In this document: positions 1 to 51,073 of the stretch, piece by piece
Layout of the letters: each line of letters opens with the position of its first letter
Position numbering within the stretch: position 1 is the first letter of the stretch
NCBI GenBank assembly: GCA_020428645.1
Contig: JAGQMN010000003.1
Span: forward strand, 1 to 51,073
Origin: Patescibacteria group bacterium
GTDB lineage: Bacteria > Patescibacteriota > Minisyncoccia > Phycocordibacterales > UBA1006
Reading direction: 5' to 3'
Length of the DNA: 51,073 nt
Program-made: the position numbers and the translations under genes
Notes under the pieces: model-generated
The model's database searches: none
What the model was told of the DNA's origin: nothing
What the model saw: the letters and a program-made list of their open reading frames with translations, nothing else

Positions 1-398
1 CCGCGAAACGCTTTTTCCTGAGCGTCTCTGGTTTCGGGAGTATTTCGGTAGTAGTCGAGTCCACACTCCCCTAATCCAACAACCTTATTCGAAGACTGGG
101 CAAGATTGCGATAGTAATCAACATCAAAATCCTCTCCGCGTGAGGTAAACTCGTCTCCCCCTTCGCCAACTTCATCATGGTCGTGAAAACTGGCAGTGGT
201 ATGAATGGGATGGAGTCCAATAATTGCCCACAAGTGATCATATTGATCGGCCAATTCTACCGCAATACGTGAGGTATCCTGTTGTGTTCCCACGTTAATA
301 ACCCGAACGCCATCATCCTGGGTTCGTTTGATAACCTCATCTCGATCTTGATCGTAGATGACAAAGTTCATATGTGCATGTGTGTCGATGTACTTCAT
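1..398 (-). CDS. tatD: TatD-family hydrolase/DNase (5' part; runs off window edge)
   Basis: Manual translation from ATG at 398: MKYIDTHAHMNF...INVGT...WAIIGLHP...VVGLGECGLDYY, the TatD DxHxH, GxHP and GExGLD motifs. Not in the ORF track because it is truncated. Confidence 0.92.
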   Translation of the reverse strand, partial: MKYIDTHAHMNFVIYDQDRDEVIKRTQDDGVRVINVGTQQDTSRIAVELADQYDHLWAIIGLHPIHTTASFHDHDEVGEGGDEFTSRGEDFDVDYYRNLAQSSNKVVGLGECGLDYYRNTPETRDAQEKAFR

Positions 399-408
399 AG
401 TTCTTATA

Positions 409-1674
409 CTAGAATGATTTACGGTTTTGTAAAATATACTCAACCGGATACCAACGCTCCCGTAACGCTCCTGCGAGGTACAATGAACCAATCACAAGTA
501 CACAATCACTGTTTTGAGCTATTTCTTCGGCATGTTCAAGTGCTTCATGGGCATCAAGGAACACCACAACATCGAGATTTGGATAGTTCGTTTTCAAATG
601 AGCATCCATGTCTTTTAATGAGAAAGAATCCCACATAGGTGAAATAACAGGACACAGTGAAATAGATGTAGCGAGCGGTGCAATCTGGTCAAGCATACCG
701 AGTACGTCTTTCGTTTCTCCTGCTCCAAATACCACATGGAGCTTACCATACGAGAGGTAGTCCAGTTTTTTGAGACTGTAGAGAGTCTTGCTCACGTTAT
801 GAGCGCCATCGAGAATGGTTAATGGTTTTTCAGAAACTGTCTCGAATCGACATGGGAGCTTGGTGTTCGTAATCGCACGTTCAGTGTGGGCACTATCGAT
901 ATTCAGATACTCTCCAATCGCTCGCACTAACGCTATATTTGAATCACCCGAATAGCTGACATGCGTATACGTTGCGCCTTGTTCTTTACATTCATTTTGA
1001 AAAATCTGCAAACATTCTTTATGTTGTTCGGTCGTAAAGAAAGCGCTGTGTGGTTTGATGATTCCCGCTTTTTCATATGCAATCTCTTCAAGGGTATTAC
1101 CAAGAAGATGTGTGTGGTCAAAACCGATATTGGTAATCGCAGTTACAATAGGTTTTGAAATAATATTTGTCGAATCGTACCGACCTCCCATACCAACCTC
1201 AAGCACGACCCATTCGCAGTTCATTTTTTTAAAGTACAACAGTGCAATAGCGAGCATAATGTCGAAGTACGATGGTTTACCGTACTGACCATTCAAATAC
1301 ATGTTGTTAATAAATGGTTTCAACTGACCAACAATTTCAGCAAAGATGTCGGGTTCAATGTAGTAGTCACCAACCTTGATACGTTCGAGTGTTGTTGTCG
1401 TTGCGGGTGATGTTGTTGAGCCAACAATATACCCTGCCTCATGGAGCATAGTATGGAGGAGTGCTGTGGTTGTTCCCTTGCCAGCGGTACCCGTTACGTG
1501 AATGTACTTACAACCCTGCTCAGGGTTTCCGATGCGGTCAAGAAGATCCTGCATTCGCAGCAGGTACTTATCGAGGTCTTCAGGCTTACGCTCACGCATG
1601 TATTCGAGCGGTGAACCCAATTTTCCGAGTGATTCAAGGTATGCACAGGCATCATAATACGATCTATAGTTCAT
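409..1674 (-). CDS. folC: Folylpolyglutamate synthase / dihydrofolate synthase
   Basis: IHVTGTAGKGTT P-loop, LEVGMGGRYDSTN, ITNIGFDH, EKAGIIK, ILDGAHN, VIGSLYLAG motifs. Confidence 0.95.
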   Translation of the reverse strand: MNYRSYYDACAYLESLGKLGSPLEYMRERKPEDLDKYLLRMQDLLDRIGNPEQGCKYIHVTGTAGKGTTTALLHTMLHEAGYIVGSTTSPATTTTLERIKVGDYYIEPDIFAEIVGQLKPFINNMYLNGQYGKPSYFDIMLAIALLYFKKMNCEWVVLEVGMGGRYDSTNIISKPIVTAITNIGFDHTHLLGNTLEEIAYEKAGIIKPHSAFFTTEQHKECLQIFQNECKEQGATYTHVSYSGDSNIALVRAIGEYLNIDSAHTERAITNTKLPCRFETVSEKPLTILDGAHNVSKTLYSLKKLDYLSYGKLHVVFGAGETKDVLGMLDQIAPLATSISLCPVISPMWDSFSLKDMDAHLKTNYPNLDVVVFLDAHEALEHAEEIAQNSDCVLVIGSLYLAGALRERWYPVEYILQNRKSF

Positions 1675-1727
1675 ACTTAAAACTATAGCAAAAACAGGTA
1701 TTTTATGTACAATACGTGGGTATTTTT

Positions 1728-3005
1728 ATGTCACAGACACGCACCCCAAAATATGTTGTGTACGTCGGGAGTATTTCTGAACGAAGTTTAGAAAACTTAG
1801 AAACCTACATCAAACAACAGAATAAAAACTGGCACATAATGATTCTTCAAGAAGAAACAGTAGCAAAGACTCCGTATAGCGTCTCACTTAATTTCAATAG
1901 TGATGATGCTATACACAATTGGGTAGACATTTATGGAAAAGACATACTCTGTGTCACTGCACGAGGTGAGAGAAATATACCACTCTTGCAACGCTTGATT
2001 CCATTTTTGCCTCCACACGTTTTAACACCAAGCGTTGCATCGCTCAAGAAATCAACTGAAAAAACAGAAATGCGTAAGGCGTTTCGTAAATACAATCCAA
2101 AAATAACTCCACGATTTAAAATTATTAAAGACTTAGAGACAATCGATGCTGGAACAATCATGGTAAACATGGATTTCCCTGTTATCGTAAAACCATCTGG
2201 ACTTGCTTCGAGTTTGCTCGTTCAAGCAGCACACTATCCTGAAGAACTAGAATCAATTCTCCGAAAAATTAAGAAAAAAATTACATCAGTCTACAAAAAT
2301 CAAAAAGGTCGTGGAGTACCATCGATTCTGGTTGAAGAAATTATCGAGGGAGATATTTATTCGATTGATGCATATACAGATAATCAAGGGGTCACGTTTT
2401 TTACCCCCTTTGTGAAATATAAAACGAGTGCACAAAAAGGATTTGATGATTTTTTTCTGTACGAGAGAATTATTCCTGCTCGACTCTCCAAAGAGAAACG
2501 TGAATCTGGAAAACAGATTGCACAAGAAGGTATCAAAGCGCTTGGGCTCCGCAACACAACAACCCATATTGAACTCGTATATAGCGAGGATGGATGGAAA
2601 ATTATCGAAATAGGTCCCCGTATCGGTGGTAATAGAGAAATGATGTACGAATTATGTTTTGGGTTAAATCACAATATTAACGATCTCCTTATCCGCATAC
2701 CAAAACGCAAACCTGTTCTTAAAGAAAAACGAGTTGGATACATTTCAACTATTCAATTTTTTCCTCGTGATGAGGGGTACATTAGTAAAGTTGAAGGATT
2801 AAAGAGAGCAAAAAACTTGGCAAGTTTTTATGAACTCAAACAAAAACTCAAAAAAGGTGATAAATCACTGCATGCAAAAAATGGCGGTACATTCGTTGCT
2901 CAAATTACCCTCTTCAATAAACATAAAGCTCAGTTCATCGAAGACAAACGTAAGCTTGAAAAAATGGTACACATTGAAACCAAAAAGAATGGAAATAAAA
3001 AATAA
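1728..3005 (+). CDS. ATP-grasp domain ligase (substrate unknown)
   Basis: FPVIVKPSGLASS, ILVEEIIEG..YSID, HIELV...IIEIGPRIGG ATP-grasp motifs. ATG at 1728 chosen over GTG 1716. Confidence 0.85.
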   Translation: MSQTRTPKYVVYVGSISERSLENLETYIKQQNKNWHIMILQEETVAKTPYSVSLNFNSDDAIHNWVDIYGKDILCVTARGERNIPLLQRLIPFLPPHVLTPSVASLKKSTEKTEMRKAFRKYNPKITPRFKIIKDLETIDAGTIMVNMDFPVIVKPSGLASSLLVQAAHYPEELESILRKIKKKITSVYKNQKGRGVPSILVEEIIEGDIYSIDAYTDNQGVTFFTPFVKYKTSAQKGFDDFFLYERIIPARLSKEKRESGKQIAQEGIKALGLRNTTTHIELVYSEDGWKIIEIGPRIGGNREMMYELCFGLNHNINDLLIRIPKRKPVLKEKRVGYISTIQFFPRDEGYISKVEGLKRAKNLASFYELKQKLKKGDKSLHAKNGGTFVAQITLFNKHKAQFIEDKRKLEKMVHIETKKNGNKK

Positions 3006-3024
3006 CCCTGGTATGGGTTATTTT

Positions 3025-3357
3025 TTATCCCAACTTTAGACCATCTTCCAGATCTTTATCAGGAACCGCAAGGACAACTCCATCATCTCGATAGAATCCA
3101 GTAATCAAAAACTCTGACATAAACGATCCAATCTTCTTTGGTAGAAAATTAATCACACCAATAATTTGCTTACCGATGAGCTCTTCCTTGTCATATAAAT
3201 TAGTAATTTGTGCGCTTGATCTTTTGTGACCGAAATCACCAAAATCTACGGTAACAATATAGGCAGGTGTTCGGGCCTCTGGAAAATCTTGAACATCAAC
3301 AATCGTTCCTGTTCGTAGTTCAATTTTTTCAAAATCATTCCATTTAATAGTATTCAT
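3025..3357 (-). CDS. csaA: tRNA-binding protein / chaperone CsaA (Trbp111-like)
   Basis: WNDFEKIELRTGTI...PEARTPAY...DFG...KRSSAQIT..Y..EELIGKQI..VINF.PKKIG.FMSEFL.TG. Confidence 0.9.
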   Translation of the reverse strand: MNTIKWNDFEKIELRTGTIVDVQDFPEARTPAYIVTVDFGDFGHKRSSAQITNLYDKEELIGKQIIGVINFLPKKIGSFMSEFLITGFYRDDGVVLAVPDKDLEDGLKLG

Positions 3358-3413
3358 AGTAATGTAATTATAAATTAAAAAGAGAGATTCATCGACCTCT
3401 CTTATCATATACA

Positions 3414-4190
3414 CTAAAGTAACTTAGCTTTACTTATTCCTTTTTCAATAGCGTTAACTAGCGATGAGGTAAATCCACGACTATCCATTTCAAGCAAGGT
3501 AGTAATAGTACAACCGTTTGGTGTAGTAACAGCATCTATGAGTACTTCAGGATGTTGTTGTTTCTCTCTGACGAGATTACCTGCCCCAATAAGCACTTCT
3601 CGAGCAAGCTCTAATGATGTGTGTTCATTAAAACCTGCTTGAATTCCTGCTTGCATATATGCACGAATAAATTTAAGAGCAATTGCGACTCCAGATCCCG
3701 AAAGCACCGTAAATTGTGGGAATTGTAGTTCATCAATACATACTACCGAACCAATGCTTTTAAAAAGTTCCTGTACATATTTTTGTTTGGTACCTGTGCT
3801 AATTGCGGTCATGGACTGACCAATAGCTGATGCTGTATTTGGCATAGCCCGATAGATATGGGGATTGGGTAATCTTAAAAATTTCTTGATAGAATTAATA
3901 GTTATCCCCGCAACAACAGAAATAATAATGTGCTCTTCCCATATATGACCATCCATATCAGCAATAGTTTCTTCTAAATCTTTAGGTTGCACTGCAAAAA
4001 TAATAACGTGTGCGTCACTCGTAGCATCTTCATTAATTTCTGTAAATGTACACTCAGGAAACTGTTGTTGTTTCTCAATTACCTGCTGTTCATCTTTACA
4101 CTTAAGTGTCACAACGTAGCCATTTTTTTGCATACCAGTTGCAAGTGCGATTCCTAAATTACCAGGACCAATAATTGTTACATGTTTCAT
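3414..4190 (-). CDS. proC: Pyrroline-5-carboxylate reductase
   Basis: IIGPGNLG Rossmann motif, AVQP, RAMPNTA, SGSG, VTTPNGCTI. Visibly AT-richer than its neighbours. Confidence 0.93.
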   Translation of the reverse strand: MKHVTIIGPGNLGIALATGMQKNGYVVTLKCKDEQQVIEKQQQFPECTFTEINEDATSDAHVIIFAVQPKDLEETIADMDGHIWEEHIIISVVAGITINSIKKFLRLPNPHIYRAMPNTASAIGQSMTAISTGTKQKYVQELFKSIGSVVCIDELQFPQFTVLSGSGVAIALKFIRAYMQAGIQAGFNEHTSLELAREVLIGAGNLVREKQQHPEVLIDAVTTPNGCTITTLLEMDSRGFTSSLVNAIEKGISKAKLL

Positions 4191-4218
4191 AAAAAAATAT
4201 TTATTAAGTTAAAAGAAC

Positions 4219-4244
4219 AAAAAGCGACCTCTGAGGTCGCTTTT
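4219..4244 (-). terminator. Intrinsic terminator in the proC 5' leader (attenuator terminator)
   Basis: Minus strand AAAAGCGACCTC-A-GAGGTCGCTTTTT, ending about 29 nt before the proC ATG. Confidence 0.8.
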
Positions 4245-4283
4245 CAATGTTTTATATAGAGAGTGAATTTAAAATATACAACA

Positions 4284-4349
4284 CTAACAAGCGAGCTCAA
4301 ATATGTGAGTCGCTGGTACCGGGCTAAATTGTGTTGAATATATATTCAT
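4284..4349 (-). CDS. Putative proC leader peptide, 21 aa (MNIYSTQFSPVPATHIFELAC)
   Basis: ATG at 4349, TAG at 4286-4284. Lies 7 nt downstream of a TTGACA-16-TAGTAT promoter and overlaps alternative RNA stems. Confidence 0.6.
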   Translation of the reverse strand: MNIYSTQFSPVPATHIFELAC

Positions 4350-4356
4350 ATAAGTA

Positions 4357-4384
4357 ATACTATCCCTGTATATGTTTCTGTCAA
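4357..4384 (-). promoter_or_regulatory. sigma70 promoter for the proC leader
   Basis: TTGACA (4384-4379), 16-nt spacer, TAGTAT (4362-4357). Confidence 0.6.
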
Positions 4385-4534
4385 ATCAAAAAATAATCAT
4401 ATTGGGTTATTTTTTTTCATACATCTAAAGAATTGAAGAATAGGATAAAGACCGAGGAGAGAAGAAAAAAGAACGCTCACCGTATAACGAGATACGCCTC
4501 GCGTTCTTTTTTCGTAGACGACAAAGGTATTCGC

Positions 4535-5980
4535 CTATTTTTCAATTCGTGCAAAGAGTGGTTCGTCTGGAAGCTTCACCTCCGTCAAACAGGTCTGAAT
4601 CGTCTGTGCGGTTTCAGGCATGAACGGATAAAGGCTAATTGCGAGACGCGAGAGTTCACGTGCGAGGTAGTGTAAATCTTTATGCGCAGCAGCTTCGTCT
4701 TCTTTGATTTTTTTGAATGGTTGGTGTTCAGCAATGAATTGATCCATGTCACCAACAAGTCGCCACATTTCATTCATGACGGTGTTAAAATCAAACGCTT
4801 CCATGTGTTCATGATGGAACGAGAGTGGATCTTCATCAAAGTTAATGTCTGAAATATCAACACCATAGCTCGTGATCATTTTCATGATTCGCTGAACGAG
4901 GTTACCAAGACCATTAGCGAGGTTCGCATTGTAGGCTTCGTGGAATTTTTCCATCGTCATGTCTGAATCTTCGAATGAATTCATATGACGAAGAAGGTAG
5001 TAACGCAATGCCTCAGCACCATATTCATTCACAATGTCGTAGGGACTAATAACGTTCCCGAGTGATTTTGACATCTTTTGTCCACCCGAATTAATGAATC
5101 CATTGATCACCACCTGTTTAGTGTTCGGTAACCCGGCTGCATACAACATTGCCTGCCACATCGCTGCCTGCTGACGAAGGTTATCTTTACCTGCATACTG
5201 AATCGGTTCTCCTTCTGTCCAATAGGTTTCAAAGGTATCCAAATCGTTCGGCCAACCAAGTGTTGAAATATAATTTACCAATGCGTCAAACCACACGTAC
5301 ATAACGTGTTCATCATCTCCAGGTACAGGAATTCCCCATGGCATCTTGCTCTTCAACCGAGAAATTGAAAAATCGTTCAATCCCCCATCAACAAAGTTCT
5401 TGATCTCGTTAAATCGAAAATCAGGAACAACAAAGGTAGGATGCTGTGCATAGAACTCTTTTAAAAATTGTTCGCACGATGAGAACTTGAAAAAGTAGTT
5501 CTCTTCATCAATGAGTTCGAGTTCACGATCTGGGTGTACGGGGCATCGACCATGATCAAGTTCAGAATCAGTTTTTTCAAGTTCACAACCAACGCAGTAT
5601 TTGGTCTGGTAGGCTTTCTTGTAAATGTACCCGTTTTCATCACACCGTTTCCAAAATTCTTGGGCTGCTGCAATATGGTGTGCATCAGTCGTACGAACGA
5701 AGTGCATACCTGACGAGAGGTGGAGAAGATCAATAAGTCCTTTAAATTTGTCGGCAAATGGATCAACGTAGGTTTGTGGGTCAAGACCTGCCTCTTGGGC
5801 TTTTTCCCAAATTTTGTTTCCATGTTCATCAGTTCCTGTATTAAAGAACACATCGTACCCACGAAGCTGTGCATACCGTGCGTATACGTCAGCACGGATG
5901 ATTTCCATGGCAAAACCAACGTGAGGATCAGCGTTCACATATGGCAATGTTGTTGTAATGTACTGTTTTGGTTTCTTCAT
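4535..5980 (-). CDS. metG: Methionine--tRNA ligase (short form)
   Basis: YITTTLPYVNADPHVGF, FNTGTDEHG, YVWFDALVNY, KMSKSLGN. Confidence 0.97.
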   Translation of the reverse strand: MKKPKQYITTTLPYVNADPHVGFAMEIIRADVYARYAQLRGYDVFFNTGTDEHGNKIWEKAQEAGLDPQTYVDPFADKFKGLIDLLHLSSGMHFVRTTDAHHIAAAQEFWKRCDENGYIYKKAYQTKYCVGCELEKTDSELDHGRCPVHPDRELELIDEENYFFKFSSCEQFLKEFYAQHPTFVVPDFRFNEIKNFVDGGLNDFSISRLKSKMPWGIPVPGDDEHVMYVWFDALVNYISTLGWPNDLDTFETYWTEGEPIQYAGKDNLRQQAAMWQAMLYAAGLPNTKQVVINGFINSGGQKMSKSLGNVISPYDIVNEYGAEALRYYLLRHMNSFEDSDMTMEKFHEAYNANLANGLGNLVQRIMKMITSYGVDISDINFDEDPLSFHHEHMEAFDFNTVMNEMWRLVGDMDQFIAEHQPFKKIKEDEAAAHKDLHYLARELSRLAISLYPFMPETAQTIQTCLTEVKLPDEPLFARIEK

Positions 5981-5981
5981 A

Positions 5982-7034
5982 CTACTTTTTAATAATGACA
6001 GTTACTTCATCGTGCTCAATAATCGGTGCACGCTGTGCGGATTTTTGTTTTTCGGATTCTGCAATCAATTCCATAACAAAGAGCGCAATTGGCATCGCGA
6101 GGAGGAGTCCGTAAATACCAAAAAGTTTCGCTCCAATGATAATTGAAATAATAACTACGAGCGATGGAACACCGGTGAGTTTTTTAACAATTAGTGGTTG
6201 TAATCCAAGGTCAAGCACCTGCTGAAGAGCAAAGTAAAAGATCACCACACCAAGACTCATCCAAATACCTCCGTGACTAAACCCAAAAATTGCTGCAGGA
6301 ATGAGTGCAAGGAGAATTCCATACGGGATCAAACCGAGTACTCCCGCCAAGAGTGCCAAAAGGAGTGCGAACGGAATACCCGCAAGTGCAAGTCCTGCAT
6401 AGGTTAAAATAGCGAGAATAAGCGCAATGATAAGTTGACCTCGAAACCATGAACCAACTTTACGCTGCACGCGGTGCCAAATCGAAATAACAGCTTCCTC
6501 GTACTTCATCGGGGTGCAAATGCGTAATACGTGATCAATACCATTGTAATTGATGCTGAGGTAAAACGACACCACAAAGATAATGAGGAGGTTAAAGATA
6601 CCACCAAAAAATTCGAGTGCACCATCGGCAAATCGACTCCTAAACTCTTGATCTTTAAATTGTTCAAGAACACTGGTGATTTCAGTATCAACACTGACGT
6701 GGGTCAGAAATGTATTATTTTGAATAAACGTTTGAATTTCCGGATACACTTGTGCGAGGGAAATAATTTCACGTGCCAAAATAGGCAAGATAAAAATAAA
6801 TACTGCCCCAAATACAATAATGGCAAAAATGTAGAATAAAATAACCGACGCCACTCGAGGAATACGGTAGCGTTTCAATGTAAGGACGAAATCTTCAATG
6901 AATGTAGAGAGAATCAGTGCCACACCAAGAACTAAAAGAAAATCTCCAATAGTCCACAGTGCGTAAATGAGGGCTCCAATGAGCGCTACCTCAAAGAGGT
7001 TATGTTTATCAAAGTGTATACGAACATCATTCAT
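5982..7034 (-). CDS. AI-2E family transporter (PerM/YhhT-like)
   Basis: Multi-TM; GSWFRGQL, LGLIPYG, LQPLIVKKLTGVPSLVVIISIIIGAKLFGIYGLLLAMP. Start at 7034 chosen from -10 box spacing. Confidence 0.88.
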   Translation of the reverse strand: MNDVRIHFDKHNLFEVALIGALIYALWTIGDFLLVLGVALILSTFIEDFVLTLKRYRIPRVASVILFYIFAIIVFGAVFIFILPILAREIISLAQVYPEIQTFIQNNTFLTHVSVDTEITSVLEQFKDQEFRSRFADGALEFFGGIFNLLIIFVVSFYLSINYNGIDHVLRICTPMKYEEAVISIWHRVQRKVGSWFRGQLIIALILAILTYAGLALAGIPFALLLALLAGVLGLIPYGILLALIPAAIFGFSHGGIWMSLGVVIFYFALQQVLDLGLQPLIVKKLTGVPSLVVIISIIIGAKLFGIYGLLLAMPIALFVMELIAESEKQKSAQRAPIIEHDEVTVIIKK

Positions 7035-7090
7035 ACACCTATCGTACCATAGCACGCGTGGTATTACGACAGGCGTGGTACAATCAATGC

Positions 7091-8464
7091 ATGGCATTTA
7101 TTGAACTCTTAACGATGCTCATGAGCATTATTTTTGCATCAAAGGTAATAGCAAAAGTTACTGGAACGGTTGATATTCTGTGGTACATTCTCCTTGGACT
7201 CGTGGGGACACAATACATATTTCACATCGACCCTCATCTCCTTGAAAACTGGGCACTCCTTGGCGTTATTTTCATCATGTTCTACGCTGGATGGCGTGAA
7301 GACCTCCTCACCTTTATCGCCGACATTTGGAAGAATAAATGGATAGCGTTGACAGGAGCAGCCGGACCATTTATCGGGGGTTGGCTCGCGTACACACTCC
7401 TGAATTTCTCCGTTCAAGAATCAATTGTTGCAGGGTTCATTTTCACTTCGACTGCAATCCCTTATACCATTGGAGTACTCCGTAGTCTTGGACTCGACAA
7501 AACACCTGCTGCTAAAGCTGCAACTGCCTCGGCAGTAGCCGATAATTTTATCTCGGTACTCCTCGCGGTAGGAATCCTCCCAGCCTATGCACTCATCGTT
7601 GTTGGTGCTGGTGGGGACGCAAGTTTTGGTGATATATGGGTACAGCTCCTTGAACAGATTGGGCTCATTATTGCTGCGTTTGCTATTTTTGGAGCACTCG
7701 GTCTGCTGATTCTACCTGATGCACGAATGCACATGCGCATGAATATTCCGCATGCTCTCCAACGTGATGGTGCAGTTGCACGAGTTACATACTTCATCTA
7801 TCGCATTCGACAAGCACCAGGGTTGTACGTAATCTCAAAGGCACTCTCGAACATGCGGATTGGTATTCCGATGACGCTCCTTCTGATCTTTGGGCTCGCC
7901 TGGCTCGCACATGAACTTGGACTCCACCCTGCGATTACCGCTTACCTTGTTGGGCTTATGCTCCACGTCGAGATGTACCACGAGGACGAAATTAACGATA
8001 TCACCCATGAAGAGACACCTATTAGTCACAAAAATCTCGGTGTATTCTTCTACTTTCTCCAAGAATGGATCGGACCAATATTCTTCATCCACCTAGGATC
8101 ACAGTTGATTGCTGACTGGTCAAAGGCCGGTACGGTTATTATCTATGCAATTCTTGCAGGAATTATTATTGCGTTTTTCCAATTTTGGTCAGCGTATTTT
8201 GCAGGACGGAAAACCTCTGGATTACCAGAACACGAAGCAACCCTGCTTGGGCTTGGTATGCTTCCCTACGATATTATTGCATTCGTCGTGCTCGGTATTG
8301 CGACGCAAACGGGTCTCATACCACCGGATAGTTTTTTTACGATTACCGTGATTGTTACCATACTCGTCATTAATATTATCACTTCAGTCATGATTTACTG
8401 GTATCGACCACAGTACCTGAGGCAAGTAGCCTACGCTACAGAACATAAAAAAACGAACGCTTAG
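7091..8464 (+). CDS. Cation:proton antiporter (CPA2/KefB-like membrane domain)
   Basis: About 12 TM helices; LGVIFIMFYAGW, TSTAI, ASAVADN, FFIHLG, GLGMLP. Confidence 0.8.
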   Translation: MAFIELLTMLMSIIFASKVIAKVTGTVDILWYILLGLVGTQYIFHIDPHLLENWALLGVIFIMFYAGWREDLLTFIADIWKNKWIALTGAAGPFIGGWLAYTLLNFSVQESIVAGFIFTSTAIPYTIGVLRSLGLDKTPAAKAATASAVADNFISVLLAVGILPAYALIVVGAGGDASFGDIWVQLLEQIGLIIAAFAIFGALGLLILPDARMHMRMNIPHALQRDGAVARVTYFIYRIRQAPGLYVISKALSNMRIGIPMTLLLIFGLAWLAHELGLHPAITAYLVGLMLHVEMYHEDEINDITHEETPISHKNLGVFFYFLQEWIGPIFFIHLGSQLIADWSKAGTVIIYAILAGIIIAFFQFWSAYFAGRKTSGLPEHEATLLGLGMLPYDIIAFVVLGIATQTGLIPPDSFFTITVIVTILVINIITSVMIYWYRPQYLRQVAYATEHKKTNA

Positions 8465-8476
8465 GTTCGTTTTTTC
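8448..8476. terminator. Bidirectional terminator between the convergent antiporter and M16 peptidase
   Basis: AAAAAAACGAAC-GCTTAG-GTTCGTTTTTT. Confidence 0.75.
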
Positions 8477-9741
8477 AATGTCGTAATAAATCTAGTTTGT
8501 GTATTTTTAGTGTGAGGACCAATCATAGCAATATTCAGGTGTTCCAATACCAGGTATTTCCTAGCTATACGGCGAAGTGCCTCTGGAGTAACGTTGTTAA
8601 TATCTCGTGCAAGTTCAGGTGGTGTACTCAGAGGGAGTCCAAAGAGTGCACGCTGTCCATAGTAGTAAGCAATATCATCAGTAACCTCAAGCCCCATCTG
8701 TATGTTCCCTATCATGAATTCTTTAGTTTTCTCAAGTTCTTGGAATACTACGGGCGTGTTCGTGATTGTTTGTACTTCATCCTGAATAGCAGAGAGCACC
8801 TCAGCTACGCGAGTGCTATCGACACCACACGAAATAGTAAATGTACCTGTGTCAGTTTGCGGATTATGATGAGCATTAACGTAGTATCCAACACCCATGT
8901 CTTCGCGTAAGCGCTCAAATAACCGTGATGACATACCACCACCAAGCAGTGACGCAAGTACCTTAAGAGTAATTGTATCCCTGTGGTGTACCCCAGGGGT
9001 ATGGTATCCAAACACGATGTGAGTTTGATCAGTTTTTTTGTGAACAACCTGTATACGTGGAGCTGATTGGATGACCTGTGCTTGATCCTTGGTATGTTTC
9101 TGTGATGAAGAAATTGTTCTAAATCGCTTTTCTACCTCGCGCACCACATCAGCATGGACAACATTTCCTGCGACTACAAGCGTTGTTGCTGAGGCTACGT
9201 AGTGATCACGATGGTAATCGAGAAAATCAGTACGCTTCATACGATTAATGTTGGTTCGTGGACCGAGAATCGTCCACCCAGCTGACTGTGTATCACCGTA
9301 TACAAGCTCGTTAAATACCTCTTGTACCTGCCGCATCGGCATATCTTCGTACATACTGATCTCCCCAATAATCACCCCTTTTTCTTTGTTCATTTCTTCT
9401 TCAGGAAATGTTGAATTGAGGTAGATATCAGAAACAACATTCAGTGTCTTTTTCCAATGTTTTTTTGTGGACTTCACGTAGTACCCCGTGAGCTCGTATG
9501 AGGTAAATGCATTGGTTTCAGCACCAAGACCGTCGAGGTATCGCATAATGTCTTTTCCTGATTGACTCGTCGTTCCCTTAAAACACATGTGTTCCAAAAA
9601 GTGCGAAATACCATTGTTCTTTTTTGATTCAAAACGTGATCCCGTGTTCACGAGTGACATAACCGTCACTGATGGACTCTCAACGAACACGGATACAACC
9701 TGCATGCCATTTGGCAGTACACTAATTTTTGGTTTCTTCAT
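8461..9741 (-). CDS. M16 (pitrilysin/insulinase) family zinc peptidase
   Basis: GSRFE...GISHFLEHMCFKGT (inverted HXXEH), NAFTS, GGGMSSRLF..LRE. Confidence 0.93.
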   Translation of the reverse strand: MKKPKISVLPNGMQVVSVFVESPSVTVMSLVNTGSRFESKKNNGISHFLEHMCFKGTTSQSGKDIMRYLDGLGAETNAFTSYELTGYYVKSTKKHWKKTLNVVSDIYLNSTFPEEEMNKEKGVIIGEISMYEDMPMRQVQEVFNELVYGDTQSAGWTILGPRTNINRMKRTDFLDYHRDHYVASATTLVVAGNVVHADVVREVEKRFRTISSSQKHTKDQAQVIQSAPRIQVVHKKTDQTHIVFGYHTPGVHHRDTITLKVLASLLGGGMSSRLFERLREDMGVGYYVNAHHNPQTDTGTFTISCGVDSTRVAEVLSAIQDEVQTITNTPVVFQELEKTKEFMIGNIQMGLEVTDDIAYYYGQRALFGLPLSTPPELARDINNVTPEALRRIARKYLVLEHLNIAMIGPHTKNTQTRFITTLKKRT

Positions 9742-10348
9742 GTGAATAGGATGTACATACGGTATAAAGTGTTCCGAGGACAACCGCAAATACGATTGTC
9801 ATGAGGAGCACAGGTTCATGTAGTTGATGGTGAGTAAAGATATCTCCAATTTTTTGAAACACCGAAAACGGATGGGTGACGAGGTTCCATGTATTAAAAC
9901 GAACGTACCGACCAAGGTACACCCCAAACCCAGTAAAGAGTGCGATCACCCATACTGTCCACAAACGCCACTTGAGGAATGTTCGGAGTACGTGCACACT
10001 CAGCATCCATGCAGCAATACCGGCAATACTATACATAAAGATCATCATCGCGTCATACCAAATCATAGATTTTGGTCCCACAACAGCAATATGGATAAAA
10101 TCAGTTACGAGGTACGGTGCATTTGGTAAAAATCCAAACCAAGCGAGTATGAATATAAACGAGAGCCAGGGTTGTTTAGTACGTACCGCAAGCCAGGCAA
10201 AGAGGATAGGTAATAATGCCAAAAATAAATTCCGGTTCAGCCACAGGTACGACTCATACCCAGTCATCACAAAACGAATTACATTCATAACCACAGCCAC
10301 AAGGGAAACGAGGAGTATCATTTTCACACTTTTTACAAATAGGTGCAT
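9722..10348 (-). CDS. DUF1361-like membrane protein
   Basis: WLNRNLFLALLP, FLPNAPYLVTDFIH, GVYLGRYVRFNTW motifs. Confidence 0.85.
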   Translation of the reverse strand: MHLFVKSVKMILLVSLVAVVMNVIRFVMTGYESYLWLNRNLFLALLPILFAWLAVRTKQPWLSFIFILAWFGFLPNAPYLVTDFIHIAVVGPKSMIWYDAMMIFMYSIAGIAAWMLSVHVLRTFLKWRLWTVWVIALFTGFGVYLGRYVRFNTWNLVTHPFSVFQKIGDIFTHHQLHEPVLLMTIVFAVVLGTLYTVCTSYSHEETKN

Positions 10349-10388
10349 ATTCCTTATTGTACTAAAAAACACCTGTGTGTCAGGTGTT

Positions 10389-11762
10389 TTATTGAAGCTT
10401 TGTTGTAAAATAGGTTACCAGCTCGTCAATACCAACGCGCTCTTGTTCAGTGGTGTTTCGGTCGCGCACTGATACCATACCGTCATCGAGAGAATCGTAG
10501 TCAATAACCACACAAAATGGTGTTCCAATTTCATCTTGGCGACGATAGCGTTTTCCAATATTTCCGTTATCATCGAATGCCACGTTACCAAATGTAGCCT
10601 TCAGTATACCAAAGACTTCATTCGCTTTGAGAACAATATCATCTTTGTTGCGTACCAGTGGTGAAACAGCGATTTTGTACGGTGCTACCTGTGGTTTCAG
10701 TGCGAGGTACGAACGCGGACTACCGTCAACTTCGTCTTCGCGATACGCTGATGCCAAGAGTGCAAGAATGGTACGATCAAGACCCATCGACGGCTCAATC
10801 ACGTGTGGTACGTAGGTTTCGTTGGTTTCAGGGTCAGTGTACTGAAGTTTCGTTTTTGCGTGTTCCGCGTGTTTGGTAAGGTCGTAATCACCACGGTACG
10901 CAAGTCCGTACAATTCTTTTTGTCCAAACGGAAAGTCAAATTCAAAATCAATGGTACGTTTCGAGTAATGAGCTCGGTCTTTATCACCAATTTCAACTTC
11001 GTGGAGCTTATTCATATCAAGTCCAATCATCTCGCACCACTCAAGCATTTCGTCCCGCCAGTATTCAAACTGTAGATCCCACTGTTCAGGATTGATGAAG
11101 TACTCGATTTCCATCTGTTCAATTTCACGTAAACGAAAGATAAAATTCCGCGGAGTAATCTCGTTACGATAGGCTTTACCAATCTGTGCAACACCAAACG
11201 GTACCTTTGGGTGCATCGAATCGATGATGTTTTTGTAATTGATGAAAATTCCCTGAGCTGTTTCAGGACGAAGGTACGCGGTCACAGACGAATCAGATGA
11301 TGAACCGAGTTGGGTTTTCAACATGAGATTAAATTCTCTTCCTATTAATTGATGAAGATCATTGTGCCCTAGTAAACCTTTTGCTGCAATTACATCAAGC
11401 ATATCTTTAATGCGCATTCCTTGTGTATTAATACCCGCGTCCTCAAGTAAGGTGTCAGCACGGTATTCAATTCCTGTTTTCTGGTCTAAAACCAATGGAT
11501 CAGAAAAACCACCCACGTGACCTGAAGCGGTGAGTGGTTTCTCACCCATCACGATTGCCGAATCAATCAAGTAGGTATCACGACGCTCTTCTACAAATTT
11601 GCGAATGAAGAGGTTTTTAATATTGTTTTTGAGCAGTGAACCAAGTGGTCCATAGTCGTACATCCCAGCAAGTCCACCGTACAGTTCCCCTGCTTGGAAG
11701 ATAAACCCTCTATTCTTACAGAGGGTTACAATTTTTTCCATTAATTGTTCATCGTTATTCAT
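10389..11762 (-). CDS. glyQS: Glycine--tRNA ligase, homodimeric (eukaryote-like class II)
   Basis: YGGLAGMYDYGPLG, YLRPETAQGIF, QIGKAYRNEITP, HVIEPSMGLDR, IGKRYRRQDEIGTP. Confidence 0.96.
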   Translation of the reverse strand: MNNDEQLMEKIVTLCKNRGFIFQAGELYGGLAGMYDYGPLGSLLKNNIKNLFIRKFVEERRDTYLIDSAIVMGEKPLTASGHVGGFSDPLVLDQKTGIEYRADTLLEDAGINTQGMRIKDMLDVIAAKGLLGHNDLHQLIGREFNLMLKTQLGSSSDSSVTAYLRPETAQGIFINYKNIIDSMHPKVPFGVAQIGKAYRNEITPRNFIFRLREIEQMEIEYFINPEQWDLQFEYWRDEMLEWCEMIGLDMNKLHEVEIGDKDRAHYSKRTIDFEFDFPFGQKELYGLAYRGDYDLTKHAEHAKTKLQYTDPETNETYVPHVIEPSMGLDRTILALLASAYREDEVDGSPRSYLALKPQVAPYKIAVSPLVRNKDDIVLKANEVFGILKATFGNVAFDDNGNIGKRYRRQDEIGTPFCVVIDYDSLDDGMVSVRDRNTTEQERVGIDELVTYFTTKLQ

Positions 11763-11811
11763 ACTAGAAGTGTACCCGTAGACATAGAAAAAACAAACCC
11801 TACGGTTTGTT

Positions 11812-13728
11812 TTATTCTCGTACCTGACCACTTGTATTTGGTGCTTGAGAGTCTTGCAGATTATTAATAACAGGTGTCTTCCGATAATTCAAATCAGTAT
11901 CGGTGAATTCGTCTGTACCTGAGAGGAGAATATCCCCTGTCAATTGGACAGGATTACCGATTTGTGACACTGATGGGGTCAATTCGATCTGTACCGAGAG
12001 TTGTTCCGGTTGGTTGGTACCGACACCAAGACCAGCAGGCATATCACCAATATTCCAAATGAGTTGTCTCGTTCCCGTATCAAATGATACCTTATTCCGC
12101 TCGATAGATGGTGCGACTGCATTCAACCACGTTACATAGCGAGGAAGCGTCGTACGAAGTTCAGCACTCGACACATCGTTCGATGAGTTACTGAGTTGGA
12201 AGACAATCGTGTACGTTGTGGATAGATTCGCACGTGGTGGCAACGGTCCTGAGTTTGCAAATGCTCCCTCGTAATACTGCACCTTTGGTGTTACTGAAAT
12301 ATCAGAATTAGCTCGCACTGTGTGTGTCGCTACACCAAATGCTTCACGACTCATTCCATTTAATTCACTCGCATGAACATCAACTGACATAGCAAACGAT
12401 GGATTGTCCAAGACACCCGATGCTGTCACGAGGTCTTTGGTGCCAACAGTGAATCGTACCTGACCACGTTCTCCTGGATCAAGACGACTGAGATTATCAA
12501 GTGAACTTGAATCAAAGACCAAGGTGCGACGACTTGAATCGTAGAATCCACTGAGGCTCGATACATCACTACGATTGTAGAGATCTCCATCAAATCGCAC
12601 CTCAATCACCGCGTTGGTAACAGGATCAGGGAGTGTGTTTTCGTATTCCAGGAGAACGCTCACATCGGCTCCACCACGCACACTCGAAACTGGTTCAGTG
12701 CTATTATTGACTGACAGGTTCGCAGTGAGGAATGATTTCTGTACTTCAATGGTATGCACAATACTGTTAAATACCGTCTCAATTTGGTGTTTATTCTGTG
12801 GATGTTGCTTACCAAATTCAATCACAAATGACTGCCCCTGCCCTTCAAGAGCGGCGAGACGTCCGGTAAATTCAATATGCTCGACATCTTGATCAATATC
12901 ACTGAAGTACCAGGTATTATCATTGAAACTGGGTGCTCTATTTGAACTCAGAAATTCAAAGCCTCGTGGGTAGGTTACCTTGAGCACAGTATCACGAACC
13001 TGTGCTATCGAGTTAGAGGCAATATCAATACCAATGGTTACCTCTTGGTTCCGAACGATAGTATCCGGAGCATCAATGAGTACCTGTGTAGGAGTTGATC
13101 GAATGATGACTTCGTGCGCAATTTCTTTGACAAAGATTGCGCTTGAACCATCAATGCGGTATTCAAGGGTAGCATTGATAGATCGAGTGTTCCCTTCTTG
13201 ACCAAACAAGGTCAGATCAAAATCTTCAGTTACCCGTTCACGAGGACCAATGTCTTCAAGCGAACGGCGCAAGAATACTACTTCAGCATCTTCGGCCGAA
13301 TCTTTTGGATATGAGAGGACAAGATCTGGGAGCTGGAGGTCTTGTTCGTTAAAGTTTTGAATCCGGACTTCAAGTTCAAGCTCTTCTCCTCCATCAACGA
13401 ACGGTTGACCGAGAATTTCCATCGCGATTAAGTCTTCTGATACCACTTTTCTCCCTTCATAGAGCGAGATACCAGCGACTGCAACCGTCACCACAAAAAA
13501 GACGAGGACAACGAGAAAAATCTTTTTAAAGAGTGAGGTTGGAAGTCGGTACTTTGAGCGAGCATGAATGAGATCGTCGTATGCATCATCTTTAAAGTCA
13601 TGGTCAAGTTCAATGTTACGATCATGAATTTTTCTTCGCGGCCGTTGTCCGTGTTCTTGTGCAGGATCGTACAAATCCCGTTCGAGTTCCTCAATACGAT
13701 TGTTCTTTTTTGGTTTGATATCGTCCAT
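11812..13728 (-). CDS. Membrane-anchored secreted protein with tandem Ig-like beta domains
   Basis: N-terminal charged region, one TM (IFLVVLVFFVVTVAVAGI), then about 540 aa of beta-rich sequence; no catalytic motif recognised. Confidence 0.7.
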   Translation of the reverse strand: MDDIKPKKNNRIEELERDLYDPAQEHGQRPRRKIHDRNIELDHDFKDDAYDDLIHARSKYRLPTSLFKKIFLVVLVFFVVTVAVAGISLYEGRKVVSEDLIAMEILGQPFVDGGEELELEVRIQNFNEQDLQLPDLVLSYPKDSAEDAEVVFLRRSLEDIGPRERVTEDFDLTLFGQEGNTRSINATLEYRIDGSSAIFVKEIAHEVIIRSTPTQVLIDAPDTIVRNQEVTIGIDIASNSIAQVRDTVLKVTYPRGFEFLSSNRAPSFNDNTWYFSDIDQDVEHIEFTGRLAALEGQGQSFVIEFGKQHPQNKHQIETVFNSIVHTIEVQKSFLTANLSVNNSTEPVSSVRGGADVSVLLEYENTLPDPVTNAVIEVRFDGDLYNRSDVSSLSGFYDSSRRTLVFDSSSLDNLSRLDPGERGQVRFTVGTKDLVTASGVLDNPSFAMSVDVHASELNGMSREAFGVATHTVRANSDISVTPKVQYYEGAFANSGPLPPRANLSTTYTIVFQLSNSSNDVSSAELRTTLPRYVTWLNAVAPSIERNKVSFDTGTRQLIWNIGDMPAGLGVGTNQPEQLSVQIELTPSVSQIGNPVQLTGDILLSGTDEFTDTDLNYRKTPVINNLQDSQAPNTSGQVRE

Positions 13729-13758
13729 GGTACGCAGGTACAGTATAGCAAGAAAGTA

Positions 13759-14328
13759 TCACAACTGGGAATTCTGTATCGCACCATTGATTTTTTTGAT
13801 AATCAGAGGTCGTGATTCAGTCACCTGTGTGTACATATCAGGTGAAAACGGATACTCGGTTAATAGCCATGGTTCCGATCCCTCCCAATATCCAAGTGCA
13901 TACAGAAACCTCGTCACAAAAATTAATTCAATTGATTCATTAGGTTCTTCAACAGATATATGGTCATATAAACGTACGATATCATGCCACACATCAGTGT
14001 TAGATTCTTCACCACTTGAAAACCGTATGATGAGTGATGCCATACGCGTAAGGAGTTCATACCAAGCGGTGCCTGCAAGTGTGATCGACGAGTATTCCTC
14101 GTGAATCCCGGTGAGTTTCCAGATATCCCGACCCTGAACCACATCCACGGTCACGAGCGAGAGGGTGTTGGTGTGAAATCGCATTTTACTCTTGAGATCA
14201 CGAACTGATTGCGTGCTGACGTAGATCAGCCCAAATCGTTCGGTGTATAACACAAGCAGTTTGTTTGATTCACGCATGTTTTTTGTTTTCAGTATGAGCG
14301 CTCGTGTTTGATAGATAGCGTGGGACAT
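13759..14328 (-). CDS. recO: DNA repair protein RecO (short form)
   Basis: RESNKLLVLYTERFGLI...VRDLKSKMR OB-fold N-terminus, plus LYALGY helical part. Confidence 0.8.
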   Translation of the reverse strand: MSHAIYQTRALILKTKNMRESNKLLVLYTERFGLIYVSTQSVRDLKSKMRFHTNTLSLVTVDVVQGRDIWKLTGIHEEYSSITLAGTAWYELLTRMASLIIRFSSGEESNTDVWHDIVRLYDHISVEEPNESIELIFVTRFLYALGYWEGSEPWLLTEYPFSPDMYTQVTESRPLIIKKINGAIQNSQL

Positions 14329-14436
14329 AGGTTTAGTTTAAGGTTATGAAGTATGAGTTGCAAGATAATTTGACTTGATTTTTATTACTGATATTTTTAA
14401 AAAAGAAACTGAAGTTGAACTAAATTAAACAATCCT

Positions 14437-14805
14437 ATGCTTTCTAACAAAAAATACATTTTAGCTAAACTCCATAGAATTAATCGAGTTTGGATTACAC
14501 AAAAAGATGATACAATCATCATCAGCTTAATATTTTCTTACCAAAACGAACGAAAGGTCTTTACAATTCCAACAATTAATTGGCAAGATCATCTTTCGCC
14601 GATTCTTGAACTGCTTAATAGATATCAAGGAACCGCAATAAGTTGTACAAAAGGTAAGTATTGGAATGAAGAAAGTATCGAAAAGGTAATGCAGAAACCT
14701 TCTAACCCGAACCTATTCTCAAGTATATTTGCGGAATTTAAAAAAATTGTTTGGGATAAGTGTATCGTTGAATTAGAGGTTCAAAGAACGAAAACATTTG
14801 CTTAA
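14437..14805 (+). CDS. Hypothetical protein (AT-rich)
   Basis: 122-aa ORF filling the gap; followed by a bidirectional hairpin at about 14821-14846. Confidence 0.6.
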   Translation: MLSNKKYILAKLHRINRVWITQKDDTIIISLIFSYQNERKVFTIPTINWQDHLSPILELLNRYQGTAISCTKGKYWNEESIEKVMQKPSNPNLFSSIFAEFKKIVWDKCIVELEVQRTKTFA

Positions 14806-14834
14806 ATTTAAAACCCAAACAAAAATGCGTGTTT

Positions 14835-17800
14835 CTACGCATTTTTTATTTCTGTAATCTGAATAACAAAACGTAATGCTTCAACAGTGATTTCTTCACC
14901 GCTCGTATCAGTAAATATTATTTCAGAAATTCCTGCAGTGTGTTTAATTTCGTCACTAAACTGTTCAATTAATGCGCGACCATCAGCATCAGTCTGTACT
15001 CGCATGGTAATTACGTCGTGTGCTTGAAGACCTGCATGTTTACGTAAATCTTGAATCTGACGCAAGAGTTCACGCATGTTCCCTTCTGCCTGGAGTTCAG
15101 GGGTAATTTCGGTATCGAGCGCATACGCTCCATCAACGACTGATTTAACGTTCATTTCCTCGAGAATCAATCCATGGTGACTGTGTGGAATGGTGTTGAT
15201 TGGCGCGGTAAAGGTTTGCAGTGCCTGACGAACCTTGATTTTTGCATCAGCACGTAATTGGAGTCCGGTACTAATGATGTCCCGTGTGTGCGCCATATCG
15301 GTAATCACCGCACTCGATACACGGGTTACCTGCGGCCAACTTGTTAGGTGTACTGATTCCTCATCAGTATCAGTACGTAGAGTCTGCCATAATTCCTCGG
15401 CAACAAATGGCACACATGGTGCAATAATTTTTGCAGTTTCGCGAAGTACGTACCGTGTTGTTGATAACGCTTCAACTGATCCCTCTTTTAATCGGTCACG
15501 AGATCGGCGAATGTACCAGGTTGAAAAATCATCCACAAAATCAAATATGTATCGCGCCGCTTTATCGAGTTCGTAGATATCGAGGTTTTCAGTAATGCCA
15601 GTACGCATTTCAGCCAATCGATTCAAAATCCACTGATCAAGAACATCTCGTGACGAGGTACTATGGGTATGGGTCGCGGTGCCTTGATACATCGTGTACA
15701 ACGAAACGATATTACGCAGTCGTCCCATCACCTTTGATGCAACTTCCTGTGTTCCCTTCTCTGAAAATGCAAATTCTTCACCACGCACTACCGGTGATGC
15801 AATCAGATACAATCGTACCGCGTCTGCACCAGTCGTATCAAACATGTACTGTGGATCAGGATAGTTATTGAGTCGCTTTGACATCTTTTTGCCGTCCTCT
15901 GCCAACACGAGTCCGTTCACGATAACATTCTGAAACGGAATCTTCTTGAACAGTGCTGTTCCGAGTACCGACAGTACGTAGAACCATCCACGAGTTTGGT
16001 CGAGACCCTCGGCAATAAACTGCGCTGGAAATCGTTTCTTTTTAAAATCTTTTTTGTTCTCAAATGGATAGTGCACCTGTGCGTACGGCATTGATCCGGA
16101 ATCAAACCATACGTCAAACACATCTTCAATGCGTTTCATTGGCTCGCCGGACTTGGAGCGTACCTCTACCTGATCAATGTACGGTCGATGAAGGTCCAGT
16201 ACGTAATCATTGTTGTGCGGAAACGGTGTAAACTTGAACCGTAGAACATCAGCATTATTTGGTAATGGTTGGTGGTAGTAAAAATCACGAGCCTTTTTCT
16301 CAACACCTCGATGTGTTATAGCAAATTGAATCGTTTTGAGTATGCCACCGTGTGAAATAATAACAATATTTTTATTTTTGTATGTTTCCTCAAGCTCAAA
16401 CATGAAATCCATGATGCGCACGTACACATCACGAATAGATTCAGCATCATCGGCCAAGCGATAGTTCCAAAAATCATTCACATCTTGTGATTCTTCAACG
16501 GCGTGTGCATCATGCCACATCTTGCCCTCCCACGAACGACCTGGGTTTCGTTCGCGGAGGCGATCATCAACGATAACTTGCTCGTCAGAGAGACCAAATT
16601 CTTTTTTAATAATTATTGCAGTTTCTTCTGTACGCTGAAGCGGTGATACAAACACGTAGTCAATGTTGTTTGGTAATTTTTGCGCTGCTTGTTTTGATCG
16701 TTCACGCCCATGATCGGTCAGTGGGTTGTGTGTCGCCTGGTCAGCATTGATAACACCAGTGGTATTTGAAACCGCCTCTCCATGACGAAAACCGTAGTAC
16801 TGATTCCCTGATTGGGGTACCCGTTCCAAGAGTTTCTCAACCGAACCTGGTACAAAGAGTTCATCCTCGATCGTTTTCCACACAGGTAGTGGTGTGCCCC
16901 AGAATCGTGATCGTGACAGTGCCCAATCACGAGCACCTTCGAGCCATTTACCGAACCGTCCTTCTCCAACGTGGTCGGGCACCCAGTTCACCTTTTTATT
17001 ATTTTTGAGGAGCTTATCCGTGAGTTCAGGAACCGAAACGTACCACGAGGTAGTTGCATAGTTTAACAACGGAGTATCACACCGCCAGCAATGTGGGTAG
17101 CTGTGCTTAAAGTTTGGATCCTTAGAAAACAGTAAGTCATTCTGATCTAATATTTTAGATATAATATTATCTACCTTACGTGGTTCATCTTTTGATTTAA
17201 CTTTTAATCCTGTTAGATCAAAATCTTTAGTGAAACTATCTTTGAATTCACCATTCTTCAAAACATGCTGTACAAACGGCAGGTTGTGCATACGACCGAG
17301 TTTCATGTCGTCAGAACCAAATGCTGGTGCAATGTGTACGATTCCTGTTCCGTCTTCAGTCGTAACAAAATCAGCCGCGTACACCCTCCACCCGTTTTCG
17401 CGGTTTTCTAGGTCTGATTGCCGTTGGTAGTAATCAAAGACCGGAATATAAGATTTCCCGATGAGTTCAGTTCCCTTAAATTTGGAAACAATTTTGGGCT
17501 CACTGGAACGGAATGCTTTAGATATTCCCTCCTTGTTTTCTTCCCATATTTTTTTTGCAAGAATATAATAATTTTTAATATGAGTAGATGCTTCTAAACT
17601 CCTCTCCATGAGAGGTTGTGTATTTATTTCATTAATAAATGAATCTTCAATTTTCACATACTCAATATCCTTACCAACAGCCAAAGCAACGTTCCCTGGT
17701 AGTGTCCATGGGGTTGTCGTCCATGCCAATAGGTACGTTCCTGGTTCGTCTACGAGTTCAAACTTTGCGGTAACTGAAATGTCAGTTACATCTTCATACC

Positions 17801-18443
17801 CCTGGTTCACCTCAAAATTTGACAGTGTTGTCTCACACCGTGGGCAGAGATGCATCGCCTTGAAGTCCTCTTTGGTTAAACCTTTTTGGTACAGCTCACT
17901 AAAAATCCACCACACAGATTCCATGTAGGAGGGCTGCATCGACATGTACGGGTTCTCCATATCAATCCAACGCCCCGAACGCGGTACGTAACGTTTCCAC
18001 TCTGACTCGTAGCGAAGAACCGAATCACGCGCCGCCTCGTTGAATTTTTCAATGCCGTACTCTTCGATGTCTTTTTTGGTTTCGAGGTTAAGCTCTTTTT
18101 CAATCAGATTCTCGATAGGTAGTCCGTGACAATCCCACCCCCAGGTACGTGGTACGCGGTAGCCCTGCATGGTCTTGTAGCGTGGAATGATATCTTTGAT
18201 CGTTCCGGCGAGAAGGTGTCCGTAGTGTGGAAGTCCAGTTGCAAACGGAGGCCCATCGTAAAATACGAAATCACCTTTTGGAGACTTCTTTTCGAGGGTT
18301 TTTTGGAAGATCTGGTTTTCGTTCCAAAATTTCAACACCTGTTCCTCGGAACGAGCAGTCTGAGACTTCTCTTGTGTATTGCTTGCCCGACCATCTTGCT
18401 GGTTTAGGGTATTCGACTTGTTGGGTTCCTTTTCTTGAGCCAT
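14835..18443 (-). CDS. ileS: Isoleucine--tRNA ligase type 2 with an inserted histidine-phosphatase domain
   Basis: FYDGPPFATGLPHYGH, WDCHGLPIE, AWTTTPWTLPGN, EGLDQTRGWFY, KMSKRLNNY; RHG...SPLQRT...SHGG insert at about 16225-16800. Confidence 0.95.
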   Translation of the reverse strand: MAQEKEPNKSNTLNQQDGRASNTQEKSQTARSEEQVLKFWNENQIFQKTLEKKSPKGDFVFYDGPPFATGLPHYGHLLAGTIKDIIPRYKTMQGYRVPRTWGWDCHGLPIENLIEKELNLETKKDIEEYGIEKFNEAARDSVLRYESEWKRYVPRSGRWIDMENPYMSMQPSYMESVWWIFSELYQKGLTKEDFKAMHLCPRCETTLSNFEVNQGYEDVTDISVTAKFELVDEPGTYLLAWTTTPWTLPGNVALAVGKDIEYVKIEDSFINEINTQPLMERSLEASTHIKNYYILAKKIWEENKEGISKAFRSSEPKIVSKFKGTELIGKSYIPVFDYYQRQSDLENRENGWRVYAADFVTTEDGTGIVHIAPAFGSDDMKLGRMHNLPFVQHVLKNGEFKDSFTKDFDLTGLKVKSKDEPRKVDNIISKILDQNDLLFSKDPNFKHSYPHCWRCDTPLLNYATTSWYVSVPELTDKLLKNNKKVNWVPDHVGEGRFGKWLEGARDWALSRSRFWGTPLPVWKTIEDELFVPGSVEKLLERVPQSGNQYYGFRHGEAVSNTTGVINADQATHNPLTDHGRERSKQAAQKLPNNIDYVFVSPLQRTEETAIIIKKEFGLSDEQVIVDDRLRERNPGRSWEGKMWHDAHAVEESQDVNDFWNYRLADDAESIRDVYVRIMDFMFELEETYKNKNIVIISHGGILKTIQFAITHRGVEKKARDFYYHQPLPNNADVLRFKFTPFPHNNDYVLDLHRPYIDQVEVRSKSGEPMKRIEDVFDVWFDSGSMPYAQVHYPFENKKDFKKKRFPAQFIAEGLDQTRGWFYVLSVLGTALFKKIPFQNVIVNGLVLAEDGKKMSKRLNNYPDPQYMFDTTGADAVRLYLIASPVVRGEEFAFSEKGTQEVASKVMGRLRNIVSLYTMYQGTATHTHSTSSRDVLDQWILNRLAEMRTGITENLDIYELDKAARYIFDFVDDFSTWYIRRSRDRLKEGSVEALSTTRYVLRETAKIIAPCVPFVAEELWQTLRTDTDEESVHLTSWPQVTRVSSAVITDMAHTRDIISTGLQLRADAKIKVRQALQTFTAPINTIPHSHHGLILEEMNVKSVVDGAYALDTEITPELQAEGNMRELLRQIQDLRKHAGLQAHDVITMRVQTDADGRALIEQFSDEIKHTAGISEIIFTDTSGEEITVEALRFVIQITEIKNA

Positions 18444-18455
18444 AAATATAGTTGC

Positions 18456-18464
18456 ATTTTAGCA
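18456..18464 (-). promoter_or_regulatory. Extended -10 element immediately upstream of ileS
   Basis: TGCTAAAAT, 12 nt before the ileS ATG. Confidence 0.5.
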
Positions 18465-18504
18465 CGTATGCGCCCTAATGCCTGCTGACGCAGGCTCGGG
18501 TTAT

Positions 18505-18535
18505 AAAAGAAACCGCCGTAATCCGGGCGGTTCTT
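18505..18535 (-). terminator. Intrinsic terminator in the ileS leader (attenuator terminator)
   Basis: Minus strand AAGAACCGCC-CGGATTAC-GGCGGTTTCTTTT. Confidence 0.85.
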
Positions 18536-18566
18536 GTATAACAATCATTACAAAGTTCCCGGATTC

Positions 18567-18614
18567 TTATGCGGTCCTTGAAATAATAATTGAAATAATT
18601 GCACGTCGTTGCAT
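18567..18614 (-). CDS. Ile-rich ileS leader peptide, 15 aa (MQRRAIISIIISRTA)
   Basis: ATG CAA CGA CGT GCA ATT ATT TCA ATT ATT ATT TCA AGG ACC GCA TAA: five ATT Ile codons within six consecutive codons, upstream of a terminator and of ileS. Confidence 0.85.
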   Translation of the reverse strand: MQRRAIISIIISRTA

Positions 18615-18620
18615 GTTTTA

Positions 18621-18629
18621 ATCCTAACA
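18621..18629 (-). promoter_or_regulatory. Extended -10 for the ileS leader peptide
   Basis: TGTTAGGAT, 6 nt before the leader ATG; the same spacing is seen at many genes in the window. Confidence 0.55.
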
Positions 18630-18692
18630 GGATTTTGTTTTTTGAAAAGAAAAACCTACCAAAGAAATGTAAATCTTTCCTTGGTAGGTGGT

Positions 18693-19145
18693 TTATAATT
18701 TTTTATTAAATATTGATACAAAGGCACCAATGTAAATACCGGGATTCCAACTGGTAACGGAAGAACCGAATTCAATGAATGCCGAATTATTCCCGATCGA
18801 GTAAGTTCCTCCAACACCAACGTAGTTAAAATCTTCTATCACACCCTTCAGAGCTACACCATACCAACCAAAGTTATCTTTGATAGGTTCTATGTATACA
18901 ACACCAACACTATTGGCAAAGAGAGAATAAAAACTACTAAAAGTGCTCTTTCCTTTTGAAAAATTTAAGGTTACGAATAGGTTTGTCTGGTTGGTGAAGC
19001 CTTGATCAAAATTTTTTAAGTCAAGACCTCCTTGAGGAGCAAAAATAATTCCGGTACTTACTGACCATTTTTTTAAGCTTTCTTCTTCTTGCGAAAATGA
19101 AACAAAGGTAATCAATAAAATGAGTAGAAAAAATATTTTTTTCAT
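18693..19145 (-). CDS. Secreted hypothetical protein, possibly a small beta-barrel
   Basis: Signal peptide MKKIFFLLILLITFVSFSQ; alternating Gly/aromatic beta-strand pattern; AT-rich; hairpin at about 18652-18690 downstream. Confidence 0.65.
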   Translation of the reverse strand: MKKIFFLLILLITFVSFSQEEESLKKWSVSTGIIFAPQGGLDLKNFDQGFTNQTNLFVTLNFSKGKSTFSSFYSLFANSVGVVYIEPIKDNFGWYGVALKGVIEDFNYVGVGGTYSIGNNSAFIEFGSSVTSWNPGIYIGAFVSIFNKKL

Positions 19146-19251
19146 AACGACGAGGTTTTAAAATGTTTGGAATATATATTATCATATATATAGTTGTATG
19201 TCAAATATTAAAATGGAATTTTGATTTAAATAAAAAACAACCTCTCGGTTG

Positions 19252-20949
19252 TTACATTTGCTCCAAGGCGTCGATGCCTAGTATCCACAATCCATTTTTG
19301 ATCACCTGCCCTGTCGCCTTGGTCAATGCTAACCGATACAGCGTTGCCGGATCATCTTGGTCGACAATTTTCGTGTTACCGTACCAGGTGTTAAACATCT
19401 GCGCGAGTTCCGTGACGTAGGTCACCACCTGGTGTGGAGCAAGGTCACGAAACGCAAGGTCGACAATTTCAGGGAATCGGTAGAGGTAGCGTTCGAGGTC
19501 GGTGACCTGCCACCCATCAGGTTGTTCGAGTTGCGGTTCAAGATCGAGGTGAGACGCCTTATCTAATACTGATTGTGCACGCGCGTAGGTGTACTGGAGG
19601 TACGGACCTGAATCCCCTTCAAACGACAGCGAGGTATCGGGATCGAAATTAATATTTTTACCAGCCTGGGTACGGAGAATGGTGTACTTAATCGCAGCAA
19701 TCGCAATTACATCAGCCTCGTCAGGTGTCAGCGTTCGCCCGTCAGCACGTTCGTTCACTTCCTCGACCACCGCGTCCAAAATATCAGCCACGAGTGGCGT
19801 GTTACCGAGACGTGATGACATCTTTGTTCCCTTGAATTGCATGCGCCCATGGGTCTTGTGCACCATTTTTTCATCCCAGTCAGCATTAATTTTTCCAGCA
19901 GAGGTTTTAACTACCTTGTAGTATTCTTTCTGTTCAGAATCAGTTACCAACACTGATAGGTCAGGTTGGTAACGTTCAAATTTTAGTTTTAAGAGTCCAA
20001 TATCCTTTGCCTCGTAGGTTGGGTTGCCATCTTTGTTGATAAACACGCGGGTGTGGAGTCCGTCTTGTTCTCCCTCGTAGATTACCGCACCATTTGATTC
20101 GGTGTACACGTCAGGTACATGGTTCATGACAATTTCCTTTCCTGCGATTCCTGCCTCTGATTCGAAAATGAGTCCGTCAAACGATGAGCCAAGTCGTGCA
20201 GTCATCTTTAAAAAGTAGTCGAGATTAAGGTCGCGCCCAATTTTATACGCGGCGTAGGCAGGAGTGTCTCGATGTTCGTAGATATCTTGCGTGATTTCTC
20301 GAACTCGAGCTTCAAGTTCAGGGGCAGCATCGTAGGCCTGGGTTCCTTCTGCGTAACACCGCCCAAGGAATGCCATTTTTTCTGCGACAGTTTCAAACTC
20401 GTCGAGTTTTTCAACACCATAGTCCATGAGTTTCCAAACCGCTTTTCCAATACCGAGCGACACATCAGATGGATACGAAACCACGGTGACCTCCGCCCCG
20501 CTGGTGTGTGCTAACCGAGCCATCGATTCACCAATGGTGTTGTTCATCATGTGTCCAATGTGAAATGGTTTAAAGAGGTTTGGTGATGAGTGTTCGACCA
20601 AGATTTTCTTCCCCTGCCATGCAGTATTCCACCCGTAGTTATCTGGGTTCGTAAAAATTTCCTTCACCTGGCTGAGGTAAAATTCATCGGCGAGCGTGAT
20701 GTTGATGAATCCAGGACCAGCGACCTCGATGTTCGCAATTTCTGGTGCGTTGATATTTTTTGCGATGATTTCCGCCAGTTCGAGGGGGTTTTTATTCTCG
20801 GCTTTTGCCAACATCATCGCAATATTGGTAGCGTAGTCACCGTGCGAGAGCTCGCGTGGATGCTCAAGCGTGAGATCACCGTCATAGGAAATTCCGGCCT
20901 TTTCAACTGCGGTTTTGATTGCTTGTGTGATTGTTTCGGTAATCACCAT
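19252..20949 (-). CDS. argS: Arginine--tRNA ligase
   Basis: HGDYATNIAM, AGPGFIN, EHSSPNLFKPFHIGH, KMSSRLGN, FEGDSGPYLQYTYAR. Confidence 0.97.
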   Translation of the reverse strand: MVITETITQAIKTAVEKAGISYDGDLTLEHPRELSHGDYATNIAMMLAKAENKNPLELAEIIAKNINAPEIANIEVAGPGFINITLADEFYLSQVKEIFTNPDNYGWNTAWQGKKILVEHSSPNLFKPFHIGHMMNNTIGESMARLAHTSGAEVTVVSYPSDVSLGIGKAVWKLMDYGVEKLDEFETVAEKMAFLGRCYAEGTQAYDAAPELEARVREITQDIYEHRDTPAYAAYKIGRDLNLDYFLKMTARLGSSFDGLIFESEAGIAGKEIVMNHVPDVYTESNGAVIYEGEQDGLHTRVFINKDGNPTYEAKDIGLLKLKFERYQPDLSVLVTDSEQKEYYKVVKTSAGKINADWDEKMVHKTHGRMQFKGTKMSSRLGNTPLVADILDAVVEEVNERADGRTLTPDEADVIAIAAIKYTILRTQAGKNINFDPDTSLSFEGDSGPYLQYTYARAQSVLDKASHLDLEPQLEQPDGWQVTDLERYLYRFPEIVDLAFRDLAPHQVVTYVTELAQMFNTWYGNTKIVDQDDPATLYRLALTKATGQVIKNGLWILGIDALEQM

Positions 20950-21014
20950 ATGCTTGTATTCTACATGTTTAGAGCAACAAAAAAAGAGTATTATTGAGGC
21001 ATACTCTTTTTTCA

Positions 21015-21155
21015 CTACAACATACCATTGAGTTTTCCTTCATCTCTGAGAAGGGTTTTTATATGTGTAATTACTTTCTTATTATATTTTTTTGCTGATT
21101 TTCTGATTCCTTCAGAATCAACTGGTTTTAAACCTGCAAGGAGTTTATTACCCAT
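21015..21155 (-). CDS. Small hypothetical ORF, 46 aa (MGNKLLAGLKPVDSEGIRKSAKKYNKK...GKLNGML)
   Basis: Manual translation; fills an otherwise empty 280-nt gap between argS and the next gene. Confidence 0.35.
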   Translation of the reverse strand: MGNKLLAGLKPVDSEGIRKSAKKYNKKVITHIKTLLRDEGKLNGML

Positions 21156-21231
21156 AATTTATTTTTTTACGTTACTAAATTAAAGTAAAACAAAAAAATC
21201 ACATTTTGAAAAGAACATAAGCCCTTCTGAC

Positions 21232-21642
21232 CTATGTTGTAAAAATCTGTTTAAAGATATCTTCTATATCCTCCAAGGTCGTATAGTCGAATACCTCAAA
21301 ATAGGCATTACCTCTCACCATAGCTGACAATGTTTTATCAGAACCTGCATTAAACAAACACACCGTGCGTTTTCCCTTGGCTTCTGCAAAAGCTAATTCG
21401 TACCCAACACCAAGGCTTGGTTGGGTTACCTCGGCGATGACGATATCTGATTCAAGCAACCAATTGATGTCTTGGTTGTAAATGAACGCGTCGGTCATTT
21501 CTTCTTCGTGTTGAAATACATTACCAAAACCAATATGCTCGGTGAGTACTTCTCCGTACTCTTTTAACATCGTAATAATTTTTTGCTATTTTTCTTGGTC
21601 TTCGCGCCCTCCCCTAATTGATCCTGCAAAATAAATTTTCAT
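21232..21642 (-). pseudogene. Nucleoside 2-deoxyribosyltransferase / RCL-like 5'-monophosphate N-glycosidase with an in-frame TAG
   Basis: MKIYFAGSIRGGREDQEK*QKIITMLKEYGEVLTEH...SDIVIAEVTQPSLGVGYE. The stop is at 21588-21586 (codon 19) with the frame preserved. Confidence 0.85.
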
Positions 21643-21643
21643 A

Positions 21644-21895
21644 TTATTTTTGTTTTGTTAGCCACCATCGTTTAATAAGGGGTAACGATTGTACCGATAG
21701 AAAGTATCCAAGTGTTGGAATAACAGCATTAATCAATGGGCGTGCAATATCTAGGGCATACATCACAAGTACAGCAAATAAGTAGGTGATTACAACAATG
21801 GAAACATATCTAGTAGTACTTGTCTCCCATGCTTTTTCAAGTTCAACACGCTGATTACGTTGTTGAATATGTATAATTTCTTTTTCTATATCCAT
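21644..21895 (-). CDS. Small hypothetical membrane protein
   Basis: MDIEKEI..RNQRVELEKAWETS followed by two hydrophobic helices. Confidence 0.7.
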   Translation of the reverse strand: MDIEKEIIHIQQRNQRVELEKAWETSTTRYVSIVVITYLFAVLVMYALDIARPLINAVIPTLGYFLSVQSLPLIKRWWLTKQK

Positions 21896-21896
21896 A

Positions 21897-22418
21897 CTAC
21901 TCATTATCAAACACTCTCTTAAACTTCTCAACCTTTGGAGCGATGACAAGCTGACAGTAGGACTGCTCGGGATTATTGGCAAAGTAATCCTGATGGTAGT
22001 CTTCGGCTGGATAAAATTCCTGCAGTGGTACCACCTCGGTTACGATCGGGTTCTCGTATGCACCTGATTCGTTCAGTTGGTCGATGATTTGATTCGCGAG
22101 AATCATGTCGTCCTTATCCTGGTACAAAATGATACTGCGGTATTGGGTACCTACATCAGCACCCTGCTGGTTTAAGGTTGTCGGATCGTGTACCGTGAAA
22201 AAGATTTCGAGAATTTTTTTGAGCGAAACAATGTTTGGGTTATAGGTGAGTTTCACTACCTCGGCGTGACCGGTCCGACCACCACACACCTCGCGGTAGC
22301 TAGGATTTTTATCACCACCTCCAGCGTAGCCAACGACAACGTCAGTGATCCCTTCGGTCATAGTAAATATTGGGTCGAGACACCAAAAGCATCCACCTCC
22401 TAGTACAATAGTTTTCAT
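21897..22418 (-). CDS. msrA: Peptide-methionine (S)-S-oxide reductase
   Basis: GGGCFWC, YREVCGGRTGHAE, QYRSII, AEDYHQDY. Confidence 0.96.
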   Translation of the reverse strand: MKTIVLGGGCFWCLDPIFTMTEGITDVVVGYAGGGDKNPSYREVCGGRTGHAEVVKLTYNPNIVSLKKILEIFFTVHDPTTLNQQGADVGTQYRSIILYQDKDDMILANQIIDQLNESGAYENPIVTEVVPLQEFYPAEDYHQDYFANNPEQSYCQLVIAPKVEKFKRVFDNE

Positions 22419-23101
22419 GCAAGTAATTGATTAACTTCTCCATACACATCAGCGTGTATATCATCAATTGATCGCATAACACCGACGGGTGCGCAATCAA
22501 TTTTTACCCAGTTGTTGGTTTCGGCGATCATCTTTAATCCTGATTGTTTTGCATTCTCGAGGTGATCGGGATCGTCTTCGTGTTGATCACCTTGACCATA
22601 CAAATATTTTTTCGATTCTTTGTTCCCCTTTTGAACGAGGAGTTCCTGTGTCACTGAAACCGGTACATCGAGGTAGATGATGAGATCAGGCCGCGGAATA
22701 TTAAATATGTCGTGTTCCATCCGATCGAGCCATTGCATGAACTCGTGCCGTTTGTTTTCATCTGTGATTTTTCCTCCCTGGTGAATTTGGTTCGATGAGA
22801 CGTACCGATCGAGAATGACTGTGTCACCTGCATCAAGCCATGTGCGTATTTGGTTTGATGATTCAAATCGGTCAGCCGCATACACAACTGATGCAATTTT
22901 TGGGTGAATCTGTGCCCAATTTCCGTAGTCCCCCTTGAGGCATTCACCAATCATCTTTCCAAAGAAATTGTCGTAATACCTTGGAAAATCAAGCGATTGT
23001 ACGGTATGACCTTCAGATTGTAGTCGTTCGGTGAGTCGTGCAACCTGCGTTGCCTTGCCTGAACCGTCCGTTCCATCAATTACAATGAGTTTACCTTTCA
23101 T
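22415..23101 (-). CDS. tmk: Thymidylate kinase
   Basis: IDGTDGSGKATQ, LDFPRY, YAADR, ILDRYVSSN, PRPDLIIYLDVP. Confidence 0.93.
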   Translation of the reverse strand: MKGKLIVIDGTDGSGKATQVARLTERLQSEGHTVQSLDFPRYYDNFFGKMIGECLKGDYGNWAQIHPKIASVVYAADRFESSNQIRTWLDAGDTVILDRYVSSNQIHQGGKITDENKRHEFMQWLDRMEHDIFNIPRPDLIIYLDVPVSVTQELLVQKGNKESKKYLYGQGDQHEDDPDHLENAKQSGLKMIAETNNWVKIDCAPVGVMRSIDDIHADVYGEVNQLLA

Positions 23102-23141
23102 ACAAGAATTATAGCACGCGGGTCGTGATATACTGGAAATC

Positions 23142-23540
23142 ATGACACTATTTGAAAAAATCCACAGATGGAACGAAGAACGAGGATTACCGATCCTGCC
23201 CTTTGACCACAAAAAACAAGTTTCATTCATTATTGAAGAGCTCCTCGAGAGTACGGGAAATTTCGACAGCATTTCGGCACGAGAAAAAGCAGAGGATATT
23301 GCAAGTGAAATAACCAAAGACGCAAATGCGAATCCAGAAACAGTAATTGATGCATTCGGTGATATTATTGTCTTTGCTGTTGGGGTGATGGTAAACCTAG
23401 GCTACGATCCTGATAAGGTAATGGATGAAGTGTTTAAAGAAATTGATTCACGTAAAGGAACCATCATTGACGGTAAATTCGTCAAAGATCCGAATGCCGA
23501 ACGCTACTACGCCGATTTTACTGATTGCACAATTAACTAA
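23142..23540 (+). CDS. All-alpha NTP pyrophosphohydrolase (MazG/dUTPase-like)
   Basis: FIIEELLE...IDAFGDIIVFA...GYDPDKVMDEV..EIDSRKG...GKFVKD. Confidence 0.7.
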   Translation: MTLFEKIHRWNEERGLPILPFDHKKQVSFIIEELLESTGNFDSISAREKAEDIASEITKDANANPETVIDAFGDIIVFAVGVMVNLGYDPDKVMDEVFKEIDSRKGTIIDGKFVKDPNAERYYADFTDCTIN

Positions 23541-23548
23541 CCAAACCT

Positions 23549-24397
23549 ATGCGACAATACCTCGATGTACTCAAAAAAATAATGGATCACGGTACCGACA
23601 TTGAAAGTCGGAACGGTGGTACGAGAAAACTATTCACCGAACAAATGCGTTTTAAGATGTCTGACGGATTTCCAGCAGTGACTACCAAAAAACTCGCTTT
23701 TCGTACTATGGCGGCCGAACTATTTTGGTTTATGTCTGGATACAGTGATAACAATGAATTAAATCGTCTCGGGTGCCACATTTGGGATGGCAACGCTGAG
23801 GCAGATTATTGGAAACCAAAGGCACAGTTTGATGGTGACCTCGGACGTGTGTATGGTGTTCAATGGCGCAACTGGCAAGGTCCAGATGGAAAGATCATTG
23901 ACCAGTTGAAAGATGTCATTGAACGCATGAAAACCAACCCGAATGATCGCAGATTGATTGTTTCTGCCTGGAATCCGGGCGAACTCGACCAGATGGCGTT
24001 GCCACCTTGCCACATGATGTTTCAATTTTTCGTTGCTGATGGGAAATTGTCACTCCACATGTTTCAGCGAAGTTGTGATATGTTCCTCGGAGTTCCGTTC
24101 AATATCGCATCCTATGCACTCATGCTGCACATCGTGGCTCAGATGACCGATTTGGAACCTGATGAATTGATTCTCACGCTCGGCGATGCACACATTTACC
24201 ACGACCACTTTGATGCGGTAAAAGAACAGCTGAAACGTACACCTGATACCCTGCCTACCCTATGGCTCAACCCAAATATCAAAACCTTGGAAGACCTCGA
24301 TACGAAAAAGCTCTCTGAACCAAACGATATCTATACCTTGGCAAAACTTGAGAACTACAATCCCCAAGAAACCATCAAGGCAAAAATGGCTGTATAA
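23549..24397 (+). CDS. thyA: Thymidylate synthase
   Basis: TTKKL, ELFWF, LGRVYGVQWR, MALPPCH, QRSCDMFLGVPFNIASY, DAHIYHDH. Confidence 0.98.
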   Translation: MRQYLDVLKKIMDHGTDIESRNGGTRKLFTEQMRFKMSDGFPAVTTKKLAFRTMAAELFWFMSGYSDNNELNRLGCHIWDGNAEADYWKPKAQFDGDLGRVYGVQWRNWQGPDGKIIDQLKDVIERMKTNPNDRRLIVSAWNPGELDQMALPPCHMMFQFFVADGKLSLHMFQRSCDMFLGVPFNIASYALMLHIVAQMTDLEPDELILTLGDAHIYHDHFDAVKEQLKRTPDTLPTLWLNPNIKTLEDLDTKKLSEPNDIYTLAKLENYNPQETIKAKMAV

Positions 24398-24420
24398 AAA
24401 TAGCCCTAAGTGGGCTATTT
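24397..24420 (+). terminator. Terminator after thyA
   Basis: AAAAATAGCCC-TAAGT-GGGCTATTT. Confidence 0.7.
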
Positions 24421-24831
24421 AAGTTAAAATTATTATTTCTTTTTAAGGAAGAGATGGGATTTTTCCACCTACCATTTGCTCCCAAGTTAACCAAGAGTAT
24501 TTAGGTTCCCCTACAGAAGGGTGCTTAGTTTCGCAAAGATATTCTACAGCATTGCAGTTTGGATCATTACATGATCGGGTAGTATCGGTTGATTTTAGAT
24601 TACCCCAATTATGTTTGTGTTTTTTAATTTTTGTTTTTAGAAATTATTCCAAAAAATTTAAGTATTTTTTTCATAATAATTCATTTTTTTAAACTATAAC
24701 ACACAAAAGTGAAAAAATGAGATGAAATTCGAGGCAGTAAGAAATATTTTTATAAGACGTCCCTAGTGGACGATGTTAAAAATATTTTAAAGCTAACAAA
24801 GAAGTTCGCTCATTTTTTGTTTTTGTAATTT

Positions 24832-25734
24832 TTAGTTTAGGTTTTCTGAACCAACCCACACGAACTCCCACGGTTCAGGATCGGGTCCTTGACTCGTTAC
24901 TCCGTTTGGATAACTTGGGATGAATCCATATTTTTTCGTATTTTCAAAATTGTTGTTACTCATCCATGCATAACAATCGGTATCTGCAAATGAATAGACG
25001 AGGTAATCGTTTCCGCATCCAAAATCAACTGCGTACCCAGAATGGTGTTTTGAATACCCTGGCAGTGCGGAACGTGAGAGTACCTCATCAATCTGAGCGT
25101 CATAGACACCCATAGTCACGAGATCAAGATTTATAGGATCAAGTTTATTTGTAACGATGTAGCGTTGTACCCCTGAGGAACGGTATCCTGAAACAAAGTG
25201 CAGGCGTAGCCCGTCTTTCGACATTGCATTTCTCAGCGATACATAGGCATCACGTACCTCAGGACGCGTCTGCACATTTTCAAACACAACCATATCAACT
25301 TCATCACCAAAACCACGTTGTTGATAGCCACGGGATTCAGCTTTGGTTACCAGATATGTATCAACATCATCACGTTGATAGATGTACGTATTTAAAAATT
25401 CTACATTACTACTCTGTTCAAAATTATTATAGATATCTAAAAACTCAGATCCTGCATAACACGGAAAGTCCCCACACATAACACGTGCAGGTACCTGAGG
25501 GATTGATTCAGGTTCTTCTTCGACAAAGGAAAAAACATCATCAAGTGGTACTGATGTATTTGTATTTGTTAGTGCTGATGCCTGGCTCGCAGATATCGCA
25601 ACATCAGAATAATCAACAATTTCTGATTGAGTGCCTGGTGTGGTATGTAGTCTTGTGGTGTACCAGTAGACTCCACTCACAAGCATCAGTGCTAACAAAA
25701 AAACGAGAAGTATGTTCCCATTTCTGCTGTTCAT
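24832..25734 (-). CDS. M15B (VanY/LdcB-like) D-Ala-D-Ala carboxypeptidase, membrane-anchored
   Basis: N-terminal TM, VSGYRS, SALPGYSKHHSGYAVDF, EPWE. Confidence 0.8.
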   Translation of the reverse strand: MNSRNGNILLVFLLALMLVSGVYWYTTRLHTTPGTQSEIVDYSDVAISASQASALTNTNTSVPLDDVFSFVEEEPESIPQVPARVMCGDFPCYAGSEFLDIYNNFEQSSNVEFLNTYIYQRDDVDTYLVTKAESRGYQQRGFGDEVDMVVFENVQTRPEVRDAYVSLRNAMSKDGLRLHFVSGYRSSGVQRYIVTNKLDPINLDLVTMGVYDAQIDEVLSRSALPGYSKHHSGYAVDFGCGNDYLVYSFADTDCYAWMSNNNFENTKKYGFIPSYPNGVTSQGPDPEPWEFVWVGSENLN

Positions 25735-25748
25735 ACACTAGTAGCGTC

Positions 25749-26948
25749 TTACTTTCTCAGGATTTTGTCAATCCGACGAGCGAGTGCAATCATGTCTTTT
25801 TCTTTTTTTCCACGCGTTGTCTCTGCTGGCGTTCCAAGGCGAAGTCCTGACGGATTAAACGGTGAGCGGGTATCAAACGGGATGGTATTCATATTCACGA
25901 TGATCCCGGCTTGCTCTAGTTTACGTGATGCGTCCTTACCGGTAAGCCCAGTTCCACCATTCCATACATCCATTAAAAACACGTGGTTATCAGTGCCACC
26001 TGAAGTAATACGCCACCCAAGTTTTTTCAGTTCACCTGCGAGTGCCTTGTTGTTCTTTACCACTTGTTCAGCATATTTTTTAAACGCTCTAGAATCGGCC
26101 TCTTTTAATGCCACCGCAAGCGCCGCGATTTGGTTCATGTGAGGTCCTCCCTGCATACCTGGAAACACTGATTTTTGAATTTTTTCAAACAATGTCGGCT
26201 CGCTTTTTTTTGTTTTCACGTGACCATGATCACGCCTGGCAAAAATCATACCTCCGCGAGGACCCCGTAATGTTTTATGTGTAGTGGTTGTTACCACATC
26301 AGCATATTTGAATGGTGTTGGGTGTACACCACTAGCAACCAATCCTGAAATGTGCGCCATATCGACCATCAGATATGCTCCTGCTACATCAGCAACCTCT
26401 CGCATTTTTTTGAAATCTATTTTTCGTGGATACGCAGAATACCCAGCAATGACGAGTGCTGGTTTTTCTTTTTTCGCAATCTTCTTGAGTTCTTCGTAGT
26501 TGATTTTCTCAGTTTTTGGATCAACGGTGTAGGGTACCTGTTTCCAAAACTTTCCTGAAAATGAAACGTTGTGTCCGTGGGTAAGGTGTCCACCATGTGA
26601 CAATACCATTCCCATAATTTTACCCCCTCTTGGTACGAGTGCCTGGTACACAGCAATATTGGCTGGTGAACCTGAGTGTGGTTGTACGTTTACTCCCCAC
26701 ATTTTTGGGTTGAGTTTGAAAAGTTTCAATGCGCGGTCGATGGCAAGGTTTTCAATTTTGTCGATGATCTCATTTCCACCATAGTAGCGGGCTCCTGGGT
26801 AGCCTTCGGCGTATTTATTCGTAGTTTCTGTACCGAGCGCCTCGAGTACGTCTTTTGATACGTAGTTTTCAGATGCAATGAGATTAATAACTGATTTTTG
26901 ACGTTTTTTCTCTGCTGATAATAGGTTTTTTACCTTGGTGTCTTTCAT
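25749..26948 (-). CDS. glyA: Serine hydroxymethyltransferase
   Basis: LIASEN, NKYAEGYPGARYYGG, GGHLTHG, VVTTTTHKTLRGPRGG, SGLRLGTPA. Confidence 0.98.
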   Translation of the reverse strand: MKDTKVKNLLSAEKKRQKSVINLIASENYVSKDVLEALGTETTNKYAEGYPGARYYGGNEIIDKIENLAIDRALKLFKLNPKMWGVNVQPHSGSPANIAVYQALVPRGGKIMGMVLSHGGHLTHGHNVSFSGKFWKQVPYTVDPKTEKINYEELKKIAKKEKPALVIAGYSAYPRKIDFKKMREVADVAGAYLMVDMAHISGLVASGVHPTPFKYADVVTTTTHKTLRGPRGGMIFARRDHGHVKTKKSEPTLFEKIQKSVFPGMQGGPHMNQIAALAVALKEADSRAFKKYAEQVVKNNKALAGELKKLGWRITSGGTDNHVFLMDVWNGGTGLTGKDASRKLEQAGIIVNMNTIPFDTRSPFNPSGLRLGTPAETTRGKKEKDMIALARRIDKILRK

Positions 26949-27060
26949 AGTACCATTAGTATAACAAATCATAATAACAAAAAGACTTGTTAAATTTATT
27001 TTTTGAGATTTAAAATGAGCCAATTTTGCTAAACAAAATTGGCTCATTATTTATATTTAT

Positions 27061-27366
27061 CTAAAAATACTTAGAATATAATTCACCACCTAAATTCAAT
27101 AAAACATAATGTTCATTGAAACCCGTGTTCAAGGCATCTTGAATCTCAGTGGCAATTCTGTTTCCTCCCCTCTCTTCTCTTTCTTTGGTTGCGGAAAGTG
27201 TGATTTCAATATGAAAAGGTGCTTTTGTTTTATCAAACTCGCCTTTCTCATGACAATGAAGTATATAATCGTCTATTCCTAGAACGGATTTAATTACAGA
27301 GTCTAAATTCTTTAAGGTTGTACGAAAACCATCTCTGGTATCATACGTTACATGTACTATGGGCAT
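27061..27366 (-). CDS. Hypothetical protein, possibly tautomerase superfamily
   Basis: Starts Met-Pro-Ile-Val-His (Pro-1); about 100 aa with two apparent beta-alpha-beta units. Confidence 0.45.
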   Translation of the reverse strand: MPIVHVTYDTRDGFRTTLKNLDSVIKSVLGIDDYILHCHEKGEFDKTKAPFHIEITLSATKEREERGGNRIATEIQDALNTGFNEHYVLLNLGGELYSKYF

Positions 27367-27447
27367 GGTATTTTTTTGTTAAATGAAACTTCCTTTGAAT
27401 TTGATTTAACCATATAAAAAATAAAAAGCTAGTATTCTAGCTTTTTA

Positions 27448-27777
27448 TTATTGGTCATCTTTAGTTTTTACACGTATTAAGACCTCCTTCCCTTTTTCGT
27501 TAATAATTTTTTTGTACTTACGTTTTTTGTTAATAGCAATTTTGCGAACAATTTCATCTTCGAGACTAAATCCCATGATTTCACAAATACCCAGTAGAAA
27601 AATGGCAACATCAGCTAACTCTTCAGCAACACCGTCTTGATCCAGGTTATATTTTTTGAACGCCTCAGAGAGCTCTTCGTGCGCTCGACAAAACTCAAGA
27701 GCAATGTCGGTCAGATTAAAACCTTTCTCTACCTTATTTTGGTATACGTCTTTTTGTAACTGTGTTAAATCAATCAT
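27448..27777 (-). CDS. MazG-like nucleotide pyrophosphohydrolase
   Basis: EELSEAF...VAEELADVAIFLLG...LEDEIVRKIAINKKRKY. Confidence 0.85.
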   Translation of the reverse strand: MIDLTQLQKDVYQNKVEKGFNLTDIALEFCRAHEELSEAFKKYNLDQDGVAEELADVAIFLLGICEIMGFSLEDEIVRKIAINKKRKYKKIINEKGKEVLIRVKTKDDQ

Positions 27778-27781
27778 AGTG

Positions 27782-28273
27782 CTATTGGTTATCGTAGGTT
27801 TCGGTATCTGCATTCAAGAGATCAAACGTAATGTTCGCCTCACTCAAGACTTCTTTTGAACGAGTACCTGCGTGGTAATCACGGAGCGCTACGACACGTT
27901 TAATCCCTGCATTAATAATCAATTTGGCACAGGCATAGCATGGGGTCATCTTGCAGTAGAGAGTCCCACCTTGGATCGATACCCCGTGACGTGCAGCGGC
28001 AGCAATCGCATTCTGTTCAGCGTGCGTGGTACGAATACAGTGTTGTGATTCGGTTCCATCGGGGTTGGTTACAGTGTGCATCTCGTGTCCTACGTCATCA
28101 CAGTGTGCAATACCTGAGGGAGCTCCAGCATAACCGGTTGCGAGAATACGGTTGTCTCGGGTGATCACGGAACCCGCCTGTCCACGATCACAGGTTCCAC
28201 GGCTGCCGACAACGTTCATAATTTCGACAAAGTACTCATCCCAGGTTGGTCTTGATTGTTGCTTGTTTGACAT
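27782..28273 (-). CDS. Deoxycytidylate (dCMP) deaminase, ComEB family
   Basis: RPTWDEYF, TGYAGAP, HAEQNAI, PCYACAKLII zinc motifs. Confidence 0.92.
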   Translation of the reverse strand: MSNKQQSRPTWDEYFVEIMNVVGSRGTCDRGQAGSVITRDNRILATGYAGAPSGIAHCDDVGHEMHTVTNPDGTESQHCIRTTHAEQNAIAAAARHGVSIQGGTLYCKMTPCYACAKLIINAGIKRVVALRDYHAGTRSKEVLSEANITFDLLNADTETYDNQ

Positions 28274-28335
28274 ACGATTATTATACGCAGGTGACTACAA
28301 ATTTCCCAAATGTGTGCTGTGGTATACTTGGGGAT

Positions 28336-28863
28336 ATGTTCAGCTGGTTCAAGAATCTATGTTCACACACAAAACCTGAAATTATCATGATTGCAGCCAT
28401 ACAAAAAGACCGCGGTATTGGATACCACGGTGATCTCATTCACACTATCAAGGACGATATGAAACACTTTGTCGATCAAACAACGGGTCACACGGTCATT
28501 ATGGGACGTAAAAATTGGGAAAGTATTCCAGCAAAATATCGCCCCCTCAAACATCGTCAAAATATCATTGTGAGTCGAGATACGAACTATCGTGCCGACG
28601 GTGCACTTGTTGTTACATCGATTGAAGACGCTATTAAAAAATCTGATCAAAAGAAAATCTATATCATTGGTGGTGGACAAATGTACAACCTCGGTATGGC
28701 ATACGCGGACACGCTCGATCTCACGATTATTGATGACACGAAACCTGCCGATGTATTTTTTCCTGACTTTGTATCAATGTTCAGTAATGTAGAAAAATCA
28801 GAGTGGATGTATGATGAACAAAGTCATGTACGGTATCAGTTCCAAATGTGGGAACGGAGATAA
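28336..28863 (+). CDS. folA: Dihydrofolate reductase
   Basis: IAAI...IG...L...DMKHF...T.GHTVIMGRKNWESIP..RPL..RQNII, IIGGGQMY, DVFFP. Confidence 0.95.
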   Translation: MFSWFKNLCSHTKPEIIMIAAIQKDRGIGYHGDLIHTIKDDMKHFVDQTTGHTVIMGRKNWESIPAKYRPLKHRQNIIVSRDTNYRADGALVVTSIEDAIKKSDQKKIYIIGGGQMYNLGMAYADTLDLTIIDDTKPADVFFPDFVSMFSNVEKSEWMYDEQSHVRYQFQMWERR

Positions 28864-28866
28864 GCA

Positions 28867-28890
28867 AAAAACACCGTATGGTGTTTTTTG
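28867..28890. terminator. Bidirectional terminator between convergent folA and rplK
   Basis: AAAAAACACC-GTAT-GGTGTTTTTT. Confidence 0.8.
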
Positions 28891-28892
28891 CT

Positions 28893-29315
28893 TTAACTTA
28901 CAACCTCAATACCTGCTGCGCGACATGATCCAGCGATAATTTTCTTTGCTGCATCAATATCGTGTGCATTCAAGTCAGGCATTTTGATCTCTGCAATTTC
29001 AGTTAATTGAGCGTCGGTGATCTTCCCTACTTTTTTTGTGTTTGGGTTTCCTGATCCCCCCTTTACGCCCGCGGCCTTGAAAATGAGTCCTGCAACTGGC
29101 GGTGTCTTGAGCACGAAGTCGAAACTTCGGTCTTCATAGACGTTGACCACAACCGAGAGCTTGTTACCCATTTGATCCTGGGTTGCTGCGTTGAACTGGT
29201 TAACGAATTCGCTAATGTTAATTCCTGCCTGTCCGAGCGCTGGTCCAAGTGGTGGAGCTGGGTTCGCTTTACCCGCATCAACTTGGAGTTTTAATTGTTT
29301 TACAAGTTTTGCCAT
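28893..29315 (-). CDS. rplK: 50S ribosomal protein L11
   Basis: [34 protein letters not shown]. Confidence 0.98.
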
Positions 29316-29336
29316 AATAAATAGTCTAGGTTAGCC

Positions 29337-29897
29337 TTACAGTTTTTTAATCTGTAGGAAGTCAAGTTCAACCGGTGTCTCACGACCGAACATGGATACG
29401 AGTAGTTTAACTTTTCCGCGTTCACTGTCAATAGCATTGATTTTTCCTTCGAATTCAGCGAATGGACCGTCAGTAATAAGCACGGTTTCATCAATGTCAT
29501 AGTCAGAATCTTGTTCAATGTGTGATGCCTTCATGCGAGAGAAAATCGCATCGATTTCTTCTTGTTTGACTGGTACGGGGTCGGTTCCCCCTGCACCAAT
29601 GAATCCTGTCACGCGCGGGGTGTTACGCACGATGTACCACGAGTCTTCGGTAACGATCATATCAACGAGTACGTACCCAGGATAAATTTTTTCTTCAACC
29701 TCAACACGTTTACCTCCTTTGATCTTAACTTTCTTTTCAACGGGAACGAGTACATCAAAAATAAGGTCTTGCACGCCAAGCGACTCAATACGCTGGCGGA
29801 GGTTACGTTCAACAGCATTCTCGTACCCAGCGTAAGTATGAATTGCGTACCATGCACGCTCTTTCTTTACGTTGTTTTTATTATTAGTATCTGCCAT
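29337..29897 (-). CDS. nusG: Transcription termination/antitermination factor NusG
   Basis: WYAIHTYAGYE, KIYPGYVLV, VRNTPRVTGF, KOW (GPFAEFEG), MFGRETPVEL. Confidence 0.98.
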   Translation of the reverse strand: MADTNNKNNVKKERAWYAIHTYAGYENAVERNLRQRIESLGVQDLIFDVLVPVEKKVKIKGGKRVEVEEKIYPGYVLVDMIVTEDSWYIVRNTPRVTGFIGAGGTDPVPVKQEEIDAIFSRMKASHIEQDSDYDIDETVLITDGPFAEFEGKINAIDSERGKVKLLVSMFGRETPVELDFLQIKKL

Positions 29898-29908
29898 ACG
29901 TTATTCAG

Positions 29909-30079
29909 TTAGATGAGTTGTTTAAGACCAAAGTTAGTAAAGATGAAGTCAAAGAGACTGAGGTAGTACGCAACAAAGAGCGAAACGATAATTACAATAA
30001 AGGTAAATATCATGGTTGTGTTTCGGTTTGGCCACACTACTTTTTTCATTTCTGCTGATACTTGTTTCAGGAATTTCAT
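29909..30079 (-). CDS. secE: Preprotein translocase subunit SecE
   Basis: EMKKVVWP followed by one TM ending in FD; directly upstream of nusG. Confidence 0.92.
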   Translation of the reverse strand: MKFLKQVSAEMKKVVWPNRNTTMIFTFIVIIVSLFVAYYLSLFDFIFTNFGLKQLI

Positions 30080-30246
30080 AATGATACACACAAAACCATT
30101 AGCGATTTTGCAATTTAAAGACCTGTTCGGGTCTTTCCCTATCAGGTCTCTATACACCAACACTCTATACCGAGGTGAAAATATGTCAATAAATATAGAA
30201 TATAATTCGTATGTAAAAAAATAACTTGTGCTATACTATCCTACGT

Positions 30247-30987
30247 ATGAGCCAAAATAAAGGATTCACATTAATAGAATTATTAGTCGTTGTTGCGGTA
30301 ATTGGTACACTAGCAACAATTATCGTTCCAAACTTGGGGGGTTCGCGTATCAAGGCAAAAGATGCTGCGATTGTTGTTGAAACAAAACAAATTATTACCC
30401 AAGTAGAACTGGCAACCAATGCAACGGGAAATTACAGCGGTGTGTGTGATTTATTTGATGAGAGTGGAAACCAGCTTGAGAAAATTAAGTTAAGTATCGA
30501 AGATAAAGGTGGTATTTGGGAAGATTGTGTAGATAGTAATGATTCATATGCAGTAACCGTTACCCTTAACGCTGCCCAAGCTCGTCATTGGATACCACAA
30601 GCTTTTGCTCAGGCGGAACTTGACGATTTCCCTCACCCATTTGATCCGCTACCACCACAGTACGATGGGGTACACAGCAGAGAAGAAGTACTCCTCTCTG
30701 ATGACGACATCAAAGAACTTCGGCGTCGAGTAAAAGACGCTGATGAGAGATTCTTTGAACCTCAATACTACTGTACTGGTGTCGTACCACCGTATGTTTC
30801 AGGTGGGAACTTTCGAACTGGATACTTGTACCAGCTCCCAACATCTGGTTGTGGTAACAAGGTTACATCGTACGATGAAGCACAGAACAGCTATTCATAC
30901 GCAACAGGCGGACTAAGTGAAGTTAGTGGGAATGAAGATAGTAATGAAGGAGGTATGGACATACAATTTCAGGCACCAATATTATAG
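30247..30987 (+). CDS. Type IV pilin-like protein
   Basis: NKG/FTLIELLVVVAVIGTLATI prepilin cleavage/methylation motif. Confidence 0.88.
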   Translation: MSQNKGFTLIELLVVVAVIGTLATIIVPNLGGSRIKAKDAAIVVETKQIITQVELATNATGNYSGVCDLFDESGNQLEKIKLSIEDKGGIWEDCVDSNDSYAVTVTLNAAQARHWIPQAFAQAELDDFPHPFDPLPPQYDGVHSREEVLLSDDDIKELRRRVKDADERFFEPQYYCTGVVPPYVSGGNFRTGYLYQLPTSGCGNKVTSYDEAQNSYSYATGGLSEVSGNEDSNEGGMDIQFQAPIL

Positions 30988-31018
30988 ACATTAAAAAAAC
31001 CCAATTTTGGGTTTTTTG

Positions 31019-31828
31019 CTACTTAATTTTATAGATAATGGTAACTGTCGAGCTAATGGTATTTTCACCAGTAGGTAATTCTAGTTCAAATGAAGTTGAC
31101 TCAGCAACTGCCATGTCGTAACCACGTGCGAGGTACGGTTCTGGGTAGTATCCACTACTACCCTCATTAAACGATACCACCTTACCAAGTTTCACACCGA
31201 GATCTTTAGCAAGTTGTTTCGCCTTTGTCTGTGCCTCAGCGATCGCCATGGCTCGCGCTTCATCTTTAAGTGCATCAGGTTCATCAATCTCAAAATTGGG
31301 ACCGTAGAGGTTCTCTACCCCGAGGTGACCAAGAAGTGTCAGTACCGCCGGCACCTGATCAAAATCACGAACTTTGAGGGACACATTTTGGCTCACATCA
31401 AAACCTACCTGTACTTGTTTTCGTTCCTGACCTGGAAAGTAGAGAGTTCCATCAATCGCAGTGTCTTGTTGCTGTTGATCAACGCGGACATATTCGTACT
31501 TTGGATACATAGTGTACGATTCTGTTTTAATATCTTTTTCATCAATACCAGCATTCCTGAGTCCTGCTAAAATGTTTGAAATTTTTTCAGAGAGTACCTC
31601 TTGGGCTGCTTCAGTTGTTTTCGTTGTTTCTTTGACAGTAAACGAGAACGTTGCAACATCTGGTGCACTAGATACCTCGGCGTTTCCTGTTACCGAAATG
31701 GTGTTTTCGTCATAGCTTTGATTGCCCTTGGTTACAAATACGGTTGCGGTAATCGCAAGAACAGAAAGTACAAGGAGAAAAAAACTTCCCGCATACATGA
31801 GTAATTTTACGTGTGTATGATTGTTCAT
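31019..31828 (-). CDS. SIMPL domain protein (DUF541)
   Basis: ISVTGNAEV...PDVA.FSF.V, IDEKDIKTE.Y..YP.Y, EAR..AIAEAQTKA..LA..LG..LG. Confidence 0.9.
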   Translation of the reverse strand: MNNHTHVKLLMYAGSFFLLVLSVLAITATVFVTKGNQSYDENTISVTGNAEVSSAPDVATFSFTVKETTKTTEAAQEVLSEKISNILAGLRNAGIDEKDIKTESYTMYPKYEYVRVDQQQQDTAIDGTLYFPGQERKQVQVGFDVSQNVSLKVRDFDQVPAVLTLLGHLGVENLYGPNFEIDEPDALKDEARAMAIAEAQTKAKQLAKDLGVKLGKVVSFNEGSSGYYPEPYLARGYDMAVAESTSFELELPTGENTISSTVTIIYKIK

Positions 31829-31873
31829 AACAGCACCAGTATACACCGCTTGAACCTAAAAAGAAAAACGCTG

Positions 31874-32572
31874 TTAACGAAAGATGTGATTGATAGTTTC
31901 TGGATCAGTAATGGTAGCTGTTCTATTGGTCACCGCACGTGGGTAGTATAATTTCAATGGATCAACAACAATTGGTGTTTCCCCAAATTTTCGGAAACTA
32001 CACTCAAAGTACATACCTGGATAATCAGCTCGTGATAATCCAGAGGTCGCCGCAGTTCCAAGACATGTATCAATACCAATAGGGACAATTGGGTGACTGC
32101 CGAGGCTAATCTCTCGAAGCATTTTTTGGTACGAGCTAAATTTTACGAGTGGTTTTTTGAGGTGACAATACATCGTATGAAAAACGTACCCGTCATCAGT
32201 AACAATATCAGGATGTGAAAGAAGCACGTAGTATCCATTCACCGCACCATATCCCGAATATTCGAGTACTCCTGGATATATTGGGTATACCTTGCGATTT
32301 CGTTTGAGATCGAGTGATACACCAACATGAAAGTATTGAGGTTCACGTGTTACCGGATGAACACGCAATCCAAAAAATCCAAAATCTCGATTAATGTACT
32401 GTTTGATCTCCCTAATCACTGGAGATCTAAAACCAATTGACCTGAGAAATGTATACACTTCAGACCAAAATGATCCGTGGGTATCAGTATCAGGAATGAG
32501 GTAGCTCGGTTCAAAATGGGGTCGGCTTGGACGTGGTCGCGTTTTTTCTACGAGGCCAGGAAAGTGGATCAT
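31874..32572 (-). CDS. M23-like peptidase domain protein (divergent)
   Basis: FG.R.HPVT...FHVGV.LD, VYPIYPG, GYYVLLSH, MYCHL. Confidence 0.6.
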   Translation of the reverse strand: MIHFPGLVEKTRPRPSRPHFEPSYLIPDTDTHGSFWSEVYTFLRSIGFRSPVIREIKQYINRDFGFFGLRVHPVTREPQYFHVGVSLDLKRNRKVYPIYPGVLEYSGYGAVNGYYVLLSHPDIVTDDGYVFHTMYCHLKKPLVKFSSYQKMLREISLGSHPIVPIGIDTCLGTAATSGLSRADYPGMYFECSFRKFGETPIVVDPLKLYYPRAVTNRTATITDPETINHIFR

Positions 32573-32599
32573 ACCATGAGTATAAGATGAACGAGAATA

Positions 32600-33610
32600 C
32601 TAGACAACAAGTACCTCAGGTTCGAGTTGGATACCAAACGTTTCCTGTACTTCGTCCATAATTTTTTGTGCAAACTGCCATACTTCGGCACCCGTTGCGT
32701 TGGCATGATTTACGAGAACAAGCGCGTGCTTGTCATAGGTGCCCACTTGCCCTTCTCGATATCCTTTGTATCCCAACGTTTCAATGAGCCATCCTGCAGA
32801 AATCTTTACCTGTTCCGGGGATACATCAAAGACTCTCATGTTTGGATATCGAGCAGTCAACGCTTGTGCATGTATGCGATCAATAATCGGGTTCTTGAAA
32901 AAGCTTCCTGCCATGCCGATTTCACCAACTTCGGGTAGTTTTGATCGGCGGATCTCCATAACCGCCTCGGCAACATCACGACTCGTCACAACTTCTCGAT
33001 TCTGAGATTCTACTGCTGTTGAGAGTGCATCGTACGAGAGCTGTGGTTGAGGAATTTTTGACAATACAAAGGTTACCCCAGTTACAAAGTAGTGCGGATG
33101 AGTTTTAAAAACACTCGTCCGGTAGCCAAACTGACATTCAGATTGAGTCAACGTGAACGCTCGTCCATTGGTGGTATCAACCACATCAACCGTATGGATA
33201 CTCGATGCGACCTCAACACCATAGGCACCAATGTTTTGTACAGGTGCTGCCCCAACGGTACCAGGAATAAGCGCAAGGTTTTCAATACCCCATAACTTTT
33301 GTTCAACGCTCCACATGACAACATCATGCCATGATTCTGCAGCTGCCACACGAACCGTTATTGATGTAGCATCATCACTGACTACCTCAATACCTTTGAT
33401 ATTGTTGTACACAACAATACCTGGATAATCTTTCGTGAAGAGAACGTTACTTCCACCACCAAGAATAAAGTGTCGTTCGGTGTGCCAGAGAGGATTCGTA
33501 ATGAGATTATGGAGATCAGAAACATTGGTAAGTTCTACGAAATACCGCGCAGTCACATCCACCTGAAATGTTGTATACGGTCTCAGTTGTTTGTTCTCTA
33601 TGATGTTCAT
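32600..33610 (-). CDS. murB: UDP-N-acetylmuramate dehydrogenase
   Basis: LGGGSNVLF, LIPGTVGAAPVQNIGAYG, FGYRTS.FK, AGSFFKNP, SAGWLIE, HALVLVN, LEPEV. Confidence 0.97.
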   Translation of the reverse strand: MNIIENKQLRPYTTFQVDVTARYFVELTNVSDLHNLITNPLWHTERHFILGGGSNVLFTKDYPGIVVYNNIKGIEVVSDDATSITVRVAAAESWHDVVMWSVEQKLWGIENLALIPGTVGAAPVQNIGAYGVEVASSIHTVDVVDTTNGRAFTLTQSECQFGYRTSVFKTHPHYFVTGVTFVLSKIPQPQLSYDALSTAVESQNREVVTSRDVAEAVMEIRRSKLPEVGEIGMAGSFFKNPIIDRIHAQALTARYPNMRVFDVSPEQVKISAGWLIETLGYKGYREGQVGTYDKHALVLVNHANATGAEVWQFAQKIMDEVQETFGIQLEPEVLVV

Positions 33611-33663
33611 AGTTTCAATTGTAACAAAGTTACCACCCAAAGAAAAAACACTGGGGTTCAGTG

Positions 33664-34335
33664 TTACTCGGTTGTTGATTCCTCAACAACGACAGGTGCA
33701 AAATTCTCGGCAAGGAAGGTATTCATATCGATTACCTCTCCGTTGTACACAAATCCTGGTGTGCCTGGAACTTCTAACGCCATTGCCTCGTCAGCATCGG
33801 TGTTTACGCGGTTCTTGACTTCATCGGAACCAAAATCATAGCGGAATCGGTCACCGTTCAAACCGAGTTCCTGCGCATAGTCCCGGAAGTATCGCTCTGG
33901 ATTAAATGATTCTGCCCATTCAGATTGTCGTTCAAACAATAGGTCATGCATTTCCCAAAACTTACCCTGGATAGCTGCAGCTTCAGCTGCCTGCGCTCCA
34001 ACCTGAGCGTTTGGATGAATTTGACGTAGTGGGAAATTGCGGTACTCGATAGCTAATCGGTCACCGTATACGTCAACGAGATCTGCTACTGCAGGAGCAG
34101 CTGCCTTACATGCAGGACACTGGAAGTCTGAGTATTCAATGAGTACAATCTCTGCATTTGGATCACCTTTAATGTGTGGACTATCGTCAAATGTTTCAAC
34201 GTCGGTAAATGAGGCTGGGTCTACCTGTTTGTTTCCCTTGGATACAACAAACGATACAACAAGAAGCAGTACTACAATGATAATTCCCCAGATCCAAATC
34301 TTTTTATTTCGGTATTTGTGTGATGTATTAGACAT
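33664..34335 (-). CDS. DsbA-family thioredoxin-fold oxidoreductase, membrane-anchored
   Basis: N-terminal TM, EYSDFQCPAC, YRNFPL..IH..A, GTP. Confidence 0.9.
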   Translation of the reverse strand: MSNTSHKYRNKKIWIWGIIIVVLLLVVSFVVSKGNKQVDPASFTDVETFDDSPHIKGDPNAEIVLIEYSDFQCPACKAAAPAVADLVDVYGDRLAIEYRNFPLRQIHPNAQVGAQAAEAAAIQGKFWEMHDLLFERQSEWAESFNPERYFRDYAQELGLNGDRFRYDFGSDEVKNRVNTDADEAMALEVPGTPGFVYNGEVIDMNTFLAENFAPVVVEESTTE

Positions 34336-34407
34336 ATACAGAAAGTTTATAGTTATTAGCTGTGAGTTGCAAGTAAACAAAAGTCAATGACTTTTGTTTA
34401 AACCTCA

Positions 34408-35583
34408 TTATTTGATGTGAAACCATCGTTTCTTGCCTACTTGAATCGTATCACCTGATTGCAACTCATGATTTTCGTCCACCTTCTCTCCATGTACCTT
34501 AATCGCGCCTTCAGTGAGTGATCGACGGATTTGTGATTTACTCTCACCTGACCCAATTGCGAGGGTTTCGATGATATCTCCTTTCAACTCAATCACTGGA
34601 ACATCAGACGGTTGATTGTCTTGTTGAACTACACTAATCCATATATCTTTTGCAAAATCAGCATCGACTTTATTATAAAATCTAGTAACAATTGCATGCG
34701 CTAGATCAAATTTGATATCGCGTGGATTTTCATCAGAATCTAGACGTTTTTGAATACCATCTAAATCAATATCAGTTAAAAGTTCAAAACCAAGCATAAT
34801 CATGTCATCAGACCAAGTCATGATTTTATTAAACATTGTAACTTGAGAATCCAAAAATGAAATCATATTTCCAGTGGTCTTGCCCATCTTCTCACCATTG
34901 GTGTCAACGAGGAGTTTCATCGGAATAACAAATTTTTCCTTTGGATTGTTTTGATTTTTCAAGAGATCACGCCCCACAAGCATATTGAAGGTTTGATCGT
35001 TTCCACCTACCTCGCCGTCCACCTGCATCGCTACTGAATCGTATCCCTGCATGAGTGGATACATAAATTCGTGGATATAGATAGGCGTCCCCGCATCGAG
35101 CCTACGGCGAAACAGATCACGATCGAGCATGCGCTGCACAGTGACCTGTGAGGCGAGATTAATGACGTCAGCAAAGTTCATTCGGTCAAGCCACTTTCCA
35201 TTATACTTGAGCTCTGCCTTATTCTTACCACTAAAATTCAAAAACAGTGAAGCCTGTTGCTTGTACAATTTGGCGTTGTCCATGACCTCTTTTTTCGTCA
35301 ATTGGTGGCGTGCTTCTTTTTTGTCTGGGTCTCCAATACGAGCGGTGAAATCTCCAATAAGGAGAATAATCTTGTGTCCGAGTTCCTGCAACTGGGCAAG
35401 TTTGATCAAGGGAATCACGTGTCCCATGTGAAGGCTAGGTCCCGTTGGATCAATACCGAGGTAGATAGTTAAACGTTCGCCTGAGGCGAGGCGAGATCTG
35501 AGAAAATCTTCATTCGGAAAAATGCGCTCGACACCACGAGTGACCACGGTTTCAATCTTGTGTGGATCAGTAGAAACAGTCAT
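34408..35583 (-). CDS. tyrS: Tyrosine--tRNA ligase
   Basis: YLGIDPTGPSLHMGH, YPLMQGYD, GGNDQTFN, KMGKT, C-terminal S4 domain (QVGKKR). Confidence 0.97.
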   Translation of the reverse strand: MTVSTDPHKIETVVTRGVERIFPNEDFLRSRLASGERLTIYLGIDPTGPSLHMGHVIPLIKLAQLQELGHKIILLIGDFTARIGDPDKKEARHQLTKKEVMDNAKLYKQQASLFLNFSGKNKAELKYNGKWLDRMNFADVINLASQVTVQRMLDRDLFRRRLDAGTPIYIHEFMYPLMQGYDSVAMQVDGEVGGNDQTFNMLVGRDLLKNQNNPKEKFVIPMKLLVDTNGEKMGKTTGNMISFLDSQVTMFNKIMTWSDDMIMLGFELLTDIDLDGIQKRLDSDENPRDIKFDLAHAIVTRFYNKVDADFAKDIWISVVQQDNQPSDVPVIELKGDIIETLAIGSGESKSQIRRSLTEGAIKVHGEKVDENHELQSGDTIQVGKKRWFHIK

Positions 35584-35655
35584 AGTTAAAGTATAACGGC
35601 AATCAATGAATATACAAGAATCTTAGAAATATAAAAACGGTACTACCTACCGTTT

Positions 35656-36927
35656 TTATAATCGCGTGGTATCTCGTCGTGCAAAAAGGTTTACCGTCCA
35701 ATCAGCCATAATTTTGAATCGCTTCTTCCACGATGCAAAGTTAAAGAGGTAGATCGTTCGCCACATAAACCAAGCAAAGACCCCTTTAAATCGAAATCCT
35801 TTCATTTGAGCAACCGCATCAAACGAACCGAGTGATGCGAGCAATCCCTTTTCATGGTACACAAATGGATAGAGTGGTTGACCTTTGAGCAATCGACTAA
35901 TATTTTTCCCCGTTGTTTGTCCCTGTTGTTTGGCAACCTGGGCAGTCATCGGCAATCCCCTGTTGTCTTCAGTTGGAAACAGTGCCATATCACCTATGAC
36001 AAATACGTTCTCGATTGATTCGGCGCGCAAGTATCGATCAGTGAGAATACGACCACGATCAACGGTAAACGTTCCGCACGAACAGGTAAGACTATTTGCG
36101 GTCACTCCAGCTGTCCACACTACCGTCTGTGCTGAAATTTCTTCCCCGGTATCGGTGACCACACCAAATGGTGTTACCTCAGTGACACGTACATTGTTAC
36201 GAAGTACAACACGACCACGCGTGAGCGCGCGTGTCGCATACTGGCGAAGGGGTAAATCAAACATACTGAGCACGTCGTCACCACTATTTACGAGGGTGAG
36301 GGTTACATCATCAATATCAAGTGATCCAAACTGATGTACAAAGGTATCAAACAACAGTTCAGATACCTCACCAGCAAGTTCAACTCCTGTTGGTCCTGCA
36401 CCAACAATCACAAATGAAAGGAGTTTCTTTCGTTCTACTGGATCGGTGGTTTGTGATGCAGTTTCAAAGGTATCAATGAATCGATTGCGTAAATGCACAG
36501 CATCATCAAGTGTCTTTAAAATGTATGCGTGCTCCTCAGCACCTGGAGTGCCAAAAAAGTGTGTCTTTGAACCGAGGCCAGCTACAAGTATATCGTAGGT
36601 AATAATGGTATCAGGAAGAACAATAGTATTCGTATTTGTATCAACTGAAATAACAGTGGATTGTATAAAGGTTACATCACGGTTAATGATATCACGAATA
36701 GGTTCAACAATACTGTGTTGATCGAGGCTTGCTCCAGCAACCTCTGGCAACAGTGGTGTAAAGAGAAAATGATTCCGTCGATCAATAACGGTGATACGGT
36801 ATTGTTTTTTAACCCAACGCGGAAGTGAGGTATAAGTATACACACCACCAAAACCCGCACCGAGAATCACAATATGAGACGGTTCTGATTTATCGGTTAT
36901 CCTATCTAATGCACGTGTATGAGTCAT
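35656..36927 (-). CDS. ndh: Type II NADH:quinone oxidoreductase (NDH-2 family)
   Basis: ILGAGFGG, FLFTPLL.EVA, IVGAGPTGVELAGE, WTAGV, FVIGD, P.TAQVA.QQG, F.Y..KG.LASLG. Confidence 0.9.
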   Translation of the reverse strand: MTHTRALDRITDKSEPSHIVILGAGFGGVYTYTSLPRWVKKQYRITVIDRRNHFLFTPLLPEVAGASLDQHSIVEPIRDIINRDVTFIQSTVISVDTNTNTIVLPDTIITYDILVAGLGSKTHFFGTPGAEEHAYILKTLDDAVHLRNRFIDTFETASQTTDPVERKKLLSFVIVGAGPTGVELAGEVSELLFDTFVHQFGSLDIDDVTLTLVNSGDDVLSMFDLPLRQYATRALTRGRVVLRNNVRVTEVTPFGVVTDTGEEISAQTVVWTAGVTANSLTCSCGTFTVDRGRILTDRYLRAESIENVFVIGDMALFPTEDNRGLPMTAQVAKQQGQTTGKNISRLLKGQPLYPFVYHEKGLLASLGSFDAVAQMKGFRFKGVFAWFMWRTIYLFNFASWKKRFKIMADWTVNLFARRDTTRL

Positions 36928-37075
36928 AGTAGCAAGTATAACGAAACGAAACTGAGGTGCAACACACAGGACTTGCCCATTTTAAAAAATAGGTTCATAA
37001 TTCGGGCAACCTAATAGCATAGGTTAATTTTATTCATTTTTTAAAACTGATACATATCTAACACACCTTACAACT

Positions 37076-37279
37076 ATGTCACTGTTTGAATTACTAGGTT
37101 TCTTATCACCACGATTTGCATACATTAACGCTTTCACTCAATACGATGAAGAAGGATACCCAATCGAAGATGATGATTGGGATGATGATGAGGACGAAGA
37201 CGATGATGATGACTTAATGGATGACGATTATGACGATGGTCTTGATATTGAGGACGATGAGGAAACTGAATGGGAGTAA
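37076..37279 (+). CDS. Small protein with a very acidic Asp/Glu tail
   Basis: 67 aa. It has its own TTGCCC-17-CATAAT promoter at about 36974-37002 and a terminator-like hairpin at about 37291-37338. Confidence 0.65.
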   Translation: MSLFELLGFLSPRFAYINAFTQYDEEGYPIEDDDWDDDEDEDDDDDLMDDDYDDGLDIEDDEETEWE

Positions 37280-37353
37280 CCTACATTAGCAAAAGACACG
37301 CAGACCCCCGATGAGAGTCGGTTATGCGTGTTTTTTGTTTTATAATGAAGCTA

Positions 37354-38442
37354 ATGATACAGTCACGAGTACAACAGTTTCATCAGCAGTATGGACACAT
37401 CATTATGCCAGTTGCATTGATTGGTGGTTTTATCATTGATATCTTTACGCTCAACCAAATTGATCAAACGTTCGATAATGCAGTGCTGATTATACACCTC
37501 CTCCTATCGGGTACGACGATTGCACTCCTGTTTTCACGCGGTACAACATTTGGCAAAAAACTTCTGACTGATCAACGCATCAAGTGGCTCGAAACGATCA
37601 TGGTATTTTCATTCGGTGCGCTCTTTTCCGGGTTTGTAATCTTTTACACGCGAAGCGGATCACTCCTCACCAGCTGGCCATTTATTCTTACCATGGCCGC
37701 GCTCATGCTCGGTACTGAATTCAAAAAACAGTACTTTGTGAGACTGCGTTTTCAAATTGTCATTTTTGCGATGGCAATACTGTCGTGGACGATATTTTTT
37801 GTACCGGTGGTTATCAAAAAAATGGGACCGTGGATCTTTGTGCTCAGTACTGGAATTGCATTGATACTGATTAGCCTATTTTTGATATTGTTACGTGATA
37901 TCAATCGAACACGACTCTCCATTAACCTCAAGCAATTACTCACCAGAATTATTGGTGTAGTGGTTCTCTTTAACTTTCTCTATTTCATGAACATCATGCC
38001 GCCCATACCGCTCTCATTAAAATACAAGGCTGTCTACTATGATATCGAGCGACTCTACCCTGGATACCGCGCGCAGTATGAGGCAACACCTCCCCTTGTG
38101 TTCTGGCAAAAGCGTAGTCGTGATATGTACTGGCGTCCTGGTGAGGATTTGTTTGTCTTCACCCAGGTATTTGCTCCGACCGACCTGACCACAACTATTA
38201 ATCACGTATGGGAATACTATGACCGCGATAATCGGCGGTGGAATATAGTAAATACCATTCCCCTCTCTATCGCCGGTGGACGGAGTGAGGGGTACCGAGG
38301 GTTCACCAAAAAAACACACTTTGAATACGGAACATGGCGCGTTAAAACAGAAACAACCAACGGACAAACAGTAGGAATGATTACGTTTGAAGTGCAACCC
38401 TATGACAACAATATAGGTAAGCTGGTGTACGAGGAATTATAA
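37354..38442 (+). CDS. Membrane protein with a C-terminal DUF2914-like domain
   Basis: About 8 TMs, then FTQVFAP..L.T.I.H.W....GGRSEGYRG...K.....G.WRV..ET..GQ..G...F. Confidence 0.8.
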   Translation: MIQSRVQQFHQQYGHIIMPVALIGGFIIDIFTLNQIDQTFDNAVLIIHLLLSGTTIALLFSRGTTFGKKLLTDQRIKWLETIMVFSFGALFSGFVIFYTRSGSLLTSWPFILTMAALMLGTEFKKQYFVRLRFQIVIFAMAILSWTIFFVPVVIKKMGPWIFVLSTGIALILISLFLILLRDINRTRLSINLKQLLTRIIGVVVLFNFLYFMNIMPPIPLSLKYKAVYYDIERLYPGYRAQYEATPPLVFWQKRSRDMYWRPGEDLFVFTQVFAPTDLTTTINHVWEYYDRDNRRWNIVNTIPLSIAGGRSEGYRGFTKKTHFEYGTWRVKTETTNGQTVGMITFEVQPYDNNIGKLVYEEL

Positions 38443-38468
38443 AAACCCTGATATGAAACCAGGGTTTT
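38441..38468. terminator. Bidirectional terminator between the DUF2914 gene and pyrC
   Basis: AAAACCCTG-ATATGAAAC-CAGGGTTTT. Confidence 0.75.
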
Positions 38469-38484
38469 AAATTATTAATATATT

Positions 38485-39570
38485 TTATTGTAAACGAGCC
38501 TTTAAGTTTAGCTCTTCACCATGAAACAATGGAACAATACCATCGTACACATCTGGAACTTTCCAGGGTTCTACTTGTTCAACCACAACCGTCTTTTGCA
38601 TAGCTTCGGGTACCGTGTACCCATAAAACTTGCAAAAATTGTCACTCATAAAAGCTTGGAGTTTCTCTAAGACATTCATTTCCATAAATGCCTTAACGTA
38701 TGCCTCTACAAAAACCGGTGCAGAATATACTCCGGCACATCCACATTCATTCTTATCGGTTTTGAAGTGAGGGGCTGAATCTGTTCCGCACAGAAAGACA
38801 CCACGTTCATCATTTTTAACTGCATTACGGATTGCTTCCATATGCTCCTTTCTTTTAAGAATTGGCATACAATACAAATTTGAGTCTAAACCTCCGCGTA
38901 ACATTTTATTTCGGTCATATAGCAAATGTTGAGGTGTCACCGTGGCAACCAAGTTTGGATATCTACCAGATGAAACCAATTCAGCAGCTTTTTTGGTAGT
39001 AATATGTTCCATAGATACCTTTAAATTTGGAAAATTATCCAAAATCGGAATAAGCATTTCTTGAATCGCAAACTTCTCACTATCAAAAATATCTACGTCA
39101 ACATCCATTGGCATTTCACAATGAACGTGAAGGGGAATCCCATACTTCTCCATTACCTGGTAAATAGGAAACATCTCCTTAATACCTGATACCCCTTCAG
39201 CTGAATTAGTCGTGGCACCGCGTGGATACTGTTTACATGAAAAGACATCACCTGCCAGGTAACCTGCAACTAAATCGTTTACATTGGTTTGAGGTGTAAG
39301 ATAAATCGTTGGGAAAATATCAACGGTACCTAATAGTTCAAAATGTTTTAAAACGAGTTCGATTTCCTGACGATACTTTCTCGCATCTTCCGAAGTATAG
39401 ATGTGAGGATTCGTATTAGGCATTGGTAGCATACCTGAAACAAATTTCGCAGTATGCGGTGTACACAATGGCATCCTTTTATCAGCAATAGTTCGCAAAT
39501 GAACGTGTGCATCAATAATGTTAGTTAATTTAATTACTTCTTTCACTTTTATTATTTTTAAATTACACAA
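38485..39570 (-). CDS. pyrC: Dihydroorotase (homodimeric, E. coli PyrC-like)
   Basis: DAHVHLR, MPNTNP, KQYPRGATTNS, HCE, MEHITT, ATVTPQHL, CMPILKR, GTDSAPH. Confidence 0.93.
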   Translation of the reverse strand: MCNLKIIKVKEVIKLTNIIDAHVHLRTIADKRMPLCTPHTAKFVSGMLPMPNTNPHIYTSEDARKYRQEIELVLKHFELLGTVDIFPTIYLTPQTNVNDLVAGYLAGDVFSCKQYPRGATTNSAEGVSGIKEMFPIYQVMEKYGIPLHVHCEMPMDVDVDIFDSEKFAIQEMLIPILDNFPNLKVSMEHITTKKAAELVSSGRYPNLVATVTPQHLLYDRNKMLRGGLDSNLYCMPILKRKEHMEAIRNAVKNDERGVFLCGTDSAPHFKTDKNECGCAGVYSAPVFVEAYVKAFMEMNVLEKLQAFMSDNFCKFYGYTVPEAMQKTVVVEQVEPWKVPDVYDGIVPLFHGEELNLKARLQ

Positions 39571-40557
39571 TTAGAAACATTTGTGTGCTTCTTTAATGAT
39601 TCCAGCAACACGCCAAGGTCGTAAAAAAGAAACTGAACCAATTGCACAAGCTTTCACGCTTGTGCGTTTAGCGAGTTCTCGTACTTTTGCACGTGAATCA
39701 ATGCCACCACATGCAATAATGGGTACTGAAATACCGGCTTCTTCTGCTCGATCAATCCAATTAAGAATTAATGGAAACAGTGGTTTCCCCGAAAGGCCTC
39801 CCTTGCCATATGTTTCGTTAGTTTTTTCTATTGGCGATTGATCACCAAATAGTTTATACCAATTCACCCGATCAGGTAGTGATCCATACGGTAGAGTATT
39901 TCCTTGTACAATTGCATCGCATGCGGGATGATCTGCAATTTTACAAGCAGCATCAATCGGCATTAAAACATTAATTTTGACCACAATAGGTACCTTTAAT
40001 TTCTCATAGGCATCAAGCATAGGTAGGATTTCATCCCAAAATTCATCTGTTGCATGTCCTGTATTAGGACATGATACATTCAATTGAACCGCATAAGGTG
40101 CCGTGAACATACCACCAACACTTGCTTGTTTTAAGGAATGAATGATCCCTGTGTGTTCGAATTGACGTTCATGTTTTGTCCCAGCAACAGACATTACAGA
40201 AATCATAAATGGTTCTGTACGCTTTTGCCATTTTTTGCGTCTCAACAAATTATTAAGACCAGGGCCAGTTAAACCAACAGAGTTAAGTGCGATACCTTTG
40301 AAGATATACGCTTTAATGCAATCTGGTTTGAAGTTACGAAATGTTATTCCGTTTTTTCTCACCTTCGCATTACCATCTCGCTGGTACAATGTACTTGTCT
40401 TTGAGACAAAGGTCATACCATCAAAACGGTAACCGAAAAAATAGAGTAAGGGTGTTAACACCCATCGATAGGGATATTCCCAACCTGAGAAAAATCCCTG
40501 AATTCCGGAGGCACCTTGTACCGGTCCGAAATCAATTCCACGTAAAATTAGTGACAT
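39571..40557 (-). CDS. pyrD: Dihydroorotate dehydrogenase-like flavoprotein (divergent)
   Basis: SKTST, NSVGL.GPG, LNVSCPN, VKI, GNT, GGLSGKP, IIACGGI. Confidence 0.75.
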   Translation of the reverse strand: MSLILRGIDFGPVQGASGIQGFFSGWEYPYRWVLTPLLYFFGYRFDGMTFVSKTSTLYQRDGNAKVRKNGITFRNFKPDCIKAYIFKGIALNSVGLTGPGLNNLLRRKKWQKRTEPFMISVMSVAGTKHERQFEHTGIIHSLKQASVGGMFTAPYAVQLNVSCPNTGHATDEFWDEILPMLDAYEKLKVPIVVKINVLMPIDAACKIADHPACDAIVQGNTLPYGSLPDRVNWYKLFGDQSPIEKTNETYGKGGLSGKPLFPLILNWIDRAEEAGISVPIIACGGIDSRAKVRELAKRTSVKACAIGSVSFLRPWRVAGIIKEAHKCF

Positions 40558-40660
40558 GTGTTTTATAGTTTTTTTATTTGTTAAACAATTTTCCTCACTA
40601 TACCTGTATAATTGACTTTGTAAATAAAGTTATCAAAATAAAAACCCCACCTAGGGGTTT

Positions 40661-42592
40661 TTATTTTGGTTCTATTGAATTCGGATCAATGTACAAACAC
40701 ACATGCGACGGGGTCGGATCACGTAACAGTGCATCAGCTACCTGGGTTTCAATGTCATCTTGAATAACGCGGGCAAGAGGACGAACGCCAAATTTTGGAT
40801 CGTGTCCTTTTCGTGCGAGTACTTTTACCAGTTCATCGGTAACAATCACTTCAAGGTTATGTTGTTTCCTGATGTGTCGATTGAGCTTGTTTAACATGAT
40901 GGTGGTAATTTCTTCAATTTCATTACGATTGAGTACACGGTAGAGTACGGTCGCATCAAAACGGTTGATAAATTCGGGTCGGAGGATTCCCTCGCGCACA
41001 ATGTGATCAATGAGGAGGTCTTCAGATTCACTGCCATTCTCCATCATCCAGGATGCACCTGCGTTTGAGGTACAGATAATAATAGTATTGCGAAATGAAA
41101 TGAGACGTCCAGTCGTTGTATGAAATTCTCCTTCATCAAGAATCTGCAAAAAGATATTTAAGATATCGGGATGCGCTTTTTCAATTTCATCGAAAAACAC
41201 CAGACCAAATGGTGATTCTTCAACGTATGCTCCGAGCTGTTCGATAAACCGTGTCATAGAATCAAGCTCCCGGAATTCAGACATATCGAACCGAATCATC
41301 ATGTGTTCACCTCCGAAATAGTACTGCGCAAGCATTTTTGCGGTATGCGTCTTTCCCACTCCTGTTGGACCAAGAAAGAGAAACGATCCGATTGGTTTCG
41401 GCGAATCAGCAACACCAGCACGTCCACGTTTCAATGCGCTCGCAATACCTTTGATCGCTCGATTTTGTCCGATAACATGTTGATTCAAGATCTCTTCGAG
41501 ATGAATAAGTTTATCTTTCTCATCAATTTTTAACGCACCGAGCGGTACGTTTGTCTTCTGTGACATGAGACGTTCGACATCTTCAGTGGTAAGCACGTCC
41601 TCTGGTACCGTAATGAGTTCTTCGAGAATATCAATTGATTTTTCAGGTTGCGCAGTGTTCATCATCAGTTTGTTCGTCAATACAATGACCGATGCGAGCA
41701 CGTCATTACTGATACGTTTCTGTTGTCGATGAGCCAATACCCAGTCATAGAGGTACAGCATCGTGGTTTCGTCATCAGGCGGATACATCTCAACCACCTC
41801 AGAAACACGCATGAGGTTTTCGTGGTGTTTGTAGGTACTATTGTACGATCCCCAATCAGTCGTCAAAATCATTTGAAAGTGATTGTTGTCGAGGTACGGT
41901 TCGAGAATACCAACGATGTTGAACCGCTCAATATTCTCAATAACCAAGACGACGTTACGTGCCTTGATGGCTTCTTTAATACACTGTTGAATGTCTTCGA
42001 TGGCCATTTCTTCAGGAAAGAGTTGAACGAGTCGTTTTCCATTAAGCGCACGAACTGACAAATCACGGTACATGTTACGGGCAAGATGTGAGAGCCTGGT
42101 TGATTTTCCAATACCCTGCTGACCAACAACGAGTACGTTCTGTTGAGTGCCTCGCGAGAGTACCCGCTCCATCTGTTCAATTGCACTATCGTGATCAATC
42201 ACCAACACTTCAGCATTCATACGGATGTCGCGACCATGTTTGTTGAGCGTCCACGTCTGTGGGTATGCCCACTCACGACCGAGTGATCCATTCCGCACAA
42301 GTTTTTCAAAAGAAAGCTTAATAGGAACAAATGCAAAGACGGGAAATACTATGACGCACGCAAGAAGTGCCAGAATTCCCATTATGATAGTTCCTGTGCG
42401 AATCACCATCCCAAATACCATGGCAAAAATGTAAAATACTGCTTGTTCAACCCACTTCCATATTCCCGGTTCACTACTACGATACCGTTCTTGACGCCAA
42501 GGTACAAAAAACGTACGCACAAGACCGCCAATTGAAAAATAGTAGAGGACGAACCTAACAAGTACCCGCCATGATTTCAGTCCAGTTTTCAT
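40661..42592 (-). CDS. ClpA/B-like double AAA+ ATPase with an N-terminal membrane domain
   Basis: GQQGIGKST; PDKAID-like PEKSID; VIGQ.RAI; GSFLFLGPTGVGKT; FDEIEKAHP; IICTSNAG; RPEFINRFD; GVRPL.R. Confidence 0.85.
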   Translation of the reverse strand: MKTGLKSWRVLVRFVLYYFSIGGLVRTFFVPWRQERYRSSEPGIWKWVEQAVFYIFAMVFGMVIRTGTIIMGILALLACVIVFPVFAFVPIKLSFEKLVRNGSLGREWAYPQTWTLNKHGRDIRMNAEVLVIDHDSAIEQMERVLSRGTQQNVLVVGQQGIGKSTRLSHLARNMYRDLSVRALNGKRLVQLFPEEMAIEDIQQCIKEAIKARNVVLVIENIERFNIVGILEPYLDNNHFQMILTTDWGSYNSTYKHHENLMRVSEVVEMYPPDDETTMLYLYDWVLAHRQQKRISNDVLASVIVLTNKLMMNTAQPEKSIDILEELITVPEDVLTTEDVERLMSQKTNVPLGALKIDEKDKLIHLEEILNQHVIGQNRAIKGIASALKRGRAGVADSPKPIGSFLFLGPTGVGKTHTAKMLAQYYFGGEHMMIRFDMSEFRELDSMTRFIEQLGAYVEESPFGLVFFDEIEKAHPDILNIFLQILDEGEFHTTTGRLISFRNTIIICTSNAGASWMMENGSESEDLLIDHIVREGILRPEFINRFDATVLYRVLNRNEIEEITTIMLNKLNRHIRKQHNLEVIVTDELVKVLARKGHDPKFGVRPLARVIQDDIETQVADALLRDPTPSHVCLYIDPNSIEPK

Positions 42593-42634
42593 GATGACAG
42601 TATACCATCAAAAAACACGAATAAGAGATTCGTG

Positions 42635-43483
42635 TTACAACCGACACCGTTCTGTGAGTGCGGTAATATCTACATCACTAAGTACTCCATCATGGTTCTC
42701 ATCATTCAAGAGATAGTACATCACTGATGCAGGATCATCAACATGATCAATACCGAGTACGTGACCAAATTCATGAATCAATAGCGTTTGTAATTCTTGG
42801 TTACCATCGTAACTGTACACGTTAATTTCGGTACCATCGGTATTCCCCGCATCAAACTCATGTGCTTGACTAAACAAATCATTGTACGTTGCAACACCCT
42901 CGTTGTACTCTTCAACACGTTCGTTATTCTCTTCGGCAATAGCATTTACCTGAGCCAAGAGTCGATTAACCTCGGATGCTTTTGACTCGAGTGCTGATGA
43001 TTCTACTTGAAGTTCCTGATACGTACCCTCAGGTGCCCCTCCCTGTGCATTCCAATAGCTGACATCGGCTTCATAGGCGTTCAGACGAGCTTCATACTCA
43101 CGAACTGATCGTTCGTATCGACTGACTGCTGACTGATACCGTGTTTGAACCGTATCGATGCGCTCTTGCTTAGTATCGAGTTGATTCTGTAGCGTATTTC
43201 CTTCATAGAGACGTTCTTGTTCATCGCTCCATATAAGGTTCACCATAAAATCAGATCCCGGAACGTACTGAAAGAGTTCACGTTGAGCTACCGTTTCCCA
43301 GGGTTGTTCTGCATGTTCAATCTGGGCCAAAAAGAGTTCCTTGGTAATGCCAAAACGTTCATCAAATTCACCAATATCGTACTTGACAACTCGTGAGCAT
43401 GGGGTCTGCAGTGCAGTATTCCACAATACACCAATACTAATGGCTAACATTCCATATAAAACTGTACTCCGTACGGCTTTCAT
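42635..43483 (-). CDS. Matrixin (M10) family zinc metalloprotease with a coiled-coil insert
   Basis: HEFGHVLGIDH...SVMY Met-turn; N-terminal anchor; long heptad-like helical region. Confidence 0.88.
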   Translation of the reverse strand: MKAVRSTVLYGMLAISIGVLWNTALQTPCSRVVKYDIGEFDERFGITKELFLAQIEHAEQPWETVAQRELFQYVPGSDFMVNLIWSDEQERLYEGNTLQNQLDTKQERIDTVQTRYQSAVSRYERSVREYEARLNAYEADVSYWNAQGGAPEGTYQELQVESSALESKASEVNRLLAQVNAIAEENNERVEEYNEGVATYNDLFSQAHEFDAGNTDGTEINVYSYDGNQELQTLLIHEFGHVLGIDHVDDPASVMYYLLNDENHDGVLSDVDITALTERCRL

Positions 43484-43582
43484 ACATACAGCATAACAAA
43501 CTCTTGTACTAGACGACAATACACACCCAATGAAATAACCTACAACATACAGGGTAAATATAGTACTATAGAGGTAGTAAGT

Positions 43583-44917
43583 ATGACTTTTATATCAAAA
43601 GTACATTCAATGCATACAGTATGCTATACCATTTGTTGTAGTGTGTTTTTTTGGTTGGTGTCTACAGGAATAGCGTTTGCCTTAGATATTCAAAATCTAG
43701 ATTACCAAGTAAACGACCAGATCATCAATCATGTTTCAGAACATGTTATTAGTTTTGATACGGTATCTCCTATTGCCATTGGAAATAGTGTATCAGTTAA
43801 TTTTCCGAGTGAGTTCAGCTTTACTACAACTCCAGTACAGTCTGATGTTGAAGTTCGCGTAAATGGTAGTCTCTTAACCGTAAGTCAATGGTCATTTAGT
43901 CACTCTTTGAATACCGTATTTATTTCATTTCAAACATCAGCGAGTGCTGGTAGTGATATAGAAATTACCCTTACCGAAAGTGCTGGTCTCAAAAACCCTT
44001 CGGATAATGGTTCATACACGGTAAATTTTGGTGTGAACGGTACCTTTGTAGCAACTGCAGAGGTATGGATATTTCCATCTGACAGCATCACCGTAAACGC
44101 TGCAGTATTGGGTGATCCTGTAGTTGTAGGTGGTGGTTCAAGCGGTGGCACTTGTTATAACTGTTTCTTTAACGACGAACAACCCTTTTTTGATGAAAAC
44201 GGTATTATTCTGTCATTCAAAGGATTTGGTCCATCAAACGGAACGGTTCAGGTCTCAATAGATGAATCACTCGTTGGTACTACGAGTATTGATGATAAGG
44301 GAATTTTCTTAATTTCAATTGATAATATTTCGCCTGGTTTACATACCTTTACTTTTAATGGTTTTGATCGAAATGTAGTCCCGACAGGACCTCGACTCCT
44401 TACTCTCACTGTGGGTGATCGAGGATTCGTGTATGCGAACGATATTTTCCTTTCACCAACCGTAACCGTTGAGCCACGTGGCGATTATGGGCTCGTATTG
44501 TACGGATACACGGTGCCCTACGCTGAACTCGATTTAAATATTGATGGATACTACGTCGGCACCGTTATTGCCAACGGTAATGGTTTGTACTTTTTGGAAA
44601 CACTTCTTGATCAATTTGATATTGGGGAGCACACCGTAACCAGTATCCTCAAAGGTCTTACTAGAAACTTAAGTTCGGAAGAAAAGGTATTCACTATTAC
44701 TCCAGTATTTAACTCGGATGAAAAACAGCTTGAATTCGTTGGCGATCCACTCTTTGACGTATTGTTGAGGACACCTGAGAAATCATCAAACGAACGGTCA
44801 GATATTGTACCGTACCTCTTCTCATTTGGTGGTGGAGCGCTCTTATTATGGTTAATTGTACGATTGGTTGGATACATTAAAGGTCGTGGTCGATACCTTT
44901 CAGACTATGAAAAATAA
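43583..44917 (+). CDS. Secreted multi-Ig-like surface protein with a C-terminal TM anchor
   Basis: Signal-like N-terminus, beta-rich domains, Gly linker with CxxC, C-terminal hydrophobic helix followed by basic residues. Confidence 0.7.
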   Translation: MTFISKVHSMHTVCYTICCSVFFWLVSTGIAFALDIQNLDYQVNDQIINHVSEHVISFDTVSPIAIGNSVSVNFPSEFSFTTTPVQSDVEVRVNGSLLTVSQWSFSHSLNTVFISFQTSASAGSDIEITLTESAGLKNPSDNGSYTVNFGVNGTFVATAEVWIFPSDSITVNAAVLGDPVVVGGGSSGGTCYNCFFNDEQPFFDENGIILSFKGFGPSNGTVQVSIDESLVGTTSIDDKGIFLISIDNISPGLHTFTFNGFDRNVVPTGPRLLTLTVGDRGFVYANDIFLSPTVTVEPRGDYGLVLYGYTVPYAELDLNIDGYYVGTVIANGNGLYFLETLLDQFDIGEHTVTSILKGLTRNLSSEEKVFTITPVFNSDEKQLEFVGDPLFDVLLRTPEKSSNERSDIVPYLFSFGGGALLLWLIVRLVGYIKGRGRYLSDYEK

Positions 44918-44925
44918 TTAGATAC

Positions 44926-45740
44926 ATGTTTACTGTAAATCAAAAAAATATATATAGGTTTGTACTCATCGTATTTGTATCCCTAATGCTTACACCACTA
45001 CACCTGGACGCACAAACAAATGGCACTGTTTCTTCGGCAATTTCTGTTGGTTCCCATGATATTCTTGTTCCTGGTGAATCACTACCAGTCAATGTACAGC
45101 TGTTGAACTTTGGTACCCCTAACGAGCGAGTAGATGTCAGCATGTTATTGAGAGTAATAGATAAAAACGGTTCTGTGATTAGCGAATACAGCGAAACCGT
45201 AGCGGTTCAAACAACTGCTTCATTCGTTCGATATATTCAACTACCAGAATCAATAAACTATGGGGAGTATATTCTGAAATTGCATGTAAGCTATAAAAAC
45301 CAAATGTTCCCAGCAATATCAGAGCAACGATTCAAAGTAGAGCGTTCATTTTTAGGTTATGGAATTTCAAAATGGGTACCAACTCTACCATTTGCGCTCA
45401 TTCCTTTTTTCCTCCTATTTCTTTTCATCAAGCGACGAGAACGAGTTCGATTAATTAATAGAGATTATACACATATATCAGAAGATCAACGAACAAACTA
45501 CGAAATTGTCCATGATATCATTGACGCACTCCACTACCACGTTGGTGATAAAAAAATAAAAGAAATTGCCTCGCTCCAGGACTTGAGGTTGATGATTCAG
45601 GTTCACAGATAAAAAGTCTCACAGGACCTACGGAGGATATTGTATCGACACTTATTCATGAATATGAAGAAGTTATGGGTAAGAAGGTAAACGTTATTCC
45701 CCACCCTCCCTACACAAAAAAACGTATACATGCGAATTAA
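44926..45740 (+). pseudogene. Ig-like membrane protein with a probable single-base frameshift near 45577
   Basis: The ORF ends at 45612 in LQDLRLMIQVHR. Another frame opens at 45579 and reads GLEVDDSG...EYEEVMGKK... to TAA at 45740. Confidence 0.55.
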
Positions 45741-45764
45741 ATCGTAGTGGATACATGTATCAGT

Positions 45765-46151
45765 ATGAAACCGCAGCAGCAAAAGAAAATACTCATTGTC
45801 GAAGGTAATGAACACCTCAACGACACGCTCTTCAAAAAACTTGAGCGTGAGAACTTTAACGTAACTCAATCATTTGATGGTAAAGAGGGTCTTGAGGTAT
45901 CCTACGCTGATCATCCTGATCTCATTCTCCTTGATCTTGAAATCCCAATTATCGATGGTCATGAATTTATGACCCACCTACGAGAAGATACGTGGGGGAA
46001 ACAAGCAAAAGTTATTATTCTCAGCAATCTCAGTATTCGACACAAAGAAGTAGCGAAAACAGTCATTCAAAAAGACCCTATTGCATTCCTTATAAAATCT
46101 TCAACTAAATTGAATGATCTCATAAAGTATGTACACTATGCGTTTGAGTAA
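45765..46151 (+). CDS. Single-domain response regulator (CheY-like receiver)
   Basis: KILIVE, PDLILLDL..P.IDG, KVIILSNL, FLIKS. Confidence 0.9.
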   Translation: MKPQQQKKILIVEGNEHLNDTLFKKLERENFNVTQSFDGKEGLEVSYADHPDLILLDLEIPIIDGHEFMTHLREDTWGKQAKVIILSNLSIRHKEVAKTVIQKDPIAFLIKSSTKLNDLIKYVHYAFE

Positions 46152-46163
46152 ATACATATAGAT

Positions 46164-46190
46164 AAAAACGACCTGTCGCGGTCGTTTTTT
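46164..46190. terminator. Bidirectional terminator between the response regulator and the DUF916-like gene
   Basis: AAAAACGACC-TGTCGC-GGTCGTTTTTT. Confidence 0.75.
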
Positions 46191-46200
46191 GGTAAAAAGG

Positions 46201-47187
46201 TTATTCTTCGTTCTTCATGGACTGTTGTTTTTCTAATTGACGTAGCAGTGACGCTTTGTACATCCGTCCAACAAATCTGAGTATAATCCATGCTAGAACA
46301 ATAATGATGATTCCAAGCAACAGTACCTGCCAAGGGAATATAAAGAATGAGTATGTGGCTACCGATTCCTGGCCTGATTGTCCCCAATGTACATTCAAAC
46401 GAGCGGTGTACCACCCAAAATGAAATTGACGAAATTGAGACCGAGCGGTTGCAAAGAATCCATGTGGTTCTTCTCCTTTTCGTTCCCATGTATTAATAAA
46501 TTTTCGAGCAGTATTTGGAAGAACACTTCCTTCTTTCGGGTTAGCGTTAACTCGATCACGAACCATTCCAAACGTGTTGTGCAACTCAATGTCACCTCTT
46601 GGTACCGCGCGATCCCCTCCAGTGTTGCTGAAACGGTACATAAATTCAATAGGAGGCATTAGATAAAAGTGTTGTTGATCGGTGGCTTCGAAATCAAGAA
46701 TCCCCCCGCTTTCCGGTACATCCCCGTTAACGCGGAGTAATATCAATATTCCTAGTCTTCCACCAATGCTAACAGCTGAGCCATCAGATTGTAGTGGTTG
46801 GTTACCAAAAAAGATCGCAGCAAAGTATCCTCCTGGTTCTGCAGAAGCTGGTATAGAAATAGTGTACGTTACCTCTGTACGCTCCTGAGCATCAAGTGAA
46901 ATACTCGCTGGAGCATTCATCCATGTTGCGAGCCCTTCATCAGCACCAATGAATCGAGGTGTCCCGGTATCATCATTTGATTCAAAATTTTCAAAGCTCG
47001 TGTATACCGTCTGATTCCGTGATTTTTCGTTGTAAAGTTCAATTGTACCAGTCAGGATTGTGCCTGGATCACCCGTAATTTCCAATTTAGCCGGAGACGC
47101 TGTAAGCGCAAAGGCTGATCGAGTGGTCATAACGGAACTCAGAATACCTACCATGACAAGTATAAATGTTATGTAATTTCTTTTCAT
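46201..47187 (-). CDS. DUF916/WxLIP-like cell-surface protein
   Basis: Signal peptide ...AFA/LTASPAKLE, IPASAEPGGYFAAIFF, RLGILILLRVNG, FSNTG...P.G.I, C-terminal TM with basic tail. Confidence 0.7.
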   Translation of the reverse strand: MKRNYITFILVMVGILSSVMTTRSAFALTASPAKLEITGDPGTILTGTIELYNEKSRNQTVYTSFENFESNDDTGTPRFIGADEGLATWMNAPASISLDAQERTEVTYTISIPASAEPGGYFAAIFFGNQPLQSDGSAVSIGGRLGILILLRVNGDVPESGGILDFEATDQQHFYLMPPIEFMYRFSNTGGDRAVPRGDIELHNTFGMVRDRVNANPKEGSVLPNTARKFINTWERKGEEPHGFFATARSQFRQFHFGWYTARLNVHWGQSGQESVATYSFFIFPWQVLLLGIIIIVLAWIILRFVGRMYKASLLRQLEKQQSMKNEE

Positions 47188-47389
47188 AAAATAACAGTGA
47201 ATGTAATGTATTGACCTAAAAATGGTTTTCTACAAAAAATAAAACTTCTATGCACAAGTATGTGTCTATTATACCTCAACTATCCTAAATACAACAATAA
47301 AGTATTTTTTGAAGTGGAGAAATGAAGATTTGTCCTCGCTCCTGGCAATAAAAAACACTACGAAATGTAGTATTTTTTAAATGAAACCA

Positions 47390-48340
47390 CTAGAAGTTTG
47401 CGGTCATGGTGTACGTAAGTGTCGTTGTATAGGTACCTGCTTCAGTTGAGCCGTCAATATTTGCAACGTAATTAACACCATATGTTTCGGTAGAAACAGG
47501 TCCTGTTTGAGTGACCACCGTATCTGCAACTCCTGGATTGAGGTAGTAGTTGGTACCCGCATAGTTTGTAGAAACCGTTCCCGTACCTGATACGACATCA
47601 ACAGAGAGTCCGAATTCTTCCTGTCCTGCAGTTGGTGCTGCGGCCGATGTCATAGCAGTAATGGTATCTGATCCTGAGGTTAGGGTTTCTCCCTCAACAT
47701 TCACAGTATATCCTCCGGTTGCATTCGTTGATGCAAGGAACTGACTTGAACCATTTGCAACTTCTGATCCTGAACCGGTTCCGCCTGTGTTGGCATAGGT
47801 AATTGAACCACTGCTCAATGAACCAAATCCAACCGCATTGTCATCATCATCACTGTCACGAACATCAAAGGTAAGCGCTTGATCAACCGTTGCGGTAACC
47901 AAAATCTGATCGTCGTCCAAAATTGGGACAGTAATTGACCCGGTATCTCCGTTTGAACCAGAAATCGAGATTGAATAGTTTGCCGCCGAAGACGGGTTAA
48001 CCATTCCTGTTACCGTAACCGAATATGCTGTTCCAGCCGATTGACCAGATCCTGAATCGGTATACCGAACAACATTACTCGAAGGCGCCGACCAATCGGT
48101 CGATGATGTAGCCGCTGTCCCGGTGAATGAGCCTGGAAACGTTACATCAATGGTTCCTGAAGCTGCAAGCGCTGTTGGCAACGTAAAACCAATCACGTGT
48201 GTTGCCGCTTCGCTGATCTTTTGTCGATCCATGTTGTCCGACAAATCAGTTGCTGCTGCCGCAAACGCGACTGGAGCGTACATACTAATAAGCGCAAGGG
48301 TCACAAACCCTGACACTACTCTTGTTAGAAAATTTTTCAT
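47390..48340 (-). CDS. Secreted surface protein with a C-terminal WxL-like domain
   Basis: Signal peptide ending APVAFA; Ser/Thr/Gly-rich; ends YVANIDGSTEAGTYTTTLTYTMTANF. Confidence 0.7.
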   Translation of the reverse strand: MKNFLTRVVSGFVTLALISMYAPVAFAAAATDLSDNMDRQKISEAATHVIGFTLPTALAASGTIDVTFPGSFTGTAATSSTDWSAPSSNVVRYTDSGSGQSAGTAYSVTVTGMVNPSSAANYSISISGSNGDTGSITVPILDDDQILVTATVDQALTFDVRDSDDDDNAVGFGSLSSGSITYANTGGTGSGSEVANGSSQFLASTNATGGYTVNVEGETLTSGSDTITAMTSAAAPTAGQEEFGLSVDVVSGTGTVSTNYAGTNYYLNPGVADTVVTQTGPVSTETYGVNYVANIDGSTEAGTYTTTLTYTMTANF

Positions 48341-48450
48341 AATTATTTTAATAATACAGTTAATTAATTGCACTACTTATTAATGGACTGTATCCATGTA
48401 GCTGAAAACATTATACCTTAATCAAATAATAGTAACAACCCCTTTGCAAC

Positions 48451-50967
48451 CTAAAATTGAGCGGTAACAGTATAGGTGATTGTTGAGGCATAGGAACCTG
48501 CGTCAGTTTCGGGAGCTATATTCCCAAGGTAGTATACGCGAAATACTGTTGTTGCATCATCACCAGGTCCTGTAAAGATAGTATCAGTGGTTGTTGGATC
48601 ATACGCATATTGAATACCAGAATTATACGGTGAAACAACAGATCCATTTCCTGATTCAACAAACCCACGCAGACCAAATTGTTCATTGCCTGGTGATGAT
48701 GATGACGCAGTTGAACCGATTGCATCAATAACAACGCTACCACCACAACTTGTACACGTCATATCAGTACCCGCAATACTGATACTGTAACCACTTGATG
48801 CATTGGTTGAAGCACTCATGGTATGGGCATACGATAAACTTGATATACTACCGAGTCCATCACCTGTCGCATAACGCGCCTGGCTGGAGCTCAAGCTACC
48901 AAACCCAATACTGTTGTCAGAAATCGAAAATGATATTGTTTGGGGACTCGCAGCCGATGCCATTGTTATTTCAGGAATTACTGAATAGGTATCGAGTTGA
49001 CTACCAGAAGAGGTTACCAATCGAAAACAGTATGTCGTACTTGCCGTAGCGCCATTATCAATCAACGAAAAGTCCCACTTACCATCTTGATCCTTTGCAA
49101 TCATCGTACCTACCGATGCGTTGTTGAGCTCTTCATAACTTTGGTTAACAATCGTGTGACCACCGTGGGTTGGATCGTTGGCATTTGCTGTCAAACTCGC
49201 TCCGTCAGTCGGAGTACTATTGTCATTGAAAGCAATAATGGTCGCAGCGGTTACGTCACTATAGGTTTCTCCAGTAAACGAGGTGTCACACGTTCCTGAC
49301 TGCTCAGCGAATTGTAGTTTAAAATCTTCTTCACCAGGTCGAAGTGGTGCATCTGCAACATCAATGAGTATCCTCAGTCGGAATGCATCACCAGTTGCGC
49401 TGAGCGTCGTTGAGGTATCTTGTGCCGCCAGTGCTGAACCAACATCAGTTGAATCTGCGTTGGCAAAGAATCGGTACGCCGACTGGGTAAGATTCGGGGG
49501 GAGGAGCGTATCGAGGTTTAGCGAGAAAAAACCAACGGTCGATGGTTGAGTACGATCGGTGGCGGCACCTGCTGCCTCACTTCCAGAGAGGGGATCCATG
49601 TTCACACCCAGATCGTAACCAGCCGTACCAACCGTAAAAATACCAGCGGGGTGGAAACTCCCTCCGAAGGTATCCACTGAACCTTGATTACCACGGATGT
49701 AATTCCCATGCTCGCCCGTTGACTGTTCAACACCGTTCACGGTGATGCTACCATAGGCGGTAAGACGTAAACCAGAACCGACTCTTTTTCGAGCTGTCCA
49801 CACGTTCGCCCAGGCAAAGACATCGGCTGGATTCGTAACATCAACAGCAGTATTGCTTGCTTTGGTAAAACTCGCTGCATCATTAAAACTTACGTCACGC
49901 ATGGCATTTAACGTGGCGCTACTCGAAATATTCTGTAGTCCTGTCGAATCATACGAATGGAAAACCTCAAGGCTATCCGGCATCTCAAGAACAATCATCT
50001 GTCCATTACCATCAGTCACCCAGGACCCATTGTTGTCAGCTCCTCCCTGGTCAGCAGCAACACCTGCTCCACGAAATACCTTTACTTGAATATCTCGATC
50101 AGCCGTTGCTGTTTCCAAAATATCCATCGAACCTATGCCACAATATTCATTCGTAGAACTTCGTTGATAACAATACGATTGGGTCCACCCCTGCCCCGTC
50201 CCGTCATAGTTAAGTTGGCCAATACGTTGAGTACGGCTACCTCCCGTATTTCCCGATACCGACCAGGCAATCAAGTATCGTTTGTTGTCACCCTTTACCG
50301 TTATCGTTTCGGTTCCCGTATCGCCTTGGATCGCGTTGGTGTCTGATTCAGCGGTAACGGCAGTGATGTTAACAGTATTAAGAGTGGTTCCAAGATACGC
50401 AGCGCCGGTACCCCCTATAGCATAGATCCCGTAGTTCGTCGGATTAATACGTACCACTTGAACGTCTGACTCGCCAGCAATACTTCCTGAGGTCGGTGCG
50501 TCGGTGTCGCGTCGACGTTGTACCTGTATCTGGGCGTTGGCTGATGCACCAATCACTACCCCAACGGCACGGAACCATGCTGTGTCTTCCGAAGTATCAC
50601 GTGAGTAACCGGTGTAGTATGAGGTAAACAGACTTCCGCTTCCAGAAGTTAGAGCTATACGTGCCTGTGCATTGTAACGACCGTTTGAACTATCGACTCC
50701 TCGAATGGTGGAAATAATGAGGTAATCTCCCGCCTCGTCAAGTTCAATGGTTGAGTCATCAGGGCGAGTGTAAATACCATCGTTGCGTATTTCTTGATCG
50801 GTCTCAAATGCAGCAAAGCTCGTTCCGGGAATTTGACCACCGACTGAATCCCGCCAATGACCAATATCACCAACAGCAGCATCAGCTAGATATAAAGGGA
50901 AACTAGAAAAAAGCCATCCAATGATAACGTACGTGAAAATTATTATTTTTTCTGATTTCTTGAACAT
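48451..50967 (-). CDS. Large secreted multidomain surface protein with the same C-terminal WxL-like domain
   Basis: Signal peptide; three repeated beta modules; ends YLGNIAPETDAGSYASTITYTVTAQF. Confidence 0.72.
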   Translation of the reverse strand: MFKKSEKIIIFTYVIIGWLFSSFPLYLADAAVGDIGHWRDSVGGQIPGTSFAAFETDQEIRNDGIYTRPDDSTIELDEAGDYLIISTIRGVDSSNGRYNAQARIALTSGSGSLFTSYYTGYSRDTSEDTAWFRAVGVVIGASANAQIQVQRRRDTDAPTSGSIAGESDVQVVRINPTNYGIYAIGGTGAAYLGTTLNTVNITAVTAESDTNAIQGDTGTETITVKGDNKRYLIAWSVSGNTGGSRTQRIGQLNYDGTGQGWTQSYCYQRSSTNEYCGIGSMDILETATADRDIQVKVFRGAGVAADQGGADNNGSWVTDGNGQMIVLEMPDSLEVFHSYDSTGLQNISSSATLNAMRDVSFNDAASFTKASNTAVDVTNPADVFAWANVWTARKRVGSGLRLTAYGSITVNGVEQSTGEHGNYIRGNQGSVDTFGGSFHPAGIFTVGTAGYDLGVNMDPLSGSEAAGAATDRTQPSTVGFFSLNLDTLLPPNLTQSAYRFFANADSTDVGSALAAQDTSTTLSATGDAFRLRILIDVADAPLRPGEEDFKLQFAEQSGTCDTSFTGETYSDVTAATIIAFNDNSTPTDGASLTANANDPTHGGHTIVNQSYEELNNASVGTMIAKDQDGKWDFSLIDNGATASTTYCFRLVTSSGSQLDTYSVIPEITMASAASPQTISFSISDNSIGFGSLSSSQARYATGDGLGSISSLSYAHTMSASTNASSGYSISIAGTDMTCTSCGGSVVIDAIGSTASSSSPGNEQFGLRGFVESGNGSVVSPYNSGIQYAYDPTTTDTIFTGPGDDATTVFRVYYLGNIAPETDAGSYASTITYTVTAQF

Positions 50968-50970
50968 TAT

Positions 50971-51073
50971 TTAGTGAATAATATTAATCTGACAGGTAGT
51001 AATTGAATCCACTTCTCCCGTTTCAGTAAAGATAATTGGGATTGTAAAATTTCCATGTATTGCGTCTTGTACA
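50971..51073 (-). CDS. 3' end of an upstream gene (truncated by the window edge)
   Basis: VQDAIHGNFTIPIIFTETGEVDSITTCQINIIH*, with TAA 4 nt before the ATG at 50967. Confidence 0.55.
   Translation of the reverse strand, partial: VQDAIHGNFTIPIIFTETGEVDSITTCQINIIH

Follow-up and report, generated by a model that had tools for sequence, protein, structure and literature searches.

A putative proline-codon leader-peptide attenuator on an imported proC cassette in Patescibacteria

Patescibacteria (CPR) are thought to be minimal in regulation and to have almost no amino-acid biosynthesis, and their gene control is nearly unstudied. In a 51,073-nt stretch of DNA from the assembly of an ultra-small Patescibacteria bacterium (GCA_020428645.1, JAGQMN010000003.1:1-51073; hereafter “the window”), a promoter, a very short open reading frame (ORF) and an intrinsic terminator stand directly before proC, the gene for pyrroline-5-carboxylate reductase. 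The locus raises the question of what would let transcription pass the terminator and reach this gene. From the sequence, the leader is probably a transcription attenuator of the ribosome-mediated (leader-peptide) type, with the supply of charged tRNA-Pro as its input. Its design recurs in nine related copies, so the ribosome most likely senses proline supply. The leader represents a new family within a well-known class of regulators and is part of an imported cassette; we infer its translation, the coupling of translation to transcription and the response to proline.

Architecture of the proC leader

The initial annotation had placed a promoter, a 21-codon ORF, a nested hairpin and a strong terminator in this order before proC, and we re-found all of them on the minus strand at the same positions. 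The sigma-70-type promoter, TTGACA-16-TAGTAT (4357..4384, minus strand; TTGACA at 4384-4379, TAGTAT at 4362-4357), agrees at 10 of 12 positions and is the top promoter-like match within 3000-6000. The ATG of the leader ORF (4284..4349, minus strand) is at 4349, 7 nt after the -10 box. The ORF encodes MNIYSTQFSPVPATHIFELAC in 21 codons and ends with a TAG stop codon at 4286-4284. Its putative regulatory codons are CCG-GTA-CCA (Pro10-Val11-Pro12; 4314..4322, minus strand), with Pro10 (CCG) at 4322-4320 and Pro12 (CCA) at 4316-4314, a P-V-P(-P) cluster that is kept in the family described below. They are the only two Pro codons of the window leader, non-adjacent and within three codons, and Pro accounts for 3.6% of codons genome-wide.

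The Pro cluster lies in an unpaired stretch between the 5′ strands of two nested helices. The outer helix, P1, is formed by CAACAC (4331..4336, minus strand) and its partner GTGTTG (4284-4279). The 5′ strand of the inner helix is segment 1, AGCGACTCA (4306..4314, minus strand), whose first base is the last base of Pro12 and which pairs with TGAGCTCGCT (4299-4290). Segment 2, TGAGCTCGCTTGTTAGTGTTG (4279..4299, minus strand), contains the stop codon and can partner either segment 1 together with the P1 5′ strand, or segment 3, AACATTGAAAAGCGACCTCA (4232..4251, minus strand), which consists of the spacer and the 5′ arm of the terminator. The terminator itself (4211..4246, minus strand) has a 13-pair stem (4246-4218) followed by a T run, and its loop is 3 nt long (CAG), not 1 nt as originally described. 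The distance from the terminator to the proC ATG is ~20 nt, and the 20 nt that follow the T run contain neither a Shine-Dalgarno (SD) sequence nor a separate proC promoter. For the 166-nt leader, the folding energy is -36 kcal/mol, versus -21.6 +/- 3.4 kcal/mol for shuffled sequences (z = -4.2), and 0 of 200 shuffles folded as well. The layout of the window leader is not due to chance.

The pairing between segments 2 and 3 turned out to be stronger than first reported. TGAGCTCGCTT (4299-4289) matches AAGCGACCTCA (4242-4232) at 10 of 11 positions, and the helix continues via TTAGTGTT (4287-4280) and AACATTGA (4251-4244). The 2:3 duplex has an energy of -16.1 kcal/mol, versus -8.3 +/- 2.4 kcal/mol when segment 2 is shuffled (p = 0.0075). 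When the leader was masked up to the leading edge of a ribosome on Pro10 or Pro12, which hides segment 1, the minimum-energy fold became the 2:3 antiterminator (4299-4279 with 4251-4232) and the terminator was lost. A 1:2 / 2:3 switch requires segments 1 and 3 to be near direct repeats, and the likeness of AGCGACTCA and AGCGACCTCA in the window fits this requirement.

These features suggest how the switch would operate. Transcription would start at or next to the leader ATG, giving a leaderless transcript that a 70S ribosome would translate while RNA polymerase was still in the leader. With plentiful Pro-tRNA, the ribosome would reach the stop codon inside segment 2, and on finishing would either cover segment 2 or free it to re-pair with segment 1 and the P1 strand. 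Either outcome would allow the terminator (3:4) to form, and transcription would end ~20 nt before proC. With scarce Pro-tRNA, the ribosome would stall at Pro10 or Pro12, and its leading edge, ~12-15 nt downstream, would cover segment 1 and leave segment 2 exposed. The free segment 2 would then pair with the spacer and the terminator 5′ arm (2:3), no terminator would form, and proC would be transcribed.

A family of related leaders

We identified nine more copies of the leader in other Patescibacteria contigs, seven of them upstream of proC genes from a single ProC clade and two upstream of other genes, so that proC is the cargo of 8 of the 10 copies when the window is counted. Nine of the 10 copies are complete; L140 lacks its 5′ part. 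The proC-linked leaders were read upstream of the genes on L009 (a Nomurabacteria assembly), L015, L002/L019 (a Saccharibacteria MAG), L020, L021, L137 and L140. Their common order is a -35/-10 pair, a start codon, a 24-27-codon ORF, a nested hairpin, a terminator and proC. The encoded peptides are (M)NRNAKFYSLPVPPATYWVAGFCV in L009, MFKKHKINTSPVPPTSLMVVDFCV in L015, MIVNTKIQTPVFPPTSYMVVDFCVQN in L002/L019, MINAKLIVNNSPVPAPFKKNWVAGFCV in L020, MFKSAKLNSPVPPTTYHSVAGLCV in L021 and MKQYAKTQVNVVPPAIPRVADLCA in L137, and in L140 the last two codons (C-A) remain. The -35/-10 pair is at the matching position in eight aligned copies and in a further copy, L148, and a terminator is present in all copies. 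Three Pro codons occur in seven of the eight other complete copies; L148 has two, like the window.

A covariance model (R1) built from five leaders, with the window excluded, recovered the window leader from the start codon to the T run (4215-4349, minus strand; 30.9 bits, E = 0.006 in 355 kb), a score that lies below several terminator-driven false R1 matches (31-40 bits), as the window copy is the most divergent member of the family. Three other members outside the training set were recovered at 46-50 bits. Among the matches that we rejected were a second one in L002 (6018-6143, 40 bits), which consists of two tandem terminators only, and reverse-strand matches at 31-36 bits, which are palindromic terminators. 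In wider scans of two classes, that around G439 and that of the window (401 genomes each), the only positives were G439 and a genome listed both as G712 and as G1089, which we judged to be one genome from identical coordinates in both scans. With ~1,300 genomes scanned overall, the leader family is rare. R1 detected no leader at L138, which encodes a close ProC. A 1.4-kb contig, L005, encodes an identical ProC, but its upstream sequence switches to an unrelated coding region 21 nt before the ATG. This upstream sequence is absent from the window genome, and L005 may represent either a variant strain or a chimeric assembly. The window locus recurs unchanged in samples ERZ27257486, JGI 3300025847 and SRR5007144.

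MAFFT misplaced several rows when aligning the leaders, and we used a model-based alignment and hand-checked helices instead. In this alignment of eight members, whose fit to the model favours the counts somewhat, 14 of 30 modelled pairs have compensatory double changes. None of 500 shuffles attained this number, and slid controls gave 1-5. Of the cells, 81.5% pair, versus 40-49% when partners were slid by 1-3 columns. By hand check, P1 has 6-11 standard pairs at the same place in all eight tabulated copies, and the fold of L148 includes P1 too. G-C/A-U and A-U/G-C exchanges occur in P1 across copies, and the window sequence at that place is wholly different. The nested stems are thus conserved, with compensatory changes, in homologous leaders, while conservation of the peptide, which had been expected along with that of the stems, is partial: the clustered Pro codons are kept, but the remaining residues are poorly conserved (FELAC in the window versus VAGFCV elsewhere).

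The alternative pairing is also a family property. Each of the nine complete leaders has a significant 2:3 duplex (p 0.0005-0.0145), even as the terminator arms differ among them (AGCGACC, CCAGCUAC, GAGCCACC, GGGAGUCAC, GAACCGCU and others). Masking segment 1 in L009 and L020 does not displace the terminator as the minimum-energy fold, so that in these two copies antitermination would need to be kinetic. The distance from the last clustered Pro codon to the first antiterminator base of segment 2 is 14-18 nt in eight of the nine leaders and ~13 nt in L137. This range, 13-18 nt, is the reach of a stalled ribosome, which would thus hide segment 1 only. Eight of these nine leaders have their stop codon within or just after segment 2, and in L002 it follows two codons further on. 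With the ORF, the Pro cluster, both pairings and the spacing all kept in homologues, the core of the initial annotation, a Pro-codon leader peptide with a 1:2 / 2:3 / 3:4 switch before proC, was borne out. The features found, which define classical attenuation, comprise a usable ORF start, clustered Pro codons, a terminator, mutually exclusive 1:2, 2:3 and 3:4 pairings, appropriately placed Pro and stop codons, and compensatory changes.

Several observations support translation of the leader ORF. The nine complete leaders have 25 Pro codons, all of them CCN, and the third base is G in 9, A in 7, C in 5 and T in 4. The fixed CC and free third base indicate a codon constraint, not an RNA motif. 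The first Pro codon is 27, 30, 33 or 36 nt away from the ATG. These lengths differ by multiples of three, so each indel kept the reading frame. In all complete copies the start codon is 6-9 nt after the -10 box. Across the window genome, we detected no SD enrichment (5% of long ORFs versus 9% in the control window), and 167 of 555 long ORFs (30%) have a -10-like hexamer whose end lies 6-9 nt upstream of the ATG, against a background of ~6 per position, or ~1%. The leader ORF thus has the usual start of a leaderless gene in this genome, in which leaderless transcripts, as judged from these spacings, appear to be the rule. One tRNA-Pro (UGG) was identified in the window assembly, which is 88% complete, and this tRNA would read all four Pro codons. 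A genome-wide scan for further units of a leaderless mini-ORF plus terminator yielded mainly noise and missed the ileS leader, and we set it aside.

Origin of the cassette and its cargo

The proC gene (3414..4190, minus strand) encodes 258 aa with Pfam P5CR_dimer and F420_oxidored domains and scores 209.9 bits against NCBIfam TIGR00112 (cut-off 196.75). A terminator-like hairpin lies just 3′ of it (3380..3403, minus strand). A scan of genome contigs with the ProC protein gave a single locus. The window genome is a 0.72-Mb Patescibacteria assembly, and ProC was not found in 40 of its relatives. In a 401-genome sample of the phylum, the 25 other ProC-bearing genomes have proteins with at most 32% identity to the window ProC. 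In a large protein database, the ten closest matches (40-46% identity) come from CPR-type contigs, and Bacteroidota proteins rank next (35-40%). In the ProC tree, the ten CPR proteins form one clade (85/96) that is sister to a Bacteroidota-type clade (97/92), and the two clades together are distant from other Patescibacteria ProCs (100/99). The tree agrees with the likeness to Bacteroidota ProC that had been suggested from the protein's C-terminus.

Searches of the window genome for other enzymes of a pyrroline-5-carboxylate (P5C) route, namely Aminotran_3 (class-III aminotransferase), Aldedh and OCD (ornithine cyclodeaminase), were empty, and a search for AA_kinase gave one match only, a 252-residue open frame. 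As no P5C route is detectable in this genome, ProC is an orphan last step whose substrate must come from outside.

Comparison with a genome of the same genus, G010, indicates that the leader, proC and a tRNA-binding gene form a 1.4-kb insertion that is missing there. G010 has folC, an ATP-grasp gene and a convergent metG, and the last two share one bidirectional terminator, AAAAAATAACCCA...GGGTTATTTTTT (AAAAAATAACCCAtccaggtGGGTTATTTTTT). In the window, metG (5980-4535, minus strand) has its own terminator region at its end, upstream of the leader promoter. Alignment with G010 revealed a degenerate copy of the metG/ATP-grasp terminator, AAAAAAATAACCCAATATGATTATTTTTT (4388..4417, minus strand), at the upstream edge of the insertion, immediately before the -35 box. 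An intact bidirectional copy, AAAAAATAACCCATACCAGGGTTATTTTTT (2996..3026), is found at the downstream edge, beside the ATP-grasp gene. Between the two copies are the promoter, leader, proC, terminator and a stand-alone tRNA-binding-domain gene (3025..3357, minus strand; 110 aa, Pfam tRNA_bind). The latter is absent from 12 same-genus genomes, and from between metG and the ATP-grasp gene in G010. The AT-richness noted in the initial annotation was confirmed: the inserted segment has 32-38% GC versus 41-45% on the metG side.

The proposal that gene and regulator were imported together holds for the insertion relative to the same-genus genome, but not for a shared source. Of 68 metagenomic proC loci of Bacteroidota type and 25 distant proC loci from Patescibacteria, none gave a leader with R1. 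At L139, where a Bacteroidota-type argC-proC-argD order leaves no space for a leader, R1 was negative as well. The leader search that had been suggested for proC upstream regions in both groups thus produced leaders in CPR but none at Bacteroidota-type loci. On these grounds we rejected a Bacteroidota origin of the leader: with Bacteroidota-type loci lacking it, the regulator belongs to the Patescibacteria and was not imported from Bacteroidota.

Not all members of the family precede a proline-synthesis gene. G1089, a 100% complete genome of the same order as the window genome, has two leaders of the family, and ProC was not found in it. One, MSYMYTKVNTSPVPATAMWVFHFCIQ, has a SPVPAT core identical to that of the window and is the closest relative of the window leader. 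Downstream of it are a 52-codon ORF and the gene for an arginase-fold ureohydrolase of agmatinase type (TIGR01230, 211 bits versus a cut-off of 174). The second, MNYYTKQVNNLPLPPVSYLMAGFCV, precedes a 76-aa membrane ORF. Two leaders in a genome that lacks ProC imply that the module is portable and not tied to proline synthesis. Either a wider set of genes is controlled under proline shortage, or the peptide reads another signal.

A broader interpretation, which we regard as possible but doubtful, is that the leader is a portable Patescibacteria sensing module that moves as a self-contained cassette with one cargo gene at a time, in which the promoter at +1 is followed by the Pro-cluster mini-ORF, the switchable terminator, the cargo gene and a second terminator. 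Its signal may then exceed tRNA-Pro charging, with the S-P-V-P-A/P-T core reading a metabolite of the arginine/ornithine/proline/polyamine node. The known cargoes would be proC, an agmatinase-type enzyme and a small membrane protein, and the window cassette appears to have been inserted into a terminator hairpin that is now doubled at both ends. Host-dependent cells, on this interpretation, must scavenge metabolites of that node.

Alternative signals and known regulatory leaders

The same RNA switch could have another input. SpeFL and TnaC are metabolite-sensing arrest peptides that stall the ribosome at the stop codon and act through Rho. As in the proC leader, translation of a short leader ORF decides downstream transcription, and one copy of our family precedes a gene of the polyamine pathway (agmatinase-type). 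By analogy, an arrest peptide with the core S/T-P-V-P-P/A-T might stall the ribosome on the clustered Pro codons when triggered by EF-P activity or by a small molecule, for which ornithine, a polyamine and free proline are candidates. Ser or Thr precedes the first Pro in seven of nine copies and Val (GTA) separates the Pro codons in seven of nine, at positions where the RNA is unpaired. Both the window and L148 have only two Pro codons. The SPVPAT leader before the agmatinase-type gene in a ProC-less genome adds a little, and another copy precedes a membrane ORF. Against this, the proC cargo of eight of the ten copies fits plain Pro sensing, and the other residues of the peptide vary as described above, in a region that is also constrained by RNA pairing. 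The geometry of SpeFL and TnaC differs too, as the proC leader requires an internal stall at Pro codons and uses an intrinsic terminator. We consider an arrest peptide unlikely.

Still less likely is an absence of regulation, in which the terminator, together with the small ORF or hairpin, would represent an independent small gene or sRNA, or debris of the cassette, and proC would be expressed by constitutive leak-through. The strength of the terminator, the leaderless proC genes of the same clade in L005 and L138, and the orphan status of the enzyme in the window genome are all compatible with this, but the architecture, the 2:3 complementarity and the spacing from Pro codons to segment 2 are kept where ProC identity to the window is only 40-46%, and they are accompanied by compensatory changes, which are unexpected for debris.

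The remaining possibility is an untranslated structured RNA, such as a riboswitch or a protein- or tRNA-binding leader, with a C-rich bulge as the effector-binding site and an ORF present by coincidence. In Bacillus subtilis, proBA and proI have proline-specific T-box leaders that sense tRNA-Pro charging through a terminator/antiterminator choice. A T-box binds the tRNA directly via Stem I and the T-box bulge, and translation is not needed. Both the tRNA-Pro sensing logic and the proline-synthesis genes are shared with the proC leader, but the defining parts of a T-box are absent from it. The conserved hairpin and unpaired stretch followed by a terminator/antiterminator pair would suit such an RNA, and segment 2 of some copies reads GGGUGGC, which we take to resemble the T-box core. 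Rfam gave no match in the whole window at gathering thresholds. At E <= 10 in 4100-4600 there were chance-level matches only, mostly to the terminator, and none to the T-box (RF00230), a riboswitch or the Trp_, His_, Leu_, Thr_ or Phe_leader models. This explanation is highly improbable, and we dismissed a T-box and disfavour a riboswitch, given the lack of an Rfam match, the strict three-base period of the conserved unpaired bases (CCN with a free third base), which argues against a ligand pocket, the retention, despite indels (all multiples of three), of the ORF with its start 6-9 nt after the -10 box and its stop where segment 2 ends, and a leader of ~130 nt, too short for T-box Stem I.

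As a Pro-codon attenuator, the proC leader shares its design with the trpL, hisL, pheL, leuL, thrL and ilv leaders of E. coli, and it agreed with the trp, his, leu, thr and phe attenuators in each structural feature that we tested. In these, a short ORF has clustered codons for the end product, four segments pair as 1:2, 2:3 or 3:4, an intrinsic terminator immediately precedes the biosynthetic gene, and the position of the stop codon lets a ribosome that completes the ORF block the antiterminator. The proC leader differs in showing no sequence or model likeness to them, in its amino acid (proline), in an ORF at the 5′ end of the transcript with no SD, and in its host, a member of the Patescibacteria with almost no amino-acid biosynthesis, in which a single orphan proC would be controlled.

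Pro codons are an established sensor elsewhere. In the Salmonella mgtCBR leader, the Pro codons of the mgtP ORF report low charged tRNA-Pro and raise downstream transcription (PMC3641672). Both mgtP and mgtL, of the mgtA leader, resemble the proC leader in having a Pro-codon ORF and attenuation-like refolding (PMC3641672), but they differ in their targets (Mg2+ transport and virulence), in their SD-led ORFs, in long leaders with multiple inputs and in unrelated sequence. Leaderless leader peptides have precedents too: 14 were predicted in Deinococcus deserti (PMC4007540), and for cysteine they were shown in mycobacteria, as leaderless polycysteine ORFs (10.1101/834739). In these the ORF is likewise at the transcription start, with specific codons before tRNA-synthetase or biosynthesis genes, but the phyla and amino acids are other ones, and the mycobacterial ORFs act largely on translation of the operon genes. 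Proline is not mentioned in the text of the D. deserti paper (PMC4007540) and is never mentioned in the survey of Naville and Gautheret (PMC2965389). We found no paper on leader peptides, attenuation or leaderless transcripts in Patescibacteria or Saccharibacteria, and no description of textbook attenuation for Patescibacteria or for proline synthesis.

Compact and defined by its sequence, the switch lends itself to tests in cell-free systems or laboratory strains. If the proposed attenuation is correct, proline synthesis would join the classical attenuator-controlled pathways, and Patescibacteria would couple transcription and translation on leaderless mRNAs. They would also monitor their proline supply, and an orphan last step of proline synthesis would be under end-product control, with P5C or a related precursor obtained from the host or the environment.

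Flanks and gene content of the proC insertion

The window segment of about 1.4 kb that carries the leader (a 21-codon ORF with Pro10 and Pro12, alternative hairpins and a terminator), proC and a tRNA_bind gene is bracketed by two copies of one terminator hairpin of about 30 bp, at 4388-4417 and 2996-3026. One copy is intact and the other is degenerate. G010, a genome of the same genus without the inserted segment, has this hairpin in single copy only. The doubling around the proC segment could reflect target duplication or recombination at a hairpin.

The gene just past proC (3025-3357) encodes a separate tRNA-binding domain of 110 aa. It came with the proC insertion and is missing from 12 genomes of the same genus. 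The automatic call for this gene was 127 aa; as that version would read through the proC terminator hairpin, the ATG at 3357 is the likelier start. Pfam searches found no tRNA_bind domain in the 481-aa MetRS of the window (4535-5980).

ProC as an orphan enzyme

ProC (3414-4190) is an orphan in G000, the genome to which the window belongs. In the 88%-complete assembly we found no proA-type aldehyde dehydrogenase, class-III aminotransferase, ornithine cyclodeaminase or arginase-family gene. Nor was a clear proB found there, as the sole amino-acid-kinase-fold match of this genome is a 252-residue open frame.

An identical ProC is encoded on the 1.4-kb contig L005. Homology between L005 and the window starts only 21 nt before the proC ATG, just past the terminator, and in the upstream part of L005 (1-127) an unrelated ORF comes to its 3′ end (...MVYAAEHNEEDVAKIFA*). 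This foreign part is not present in G000. Either L005 stems from a strain that lacks the leader, or the contig is a chimera.

Related leaders and their neighbors

Two leaders of the proC-leader family occur in G1089, a complete genome of the same order that has no ProC. One (L148 1501-2861, on G1089:C1) precedes a 52-codon ORF and an agmatinase-type ureohydrolase, and the other (L136 1643-1244, minus strand, on G1089:C4) lies ahead of a membrane ORF of 76 aa for which Pfam gave no match.

In two other lineages with a homologous leader before proC, an extra element separates the attenuator terminator from the start of proC (L002 2920-2990, equivalent to L019 1437-1500, from Saccharibacteria; L137 930-1000). 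The two lineages have in common CCAGTTTTAAAACCCC.GCA..GGAC.GG.AAAC...CTGG, which forms an outer helix around an inner hairpin with two compensatory pairs. This element, which matches no Rfam family and does not occur in the window, may be an additional regulatory RNA.

On the Saccharibacteria-type contig L019, the Pro-leader/proC unit is also followed, at about 0.8 kb, by an EF-P gene (3134-3718). Pro-Pro stalls are the site of EF-P action. A Y1 transposase gene stands between the unit and the EF-P gene, and the proximity is probably a coincidence.

A putative ileS leader and gene starts in G000

Another putative leaderless leader, already pointed out in the initial reading of the window and built on the logic of the proC one, stands before ileS (18505-18629, minus strand). 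Here TGTTAGGAT is followed after 6 nt by the ORF MQRRAIISIIISRTA, which contains five Ile codons, and then by a terminator and ileS.

Across the whole of G000, no Shine-Dalgarno signal was detected upstream of long ORFs, and the positions of -10-like hexamers peak sharply, with the hexamer end 6-9 nt ahead of the ATG in 167 of 555 long ORFs. Judging from these two patterns, most genes of this Patescibacteria genome seem to start on leaderless mRNAs.

Follow-up and report, generated by a model that had tools for sequence, protein, structure and literature searches.

Leader ORFs upstream of ileS and proC in a Patescibacteria genome: probable ribosome-mediated attenuators at the 5′ end of very probably leaderless transcripts

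Do the two short ORFs that precede ileS and proC on the minus strand of this Patescibacteria contig belong to attenuators, do their transcripts begin at the leader AUG itself, and, if so, is this an architecture particular to CPR bacteria? The stretch of DNA that we analysed as a whole (the window) comprises the 51,073 nucleotides of contig JAGQMN010000003.1 (assembly GCA_020428645.1). In our view, both units are probably classical ribosome-mediated transcription attenuators in which the sensor ORF occupies the extreme 5′ end of the RNA. This proposal draws on what can be read directly from the sequences, namely the geometry of the units, their conservation, their alternative folds and a genome-wide promoter logo. 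The features of the two units are collected in Table 1; the ileS leader is about 110 nt long and the proC leader about 140 nt.

Table 1. Positions of the ileS and proC leader units and of neighbouring features in the window
Feature	Position	Strand	Description
Intrinsic terminator of upstream 150-aa gene	18654..18689	-	14-bp stem then T-run
ileS leader promoter (P1)	18621..18648	-	-35 TTTTCA 18648..18643, 16-nt spacer, extended -10 TGTTAGGAT 18629..18621
Ile leader ORF	18567..18614	-	MQRRAIISIIISRTA then stop; five ATT codons
ileS antiterminator 5′ strand	18558..18565	-	AAUCCGGG; begins 2 nt past leader stop codon; partner CCCGGAUU at 18527..18520
ileS attenuator terminator	18505..18533	-	GAACCGCC-loop-GGCGGUUU then CUUUU; from fold and orthologue covariation
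Candidate promoter P2	18456..18464	-	extended -10 TGCTAAAAT; 12 nt before ileS ATG (18443)
ileS (regulated gene)	14835..18443	-	type-2 isoleucyl-tRNA synthetase, 1202 aa
metG terminator	about 4464..4513	-	directly upstream of proC leader promoter; -29 kcal/mol, z -4.3, then U-run
proC leader promoter	4357..4384	-	TTGACA 4384..4379, 16-nt spacer, TAGTAT 4362..4357; 10/12 consensus matches
Pro leader ORF	4284..4349	-	MNIYSTQFSPVPATHIFELAC then stop; Pro codons 4322..4320 and 4316..4314
proC leader region 1	4314..4307	-	AGCGACUC
proC leader region 2	4298..4290	-	GAGCUCGCU; inside leader ORF
proC attenuator terminator (regions 3:4)	4210..4246	-	AAAAGCGACCUC-AGA-GGUCGCUUUUU then U-run
proC (regulated gene)	3414..4190	-	pyrroline-5-carboxylate reductase, 258 aa
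tRNA-binding-domain gene	3025..3414	-	downstream of proC

In the ileS unit, six nucleotides (TAAAAC) separate the -10 element from the ATG at 18614, the A of this ATG being the seventh base after the -10 and the base at position -1 a C. In the proC unit, the interval between TAGTAT and the ATG at 4349 measures seven nucleotides (TACTTAT) and position -1 is a T. Both leaders have the layout of a leaderless-type promoter, that is, a -10 placed 6-8 nt before the start codon, a pyrimidine at -1 and a purine at +1. Neither leader unit contains a purine run resembling a Shine-Dalgarno (SD) sequence, for which 6-7 nt would be too short. The initial annotation, which had the leader ORFs start 6-7 nt after a -10 box without any SD, thus read both minus-strand units correctly. 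Nonetheless, the missing SD is uninformative at these leaders, since SD sequences are absent genome-wide and the 16S rRNA of the genus has no anti-SD. Upstream, the terminator of the 150-aa gene shields the ileS leader promoter from read-through.

The promoter of the ileS leader is conserved among orthologues. All 12 same-genus orthologues share a TTTACA-like -35, a spacer of 16-17 nt, TAnnnT, exactly 6 nt and an ATG, and 11 of them keep the TGn extension of the -10. A pyrimidine (C or T) always occupies position -1, and the remaining bases of the interval drift. The leader ORF is enriched in cognate codons (5 Ile among 15), and its Ile run has been maintained across 12 species through synonymous changes between ATT, ATC and ATA; in two species the ORF has received an insert of about 78 nt that preserves the frame. 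The leader is missing from two members of the genus, and in one other its fourth codon is an in-frame TGA. No Ile-rich uORF was found before ileS in 13 other genera or in distant CPR. A T-box riboswitch, which is the usual control of ileS in Firmicutes and Actinobacteria, and other known leader families were ruled out here: Rfam returned no T-box match, nor any other match, in the window or at 20 related ileS loci.

For proC, no orthologue was present among 40 relatives and a metagenome scan with ProC peptides gave no match, so that the comparison was made via distant homologues. A homologous leader was found on six other CPR contigs. In the seven proC leaders, the -10 lies 6, 6, 6, 7, 7, 9 and 9 nt before an ATG or GTG, and the two with the 9-nt spacing may possibly give rise to 5′ leaders of 2-3 nt. 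P-V-P or P-V-P-P is present in the leaders of all 7 contigs, and the motif S-P-V-P-P-T is retained at 39-46% ProC identity. The small number of Pro codons in the proC leader, 2-3, is a point against the attenuator reading. When the ileS and proC leaders are taken together, 17 of the 19 have a -10 spacing of 6-7 nt and 2 a spacing of 9 nt. Given this promoter geometry and its maintenance across orthologues, both leader ORFs very probably give leaderless or nearly leaderless transcripts, in agreement with the earlier proposal that the RNA starts at or next to the leader AUG. A search for RNA-seq runs over the ileS, proC/metG and infC-rplT regions yielded none.

In both units, the leader ORF is separated from the gene by an intrinsic terminator, which is retained in the full-length minimum-free-energy folds. 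The ileS terminator is located 32-40 nt past the leader stop codon in every orthologue whose sequence extended that far, and five of its pairs changed on both sides, which was reached in 0 of 500 shuffles. A mutually exclusive antiterminator, whose 5′ strand can be reached by a terminating ribosome, is predicted in silico for each unit, with z-scores ranging from -1.6 to -4.8 (ileS) and from -2.9 to -5.4 (proC); the ileS pre-terminator fold has an energy of -15.0 kcal/mol (z -3.3). The GGG:CCC core of the ileS antiterminator is invariant and 80% paired, and hence conserved with no covariation. Terminators, antiterminator folds, cognate-codon leaders and comparative conservation agree with one another. 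They support, as far as sequences can tell, the initial designation of the ileS and proC units as genuine terminator/antiterminator attenuators.

In the mechanism that we infer, as regards the start site and the 70S-type initiation as well as the response to amino acids, RNA polymerase would use a sigma-70-type promoter with 6 nt (ileS) or 7 nt (proC) between the end of the -10 and the ATG. The transcript would then begin at the AUG or one base ahead of it, and a ribosome would load on this 5′-terminal AUG without SD pairing. When charged tRNA-Ile or tRNA-Pro is ample, the ribosome would reach the stop codon and there mask the 5′ antiterminator strand, the hairpin of the terminator would form and transcription would end. 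A ribosome stalled at codons 6-11 (the Ile run) or at the P-V-P codons would leave this strand free to pair with the terminator loop and left arm, allowing polymerase to continue into ileS or proC. On an RNA free of ribosomes, the leader coding region would pair with the antiterminator strand and termination would occur by default. A point against this mechanism is that translation of proC, and of ileS on the read-through RNA, has to begin at an internal AUG that lacks an SD. Downstream of the ileS terminator, a TGnTAnnAT sequence (P2) is found before ileS in 10 of 11 orthologues. This conservation suggests that ileS does not depend on read-through, and P2 probably gives basal ileS expression.

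The layout of the two leaders is widespread in the genome. Across 610 genes, the spacer between TANNNT and the start codon peaks at 6 nt (121 genes) and 7 nt (65 genes) over a background of about 20, and just 2-7 genes have SD-like 4-mers. A TANNNT placed 6-7 nt before the first ATG characterizes 38-48% of operon-head genes, as against 3.8% of 3174 internal in-frame ATGs. Where an upstream same-strand gene lies within 30 nt, the proportion of genes with a -10 at 6-7 nt is only 17%. In the spacer-6 class, the logo displays T-15, G-14, TATA(C/A)T and, in 95% of cases, a pyrimidine at -1. The status of the anti-SD was taken from six genus relatives, 16S rRNA being absent from the source assembly; their 16S genes end with GGATCAATTCAA and not GGATCACCTCCTTA, and thus carry no anti-SD. 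A uL1 gene was looked for and none was found; the genome encodes IF3 and an S1-like protein of 375 aa. A Parcubacteria subgroup devoid of anti-SD has been described (PMC9297842), and the missing anti-SD together with the missing uL1 fits this subgroup. Starting without a leader is no special adaptation of the attenuators: operon-head genes normally start in this way in this anti-SD-less, uL1-less lineage, and a sensory uORF set behind a promoter would simply inherit it. The idea of a special CPR-style attenuation architecture is not supported, the same layout being the default gene start.

It had also been anticipated that the genome holds more such units, but two scans across all 720 kb yielded only these two. 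The first, which combined a -10, 5-8 nt, an ATG, an ORF of up to 45 codons, a terminator and a gene, gave 21 matches, and only the two known ones were credible. The second also admitted GTG and TTG starts and 5-9 nt and included an antiterminator z-score; none of its 45 matches was credible, with the caveat that it under-scores proC-type units because region 2 lies inside the ORF. A composition-only scan for intergenic ORFs rich in a single amino acid was abandoned after 349 noisy matches.

The leader ORFs could instead be translated from a leadered RNA, made from a start further upstream or by read-through, with SD-independent internal initiation. Such initiation must exist in this organism, as judged from the proportion of close-following genes with a -10 at 6-7 nt, and the S1-like protein and IF3 also speak for it. 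Yet strong terminators of the upstream genes stand directly ahead of both leaders, and the 32-40 nt from terminator to ATG are exactly taken up by the -35 and the -10 (extended at ileS). Moreover, the distance of 6 nt is fixed in 12 species despite the drift of the spacer, and the base at -1 is always a pyrimidine. We consider translation from a leadered RNA to be unlikely.

We judge it very unlikely that the ORFs are untranslated, that is, that the units are RNA-only switches or small RNA genes with a codon pattern that is a by-product of RNA pairing. Indeed, every orthologue preserves the frame, the start codon and the stop codon, Ile codons change synonymously, the insert of about 78 nt is in-frame in both species that have it, and the enriched amino acid fits the downstream gene in both cases (Ile for ileS, Pro for proC). 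These observations have to be set against the ability of the Ile codons AUUAUU to pair with the AU-rich spacer, against the overlap of region 2 with the proC leader's C-terminal codons, owing to which part of the apparent peptide conservation is RNA conservation, and against the lack of an Rfam family match. As for a chance association of a -10-like hexamer with two fortuitous ORFs beside ordinary terminators, TANNNT is frequent in DNA of 41% GC and the loose scans returned 21 and 45 combinations, mostly meaningless. However, the background is only 3.8% per ATG, and the comparative data refute chance, to which we attach practically no credence: the units are conserved in 12 species (ileS) and on 7 contigs (proC), with a matching amino-acid bias and alternative folds.

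Ribosome-mediated attenuation with a leaderless sensor ORF, the reading that we favour, is of a kind already known, to which the present units add the pairs Ile-ileS and Pro-proC in Patescibacteria. The 1:2 / 2:3 / 3:4 logic is shared with the enterobacterial trpL, hisL, pheM-pheST and ilvL leaders, where a ribosome at the stop codon leads to the terminator and one stalled on cognate codons to the antiterminator; pheM-pheST, like the ileS unit, controls a synthetase. Unlike the present units, enterobacterial leaders carry a 5′ UTR and an SD site. None of the classical enterobacterial attenuators is known to respond to Ile in the control of ileS or to Pro in the control of proC. A literature search found no paper on leaderless leader-peptide attenuators in CPR. 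In other phyla, the precedent named by the initial annotation, mycobacterial Cys leaders, is valid but too narrow, as Streptomyces lividans and Corynebacterium diphtheriae also provide examples.

In S. lividans TK24, leaderless leader peptides with mapped transcription starts and terminators precede leuS and trpS, and further ones are found before thrS, ilvB, trpE and metN (among them leuL2-leuS, trpL2-trpS, thrL-thrS, ilvL and trpL1; PMC8079986). As in the units described here, a short cognate-rich ORF stands at the transcription start (mapped there, predicted here) before a synthetase or biosynthesis gene, a hairpin and a U-run come after the leuL2 ORF, and leaderless mRNAs are common in the genome. 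The present units differ in belonging to a Patescibacteria lineage with no anti-SD at all, in their Ile-ileS and Pro-proC pairs, absent from the S. lividans list, and in the conserved second promoter behind the ileS terminator. The ilvB leader of C. diphtheriae is an Ile/Val-rich ORF of 15 codons, MNIIRLVVITTRRLP, with the start site mapped on its start codon (PMC5784534); it controls a biosynthetic operon, in an actinobacterium where about 87% of leadered genes use an SD (PMC5784534). With the mycobacterial polycysteine sORFs (Canestrari et al., bioRxiv 10.1101/834739), the units share a leaderless sensory sORF as first cistron and a stalling on cognate codons that remodels the downstream RNA. 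They are not of this Cys type, as they have an intrinsic terminator with a U-run and no SD before ileS or proC, and have no ribosome-binding site to mask.

The ileS and proC leaders reveal no new regulatory principle. Gene regulation in Patescibacteria is, to our knowledge, almost unexplored, and there is no cultured member of the genus; the units provide sequence-level evidence for transcription-translation coupling, for the sensing of tRNA charging and for loading on a 5′-terminal AUG. They are also compact and conserved test pieces for leaderless initiation by ribosomes without anti-SD and uL1. A more far-reaching and rather doubtful extension is that the 5′-terminal AUG is the sole efficient de novo ribosome site in anti-SD-less Patescibacteria and that leaderless sensory uORFs replace T-boxes phylum-wide. 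If this were true, a switch-controlled gene would have two mRNAs: P2 would supply a leaderless transcript for basal expression and P1 a leadered transcript induced by starvation. Translation of the two would be initiated in different ways, and the attenuator would alter the mode of ileS translation as well as the amount of transcript.

Finally, the suspicion that gene callers miss such leaders proved well founded, and a search for leaderless uORFs would be worth adding to annotation pipelines for the phylum: the gap upstream of proC was left uncalled at all 7 proC-bearing places listed.

In both leaders, the A of the ATG is the 7th (ileS) or 8th (proC) base past the -10 hexamer, the normal start position for sigma-70 holoenzymes, and too little room is left between the -10 and the ATG for a Shine-Dalgarno (SD) site. 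The initial annotation had both leaders 6-7 nt past the -10 with no SD, which our sequence check confirmed (6 nt for ileS, 7 nt for proC). We assembled 19 leaders (12 ileS and 7 proC). All 12 ileS leaders show a TTTACA-like -35, 16-17 nt, TAnnnT, exactly 6 nt and ATG, with a TGn extension of the -10 in 11; position -1 is C or T in every case and the remaining spacer bases drift. In proC leaders, the distance from -10 to start codon is 6, 6, 6, 7, 7, 9 and 9 nt, one of them starting with GTG. Distance thus appears to be selected and spacer sequence not, a pattern expected for a start site on the AUG but not for a 5' UTR that carries a ribosome-binding signal. We strongly infer that transcription starts at the leader AUGs; sequence comparisons and the genome-wide pattern lend good support to the leaderless reading of both leaders.

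Features of the ileS and proC attenuator units (all on the minus strand)
Feature	Position	Remark
Terminator of upstream 150-aa gene	18689..18654	
ileS leader -35 TTTTCA	18648..18643	16-nt spacer to -10
ileS leader extended -10 TGTTAGGAT	18629..18621	
ileS leader spacer TAAAAC		6 nt between -10 and ATG; ATG at 18614
ileS leader ORF MQRRAIISIIISRTA-stop	18614..18567	
AAUCCGGG	18565..18558	3' of ileS leader stop codon
ileS attenuator terminator	18533..18510	plus U-run
Candidate P2 extended -10	18464..18456	12 nt before ileS ATG
ileS	14835..18443	ATG at 18443
metG terminator	about 4513..4464	upstream of proC leader; -29 kcal/mol, z -4.3
proC leader -35 TTGACA	4384..4379	16-nt spacer to -10
proC leader -10 TAGTAT	4362..4357	
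proC leader spacer TACTTAT		7 nt between -10 and ATG; ATG at 4349
proC leader ORF MNIYSTQFSPVPATHIFELAC-stop	4349..4284	
proC attenuator terminator	4246..4218	
proC	3414..4190	

Such starts are widespread in this genome. Of 610 long ORFs surveyed for the offset of TANNNT before the first ATG, 121 have the motif ending at 6 nt and 65 at 7 nt, against a background of about 20 per offset; SD-like tetramers are present in just 2-7 genes per offset. TANNNT stands at 6-7 nt in 38% of the genes whose neighbour is divergent and in 48% of those lying 31-100 nt behind a same-strand gene, versus 3.8% of internal in-frame ATGs. Positions left unconstrained in the spacer-6 class form an extended -10 (T-15 0.62, G-14 0.60, TATA(C/A)T), and 95% of the class has a pyrimidine at -1; Y-1/R+1 is a transcription start-site signature. 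In six genus 16S genes (L072-L075, L078, L079) the 3' end lacks the CCUCC anti-SD and is GGATCAATTCAA instead of the GGATCACCTCCTTA of other bacteria. The genome to which the window belongs as contig C33 (720 kb, 39 contigs, 88% complete) yielded no uL1 gene; it encodes IF3 and a short S1-like protein (375 aa). By sequence, the lineage matches the Parcubacteria subgroup without anti-SD and uL1 of Tsurumaki et al. 2022 (PMC9297842), who make no mention of leaderless mRNA. The window IleRS has its nearest proteins in 'Patescibacteria group' MAGs, and DNA runs containing the window stretch originate from activated sludge and wastewater; no RNA run turned up for this organism.

Since the lineage has no anti-SD and SD motifs are rare genome-wide, 'no SD' is uninformative for these leaders; since leaderless-type starts occur genome-wide, a uORF placed behind a promoter would be leaderless by default. 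The 'CPR-style attenuation architecture' initially proposed is therefore not attenuator-specific (38-48% versus 3.8%), but a lineage-wide leaderless mode does meet a classical attenuator here. The expectation that the genome has more such units was not borne out: two whole-genome scans for leader-terminator units recovered only the ileS and proC units as credible matches.

We queried 40 relatives with the IleRS N-terminus to reach ileS upstream regions. Ten same-genus genomes have an Ile-rich ORF of 14-16 codons at the equivalent position (e.g. MQTNAIIITIIETTA, MHKAIIISIIQYTA, MLNNIIISIIIQKTT), with synonymous variation of the Ile codons (ATT/ATC/ATA) among orthologues. Two further same-genus genomes carry an in-frame insert of about 78 nt in this ORF (L045 in G010, L047 in G013), with its own long hairpin, giving leaders of 41 codons; the insert could represent a small mobile element or an extra regulatory hairpin. 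In the L051 leader (G003), codon 4 is an in-frame TGA (M L N stop I I I P I I ...) and the TATATT-6-ATG promoter ahead of the ORF is intact; leader decay, a sequencing error or recoding may account for this TGA. A terminator lies 32-40 nt 3' of the leader stop in 11 of 12 orthologues, the sequence piece of the 12th ending within the hairpin. In a 10-sequence alignment, five terminator pairs have both sides changed, and the covariation score observed was matched by none of 500 shuffles. When RNAs are folded up to the terminator loop, the post-stop bases pair with the terminator left arm and loop (z -1.6 to -4.8). The antiterminator register is species-dependent (AAUCCGGG:CCCGGAUU in the window, GUAUUCGGG:CCCGAAUAC in G006); its GGG:CCC core is invariant in fixed alignment columns, and the antiterminator therefore shows conservation but no covariation. 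In full-length folds, the AU-rich spacer pairs with the Ile-codon region and the terminator is retained, which as modelled is classical three-state attenuator logic. Among the relatives compared, the leader is confined to the genus: it is missing before ileS in two genus members and was found in none of 13 other genera.

Ten of 11 orthologues also have an extended -10 (TGnTAAAAT, TGaTACAAT or similar; TGnTAnnAT) between terminator and ileS ATG, at a distance of 6-23 nt from the latter (loci L042-L057). Given this conservation past the terminator, ileS probably has a basal, constitutive promoter, P2, giving a leaderless or short-leader mRNA, on top of which the attenuated leader promoter P1 would add leadered read-through RNA. 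No P2-like extended -10 was found for proC. Since proC has no such element and P1 RNA is leadered, this arrangement implies that translation must proceed from an internal AUG without SD, always for proC and, for ileS, on P1 transcripts.

As proC was present in none of the 40 relatives, its unit was compared with the nearest homologues (39-46% identity). A 220-310-nt gap without called gene precedes proC on all six contigs with DNA, one of them Candidatus Nomurabacteria, and a seventh locus, known from its gene listing alone, has an equivalent gap. All six gaps contain a homologous leader (e.g. (GTG)NRNAKFYSLPVPPATYWVAGFCV-stop, MFKSAKLNSPVPPTTYHSVAGLCV-stop, MFKKHKINTSPVPPTSLMVVDFCV-stop, MIVNTKIQTPVFPPTSYMVVDFCVQN-stop), with only two or three Pro codons in the proC leaders. 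Every leader compared comes with a terminator; in folds that put the ribosome at the Pro codons, regions 2 and 3 form a strong antiterminator in each (z -2.9 to -5.4), with partners that vary by contig (GAGCUCGCU:AGCGACCUC in the window, GUGGCUGG:CCAGCUAC elsewhere). Because these elements recur before distant proC genes, the Pro leader is, on comparative grounds, a conserved CPR family. The absence of proC from the 40 relatives makes the window's proC unit look like an inserted accessory cassette carrying its own attenuator. MetRS is split here (3025..5980, minus): separate genes encode the catalytic protein (481 aa) and the tRNA-binding domain (129 aa), and the proC unit, from its promoter through leader and terminator to proC itself, sits between the two.

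Several Actinobacteria are known to have leaderless leader peptides whose start sites have been mapped (PMC8079986, PMC5784534, 10.1101/834739). Streptomyces lividans has a leaderless leuL2-leuS with hairpin and U-run, and further leaderless leaders at trpL2-trpS, thrL-thrS, ilvL, trpL1 and metL (PMC8079986); Corynebacterium diphtheriae has one at ilvB (PMC5784534). The mycobacterial leaderless polycysteine sORFs differ in acting on translation (10.1101/834739). For Actinobacteria, Seliverstov et al. 2005 (PMC1262725) predicted attenuators at leuS and trpS, and T-boxes at ileS. Leaderless leader-peptide attenuators are thus already known outside CPR, and the ileS and proC units add to that kind. 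Our literature search turned up no publication that treats leader-peptide attenuation or leaderless mRNA for CPR/Patescibacteria.

Around ileS, the 150-aa protein gene (18693..19145, minus) lies between argS and the ileS leader as a separate unit bounded by terminators; its product matches no Pfam family and carries a Bacteroidota-like signal peptide. A 46-codon ORF (MGNKLLAGLKPVDSEGIRK..., 21014..21154, minus), whose TAG overlaps the argS GTG start, has neither amino-acid bias nor a terminator 3' of it; it could be a small gene ahead of argS, or the argS start may be mis-set. Finally, the type-2 IleRS is interrupted by a His_Phos_1 (histidine-phosphatase) domain (E 5.8e-30; residues 553-715, 16225..16800, minus), and the length of the open frames in genus relatives (1150-1250 aa) suggests conservation of this insert.

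Follow-up and report, generated by a model that had tools for sequence, protein, structure and literature searches.

Few enzymes have been studied as thoroughly as the aminoacyl-tRNA synthetases, and apart from the editing domain, their Rossmann-fold body rarely contains a catalytic insert the size of a gene. In the window analysed here, a whole stretch of 51,073 nucleotides from a tiny-genome Paceibacteria (CPR) bacterium (genome 88% complete), a sequence-only reading had noticed the motifs of a histidine phosphatase inside an isoleucyl-tRNA synthetase (IleRS). The locus raises the question of whether a second enzyme is really built into this synthetase, how it came to be there and what it does.

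The ileS gene and its product

The ileS gene (14835..18443, minus strand) is a single uninterrupted frame encoding a protein of 1202 amino acids (aa). Its product scored 847.6 bits against the TIGR00392 ileS equivalog model (cut-off 621.4), which, together with the length of the open reading frame, bears out the earlier description of a 1202-aa type-2 IleRS. The gene is single-copy, the other TIGR00392 matches in the genome being paralogues under the cut-off (e.g., the LeuRS on C5). The HIGH signature (HYGH, aa 73-76, 18216..18227), the KMSKS signature (KMSKR, aa 853-857, 15873..15887), the anticodon-binding domain (aa 936-1076, 15216..15638; PF08264, E 5.7e-29) and, in place of the type-1 Zn domain, the type-2 C-terminal domain DUF5915 (aa 1106-1196, 14856..15128; PF19302, E 1.3e-15) were all found on the minus strand, and fold matches to type-1 enzymes were poorer in Foldseek. 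The full-length AlphaFold2 (AF2) model (pLDDT 93.3, pTM 0.85) matched IleRS2 (8c8u/8c8v) and the yeast IleRS-tRNA structure (8wnd), with TM of 0.75-0.81 on the target.

On the same strand, argS (ArgRS, 19252..21015) lies upstream and recO (13759..14328; Pfam RecO_N) downstream of ileS, an order also seen by synteny in relatives, and an Rfam scan around ileS gave no matches. The sole name given to such proteins by annotation pipelines is 'class I tRNA ligase family protein'.

The nested histidine phosphatase

Relative to insert-less relatives, this IleRS contains an insert of about 208 aa (aa 542-749, nt 16197-16820). The sequence-only reading had placed it at 16225-16800 (aa 548-740) with a size of about 190 aa; its presence was confirmed and its size had been underestimated. 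The phosphatase domain itself covers aa 542-737 (16233..16820, minus strand), as delimited by Pfam, AF2, Foldseek and alignment to free-standing copies. The Pfam scan proposed earlier gave a His_Phos_1 (PF00300) match at aa 553-715 (104.8 bits, cut-off 21.7; E 5.8e-30), flanked by the two halves of tRNA-synt_1. An AF2 model of the insert alone (pLDDT 96.6, pTM 0.92) has a dPGM/PhoE-type alpha/beta fold, with TM of 0.70-0.75 and prob 1.00 to PspA (4ij6, TM 0.75), Rv2419c and PhoE in Foldseek, where CobC was also matched. As judged from sequence and model, the insert is a complete histidine phosphatase of the PhoE/PspA/CobC type (branch 1).

All motifs quoted in the sequence-only reading were located in the protein: WGTPLPVW (aa 515-522), FRHGE (552-556), SPLQRT (600-605), DRLRE (627-631), ISHGG (696-700) and DLHRPYID (750-757). 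The catalytic positions on the minus strand are the RHG motif with R553, the predicted phospho-accepting histidine H554 and G555 (16779..16787), R604 of SPLQRT in the phosphate pocket (16632..16634), the predicted proton donor E631 of DRLRE (16551..16553) and the second catalytic-site histidine H698 of ISHGG (16350..16352). R553, H554, N560, R604, E631 and H698 were invariant in 110/110 homologues whose phosphatase domains have a median identity of 36%, and this six-residue set was kept in every variant copy examined, including tandem and duplicate copies. The roles of the arginine and histidine of the RHG motif are established for the histidine phosphatase superfamily. By the chemistry of the superfamily, the phosphoryl group would pass to His554, with Arg553, Arg604 and His698 gripping the phosphate and Glu631 protonating the leaving group. 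The nested domain keeps the residues for this chemistry, is under selection for catalysis and is predicted to be active, in agreement with the earlier claim of an intact catalytic histidine phosphatase, and the ileS product (14835..18443) is predicted from sequence and model to be a bifunctional polypeptide of type-2 IleRS and phosphatase.

An artefact, whether assembly chimera, intein or mis-called frame, has a negligible probability. An assembly chimera is excluded because the same junctions recur in more than 100 independent assemblies. The frame is uninterrupted, and AF2 gave a confident single-chain model. The absence of intein motifs noted earlier was upheld, with no Hint or intein family matched in Pfam; an intein was also rejected because the insert runs colinear with an enzyme that is free-standing in relatives.

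The insert scored 76.5 bits against the CobC model TIGR03162 (cut-off 162.9) and 70.6 bits against the dPGM model NF038349 (cut-off 225), with other dPGM models lower and an archaeal dPGM model giving a sub-threshold match. Since the CobC, PspA and dPGM equivalog models are all far under their cut-offs, a substrate cannot be transferred from them to the insert.

Insertion site in the CP3 zinc knuckle

The phosphatase is inserted at the tip of the CP3 zinc-knuckle hairpin, about 30 residues past the strand that holds the CCA end of the tRNA; CP3 and its zinc motif have been defined in Thermus thermophilus IleRS (PMC7191050). The CP2-CP3 linker ARDWALSRSRFWG (aa 504-516, 16896..16934, minus strand), with the family consensus a.DWaiSR.RyWg across 110 sequences, is the homologue of the yeast IleRS strand 453-ARDWNVSRNRYWG-465, which forms the tRNA 3'-CCA pocket and in which the arginines of ARDW..SR.RYWG mimic contacts to A73, C74 and A76 (PMC7955072). 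CP3 begins at this strand, which is conserved in the window IleRS and the nested family. According to the junction alignment, the N-side knuckle arm (aa 517-541, 16821..16895), which has lost its CxxC cysteines, leads into the phosphatase, and a return linker (aa 738-749, 16197..16232; TPFPHNNDYVL region) leads to the C-side CP3 arm, where the IleRS sequence resumes with DLHRPYID (16173..16196), all on the minus strand. The return linker is conserved (family consensus F.pfPHn..yel) and is missing from free-standing phosphatases and from insert-less IleRS alike.

None of the four knuckle cysteines is left in 91 of the 110 nested forms (83%), all four are present in 16/110, and split-type relatives retain the T. 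thermophilus CP3 zinc motif. After nesting, the cysteines would usually have decayed, and given their loss the phosphatase domain may now stabilise CP3. The loss is also what would be expected of a catalytically dead structural filler that replaces the zinc knuckle, but we consider this highly improbable, because six invariant catalytic and phosphate-pocket residues in 110 homologues at about 36% identity are unexpected of a mere scaffold.

Distribution, gene order and origin

IleRS with a nested phosphatase is real and widespread. In the mapping across CPR suggested by the sequence-only reading, the domain was found in 235 of 300 sampled genomes of the class Paceibacteria, mostly nested, and the nested form is present in other Patescibacteria classes too. 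Its recurrence is far beyond what chance would give: over 150 protein clusters (90% identity) share the domain, as do 454 representatives taken at 50% identity (E<=1e-10). Some genomes have 2-4 nested copies at other sites, with phosphatase domains placed between KMSKS and the anticodon domain in P0171, and the hosts examined for this phosphatase lineage, wherever it is not free-standing, were without exception class-I synthetases, mostly IleRS. The other 65 class genomes have no detectable copy; IleRS was found in 55 of them, as a plain enzyme of 933-1045 aa in 42. As to a non-homologous replacement, these phosphatase-less genomes have mostly plain IleRS, and a Nudix domain was found in G033 only.

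The nested domain is orthologous to a free-standing phosphatase gene (180-210 aa) of related lineages, the products of which align end to end with the insert. In these lineages, the gene immediately precedes an ileS that lacks the insert, its stop and the ileS start being 1-4 nt from each other and the order argS-phosphatase-ileS-recO, and in some relatives it is described as translationally coupled. Among 12 free-standing copies, five are directly upstream of ileS and four more precede it by 1.3-2.5 kb in the same orientation; the two are kept apart by unrelated genes in family f57. Both nested and free-standing copies are present in G464 and G408. A local duplication would have copied the neighbouring phosphatase gene into ileS, the state with both copies would be a surviving intermediate, and lineages would then have lost one or the other copy.

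The tree of the IleRS core shows at least 2-3 changes between the split and nested states and rejects a single split clade (p-AU 8e-5), with these event counts being confounded because ileS alleles are exchanged (L022 and L023 have phosphatases 82% identical and divergent IleRS cores). In the phosphatase tree, which is underpowered, a single clade of free-standing copies was not rejected (p 0.33). The tandem domains d1+d2 of family f94 were likewise not rejected as one clade (p 0.77), so independent acquisition of the second domain is not claimed.

The window IleRS fits among the CPR class-Ia synthetases with an in-frame, gene-sized nested hydrolase. The LeuRS of the same genome contains two nested Nudix domains, the second of which ends about 25 aa ahead of the RDWGISRQRYWG strand of that LeuRS. 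The IleRS of some relatives adds an HD or Nudix domain, and tandem phosphatase domains occur in others. Across the radiation, class-Ia synthetases host Nudix, HD, ASCH, alpha/beta-hydrolase, HAD and Ham1 domains, some of them without tRNA logic.

Metabolic gap-filling

The sequence-only reading had also proposed a role on phospho-metabolites. That the domain is the phosphoglycerate mutase (dPGM-type) of the cell, at least in the order of this genome, is a very unlikely form of this role. It is suggested by the domain being the sole His_Phos_1 in a genome with PGK and with no iPGM or aPGM found, by 12 genomes with nested copies, mostly of the same order, that have enolase and lack iPGM, and by the sub-threshold archaeal dPGM match. 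Against it, no enolase was found in the window genome, the dPGM score is far from the cut-off and the closest structures are phosphatases, not mutases. Among 126 nested genomes of the 300 in the class, 82 have no enolase and 94 already have iPGM, and in the 300 genomes iPGM occurs in 76% of those that have the phosphatase and in 78% of those that lack it. As a general role, filling in for a missing phosphoglycerate mutase is refuted by these 300 genomes, in which the phosphatase shows no complementary pattern with iPGM or with enolase.

A role as the missing pyrophosphatase was rejected as well: the genome lacks family I and H+-PPase but encodes a protein of the DHH/DHHA2 family-II type.

Predicted role of the phosphatase

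With the probabilities for and against it about evenly balanced, we favour the reading that the phosphatase is an autonomous housekeeping phosphomonoesterase acting on a small phosphorylated metabolite or nucleotide, and that it would be a tolerated, co-expressed passenger, unneeded for aminoacylation and carried along within IleRS in a streamlined genome. This is close to the moonlighting enzyme in a gene-fusing genome that had been suggested earlier. It is favoured because the closest relatives, by sequence as by structure, are without exception phosphatases of small metabolites, because the domain is mildly acidic (median pI 5.7), because 65/300 genomes have no detectable copy and mostly have plain IleRS (42/55), because unrelated genes separate the phosphatase from ileS in f57, because the class-Ia synthetases of the radiation host many other small enzymes, and because adjacency of the two genes would by itself make it likely that local copying into ileS is repeated. 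However, 'housekeeping' is a default role, and the association with class-I hosts, mostly IleRS, is unusually persistent and specific. Further points against a passenger are the several sites and the 2-4 copies in which nesting is found, the position of the canonical site, which extends from the strand binding the CCA end of the tRNA, the conserved return linker and the rigidity of the whole-protein model (pTM 0.85); for a pure passenger, a terminal fusion would be simpler.

It is possible, with a clearly lower probability, that the phosphatase is a functional partner of IleRS, acting on the synthetase's own ligand (tRNA) or on a phosphorylated nucleotide competing at the ATP/A76 pocket. The coupling to ileS is seen as a translationally coupled gene upstream, as nesting and as the two combined. 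Nesting recurs at different sites and in more than one copy, each time with a class-I synthetase as host, and CP3 starts at the CCA-contacting ARDW..SR.RYWG strand (PMC7955072). Sister synthetases bear other phosphohydrolases, such as the two Nudix domains in the LeuRS of this genome, and some IleRS add an HD or a Nudix domain (the latter also in SR1, PMC3812714). On the other side, a literature search found no histidine phosphatase acting on RNA ends, the domain has no basic surface signature (by pI and charge, which is weak evidence), many relatives run a plain IleRS, and not all insertion sites are near the CCA pocket, as in P0171. A search of the 88%-complete genome for RNA-repair partners found no 2H phosphoesterase and no RtcB, and a Rel/SpoT synthetase domain is present; these outcomes carry little information. 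The action on tRNA 3' ends that had been proposed earlier is kept among the candidates because CP3 springs from the CCA-pocket strand (PMC7955072), but it gained no support from partner genes or charge and is weakened by the many relatives with an IleRS that lacks any phosphatase.

A broader proposal, which we regard as rather doubtful, is that patescibacterial class-Ia synthetases carry built-in phosphohydrolase modules (a histidine phosphatase for IleRS, Nudix domains for LeuRS and an HD or Nudix domain for certain IleRS) that would work on the synthetase's own substrates and couple tRNA end repair or sanitation to charging. Such modules would strip a 2'/3'-phosphate or 3'-pyrophosphate from damaged or toxin-modified tRNA CCA ends or, alternatively, would break down poisonous phosphorylated nucleotides or by-products at the ATP/A76 pocket. 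The toxSAS toxins pyrophosphorylate tRNA CCA ends, and in the CCA-adding enzyme of E. coli the HD domain acts as a phosphatase and as a cyclic phosphodiesterase.

A regulatory enzyme is improbable. It would be a phosphoprotein or signalling phosphatase (SixA/PGAM5/Sts-like) that is gated by the state of IleRS as an isoleucine sensor or reverses phosphorylation of the synthetase by a kinase toxin. Stoichiometric coupling to IleRS and the rigid, conserved attachment are consistent with this, and HipA-type kinases phosphorylate class-I synthetases. The match to SixA (TIGR00249) is weak and partial, with 28.3 bits against a cut-off of 74.5 and only in the N-terminal third, and the closest folds are full-cap metabolite phosphatases rather than SixA, Sts or PGAM5.

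In one of the largest bacterial radiations, a phosphatase with an intact site stays tied to IleRS as a neighbouring gene, a nested domain or both. If it acts on tRNA ends or active-site nucleotides, it would represent a new synthetase-linked quality-control or repair activity alongside editing, and might also serve as a defence against toxins that target tRNA. As a passenger, it would instead be a clean natural example of neighbouring genes becoming nested domains in streamlined genomes, and the CP3 tip would be a permissive insertion site in IleRS that could serve protein engineering.

Comparison with known systems

The only verified printed mention of this architecture is one sentence on the IleRS of SR1, which contains a Nudix and two phosphoglycerate-mutase domains (Kantor et al. 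2013, mBio, PMC3812714); the sentence is descriptive, without site, conservation, origin or function. The earlier statement that no functional explanation is known holds, with the amendment that the architecture itself was already in print, and the remark that such fusions turn up in automated annotations of CPR proteins was supported. No paper linking a 'histidine phosphatase' to IleRS, aaRS or tRNA came up in literature searches, and the SR1 mention words it as 'phosphoglycerate mutase domains'. Like the window enzyme, the SR1 enzyme is a CPR IleRS interrupted in-frame by domains of the PGM (histidine phosphatase) superfamily. It belongs to another CPR lineage and has two such domains plus Nudix, whereas in the window IleRS just one such domain sits at the CP3 tip and Nudix is missing, the Nudix domains of this genome being in LeuRS.

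The solved type-2 enzymes (Priestia megaterium IleRS2, 8C8U/8C8V; T. thermophilus, 1ILE; yeast and Candida, 8WND, 6LDK) share HIGH, KMSKS, the CP1 editing domain and the type-2 C-terminal domain with the window IleRS, but none has a domain inserted in CP3, and the window enzyme lacks the knuckle cysteines. The branch-1 phosphatases (Hydrogenobacter PspA, 4IJ5/4IJ6; Bacillus PhoE/YhfR, 1H2E/1EBB; CobC, 6NRU/6E4B; Rv2419c, 4QIH; the riboflavin-pathway HFP, 9MMH) have the fold, size and catalytic set of the insert (sequence E about 1e-8, TM 0.70-0.75, 21-25% identity); unlike the insert, all are free-standing metabolite phosphatases.

In the RNase H/acid phosphatase of the M. tuberculosis Rv2228c type (NF005567), a CobC/PhoE-like histidine phosphatase is likewise joined to a nucleic-acid enzyme, but as a terminal fusion rather than nested, and the insert scored 64.7 bits against this model, far under the cut-off of 326 bits. 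We know of no established functional link between its two halves. The HD domain of the E. coli CCA-adding enzyme is a phosphohydrolase built into a tRNA 3'-end enzyme; it is terminal, has another fold and has been tested biochemically, and it is the analogy that underlies the tRNA repair hypothesis for the IleRS insert.

Architecture and predicted fold of the nested phosphatase

The ileS gene of the window (14835..18443, minus strand) is an ORF of 1202 aa, which scored 847.6 bits against the NCBIfam ileS equivalog (cut-off 621.4). No second IleRS was found in a whole-genome search of the same genome (720 kb, 39 contigs, 88% complete), where further matches to the ileS model fell below cut-off and were paralogous class-I synthetases, e.g., the LeuRS on contig C5. 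The sequence-only reading of a 1202-aa IleRS with an inserted domain was confirmed by the ORF length and by a nested Pfam match (His_Phos_1, aa 553-715, E 5.8e-30) between both tRNA-synt_1 halves. All the motifs it had reported were found, FRHGE (aa 552-556), SPLQRT (600-605), DRLRE (627-631) and ISHGG (696-700), bracketed by WGTPLPVW (515-522) and DLHRPYID (750-757), and a Pfam scan of this IleRS gave no intein family match, as it had also claimed. The insert had been placed at aa 548-740; its location stood, and comparison with insert-less relatives extended it to aa 542-749 (nt 16197-16820).

The AF2 model of aa 31-1202, built with 110 homologues, reached a pLDDT of 93.3 (93-98 in the insert) and a pTM of 0.85, and the best PDB matches of the whole model were type-2 and eukaryotic IleRS (8C8U/8C8V, 8WND, 1ILE). 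For the insert modelled alone, the pLDDT was 96.6 and the pTM 0.92. The earlier doubt that the insert might lack a histidine-phosphatase fold was not borne out by this model, which matched PspA, Rv2419c, a riboflavin-pathway histidine-family phosphatase, PhoE, CobC and TIGAR at TM 0.70-0.75. The nearest proteins by sequence were small free-standing phosphatases (PspA 4IJ5, PhoE 1EBB/1H2E, and CobC 6NRU, E ~1e-8), and none of the curated equivalogs reached its cut-off for the insert (CobC 76.5 vs 162.9, archaeal dPGM 70.6 vs 225, PspA 49 vs 350, and SixA 28 vs 74.5).

Residues R553, H554, N560, T576, G579, S600, R604, E631 and H698 were invariant in 110 full-length homologues, in which the median identity to the window was 36% for the phosphatase domain and 51% for the IleRS core. 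All variant copies checked had the invariant set, tandem copies as well as free-standing copies paired with nested ones. Judged from the alignment, such conservation would be expected if the domain works as a catalyst, not if it serves as a scaffold.

Insertion site

The phosphatase is inserted in CP3, the subdomain that links the WGxPxP strand to the second Rossmann half and that bears a zinc motif in the IleRS of T. thermophilus (PMC7191050). Insert-less relatives have a CxxC...CxC knuckle at this site with a tip of only ~4 residues, and nested forms hold the entire phosphatase in the knuckle tip, followed by a conserved linker (F.PFPHN..YEL) that is missing from both parents, the free-standing phosphatase and the insert-less IleRS. 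All four knuckle cysteines were lost in 91 of the 110 nested forms and kept in 16; the window IleRS has lost them.

CP3 of the window IleRS starts at ARDWALSRSRFWG (aa 504-516). In yeast IleRS, the homologous strand (453-ARDWNVSRNRYWG-465) makes up the pocket that receives the tRNA 3'-CCA end, and its Arg454, Arg460 and Arg462 provide the contacts to A73, C74 and A76 seen in LeuRS (PMC7955072). The insert therefore lies, along the sequence, ~30 residues from the CCA-gripping strand. This neighbourhood is one argument for a phosphatase activity coupled to IleRS, a reading that we consider possible but rather doubtful.

Distribution and variant architectures

A word-indexed search returned 153 clusters at 90% identity, all IleRS of ~1100-1300 aa with PF00300 and labelled Patescibacteria, Paceibacteria or Parcubacteria, and in an exhaustive search 454 of 1.84 billion representatives matched at E<=1e-10. 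In the window's class, a phosphatase match was observed in 235 of 300 sampled genomes. Among the best 150 class matches, 126 genomes were nested, scored as a match in a frame of at least 650 aa; nested forms were also present in other classes in a 400-genome phylum sample. The association is specific and persistent, favoring coupling to IleRS. On the other side, plain IleRS is frequent among relatives: IleRS was matched in 55 of the 65 class genomes in which no phosphatase copy was detected, being plain in 42 of these (frame 933-1045 aa) and larger in 3. A contig with a 54%-identical nested phosphatase (L044, JBLIKX010000016.1) is filed under a 'Crocinitomicaceae bacterium' MAG; it probably belongs to a Paceibacteria genome and was misbinned.

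The phosphatase is nested at several sites and in varying copy number, which also speaks for coupling. Three homologues of ~1290-1300 aa (P0083, P0097, and P0118) have a second nested phosphohydrolase besides the CP3 phosphatase, an HD domain (PF01966) within their C-terminal DUF5915. The f94 family IleRS of another class (L037/G609, L038/G572, and L039/G621; 1449-1543 aa) have two phosphatase domains in CP3, both predicted to be catalytically intact; the second, of the classical RHGETDWN type, is inserted past the DLH motif, and the one-clade test (p-AU 0.77) fits tandem duplication or independent insertion. Four His_Phos stretches occur in P0121; P0171 carries two domains past the KMSKS region, ahead of the anticodon domain, and P0233 has one at ~residue 231. 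A phosphatase-less class member (L046, G033:C13) has an IleRS of 1187 aa with a NUDIX domain (aa 216-334). One operon (L040, G607:C1) combines ileS, with the phosphatase nested in it, with genes for a 157-aa GNAT acetyltransferase and for a second His_Phos_1 protein of 206 aa that is free-standing; NCBIfam includes an 'ileS_w_GNAT' exception model.

In the LeuRS of the window's genome (G000:C5:18749-22252 = L045:750-4253, plus strand; 1168 aa), NUDIX domains are nested at two places (Pfam E 9.8e-29). Their Nudix boxes (aa 288-310 and 651-673) are intact; the first domain precedes the editing domain, and the second comes before the RLRDWGISRQRYWG strand (aa 785-798). Nudix-bearing LeuRS are widespread in the Paceibacteria; other variants of the enzyme carry ASCH, alpha/beta-hydrolase, HAD or Ham1 domains. 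That sister synthetases also contain phosphohydrolases is a further point for coupling, while the wide range of unrelated enzymes found inside CPR LeuRS favors an autonomous housekeeping phosphatase merely carried in IleRS, the reading that we rank first and give about an even chance.

Gene neighborhood and origin

Free-standing copies of ~190 aa were examined in 12 genomes. In five of them, the phosphatase gene directly precedes an insert-less ileS in the same orientation, its stop codon overlapping the ileS start or lying 1-4 nt from it; in four it is found 1.3-2.5 kb 5' of ileS, also in the same orientation, and in three there is no ileS nearby. The free-standing proteins align to the insert from ~residue 3 through the C-terminus. 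The recurrent order was argS-phosphatase-(0-3 unrelated genes)-ileS-recO; such unrelated genes between phosphatase and ileS, as in family f57, again favor an autonomous enzyme. The window has the order argS (19252-21015), a 150-aa ORF (18693-19145; hydrophobic N-terminus, no Pfam match), ileS with nested phosphatase, and recO (13759-14328), all on the minus strand. The 150-aa ORF fills the slot of the phosphatase gene in split-type relatives, in which phosphatase and ileS are separate genes. An Rfam scan of window positions 13000-22000 found no known leader RNA.

In the tree of IleRS cores (949 columns, insert left out), a single clade of split-type enzymes was rejected (delta lnL 214, p-AU 8e-5); the phosphatase tree was too short for counting events. 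Two loci of the same genus (L022 in G115 and L023 in G229) have 82%-identical free-standing phosphatases and adjacent IleRS cores in different clades, which points to replacement of ileS alleles through transfer or recombination. G464 and G408 (another class) have an upstream free-standing copy plus a nested copy, with recO downstream. Such a state with both copies is proposed to have arisen by local duplication of the phosphatase gene and 5' ileS followed by deletion, and loss of one or other copy would then give nested-only or split-only lineages. This route makes nesting easy for adjacent genes, so nesting alone is no proof of a functional link; the ease of such a local route from neighbor gene to nested domain is a point for the carried, autonomous phosphatase.

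Predicted function

The relatives of the insert are metabolite phosphatases, which is likewise in favor of autonomous housekeeping activity, as is the lack of an RNA-binding signature and of repair partners: the domain is mildly acidic, and no RNA-repair partner genes (2H phosphoesterase, RtcB) were found in the window's genome (88% complete). PGK was present in this genome, and enolase and iPGM/aPGM were undetected. Of the 300 class genomes, 117 have enolase and 230 have iPGM; 82 of the 126 nested genomes were without enolase and 94 already had iPGM, and iPGM frequency was 76% with and 78% without the phosphatase. Replacement of a missing PGM was rejected as a general role, as there was no complementarity with enolase or iPGM across the class. 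A PGM role is conceivable in 12 enolase-positive, iPGM-negative genomes, mostly of the window's order. Enolase was found in 8 of 12 genomes of this order and an iPGM-type enzyme in only 1 of 12; in the rest of the class, many families possess iPGM but lack enolase. Family-I PPase and H+-PPase were undetected in the window's genome, and the idea that the phosphatase replaces a missing PPase was rejected, since the genome encodes a DHH/DHHA2 protein. The remaining readings were ranked below an autonomous phosphatase and coupling to IleRS.

Comparison with known systems

Literature searches revealed no link between 'histidine phosphatase' and IleRS, aaRS or tRNA. The architecture itself has a printed precedent, the SR1 IleRS with a Nudix and two phosphoglycerate-mutase domains (Kantor et al. 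2013, PMC3812714). The window IleRS is a further example of an architecture already in print and databases, to which a good description of the anatomy, distribution and inferred origin of the nested phosphatase is added here.

What the first reader, a model, noticed from the sequence alone, without database searches (positions are those of the whole stretch)
18480..18650. Complete Ile-sensing leader-peptide attenuator upstream of ileS in a CPR genome
Seen on the minus strand, in order: (1) an extended -10 TGTTAGGAT; (2) 6 nt later a 15-codon ORF MQRRAIISIIISRTA with five ATT Ile codons (18614-18567); (3) one base after the stop, AATCCGGG (18565-18558); (4) a terminator AAGAACCGCC-CGGATTAC-GGCGGTTTCTTTT (18535-18505). 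AATCCGGG is the exact reverse complement of CCCGGATT, which spans the terminator 5' arm and loop. GGACCGC in the last leader codons can pair with GCGGTTT of the 3' arm, giving a nested a-b-b'-a' antiterminator. Established: this is the E. coli ilv/thr/pheST attenuation logic, whereas ileS in Firmicutes and Actinobacteria is usually T-box controlled. Inference: a ribosome at the stop codon masks the antiterminator and transcription terminates, while stalling on Ile codons frees it and allows read-through. CPR bacteria are generally assumed to have minimal regulation and to lack BCAA synthesis, so this would tune IleRS to scavenged Ile. A second -10 (TGCTAAAAT, 18464-18456) downstream of the terminator may supply basal expression.
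Basis: partly seen in the sequence, partly recalled or inferred. Interest (0 to 1): 0.88.

Follow-up and report, generated by a model that had tools for sequence, protein, structure and literature searches.

The report
Isoleucine leader-peptide attenuator before ileS
A tiny isoleucine-rich mini-gene, an RNA switch and a transcription stop signal sit in front of the isoleucyl-tRNA synthetase gene of one genus of ultra-small (CPR/Paceibacteria) bacteria. This is the textbook ribosome-stalling sensor, found in a new lineage at the spot where sister genera carry a T-box riboswitch.

Summary
On the minus strand there is a promoter, then a 15-codon ORF, MQRRAIISIIISRTA, starting 6 nt after the -10. 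The box AATCCGGG follows the stop codon, an intrinsic terminator comes next, and ileS starts 60 nt further on.

It is not chance. A covariance model hits once per genome, always just upstream of ileS. It matched 12 of 18 species of this genus, 0 of 15 other genera of the family, and 1 of 223 genera of the order. Of 12 further environmental ileS contexts, 11 carry the leader.

Across 23 leaders the Ile codons, the promoter with its exact 6-nt leaderless spacing, a hairpin holding the stop codon, the post-stop box and the terminator are all kept while the sequences change.

With a ribosome placed on the last Ile codon, the box pairs with the terminator 5' arm in 22 of 23 leaders (mean -12.6 kcal/mol). 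With a ribosome on the stop codon this happens in 1 of 23.

Covariation is strong for the terminator and only modest for the antiterminator. Sister genera have an Ile-specific T-box at the same place.

No transcript or experimental data could be obtained. Verdict: a real, very probably functional Ile-sensing attenuator, and a new member of a known kind.

The parts
18644..18689 (-). Intrinsic terminator of the upstream gene (18693-19145). It isolates the leader from upstream transcription.
   Evidence: 14-pair stem plus T-run
18643..18648 (-). Promoter P1 -35 hexamer TTTTCA, 16 nt from the -10
   Evidence: A -35 hexamer close to TTTACA (TTTGCA, TTTTCA and other near variants) lies 16 nt before the -10 in 22 of 23 leaders
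18621..18629 (-). Promoter P1 extended -10 TGTTAGGAT, exactly 6 nt before the leader ATG. The leader peptide mRNA is therefore predicted to be leaderless.
   Evidence: 6-nt gap in all 23 leaders; the TG extension in 21, and a -10 of the form TAnnnT in 22. The genome-wide peak of -10-to-ATG distance is at 6-9 nt, and only 19 of 556 ORFs have an SD-like core
18567..18614 (-). Leader ORF MQRRAIISIIISRTA* (15 codons plus TAA). Ile codons lie at 18599-18594 and 18590-18582.
   Evidence: Homologous peptides in relatives follow M-x-x-x-(A)-I-I-I-[STNE]-I-I-x-x-T-A*
18583..18592 (-). Segment 1: the Ile-codon run CAAUUAUUAU, which pairs with 18551-18542 (the 1:2 or anti-antiterminator hairpin)
   Evidence: Ile codons pair downstream in the MFE fold of all 23 leaders. 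Swap test p=0.016
18553..18579 (-). Inner hairpin AAG..CCG / CGG..CUU with the stop codon (18569-18567) in its loop
   Evidence: The same hairpin is built from different letters (CUCUUU:AAAGGG) in divergent leaders L174 and L177
18558..18565 (-). Antiterminator box AAUCCGGG (segment 2), starting 1 nt after the stop codon
18542..18551 (-). AU-rich 3' strand of the 1:2 hairpin (GUAAUGAUUG)
18520..18527 (-). CCCGGAUU (segment 3): the last two bases of the terminator 5' arm plus loop, partner of the box
18505..18535 (-). Intrinsic terminator (segments 3:4) with U-tract
   Evidence: Covariation: 89.6% of cells paired, 51 compensatory cells, 0 of 500 shuffles
18456..18464 (-). Second promoter P2, extended -10 TGCTAAAAT, 12 nt before the ileS ATG. 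It is the probable basal promoter.
   Evidence: extended -10 in 17 of 23 leader-bearing loci. It is also present in relatives without a leader
14835..18443 (-). ileS, the regulated gene: a 1202-aa IleRS with an inserted histidine-phosphatase domain

Best explanation
This is a ribosome-mediated (leader-peptide) transcription attenuator that adjusts ileS transcription to the supply of charged tRNA-Ile.

**Proposed mechanism**
- Promoter P1 starts the RNA at or next to the AUG of a 15-codon leader ORF, so the mRNA is leaderless. A ribosome can load as soon as the 5' end emerges.
- When Ile-tRNA is plentiful, the ribosome runs to the stop codon. Its footprint then covers the box AAUCCGGG, which begins 1 nt after the stop. 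The terminator hairpin forms and transcription ends near 18505.
- When Ile-tRNA is scarce, the ribosome stalls on the last Ile codons. It covers the 5' strand of the 1:2 hairpin but leaves the box free, because the box pairing starts 16-20 nt beyond the last Ile codon.
- The free box pairs with the terminator 5' arm before the 3' arm is made. RNA polymerase then reads through into ileS, adding to the basal transcription from P2.
- With no translation at all, the Ile codons pair with the AU-rich segment and the box is held in the stop-codon hairpin, so termination wins.

**Shown versus inferred**
- Shown in silico: the sequence anatomy, its conservation, and folding that depends on ribosome position.
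- Inferred: the transcription start, the coupling of translation to transcription, and the response to isoleucine.
For: **Anatomy:** exact in the window.

**Synteny and specificity**
- Model R1 hits once per genome, always immediately upstream of ileS, in 12 of 18 species of the genus.
- One further species has a partial copy at a contig end, and one has a variant.
- R1 hits 0 of 37 genomes in the 15 other genera of the family and 1 of 223 genera of the order.
- It hits 3 of 80 metagenome ileS loci.
- Of 12 extra ileS contexts, 10 score at E<=4e-5 and an eleventh, degenerate copy scores E=0.38.
- No other CPR ileS upstream region has an Ile-rich short ORF at promoter distance.

**Codon-level signal**
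- Ile positions are kept with ATT/ATC/ATA changes, while the interrupting codon varies (S/T/N/E).
- Ile is 7.9% of codons genome-wide.

**Folding on 23 leaders**
- The antiterminator forms in 22 of 23 with a ribosome on the last Ile codon (mean -12.6 kcal/mol).
- It forms in 1 of 23 with a ribosome on the stop codon (mean -3.0).
- In 13 leaders tested, the best partner of the terminator 5' arm anywhere in the leader lies within -6 to +5 nt of the stop codon in every case.

**Covariation**
- Terminator: 89.6% paired, 51 compensatory cells, 0 of 500 shuffles.
- Antiterminator: 71.9% paired in register against 13-51% when slid. Covariation score is 0.186 against 0.142 +/- 0.021, reached by 9 of 500 shuffles.
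- Divergent members have their own complements: AAUCCGGG:CCCGGAUU here, GUAUUCGGG:CCCGAAUAC in G006, UUAGGACA:UGUCCUAA in G003, and GGGCG:CGCCC or GGGCU:AGCCC in class B.

**Same signal, same site:** sister genera carry a T-box directly upstream of ileS, with AUC-A in the stem-I loop.

**Physiology:** no ilvD or ilvC was found. The genome is nearly free of SD sequences and rich in leaderless promoter-ATG geometry.
Against:
- Antiterminator covariation is modest. It was not above shuffles with 13 sequences and was nominally about 0.02 with 23. The tool itself warns that related sequences can reach such values without any structure.
- A swap test between genomes gave p=0.086, and box shuffles gave a mean z of only -1.6.
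- In five of the 13 leaders so tested the box:arm duplex is only -8 to -10 kcal/mol.
- A conserved promoter P2 lies downstream of the terminator, so the attenuator can modulate only part of ileS transcription.
- How the internal, SD-less ileS AUG is translated on read-through RNA is unknown.
- Transcription-translation coupling has not been shown in CPR bacteria.
- Three to four members of the clade have lost or degraded the leader, so it is dispensable.
Confidence: 0.8

Rival explanations
1. An independent small transcription unit. P1, the short ORF and the terminator would make a hydrophobic micro-peptide or a roughly 110-nt small RNA with a function of its own. ileS would be expressed only from P2, and the position next to ileS would be incidental.
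For: The unit has its own promoter and terminator, and a conserved promoter P2 lies between it and ileS. The C-terminal T-A is conserved.
Against: - It is always found directly upstream of ileS and nowhere else, in about 25 genomes or contigs, even though the upstream neighbours differ.
- Only the Ile positions are conserved as amino acids. The ACC GCA (T-A) codons coincide with the CCG strand of the stop-codon hairpin.
- Two genomes tolerate a 26-codon in-frame insertion in the peptide.
- The ribosome-position-dependent alternative folds have no role in this reading.
- Sister genera have an Ile T-box at the same place.
Confidence: 0.08
2. An attenuator that reports general translation capacity or ribosome availability rather than isoleucine specifically. 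Any slowing of the leader ribosome would give read-through. Alternatively, it could act through Rho or ribosome-RNAP contact rather than through the antiterminator helix.
For: Antiterminator covariation is only modest. Leaderless initiation is itself sensitive to the state of the ribosome.
Against: Four to seven of 14-16 codons are Ile in nearly every leader, and they sit exactly where a stalled ribosome would cover the 5' strand of the 1:2 hairpin. The regulated gene is the Ile-specific synthetase. The displaced T-boxes carry Ile specifiers.
Confidence: 0.08
3. A chance ORF in an AT-rich spacer next to an ordinary terminator, with no function.
For: The genome is AT-rich and ATT is the commonest Ile codon.
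Against: Frame, promoter spacing, Ile run, box and terminator are conserved across IleRS proteins only 55-83% identical. The genome-wide background is 23 of 13,317 short ORFs. None was found in about 110 other ileS upstream regions.
Confidence: 0.02

Closest known systems
E. coli pheST attenuator (pheM leader peptide) and the classical trp/his/leu/thr/ilv leader-peptide attenuators
   Same: A short ORF enriched in the cognate codons. It has 1:2, 2:3 and 3:4 alternative hairpins and an intrinsic terminator. A ribosome at the stop codon masks segment 2. As with pheST, the target is the cognate aminoacyl-tRNA synthetase, which gives feedback on tRNA charging (own knowledge; PMC1262725 cites pheST).
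   Different: There is no sequence or Rfam relationship. The leader mRNA is predicted to be leaderless, with no SD. The target is ileS. A second promoter lies downstream of the terminator. The lineage is CPR/Paceibacteria.
Leaderless leader peptides upstream of alaS, thrS, trpS and leuS in Streptomyces lividans (PMC8079986), and predicted trpS/leuS attenuators in Streptomyces (PMC1262725)
   Same: A leaderless short ORF with cognate codons, followed by a hairpin and in some cases a U-tract, in front of a synthetase gene.
   Different: That list has no ileS case, because Actinobacteria use a T-box at ileS (PMC1262725). Those peptides carry one to six cognate codons: one in trpL2, two in thrL, three in leuL2 and six in alaL. 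Several lack a clear terminator. The element here has all the classical parts and is unrelated in sequence.
T-box riboswitch at ileS (RF00230)
   Same: Same gene, same position and same signal (tRNA-Ile charging), with read-out by terminator or antiterminator. It is present upstream of ileS in sister genera of the same family.
   Different: The window has no T-box at ileS. Sensing is by a translating ribosome, not by direct tRNA binding.
Mycobacterial leaderless poly-cysteine short ORFs (bioRxiv 10.1101/834739; PMC4633059)
   Same: A leaderless short ORF rich in one amino acid acts as a cis sensor for downstream genes.
   Different: No terminator/antiterminator switch was reported for the actinobacterial cys leader peptides (PMC1262725). 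Here a canonical intrinsic terminator is present.

Membership tests
Ribosome-mediated leader-peptide transcription attenuator | Short ORF in the 5' leader, enriched in codons of the amino acid linked to the regulated gene | tested here: met
   5 Ile in 15 codons upstream of ileS. Most of the 23 leaders have 4-7 Ile codons in 14-16 codons; the exceptions are two long forms and one degenerate copy (L178, three Ile). Background is 23 of 13,317 short ORFs.
Ribosome-mediated leader-peptide transcription attenuator | Intrinsic terminator between the leader ORF and the regulated gene | tested here: met
   Covariation: 89.6% paired, 0 of 500 shuffles.
Ribosome-mediated leader-peptide transcription attenuator | Antiterminator that excludes the terminator and forms only when the ribosome stalls on the regulatory codons | tested here: inconclusive
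   Folding: formed in 22 of 23 with a stalled ribosome and in 1 of 23 with a ribosome at the stop. It is register-specific, 71.9% against 51% or less. Covariation is only modest (9 of 500; not above shuffles; swap test p=0.086).
Ribosome-mediated leader-peptide transcription attenuator | 1:2 pairing that sequesters segment 2 when the leader is not translated | tested here: met
   Ile codons pair with the AU-rich segment, and the stop codon sits in the apical hairpin, in all MFE folds. Swap test p=0.016.
Ribosome-mediated leader-peptide transcription attenuator | Conservation of the arrangement in relatives at the same gene | tested here: met
Ribosome-mediated leader-peptide transcription attenuator | Amino-acid-dependent read-through shown experimentally, and transcript ends at the predicted sites | not testable with these tools
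The organism is uncultured.
T-box leader (RF00230) | Match to the T-box covariance model, or the conserved T-box sequence AGGGUGGUACCGCG | tested here: not met
   No hit in the window at gathering threshold or at E<=10 in 18350-18800. Sister genera do match.
Any Rfam leader or cis-regulatory family | Covariance-model match | tested here: not met
   only chance-level hits

The most novel reading that the evidence does not exclude
Within one family of CPR bacteria, a tRNA-binding T-box at ileS was replaced by a newly evolved leaderless leader-peptide attenuator that reads the same signal through the ribosome. If it works, translation must follow RNA polymerase closely within the first 100 nt or so of an mRNA in these SD-less, largely leaderless organisms. 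That would be the first handle on transcription-translation coupling and amino-acid sensing in the Candidate Phyla Radiation. Earlier unchecked notes of this scan report similar ileS leaders in other CPR lineages, which hints at repeated convergent invention.
Probability: 0.6. Interest if true: 0.7.

Novelty: new member of a known kind. Interest (0 to 1): 0.6.

Why it matters
CPR/Patescibacteria are uncultured, have tiny genomes, and are usually described as having little regulation. This element is an unusually clean and testable regulatory device in such a genome. It would couple synthesis of IleRS to the charging of tRNA-Ile in an organism that must import isoleucine.

It shows an RNA sensor (T-box) exchanged for a ribosome sensor at the same gene within one family. 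It suggests that a 70S ribosome loaded on a 5'-terminal AUG can keep pace with RNA polymerase in this lineage. It also gives about 25 natural sequence variants on which to design reporter and in vitro experiments.

The mechanism itself is textbook. Leaderless leader peptides before synthetase genes are already reported in Streptomyces. The advance is therefore in lineage, target gene and evolutionary history, not in principle.

Tried and rejected
- **Rfam:** nothing at gathering threshold in the whole window and only chance hits around the site.
- **MAFFT plus RNAalifold on 10 leaders:** recovered only the terminator and three pairs of the stop hairpin, because the AU-rich strands slip. I therefore used anchored, N-padded alignments (A2, A3).
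- **First antiterminator count (13 sequences, with a bulge):** no covariation above shuffles.
- **Cross-genome swap test for the antiterminator:** not significant (p=0.086).
- **Dinucleotide shuffles of the box:** mean z of only -1.6.
rejected as a conserved feature.
- **Search for further leaderless leader peptides before other genes in this genome:** five candidates with terminators, and only this one has a strong single-residue bias.
- **Ile-rich ORFs upstream of ileS in other lineages (L119, L121-123, L156):** these are antisense or chance reading frames of neighbouring genes.
- **Metagenome scan:** added only 3 leaders out of 80 loci.
- **The look-up of sequencing runs:** closed, so no read data.
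- **Literature:** searches for CPR/Patescibacteria together with leader peptide or T-box found no paper describing such an element.

Full report
**1. The observation**

Reading 18300-18800 on the minus strand confirms every element at the stated coordinates.
- The upstream gene (18693-19145) ends in its own strong terminator (18689-18654 plus T-run).
- Next come a -35-like TTTTCA (18648-18643) and the extended -10 TGTTAGGAT (18629-18621).
- Exactly 6 nt later the ORF ATG...TAA (18614-18567) encodes MQRRAIISIIISRTA, with five ATT codons.
- AATCCGGG (18565-18558) starts one base after the stop.
- The terminator AAGAACCGCC-CGGATTAC-GGCGGTTTCTTTT lies at 18535-18505.
- A second extended -10, TGCTAAAAT (18464-18456), lies 12 nt before the ileS ATG (18443).

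ileS encodes a 1202-aa class I synthetase with a His_Phos_1 domain inserted. Rfam has no family for the region.

**2. Folding of the window's leader**

The full leader folds at -29.7 kcal/mol, better than all 200 shuffles (z = -3.6).

The Ile-codon run (18592-18583) pairs with an AU-rich segment (18551-18542). Inside that stem a small hairpin (AAG..CCG / CGG..CUU) holds the stop codon in its loop. The terminator follows directly. This is the classical 1:2 hairpin followed by 3:4.

When the RNA is cut before the terminator's 3' arm, AAUCCGGG pairs with CCCGGAUU.

**3. Conservation**

The genome is a 720-kb, 88%-complete CPR genome. Sources label close IleRS relatives as Candidatus Paceibacteria or Pacebacteria.

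Upstream regions of ileS from species-representative genomes show the same design across the genus. Examples of the peptides are MHNRAIIISIIENTAS, MHINAIIITIIETTA, MQTNAIIITIIETTA, MYSPIIIISIIGYSAA, MHKAIIISIIQYTA, MHTTIIINIIQKTA, MLNNIIISIIIQKTT and MQTRVAIIEIIEKTA. In each, the stop codon is followed by a box like xUUCGGGUUUC, an AU-rich segment and a GC hairpin with a T-run.

A covariance model built from ten leaders gave these results:
- It hits exactly once per genome, always at ileS, in 12 of 18 species of the genus.
- It hits 0 of 37 genomes in the 15 other genera of the family.
- It hits 3 of 401 genomes of the order, all from this genus, which is 1 of 223 genera.

The remaining six species of the genus break down as follows:
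- G015 has the 3' half at a contig end.
- G003 has a divergent copy with an in-frame TGA.
- G017 keeps only the promoter and an ATG-TAA remnant.
- G001 has none.
- G002 and G007 cannot be assessed.

A metagenome scan added three leaders from 80 IleRS loci. Twelve further IleRS contexts were taken from Logan, ENA, JGI and NCBI assemblies. Ten matched the model at E<=4e-5. An eleventh, L178, is a degenerate copy (E=0.38, three Ile codons). One of the ten is identical to the G016 leader, and one locus, L171, has no leader.

Among these is a divergent class with a different box (AAAGGGCG or AAAGGGCU), different terminators and a different stop-codon hairpin (CUCUUU:AAAGGG).

In about 110 ileS upstream regions from other lineages, no Ile-rich short ORF sits at promoter distance. 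The few Ile-rich frames found there are antisense or chance frames of neighbouring genes.

**4. Promoter and leaderless start**

In 22 of 23 leaders a -35 hexamer close to TTTACA lies 16 nt from a -10 of the form TAnnnT. The TG extension is present in 21. The -10 ends exactly 6 nt before the ATG in all 23.

Genome-wide, only 19 of 556 long ORFs have an SD-like core. The distance from an extended -10 to the ATG peaks sharply at 6-9 nt. Leaderless initiation therefore looks like the norm in this organism, and the leader peptide follows it.

A second promoter-like extended -10 lies just before ileS in 17 of 23 leader-bearing loci. It is also present in relatives without a leader.

**5. Mechanism tested by constrained folding**

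For each of 23 leaders I folded the nascent RNA up to the terminator's 3' arm. In each fold the ribosome-covered part was forced single-stranded.

| Ribosome position | Leaders in which the terminator's CCC pairs with the post-stop box | Mean energy |
|---|---|---|
| On the last Ile codon (covered to +12 nt) | 22 of 23 | -12.6 kcal/mol (range -8.3 to -17.7) |
| On the stop codon | 1 of 23 | -3.0 kcal/mol |

The single exception with the ribosome at the stop is L175, whose stop codon lies three codons early.

The geometry fits (13 leaders):
- The box pairing begins 0-4 nt after the stop codon.
- The box pairing begins 16-20 nt after the last Ile codon.
- The best partner of the terminator 5' arm anywhere in the leader lies within -6 to +5 nt of the stop codon in all 13.

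In most relatives the box (CGGGUUUCUU) mimics the terminator's 3' arm and pairs with the entire 5' arm (AGGAGCGCCCG).

**6. Covariation**

| Helix | Sequences | Cells paired | Controls |
|---|---|---|---|
| Terminator | 23 | 89.6% | 51 compensatory cells; 0 of 500 shuffles reach it |
| Antiterminator | 23 | 71.9% in register | 13-51% when slid; 5 pairs changed on both sides; score 0.186 against 0.142 +/- 0.021, reached by 9 of 500 shuffles |
| Antiterminator (with bulge) | 13 | 75.3% | not above shuffles |

- A cross-genome swap test gave p=0.086 for the antiterminator and p=0.016 for the Ile-run:AU-segment helix.
- Divergent members carry their own exact complements: AAUCCGGG:CCCGGAUU here, GUAUUCGGG:CCCGAAUAC in G006, UUAGGACA:UGUCCUAA in G003, and GGGCG:CGCCC or GGGCU:AGCCC in class B.

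I read this as real but statistically modest support. A larger alignment is needed.

**7. What it replaced**

In sister genera of the same family a T-box lies directly upstream of ileS. This holds for G018, G019, G020, G021, G023 and G024, by comparing coordinates.

Rfam E-values were 6e-13 to 7e-8 for the four of these loci scanned (G019, G021, G023, G024). They fall below the gathering score because stem I is very short. Their stem-I loops read ...AUCA..., an Ile codon followed by a purine (sequences).

The genus itself still uses T-boxes elsewhere. In this genome one lies at C2:9039-9213, upstream of small ORFs and an AspRS-like gene.

On an IleRS N-terminal tree, the leader-bearing sequences form one clade (SH-aLRT 95) that is sister to a T-box-bearing genus. 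The leader-less members are nested inside that clade (a quick tree with limited resolution). The simplest history is one replacement of the T-box by the leader peptide, followed by a few losses.

**8. Physiology**

No ilvD or ilvC homologue is present. Isoleucine must therefore be imported, within the limits of 88% completeness.

The leader uses ATT and ATC codons, which are read by the single tRNA-Ile(GAU) gene found. A fall in IleRS activity or in isoleucine would lower charged tRNA-Ile, stall the leader ribosome and raise ileS transcription. This is the same feedback logic as pheST in E. coli or a T-box.

**9. Comparison with known systems and novelty**

It works like, and meets the sequence-level criteria of, a classical leader-peptide attenuator.

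Prior cases:
- Attenuators before synthetase genes are known for pheST and predicted for trpS and leuS in Streptomyces (PMC1262725).
- Leaderless leader peptides before alaS, thrS, trpS and leuS were mapped by RNA-seq in S. lividans (PMC8079986).
- Leaderless Cys-rich ORFs act as sensors in mycobacteria (10.1101/834739).

I found no report of an ileS leader peptide or of any leader-peptide attenuator in CPR bacteria. Earlier unchecked notes of this scan describe similar ileS leaders in other CPR lineages. They agree with this reading but are not independent evidence.

I therefore class it as a new member of a known kind.

**10. Limits**

- Nothing here shows transcription, termination or an isoleucine response.
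- P2 downstream of the terminator limits how much control the element can exert.
- Coupling of translation to transcription in CPR bacteria is assumed, not known.

Noticed in passing
window 16299-16787 (-), IleRS residues 553-715: A histidine-phosphatase (His_Phos_1, PF00300) domain is inserted inside IleRS (E 6e-30). Nearly all of the 120 closest IleRS clusters carry it too (PF00300 listed). It is therefore a lineage-wide feature, not an assembly artefact.
   Followed up: partly
whole genome G000: Only 19 of 556 long ORFs have an SD-like core. The distance from TGnTAnnnT to the ATG peaks at 6-9 nt. The organism appears to rely largely on leaderless or SD-independent initiation.
   Followed up: partly
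G000 contig C2:9039-9213 (+), outside the window: The only T-box-like element of this genome (E 5e-4, AACCAGGGTGGCACCGCGG plus a terminator-like hairpin). It lies upstream of small hydrophobic ORFs and an AspRS/AsnRS-like gene starting at 9966.
   Followed up: partly
L002 (G010) and L071 (G013), leader ORFs: Two genomes carry a 78-nt in-frame insertion in the middle of the leader ORF, giving 41 codons. It contains a strong hairpin (e.g. AGTACTAAAATTAATTTTAGTACT) and 2-3 Arg codons. The second Ile run, the box and the terminator are kept.
   Followed up: no
L007 (G003) and L006 (G017), upstream of ileS: G003 has a divergent leader, MLN(TGA)IIIPIIRENSILIRTI. It has an in-frame TGA at codon 4 and its own perfect box:arm complement UUAGGACA:UGUCCUAA. 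G017 keeps the promoter but the ORF is reduced to ATG-TAA. These look like stages of decay, or the TGA could be a sequencing error.
   Followed up: partly
L175 (Logan SRR28113954 contig), leader: This leader ends three codons early (MITNIIISIIIS*). A ribosome at its stop codon would therefore not cover the box. It is the one case where the model predicts constitutive antitermination.
   Followed up: no
G000 contig C5:16413 (+), outside the window: A short leaderless ORF, MKHKLINPSVHD, overlaps a strong terminator directly upstream of a CTP-synthase-like gene (MKKHKPTRKYIFVLGGVMSGVGKG...). It may be a pyrG-type attenuator.
   Followed up: no
G000, tRNA genes: ARAGORN finds tRNA-Ile with anticodon UAU twice, one copy at a contig edge, besides one tRNA-Ile(GAU). 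ATA codons may therefore be read by a UAU tRNA rather than by a lysidine-modified CAU tRNA.
   Followed up: no
window 18693-19145 (-): The upstream gene encodes a 150-aa protein with a signal-peptide-like N-terminus and no Pfam match. argS lies further upstream (19252-21015). In some relatives argS directly abuts the leader or ileS.
   Followed up: no
window 4200-4390 (-): An earlier first-reader note (e1-5230152) reports a second candidate leader peptide upstream of proC. My scan for extended -10 plus short ORF plus terminator did not pick it up, and I did not examine it.
   Followed up: no

Follow-up and report, generated by a model that had tools for sequence, protein, structure and literature searches.

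A probable Pam pilus of the Paceibacteria, assembled by donor-strand exchange, with a chaperone resembling WxLIP

A group of genes close to the end of the window (the whole contig analysed here, 51,073 nt) probably encodes the Paceibacteria version of the Pam pilus, a thin adhesive surface fibre assembled by donor-strand exchange, the parts of which have been assigned from their sequences. Pam pili of ultra-small CPR bacteria have been described in a 2026 preprint by Troman et al. (PMC13278184). Cryo-EM of PamA/PamB has revealed a linker strand donated into the C domain, and donor-strand exchange, put forward as a check in the preliminary description, is the published mechanism of Pam pili, the family to which the window pilins belong; the system further includes transmembrane (TM)-anchored PapD-like chaperones, the tip protein PamT, and the TM-anchored terminator PamR (PMC13278184). 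In Candidatus Mycosynbacter amalyticus, the set consists of the pilins PamA/B/E, the tip PamT, the chaperones PamC/D, and the terminator PamR (PMC13278184).

The locus and the Pam system have in common a curated pilin C domain, a two-domain pilin whose linker strand is conserved, and a homologous membrane-anchored chaperone whose gene directly follows those of the pilins. In both, the host belongs to the CPR and has neither sortase nor usher, and a gene after or near that of the chaperone encodes a protein with a TM helix, Ig domains, and a strand that donates or, in the window, is predicted to donate. As a whole, the locus most likely ranks as an ordinary member of this already known kind. 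The differences concern the host class (Paceibacteria-type here, Saccharimonadia or Microgenomatia in the Pam system) and the number of parts, with one pilin and one chaperone in the window versus three and two in Ca. Mycosynbacter amalyticus. Moreover, a modular 838-aa domain-only protein stands where the Pam system has PamT, the predicted terminator carries, unlike PamR, a complete pilin N domain ahead of its donor strand, and an additional 228-aa TM protein and a response regulator are found inside the locus (Table 1).

Table 1. Features of the locus in window coordinates.
Feature	Positions	Strand	Basis or remark
Predicted pilus terminator and membrane anchor, 444 aa	43583..44917	+	Without acceptor (C) domain
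Donor-strand motif ITVNAAV, residues 169-175 of the 444-aa protein	44087..44107	+	Motif search
C-terminal TM helix of the 444-aa protein, residues 408-432, then basic tail	44804..44878	+	Hydrophobic segments
Protein of 228 aa with a signal peptide, a single Ig/FnIII-like domain, a TM helix (residues 149-169), and a cytoplasmic tail	44926..45612	+	
Receiver-only response regulator, 134 aa	45747..46151	+	Pfam Response_reg, 54 bits
Membrane-anchored two-Ig-domain chaperone, 328 aa, DUF916/WxLIP- and PapD-like	46201..47187	-	
Terminator-like 13-bp hairpin with A-/U-tract flanks	47349..47379	-	Directly 3' of the pilin stop codon
Major pilin, 316 aa, with a signal peptide, a beta-sandwich as N domain, a linker (donor) strand, and the Pam pilin domain at the C-terminus	47390..48340	-	
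Pilin linker, predicted donor strand, residues 142-154, DDDQILVTATVDQ	47879..47917	-	
TTGTTA-17-TATAAT (10/12), the closest sigma-70-like match in the region	48410..48438	-	Just upstream of the pilin gene; consensus match only
Secreted large subunit, putative tip adhesin, 838 aa	48451..50967	-	Signal peptide, three modules
C-terminal acceptor domain (Pam pilin C) of the 838-aa protein	48454..48936	-	NF058581, BLASTP to pilin

All four principal genes correspond to real open reading frames of 444 aa on the plus strand and 328, 316, and 838 aa on the minus strand. The gene at 43583, initially called divergent, is in fact convergent with the pilus genes and divergent only from a protease gene (42635-43519); the plus-strand set (444 aa, 228 aa, response regulator) and the minus-strand set (838, 316, 328 aa) are convergent transcription units. 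The hairpin behind the pilin gene has an MFE of -15.1 kcal/mol (z=-3.75), and none of 200 shuffled sequences folded equally well. Only 106 bases separate the 838-aa gene from the contig end on its upstream side, so the locus may continue past position 51073, with parts possibly missing.

The identity of the pilin is given by the curated NCBIfam model NF058581 ("CPR Pam pilus pilin C"), which matches the 316-aa protein with 81.2 bits (hmmscan) against a cut-off of 55 bits; the neighbouring accessions NF058580 and NF058582 are unrelated families, and Pfam gives no match at E<=1 on either the 316-aa or the 838-aa protein. Homologues of the pilin number 199 and belong to Paceibacteria-type genomes. 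Its AF2 model (mean pLDDT 94) is all-beta, with two blocks joined at residues ~142-155. The motif of the joining segment, IxVxAxV, comprises I146, V148, A150, and V152, of which A150 and V152 are nearly invariant among 61 homologues. Foldseek with the whole pilin returned generic two-Ig adhesins alone (ClfA, FnBPA, integrin legs) at a TM-score of about 0.25, with no WxL chain in the top 50, which says little because the score is dominated by the relative orientation of the two domains; the fold has been compared with such adhesins only. Among the sequences of solved structures, neither the pilin, nor its alignment, nor that of the chaperone retrieved anything useful, even at E<=10, so PamA/B, WxL, WxLIP, and the usher-pathway chaperones lie beyond the reach of HMMER from these queries.

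It had been noticed that the 316-aa and 838-aa proteins end in a common domain, and BLASTP bears this out (E=6e-24, 38% identity over 196 aa, extending to both last residues). The further suggestion that small and large subunits carry a common, and probably polymerising, domain is equally upheld, both ending in the Pam pilin C domain, for which the 838-aa protein scores at the border of the NF058581 cut-off (52.7 bits by hmmscan, 57.5 bits in a six-frame search). In this protein, the C domain (residues ~678-838) follows an N module (residues 31-488) and a shuffled module of 160 aa (residues 489-652), and the segment ahead of it, YSVIPEITMASAASPQT, is devoid of the IxVxAxV motif.

The distribution of the motif has been followed across 80 related loci collected with the chaperone alignment, in 77 of which a C-domain gene lies beside the chaperone gene. 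These loci encode, in this order, a domain-only protein, a pilin, a chaperone, and a terminator. All 75 pilins carry the donor motif, compared with 1 of 59 domain-only proteins, and it recurs at the mature N-terminus of 34 of 49 terminator-like proteins, against a background of 0.2 per 1000 aa. The same linker pattern is seen in the pilins of PamT-containing operons. Within the window's class, NF058581 matches 20 of 301 sampled genomes and the chaperone profile 56, which indicates that the published pilin model undercounts the system there.

These data bear on a reading along the lines of the older csc/WxL model, in which nothing polymerises, the C domain is an envelope docking module, and the DUF916-like 328-aa protein holds single adhesins at the surface. 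The adjacency of small and large proteins with a common C domain to a DUF916-like membrane protein agrees with such a display, and the direct evidence of filaments comes from other organisms. However, cryo-EM shows filaments made of proteins that carry this curated C domain (PMC13278184), pili are now reported for the WxL clusters as well (see below), and a motif so unevenly divided between pilins and domain-only proteins, reappearing N-terminally in the gene after the chaperone, is predicted by a head-to-tail polymer but not by a docking module. Non-polymerising display is thus very improbable.

Within a polymerising fibre, the 838-aa protein is probably a domain-only tip adhesin, a role deduced from its sequence features. 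It is unlikely that it is instead built into the shaft at intervals, or that it is a separate adhesin merely held by the chaperone, as could be imagined given that its tip role is read from the absence of the motif and that AF3 predicts within-fibre incorporation for one E. faecium WxL adhesin. A subunit lacking a donor strand cannot be followed distally and can only be the first one; the motif is missing in 58 of the 59 domain-only proteins, and the 838-aa gene is, like PamT, the first in the conserved order. The PamT equivalog NF058579 (cut-off 240 bits) reaches at best 29 bits in the window, on the pilin, and this partial match is also the only one in the whole genome (87.8% complete).

The 444-aa protein is composed of a signal peptide, a pilin-type N domain, the donor-strand motif, a Gly-rich linker, an Ig-like stalk (Big_6 of Pfam at E=9e-4), and a C-terminal TM helix. 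Its N-terminal domain had been described as common to the 316-aa protein, which is confirmed by BLASTP (E=9e-9, 27% identity over 147 aa) and by an N-domain HMM (8e-14), while the C-domain profile finds no match in it. Its C-part matches the gene right after the chaperone in 49 of the 80 related loci; with the Big_6/PKD and TM protein of true Pam operons, the 444-aa protein shows no sequence match. Because it joins a pilin N domain and a donor strand to a terminal membrane helix and has no acceptor domain, the 444-aa protein, and not the DUF916-like protein, is more likely to be the fibre anchor.

The two further plus-strand genes have counterparts in L004 and L005, the loci closest to this one, which keep the arrangement, with the regulator at the same position; among the 80 related loci, counterparts of the 228-aa protein occur only in these two. 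RbmA-like_FnIII matches the 228-aa protein weakly (E=0.11; E=0.02 for the L004 counterpart), and it is possibly a second PamR-like anchor. The idea that it is a cohesin-like anchor, the counterpart of membrane proteins encoded after dockerin-type terminators elsewhere, was rejected: phmmer returned no match, and the probability from hhalign was 27%, confined to the signal peptide. Nor are those membrane proteins themselves called cohesins here, as they have no Pfam cohesin match.

The convergent arrangement, the restriction of the 228-aa protein and the regulator to the two closest loci, and the modest identity of the N domains (27%) might suggest that the pilus unit consists of the minus-strand genes alone and that the plus-strand genes are an unrelated surface cassette sharing an Ig-like N domain. 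This is quite unlikely, since the 444-aa protein retains, besides the N domain, the donor motif at the matching place, its C-part is homologous to a protein encoded directly after the chaperone in most related loci, as counted above, and L004 and L005 preserve the arrangement. In the preferred reading, the plus-strand 444-aa gene belongs to the pilus.

The 328-aa protein has a signal peptide, two beta domains, and a C-terminal TM helix (residues ~286-312). A resemblance to DUF916/WxLIP had been proposed, and its own sequence supports this weakly (Pfam WxLIP_PGBD, DUF916, PF06030: 13.5 bits, E=0.078, cut-off 27.3), but the resemblance holds at the level of the fold and through intermediate family members. 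With the AF2 model (pLDDT 90), Foldseek retrieves WxLIP 9i25_C/9i1y (TM 0.40/0.49), RbmA, Caf1M, CfaA, and CsuC; E. faecium WxLIP gives the best TM-score of all matches, and the E-value for 9i25_C is 8.5e-11. The chaperone family HMM also recognises the chaperones of three comparison operons that contain an equivalog-level PamT (5e-39, 1e-29, and 2e-49). Of the proposal that the DUF916-like protein is a membrane-anchored partner, the membrane location and the fold are retained, while the anchor role is not: the protein is probably an assembly chaperone.

The assignment of the locus to the WxL/csc clusters made in the preliminary description is not sustained. WxL (PF13731) has no match in the window's genome, no locus protein contains a W-x-L tripeptide or LPxTG, sortase (PF04203) was not found in the genome (87.8% complete), and the pilin domain is Pam pilin C; a sortase-type pilus was rejected on the same absence of sortase and LPxTG. 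For the WxL clusters of Bacillota, now reported as pili, donor-strand exchange has since been shown too (Sleutel et al., bioRxiv 10.64898/2026.10.17.759780). The Elr/csc parts are the WxL pilins ElrC/D, the tip ElrA, the LPxTG terminator ElrB, and the DUF916/DUF3324 chaperone ElrE (WxLIP) (bioRxiv 10.64898/2026.10.17.759780). Neither this preprint nor the Pam preprint (PMC13278184) mentions the other system.

The window locus and the WxL pilus of Enterococcus and other Bacillota have in common an incomplete Ig-like C-terminal domain on both a small pilin and a large adhesin, a membrane-anchored two-domain chaperone, which in the WxL pilus is the WxLIP that best matches the window chaperone by TM-score, and, as predicted for the window, a strand-donating terminator. 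In contrast, the pilin domain of the window has no detectable similarity to WxL, the window pilin possesses an extra N domain, the predicted donor strand is an internal linker rather than the mature N-terminus, and anchoring would rely on a TM helix instead of sortase and LPxTG. The window's own chaperone stays below the DUF916 threshold, unlike sister genes belonging to the family: of the 62 places that PF06030 finds across 301 genomes of the class, 49 are also matched by the window-family chaperone profile, among them 8 of the 12 above its cut-off. In one genome of the class (G553), a threshold-level WxL protein is encoded directly upstream of a 55-bit DUF916 protein. A common origin of the Pam and WxL chaperones appears likely. 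More tentatively, and somewhat short of an even chance in our judgement, the Pam pili of CPR bacteria and the WxL pili of Bacillota may be two branches of one old single-membrane pilus superfamily centred on a membrane-anchored DUF916-type chaperone, with Paceibacteria loci such as this one joining them.

Chaperone-usher pili (Pap/Fim, Caf1, Csu, CFA/I) likewise use donor-strand complementation and exchange on incomplete Ig folds, and the chaperone fold of the window matches Caf1M, CfaA, CsuC, DraB, and SafB (Foldseek E 1e-8 to 1e-9). The window system differs from them in lacking an usher (no usher-like gene is present in the locus) and an outer membrane, in its membrane-tethered chaperone and two-domain pilin, and in the absence of sequence similarity.

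The common domains, the family membership, the folds of pilin and chaperone, the synteny, and the motif distribution are shown by the data above; from them we infer how strands are inserted, in which order the subunits join, which of these act as tip and as terminator, and that the fibre adheres to a host cell. [quoted passage not shown] The 838-aa protein, an acceptor without a donor strand, would start the fibre and thus become its tip, exposing its large variable N-terminal part as an adhesin. Each 316-aa pilin would then fill the groove of the previously added subunit with its linker strand (I146-V148-A150-V152) and offer its own groove to the next. Finally, incorporation of the 444-aa protein, with its pilin N domain and ITVNAAV strand but without an acceptor, would stop growth, and its C-terminal helix would fasten the fibre in the membrane. 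Given the analogy with Ca. Mycosynbacter, it is plausible that the window fibre serves in host attachment.

An attached life on host cells is assumed for CPR bacteria, and identification of the fibres responsible for the contact has only just begun. For a class in which Pam pili have not been highlighted, the locus provides a short list of candidate parts (tip, pilin, chaperone, and anchor). Its chaperone is a bridge, in both sequence and fold, between two pilus systems described in separate publications of 2026, and through this bridge it becomes testable whether the donor-strand pili of single-membrane bacteria have one origin.

The six-gene locus (table below) is most likely a donor-strand pilus locus of the Pam type. 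This type has been described in Ca. Mycosynbacter amalyticus, a CPR parasite, where two filaments were solved by cryo-EM in a 2026 preprint (PMC13278184). In the pilins PamA and PamB, a single linker strand connects a beta-sandwich at the N-terminus to an open Ig-like domain at the C-terminus (C domain), which receives this strand from the next pilin by donor-strand exchange. PamC and PamD, encoded in the same operon, are PapD-like chaperones ending in a membrane helix, PamT is a single-domain tip, and PamR is a membrane-anchored terminator donating its N-terminal strand (PMC13278184). Compared with Pam, the putative terminator in the window retains the pilin N domain, and the parts list is compact.

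Genes of the probable pilus locus and adjacent features
Feature	Length	Position	Strand	Properties
C-domain protein	838 aa	48451-50967	minus	signal-peptide-like start
Recurrent module (residues 489-652 of the 838-aa protein)	160 residues	49012-49503		YRFFANADS...FRLRILI...
Pilin	316 aa	47390-48340	minus	signal-peptide-like start
Chaperone	328 aa	46201-47187	minus	signal-peptide-like start, second membrane helix
Putative terminator/anchor	444 aa	43583-44917	plus	signal-peptide-like start, second membrane helix
Membrane protein	228 aa	44926-45612	plus	signal-peptide-like start, second membrane helix
Response regulator, receiver-only	134 aa	45747-46151	plus	no signal-peptide-like segment
Protease-like protein	294 aa	42635-43519	minus	N-terminal hydrophobic segment, coiled-coil-like middle, matrixin-type zinc protease end
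ClpB-like AAA+ protein	643 aa	40661-42592	minus	AAA_2 + ClpB_D2-small

The window is one entire contig of 51,073 bases from a 720-kb genome (87.8% complete), and homologues of its proteins come from Paceibacteria, Parcubacteria, and Campbellbacteria records. The plus-strand trio (444, 228, and 134 aa) converges on the minus-strand trio (838, 316, and 328 aa), and five of the six proteins, all except the regulator, begin with a hydrophobic signal-peptide-like segment.

The preliminary description had proposed a surface locus assembled from shuffled shared domains, and the domains themselves are confirmed. The last ~190 residues of the 316-aa and 838-aa proteins are homologous (BLASTP E = 6e-24, 38% identity), while the N-terminal ~150 residues of the former are common to the 444-aa protein (E = 9e-9). 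Pfam gives no match in either C-domain protein. The NCBIfam model NF058581, “CPR Pam pilus system pilin subunit, C domain” (cut-off 55), scores 81.2 bits on the 316-aa protein and, on the 838-aa protein, 52.7 bits by hmmscan and 57.5 bits in a six-frame search. The AF2 model of the pilin (pLDDT 94) is all-beta, with two blocks meeting near residues 142-155.

The subunit roles are suggested by the distribution of the donor strand. The pattern [IVLFM]x[IVL]x[AGS]x[IVL] lies within ~15 residues before the C domain in all 75 pilins of the related loci (consensus DDQVxVTATV; QILVTATV in the window), and the pilins of PamT operons show a like pattern (TLTITARV, FNIQAYV). It is found in only one of 59 C-domain-only proteins, which looks like a pilin whose N domain was missed by the profile; in the 838-aa protein, the corresponding segment, EITMASAAS, falls outside the motif. 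The ~345-aa proteins encoded downstream of the chaperone carry ITVEITATVPG right behind the signal peptide, and 34 of 49 have the strict motif, whose background frequency is 0.2 per 1000 residues. The 444-aa protein has no C domain. Its pilin N domain is complete, with ITVNAAV behind it at residue 169; beyond this motif come a Gly-rich linker, Ig-like domains, and a membrane helix (408-432). Such a distribution is what a head-to-tail polymer predicts: the 838-aa protein would be the starter, accepting a strand only, the 316-aa protein the repeating unit that both donates and accepts, and the 444-aa protein the stopper, a donor fixed in the membrane.

The N-terminal 650 residues of the 838-aa protein comprise a 460-residue module common to about 60 proteins and a 160-residue module of which many large CPR surface proteins contain one to three copies (60-70% identity), so the “shuffled” part of the earlier claim is also supported. 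In the proteins hosting the smaller module, MAM, BNR/sialidase-like, LamG, or Calx-beta domains also occur, and the C-terminal end is of several kinds: it is the Pam C domain in just 25 of 120 homologues, and there are three or more others (e.g., ...SITLTIQAVAP, ...NLDFxINLxY), which may be further polymerising or docking domains. By analogy, this architecture fits a modular tip adhesin; WxL tip proteins are likewise modular (bioRxiv 10.64898/2026.10.17.759780).

Three operons from other Patescibacteria genomes, each with PamT above the equivalog cut-off, served for comparison. In these operons, PamT and two to three pilins come first; a ~330-aa protein bearing a signal peptide and a helix at its C-terminus follows, and then a Big_6/PKD protein of ~320 aa that has a membrane helix. 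The profile of the window's 328-aa family matches the ~330-aa protein in all three (5e-39, 1e-29, and 2e-49); therefore, the chaperones are homologous. In its AF2 model (pLDDT 90), the 328-aa protein consists of two beta domains and then a long helix, and Foldseek matches this model to RbmA, E. faecium WxLIP, Caf1M, CfaA, CsuC, DraB, and SafB, with the highest TM-scores, 0.40/0.49, for WxLIP (9i25_C, 9i1y).

The locus had initially been compared with the WxL/csc clusters of Firmicutes, with the 328-aa protein as a DUF916/WxLIP-like anchor. According to an October 2026 preprint, enterococcal WxL clusters build a donor-strand pilus said to be confined to Bacillota, whose membrane-anchored chaperone is ElrE (DUF916/DUF3324) (bioRxiv 10.64898/2026.10.17.759780). 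CPR are not mentioned in that paper, nor WxL or DUF916 in the Pam paper (PMC13278184). The window chaperone reaches only 13.5 bits with Pfam DUF916 (PF06030), below threshold, and its family profile reaches no solved structure by sequence. The link probably holds by way of intermediates among the 301 genomes sampled from the window's class: PF06030 was detected in 52 (13 above cut-off), 49 of its 62 places coincide with chaperone-profile genes (8 of 12 for those above cut-off), and one 325-aa protein with a signal peptide and a C-terminal helix (genome G474) matches both DUF916 (37 bits) and the window family (1e-15). Thus, the comparison suits the chaperone and the logic of the system, but the locus itself is not a WxL cluster: its pilins give no WxL match, its proteins contain neither a W-x-L motif nor LPxTG, and no sortase was found in the 87.8%-complete genome.

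Another sampled genome (G553:C3 = L093:6670-9179) encodes a secreted protein of 191 aa that just reaches the WxL threshold (25.0 bits), immediately followed by a 606-aa protein with DUF916/WxLIP_PGBD (55.6 bits), LysM, and LytR_C. By sequence, the two form a WxL–WxLIP pair in a CPR genome, against the stated confinement to Bacillota.

Anchoring varies among related loci. Most putative stoppers have a terminal type I dockerin (25.6-30.4 bits with Pfam Dockerin_1, cut-off 22.9) and lack a membrane helix, which replaces the dockerin in the window and in loci L004, L005, and L020. Terminator-like proteins with a dockerin (L013:10970-12010, L017:9216-10244, L024:10946-11845, and about 40 other loci) start with the ITVEITATVPG donor strand and often also have Big_6 and a Cys-rich stretch. 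The protein encoded next, of ~290 aa, has a signal peptide and a helix at its C-terminus; no Pfam cohesin match was found in it.

The pilin gene is closely preceded by the region's top promoter-like site (10/12 match), and its stop codon is followed by a 13-bp hairpin flanked by A-/U-tracts (z = -3.75); both hint weakly at a separately and highly expressed major subunit. The receiver-only regulator gene, with no kinase gene nearby, separates the putative anchor genes from the chaperone gene, a position that it also has in L004 and L005. The cytoplasmic end of the 228-aa protein is 43-60 residues shorter than in its homologues from these loci (271 and 288 aa) and may be truncated. Divergent from the gene of the 444-aa putative anchor is that of the 294-aa protein, bearing HEFGHVLGIDH (Pfam Peptidase_M10, 36 bits); the ClpB-like protein is atypical of Clp ATPases in that its first ~100 residues resemble membrane helices.

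Conserved co-occurrence, whose absence would have counted against the preliminary description, is evident in 80 loci centred on chaperone homologues from 217 matching species genomes: 77 have a C-domain gene, and in 74 a full N+C pilin directly precedes the chaperone. Typically, the series begins with a C-domain-only protein, whose length varies widely (290-2130 aa), and continues through pilin (~350 aa) and chaperone (~330 aa) to the ~345-aa protein, which in 49 of 80 loci resembles the C-part of the 444-aa protein. In L041, L052, L069, L071, and L076, a second chaperone and/or divergent pilin–chaperone pair lies ~1-3 kb downstream of the first chaperone, and another such case is at L014:10976-11935; some loci have the pair (1e-9 to 1e-15 for the C domain, 1e-28 to 1e-37 for the chaperone), others the chaperone only. 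The pairs recall PamA/PamC and PamB/PamD. Within the window's class, the curated pilin model matches 20 of the 301 genomes (9 above cut-off) versus 56 for the chaperone profile; the system is therefore patchy, occurring in about one of every five genomes sampled, and the published model undercounts it.
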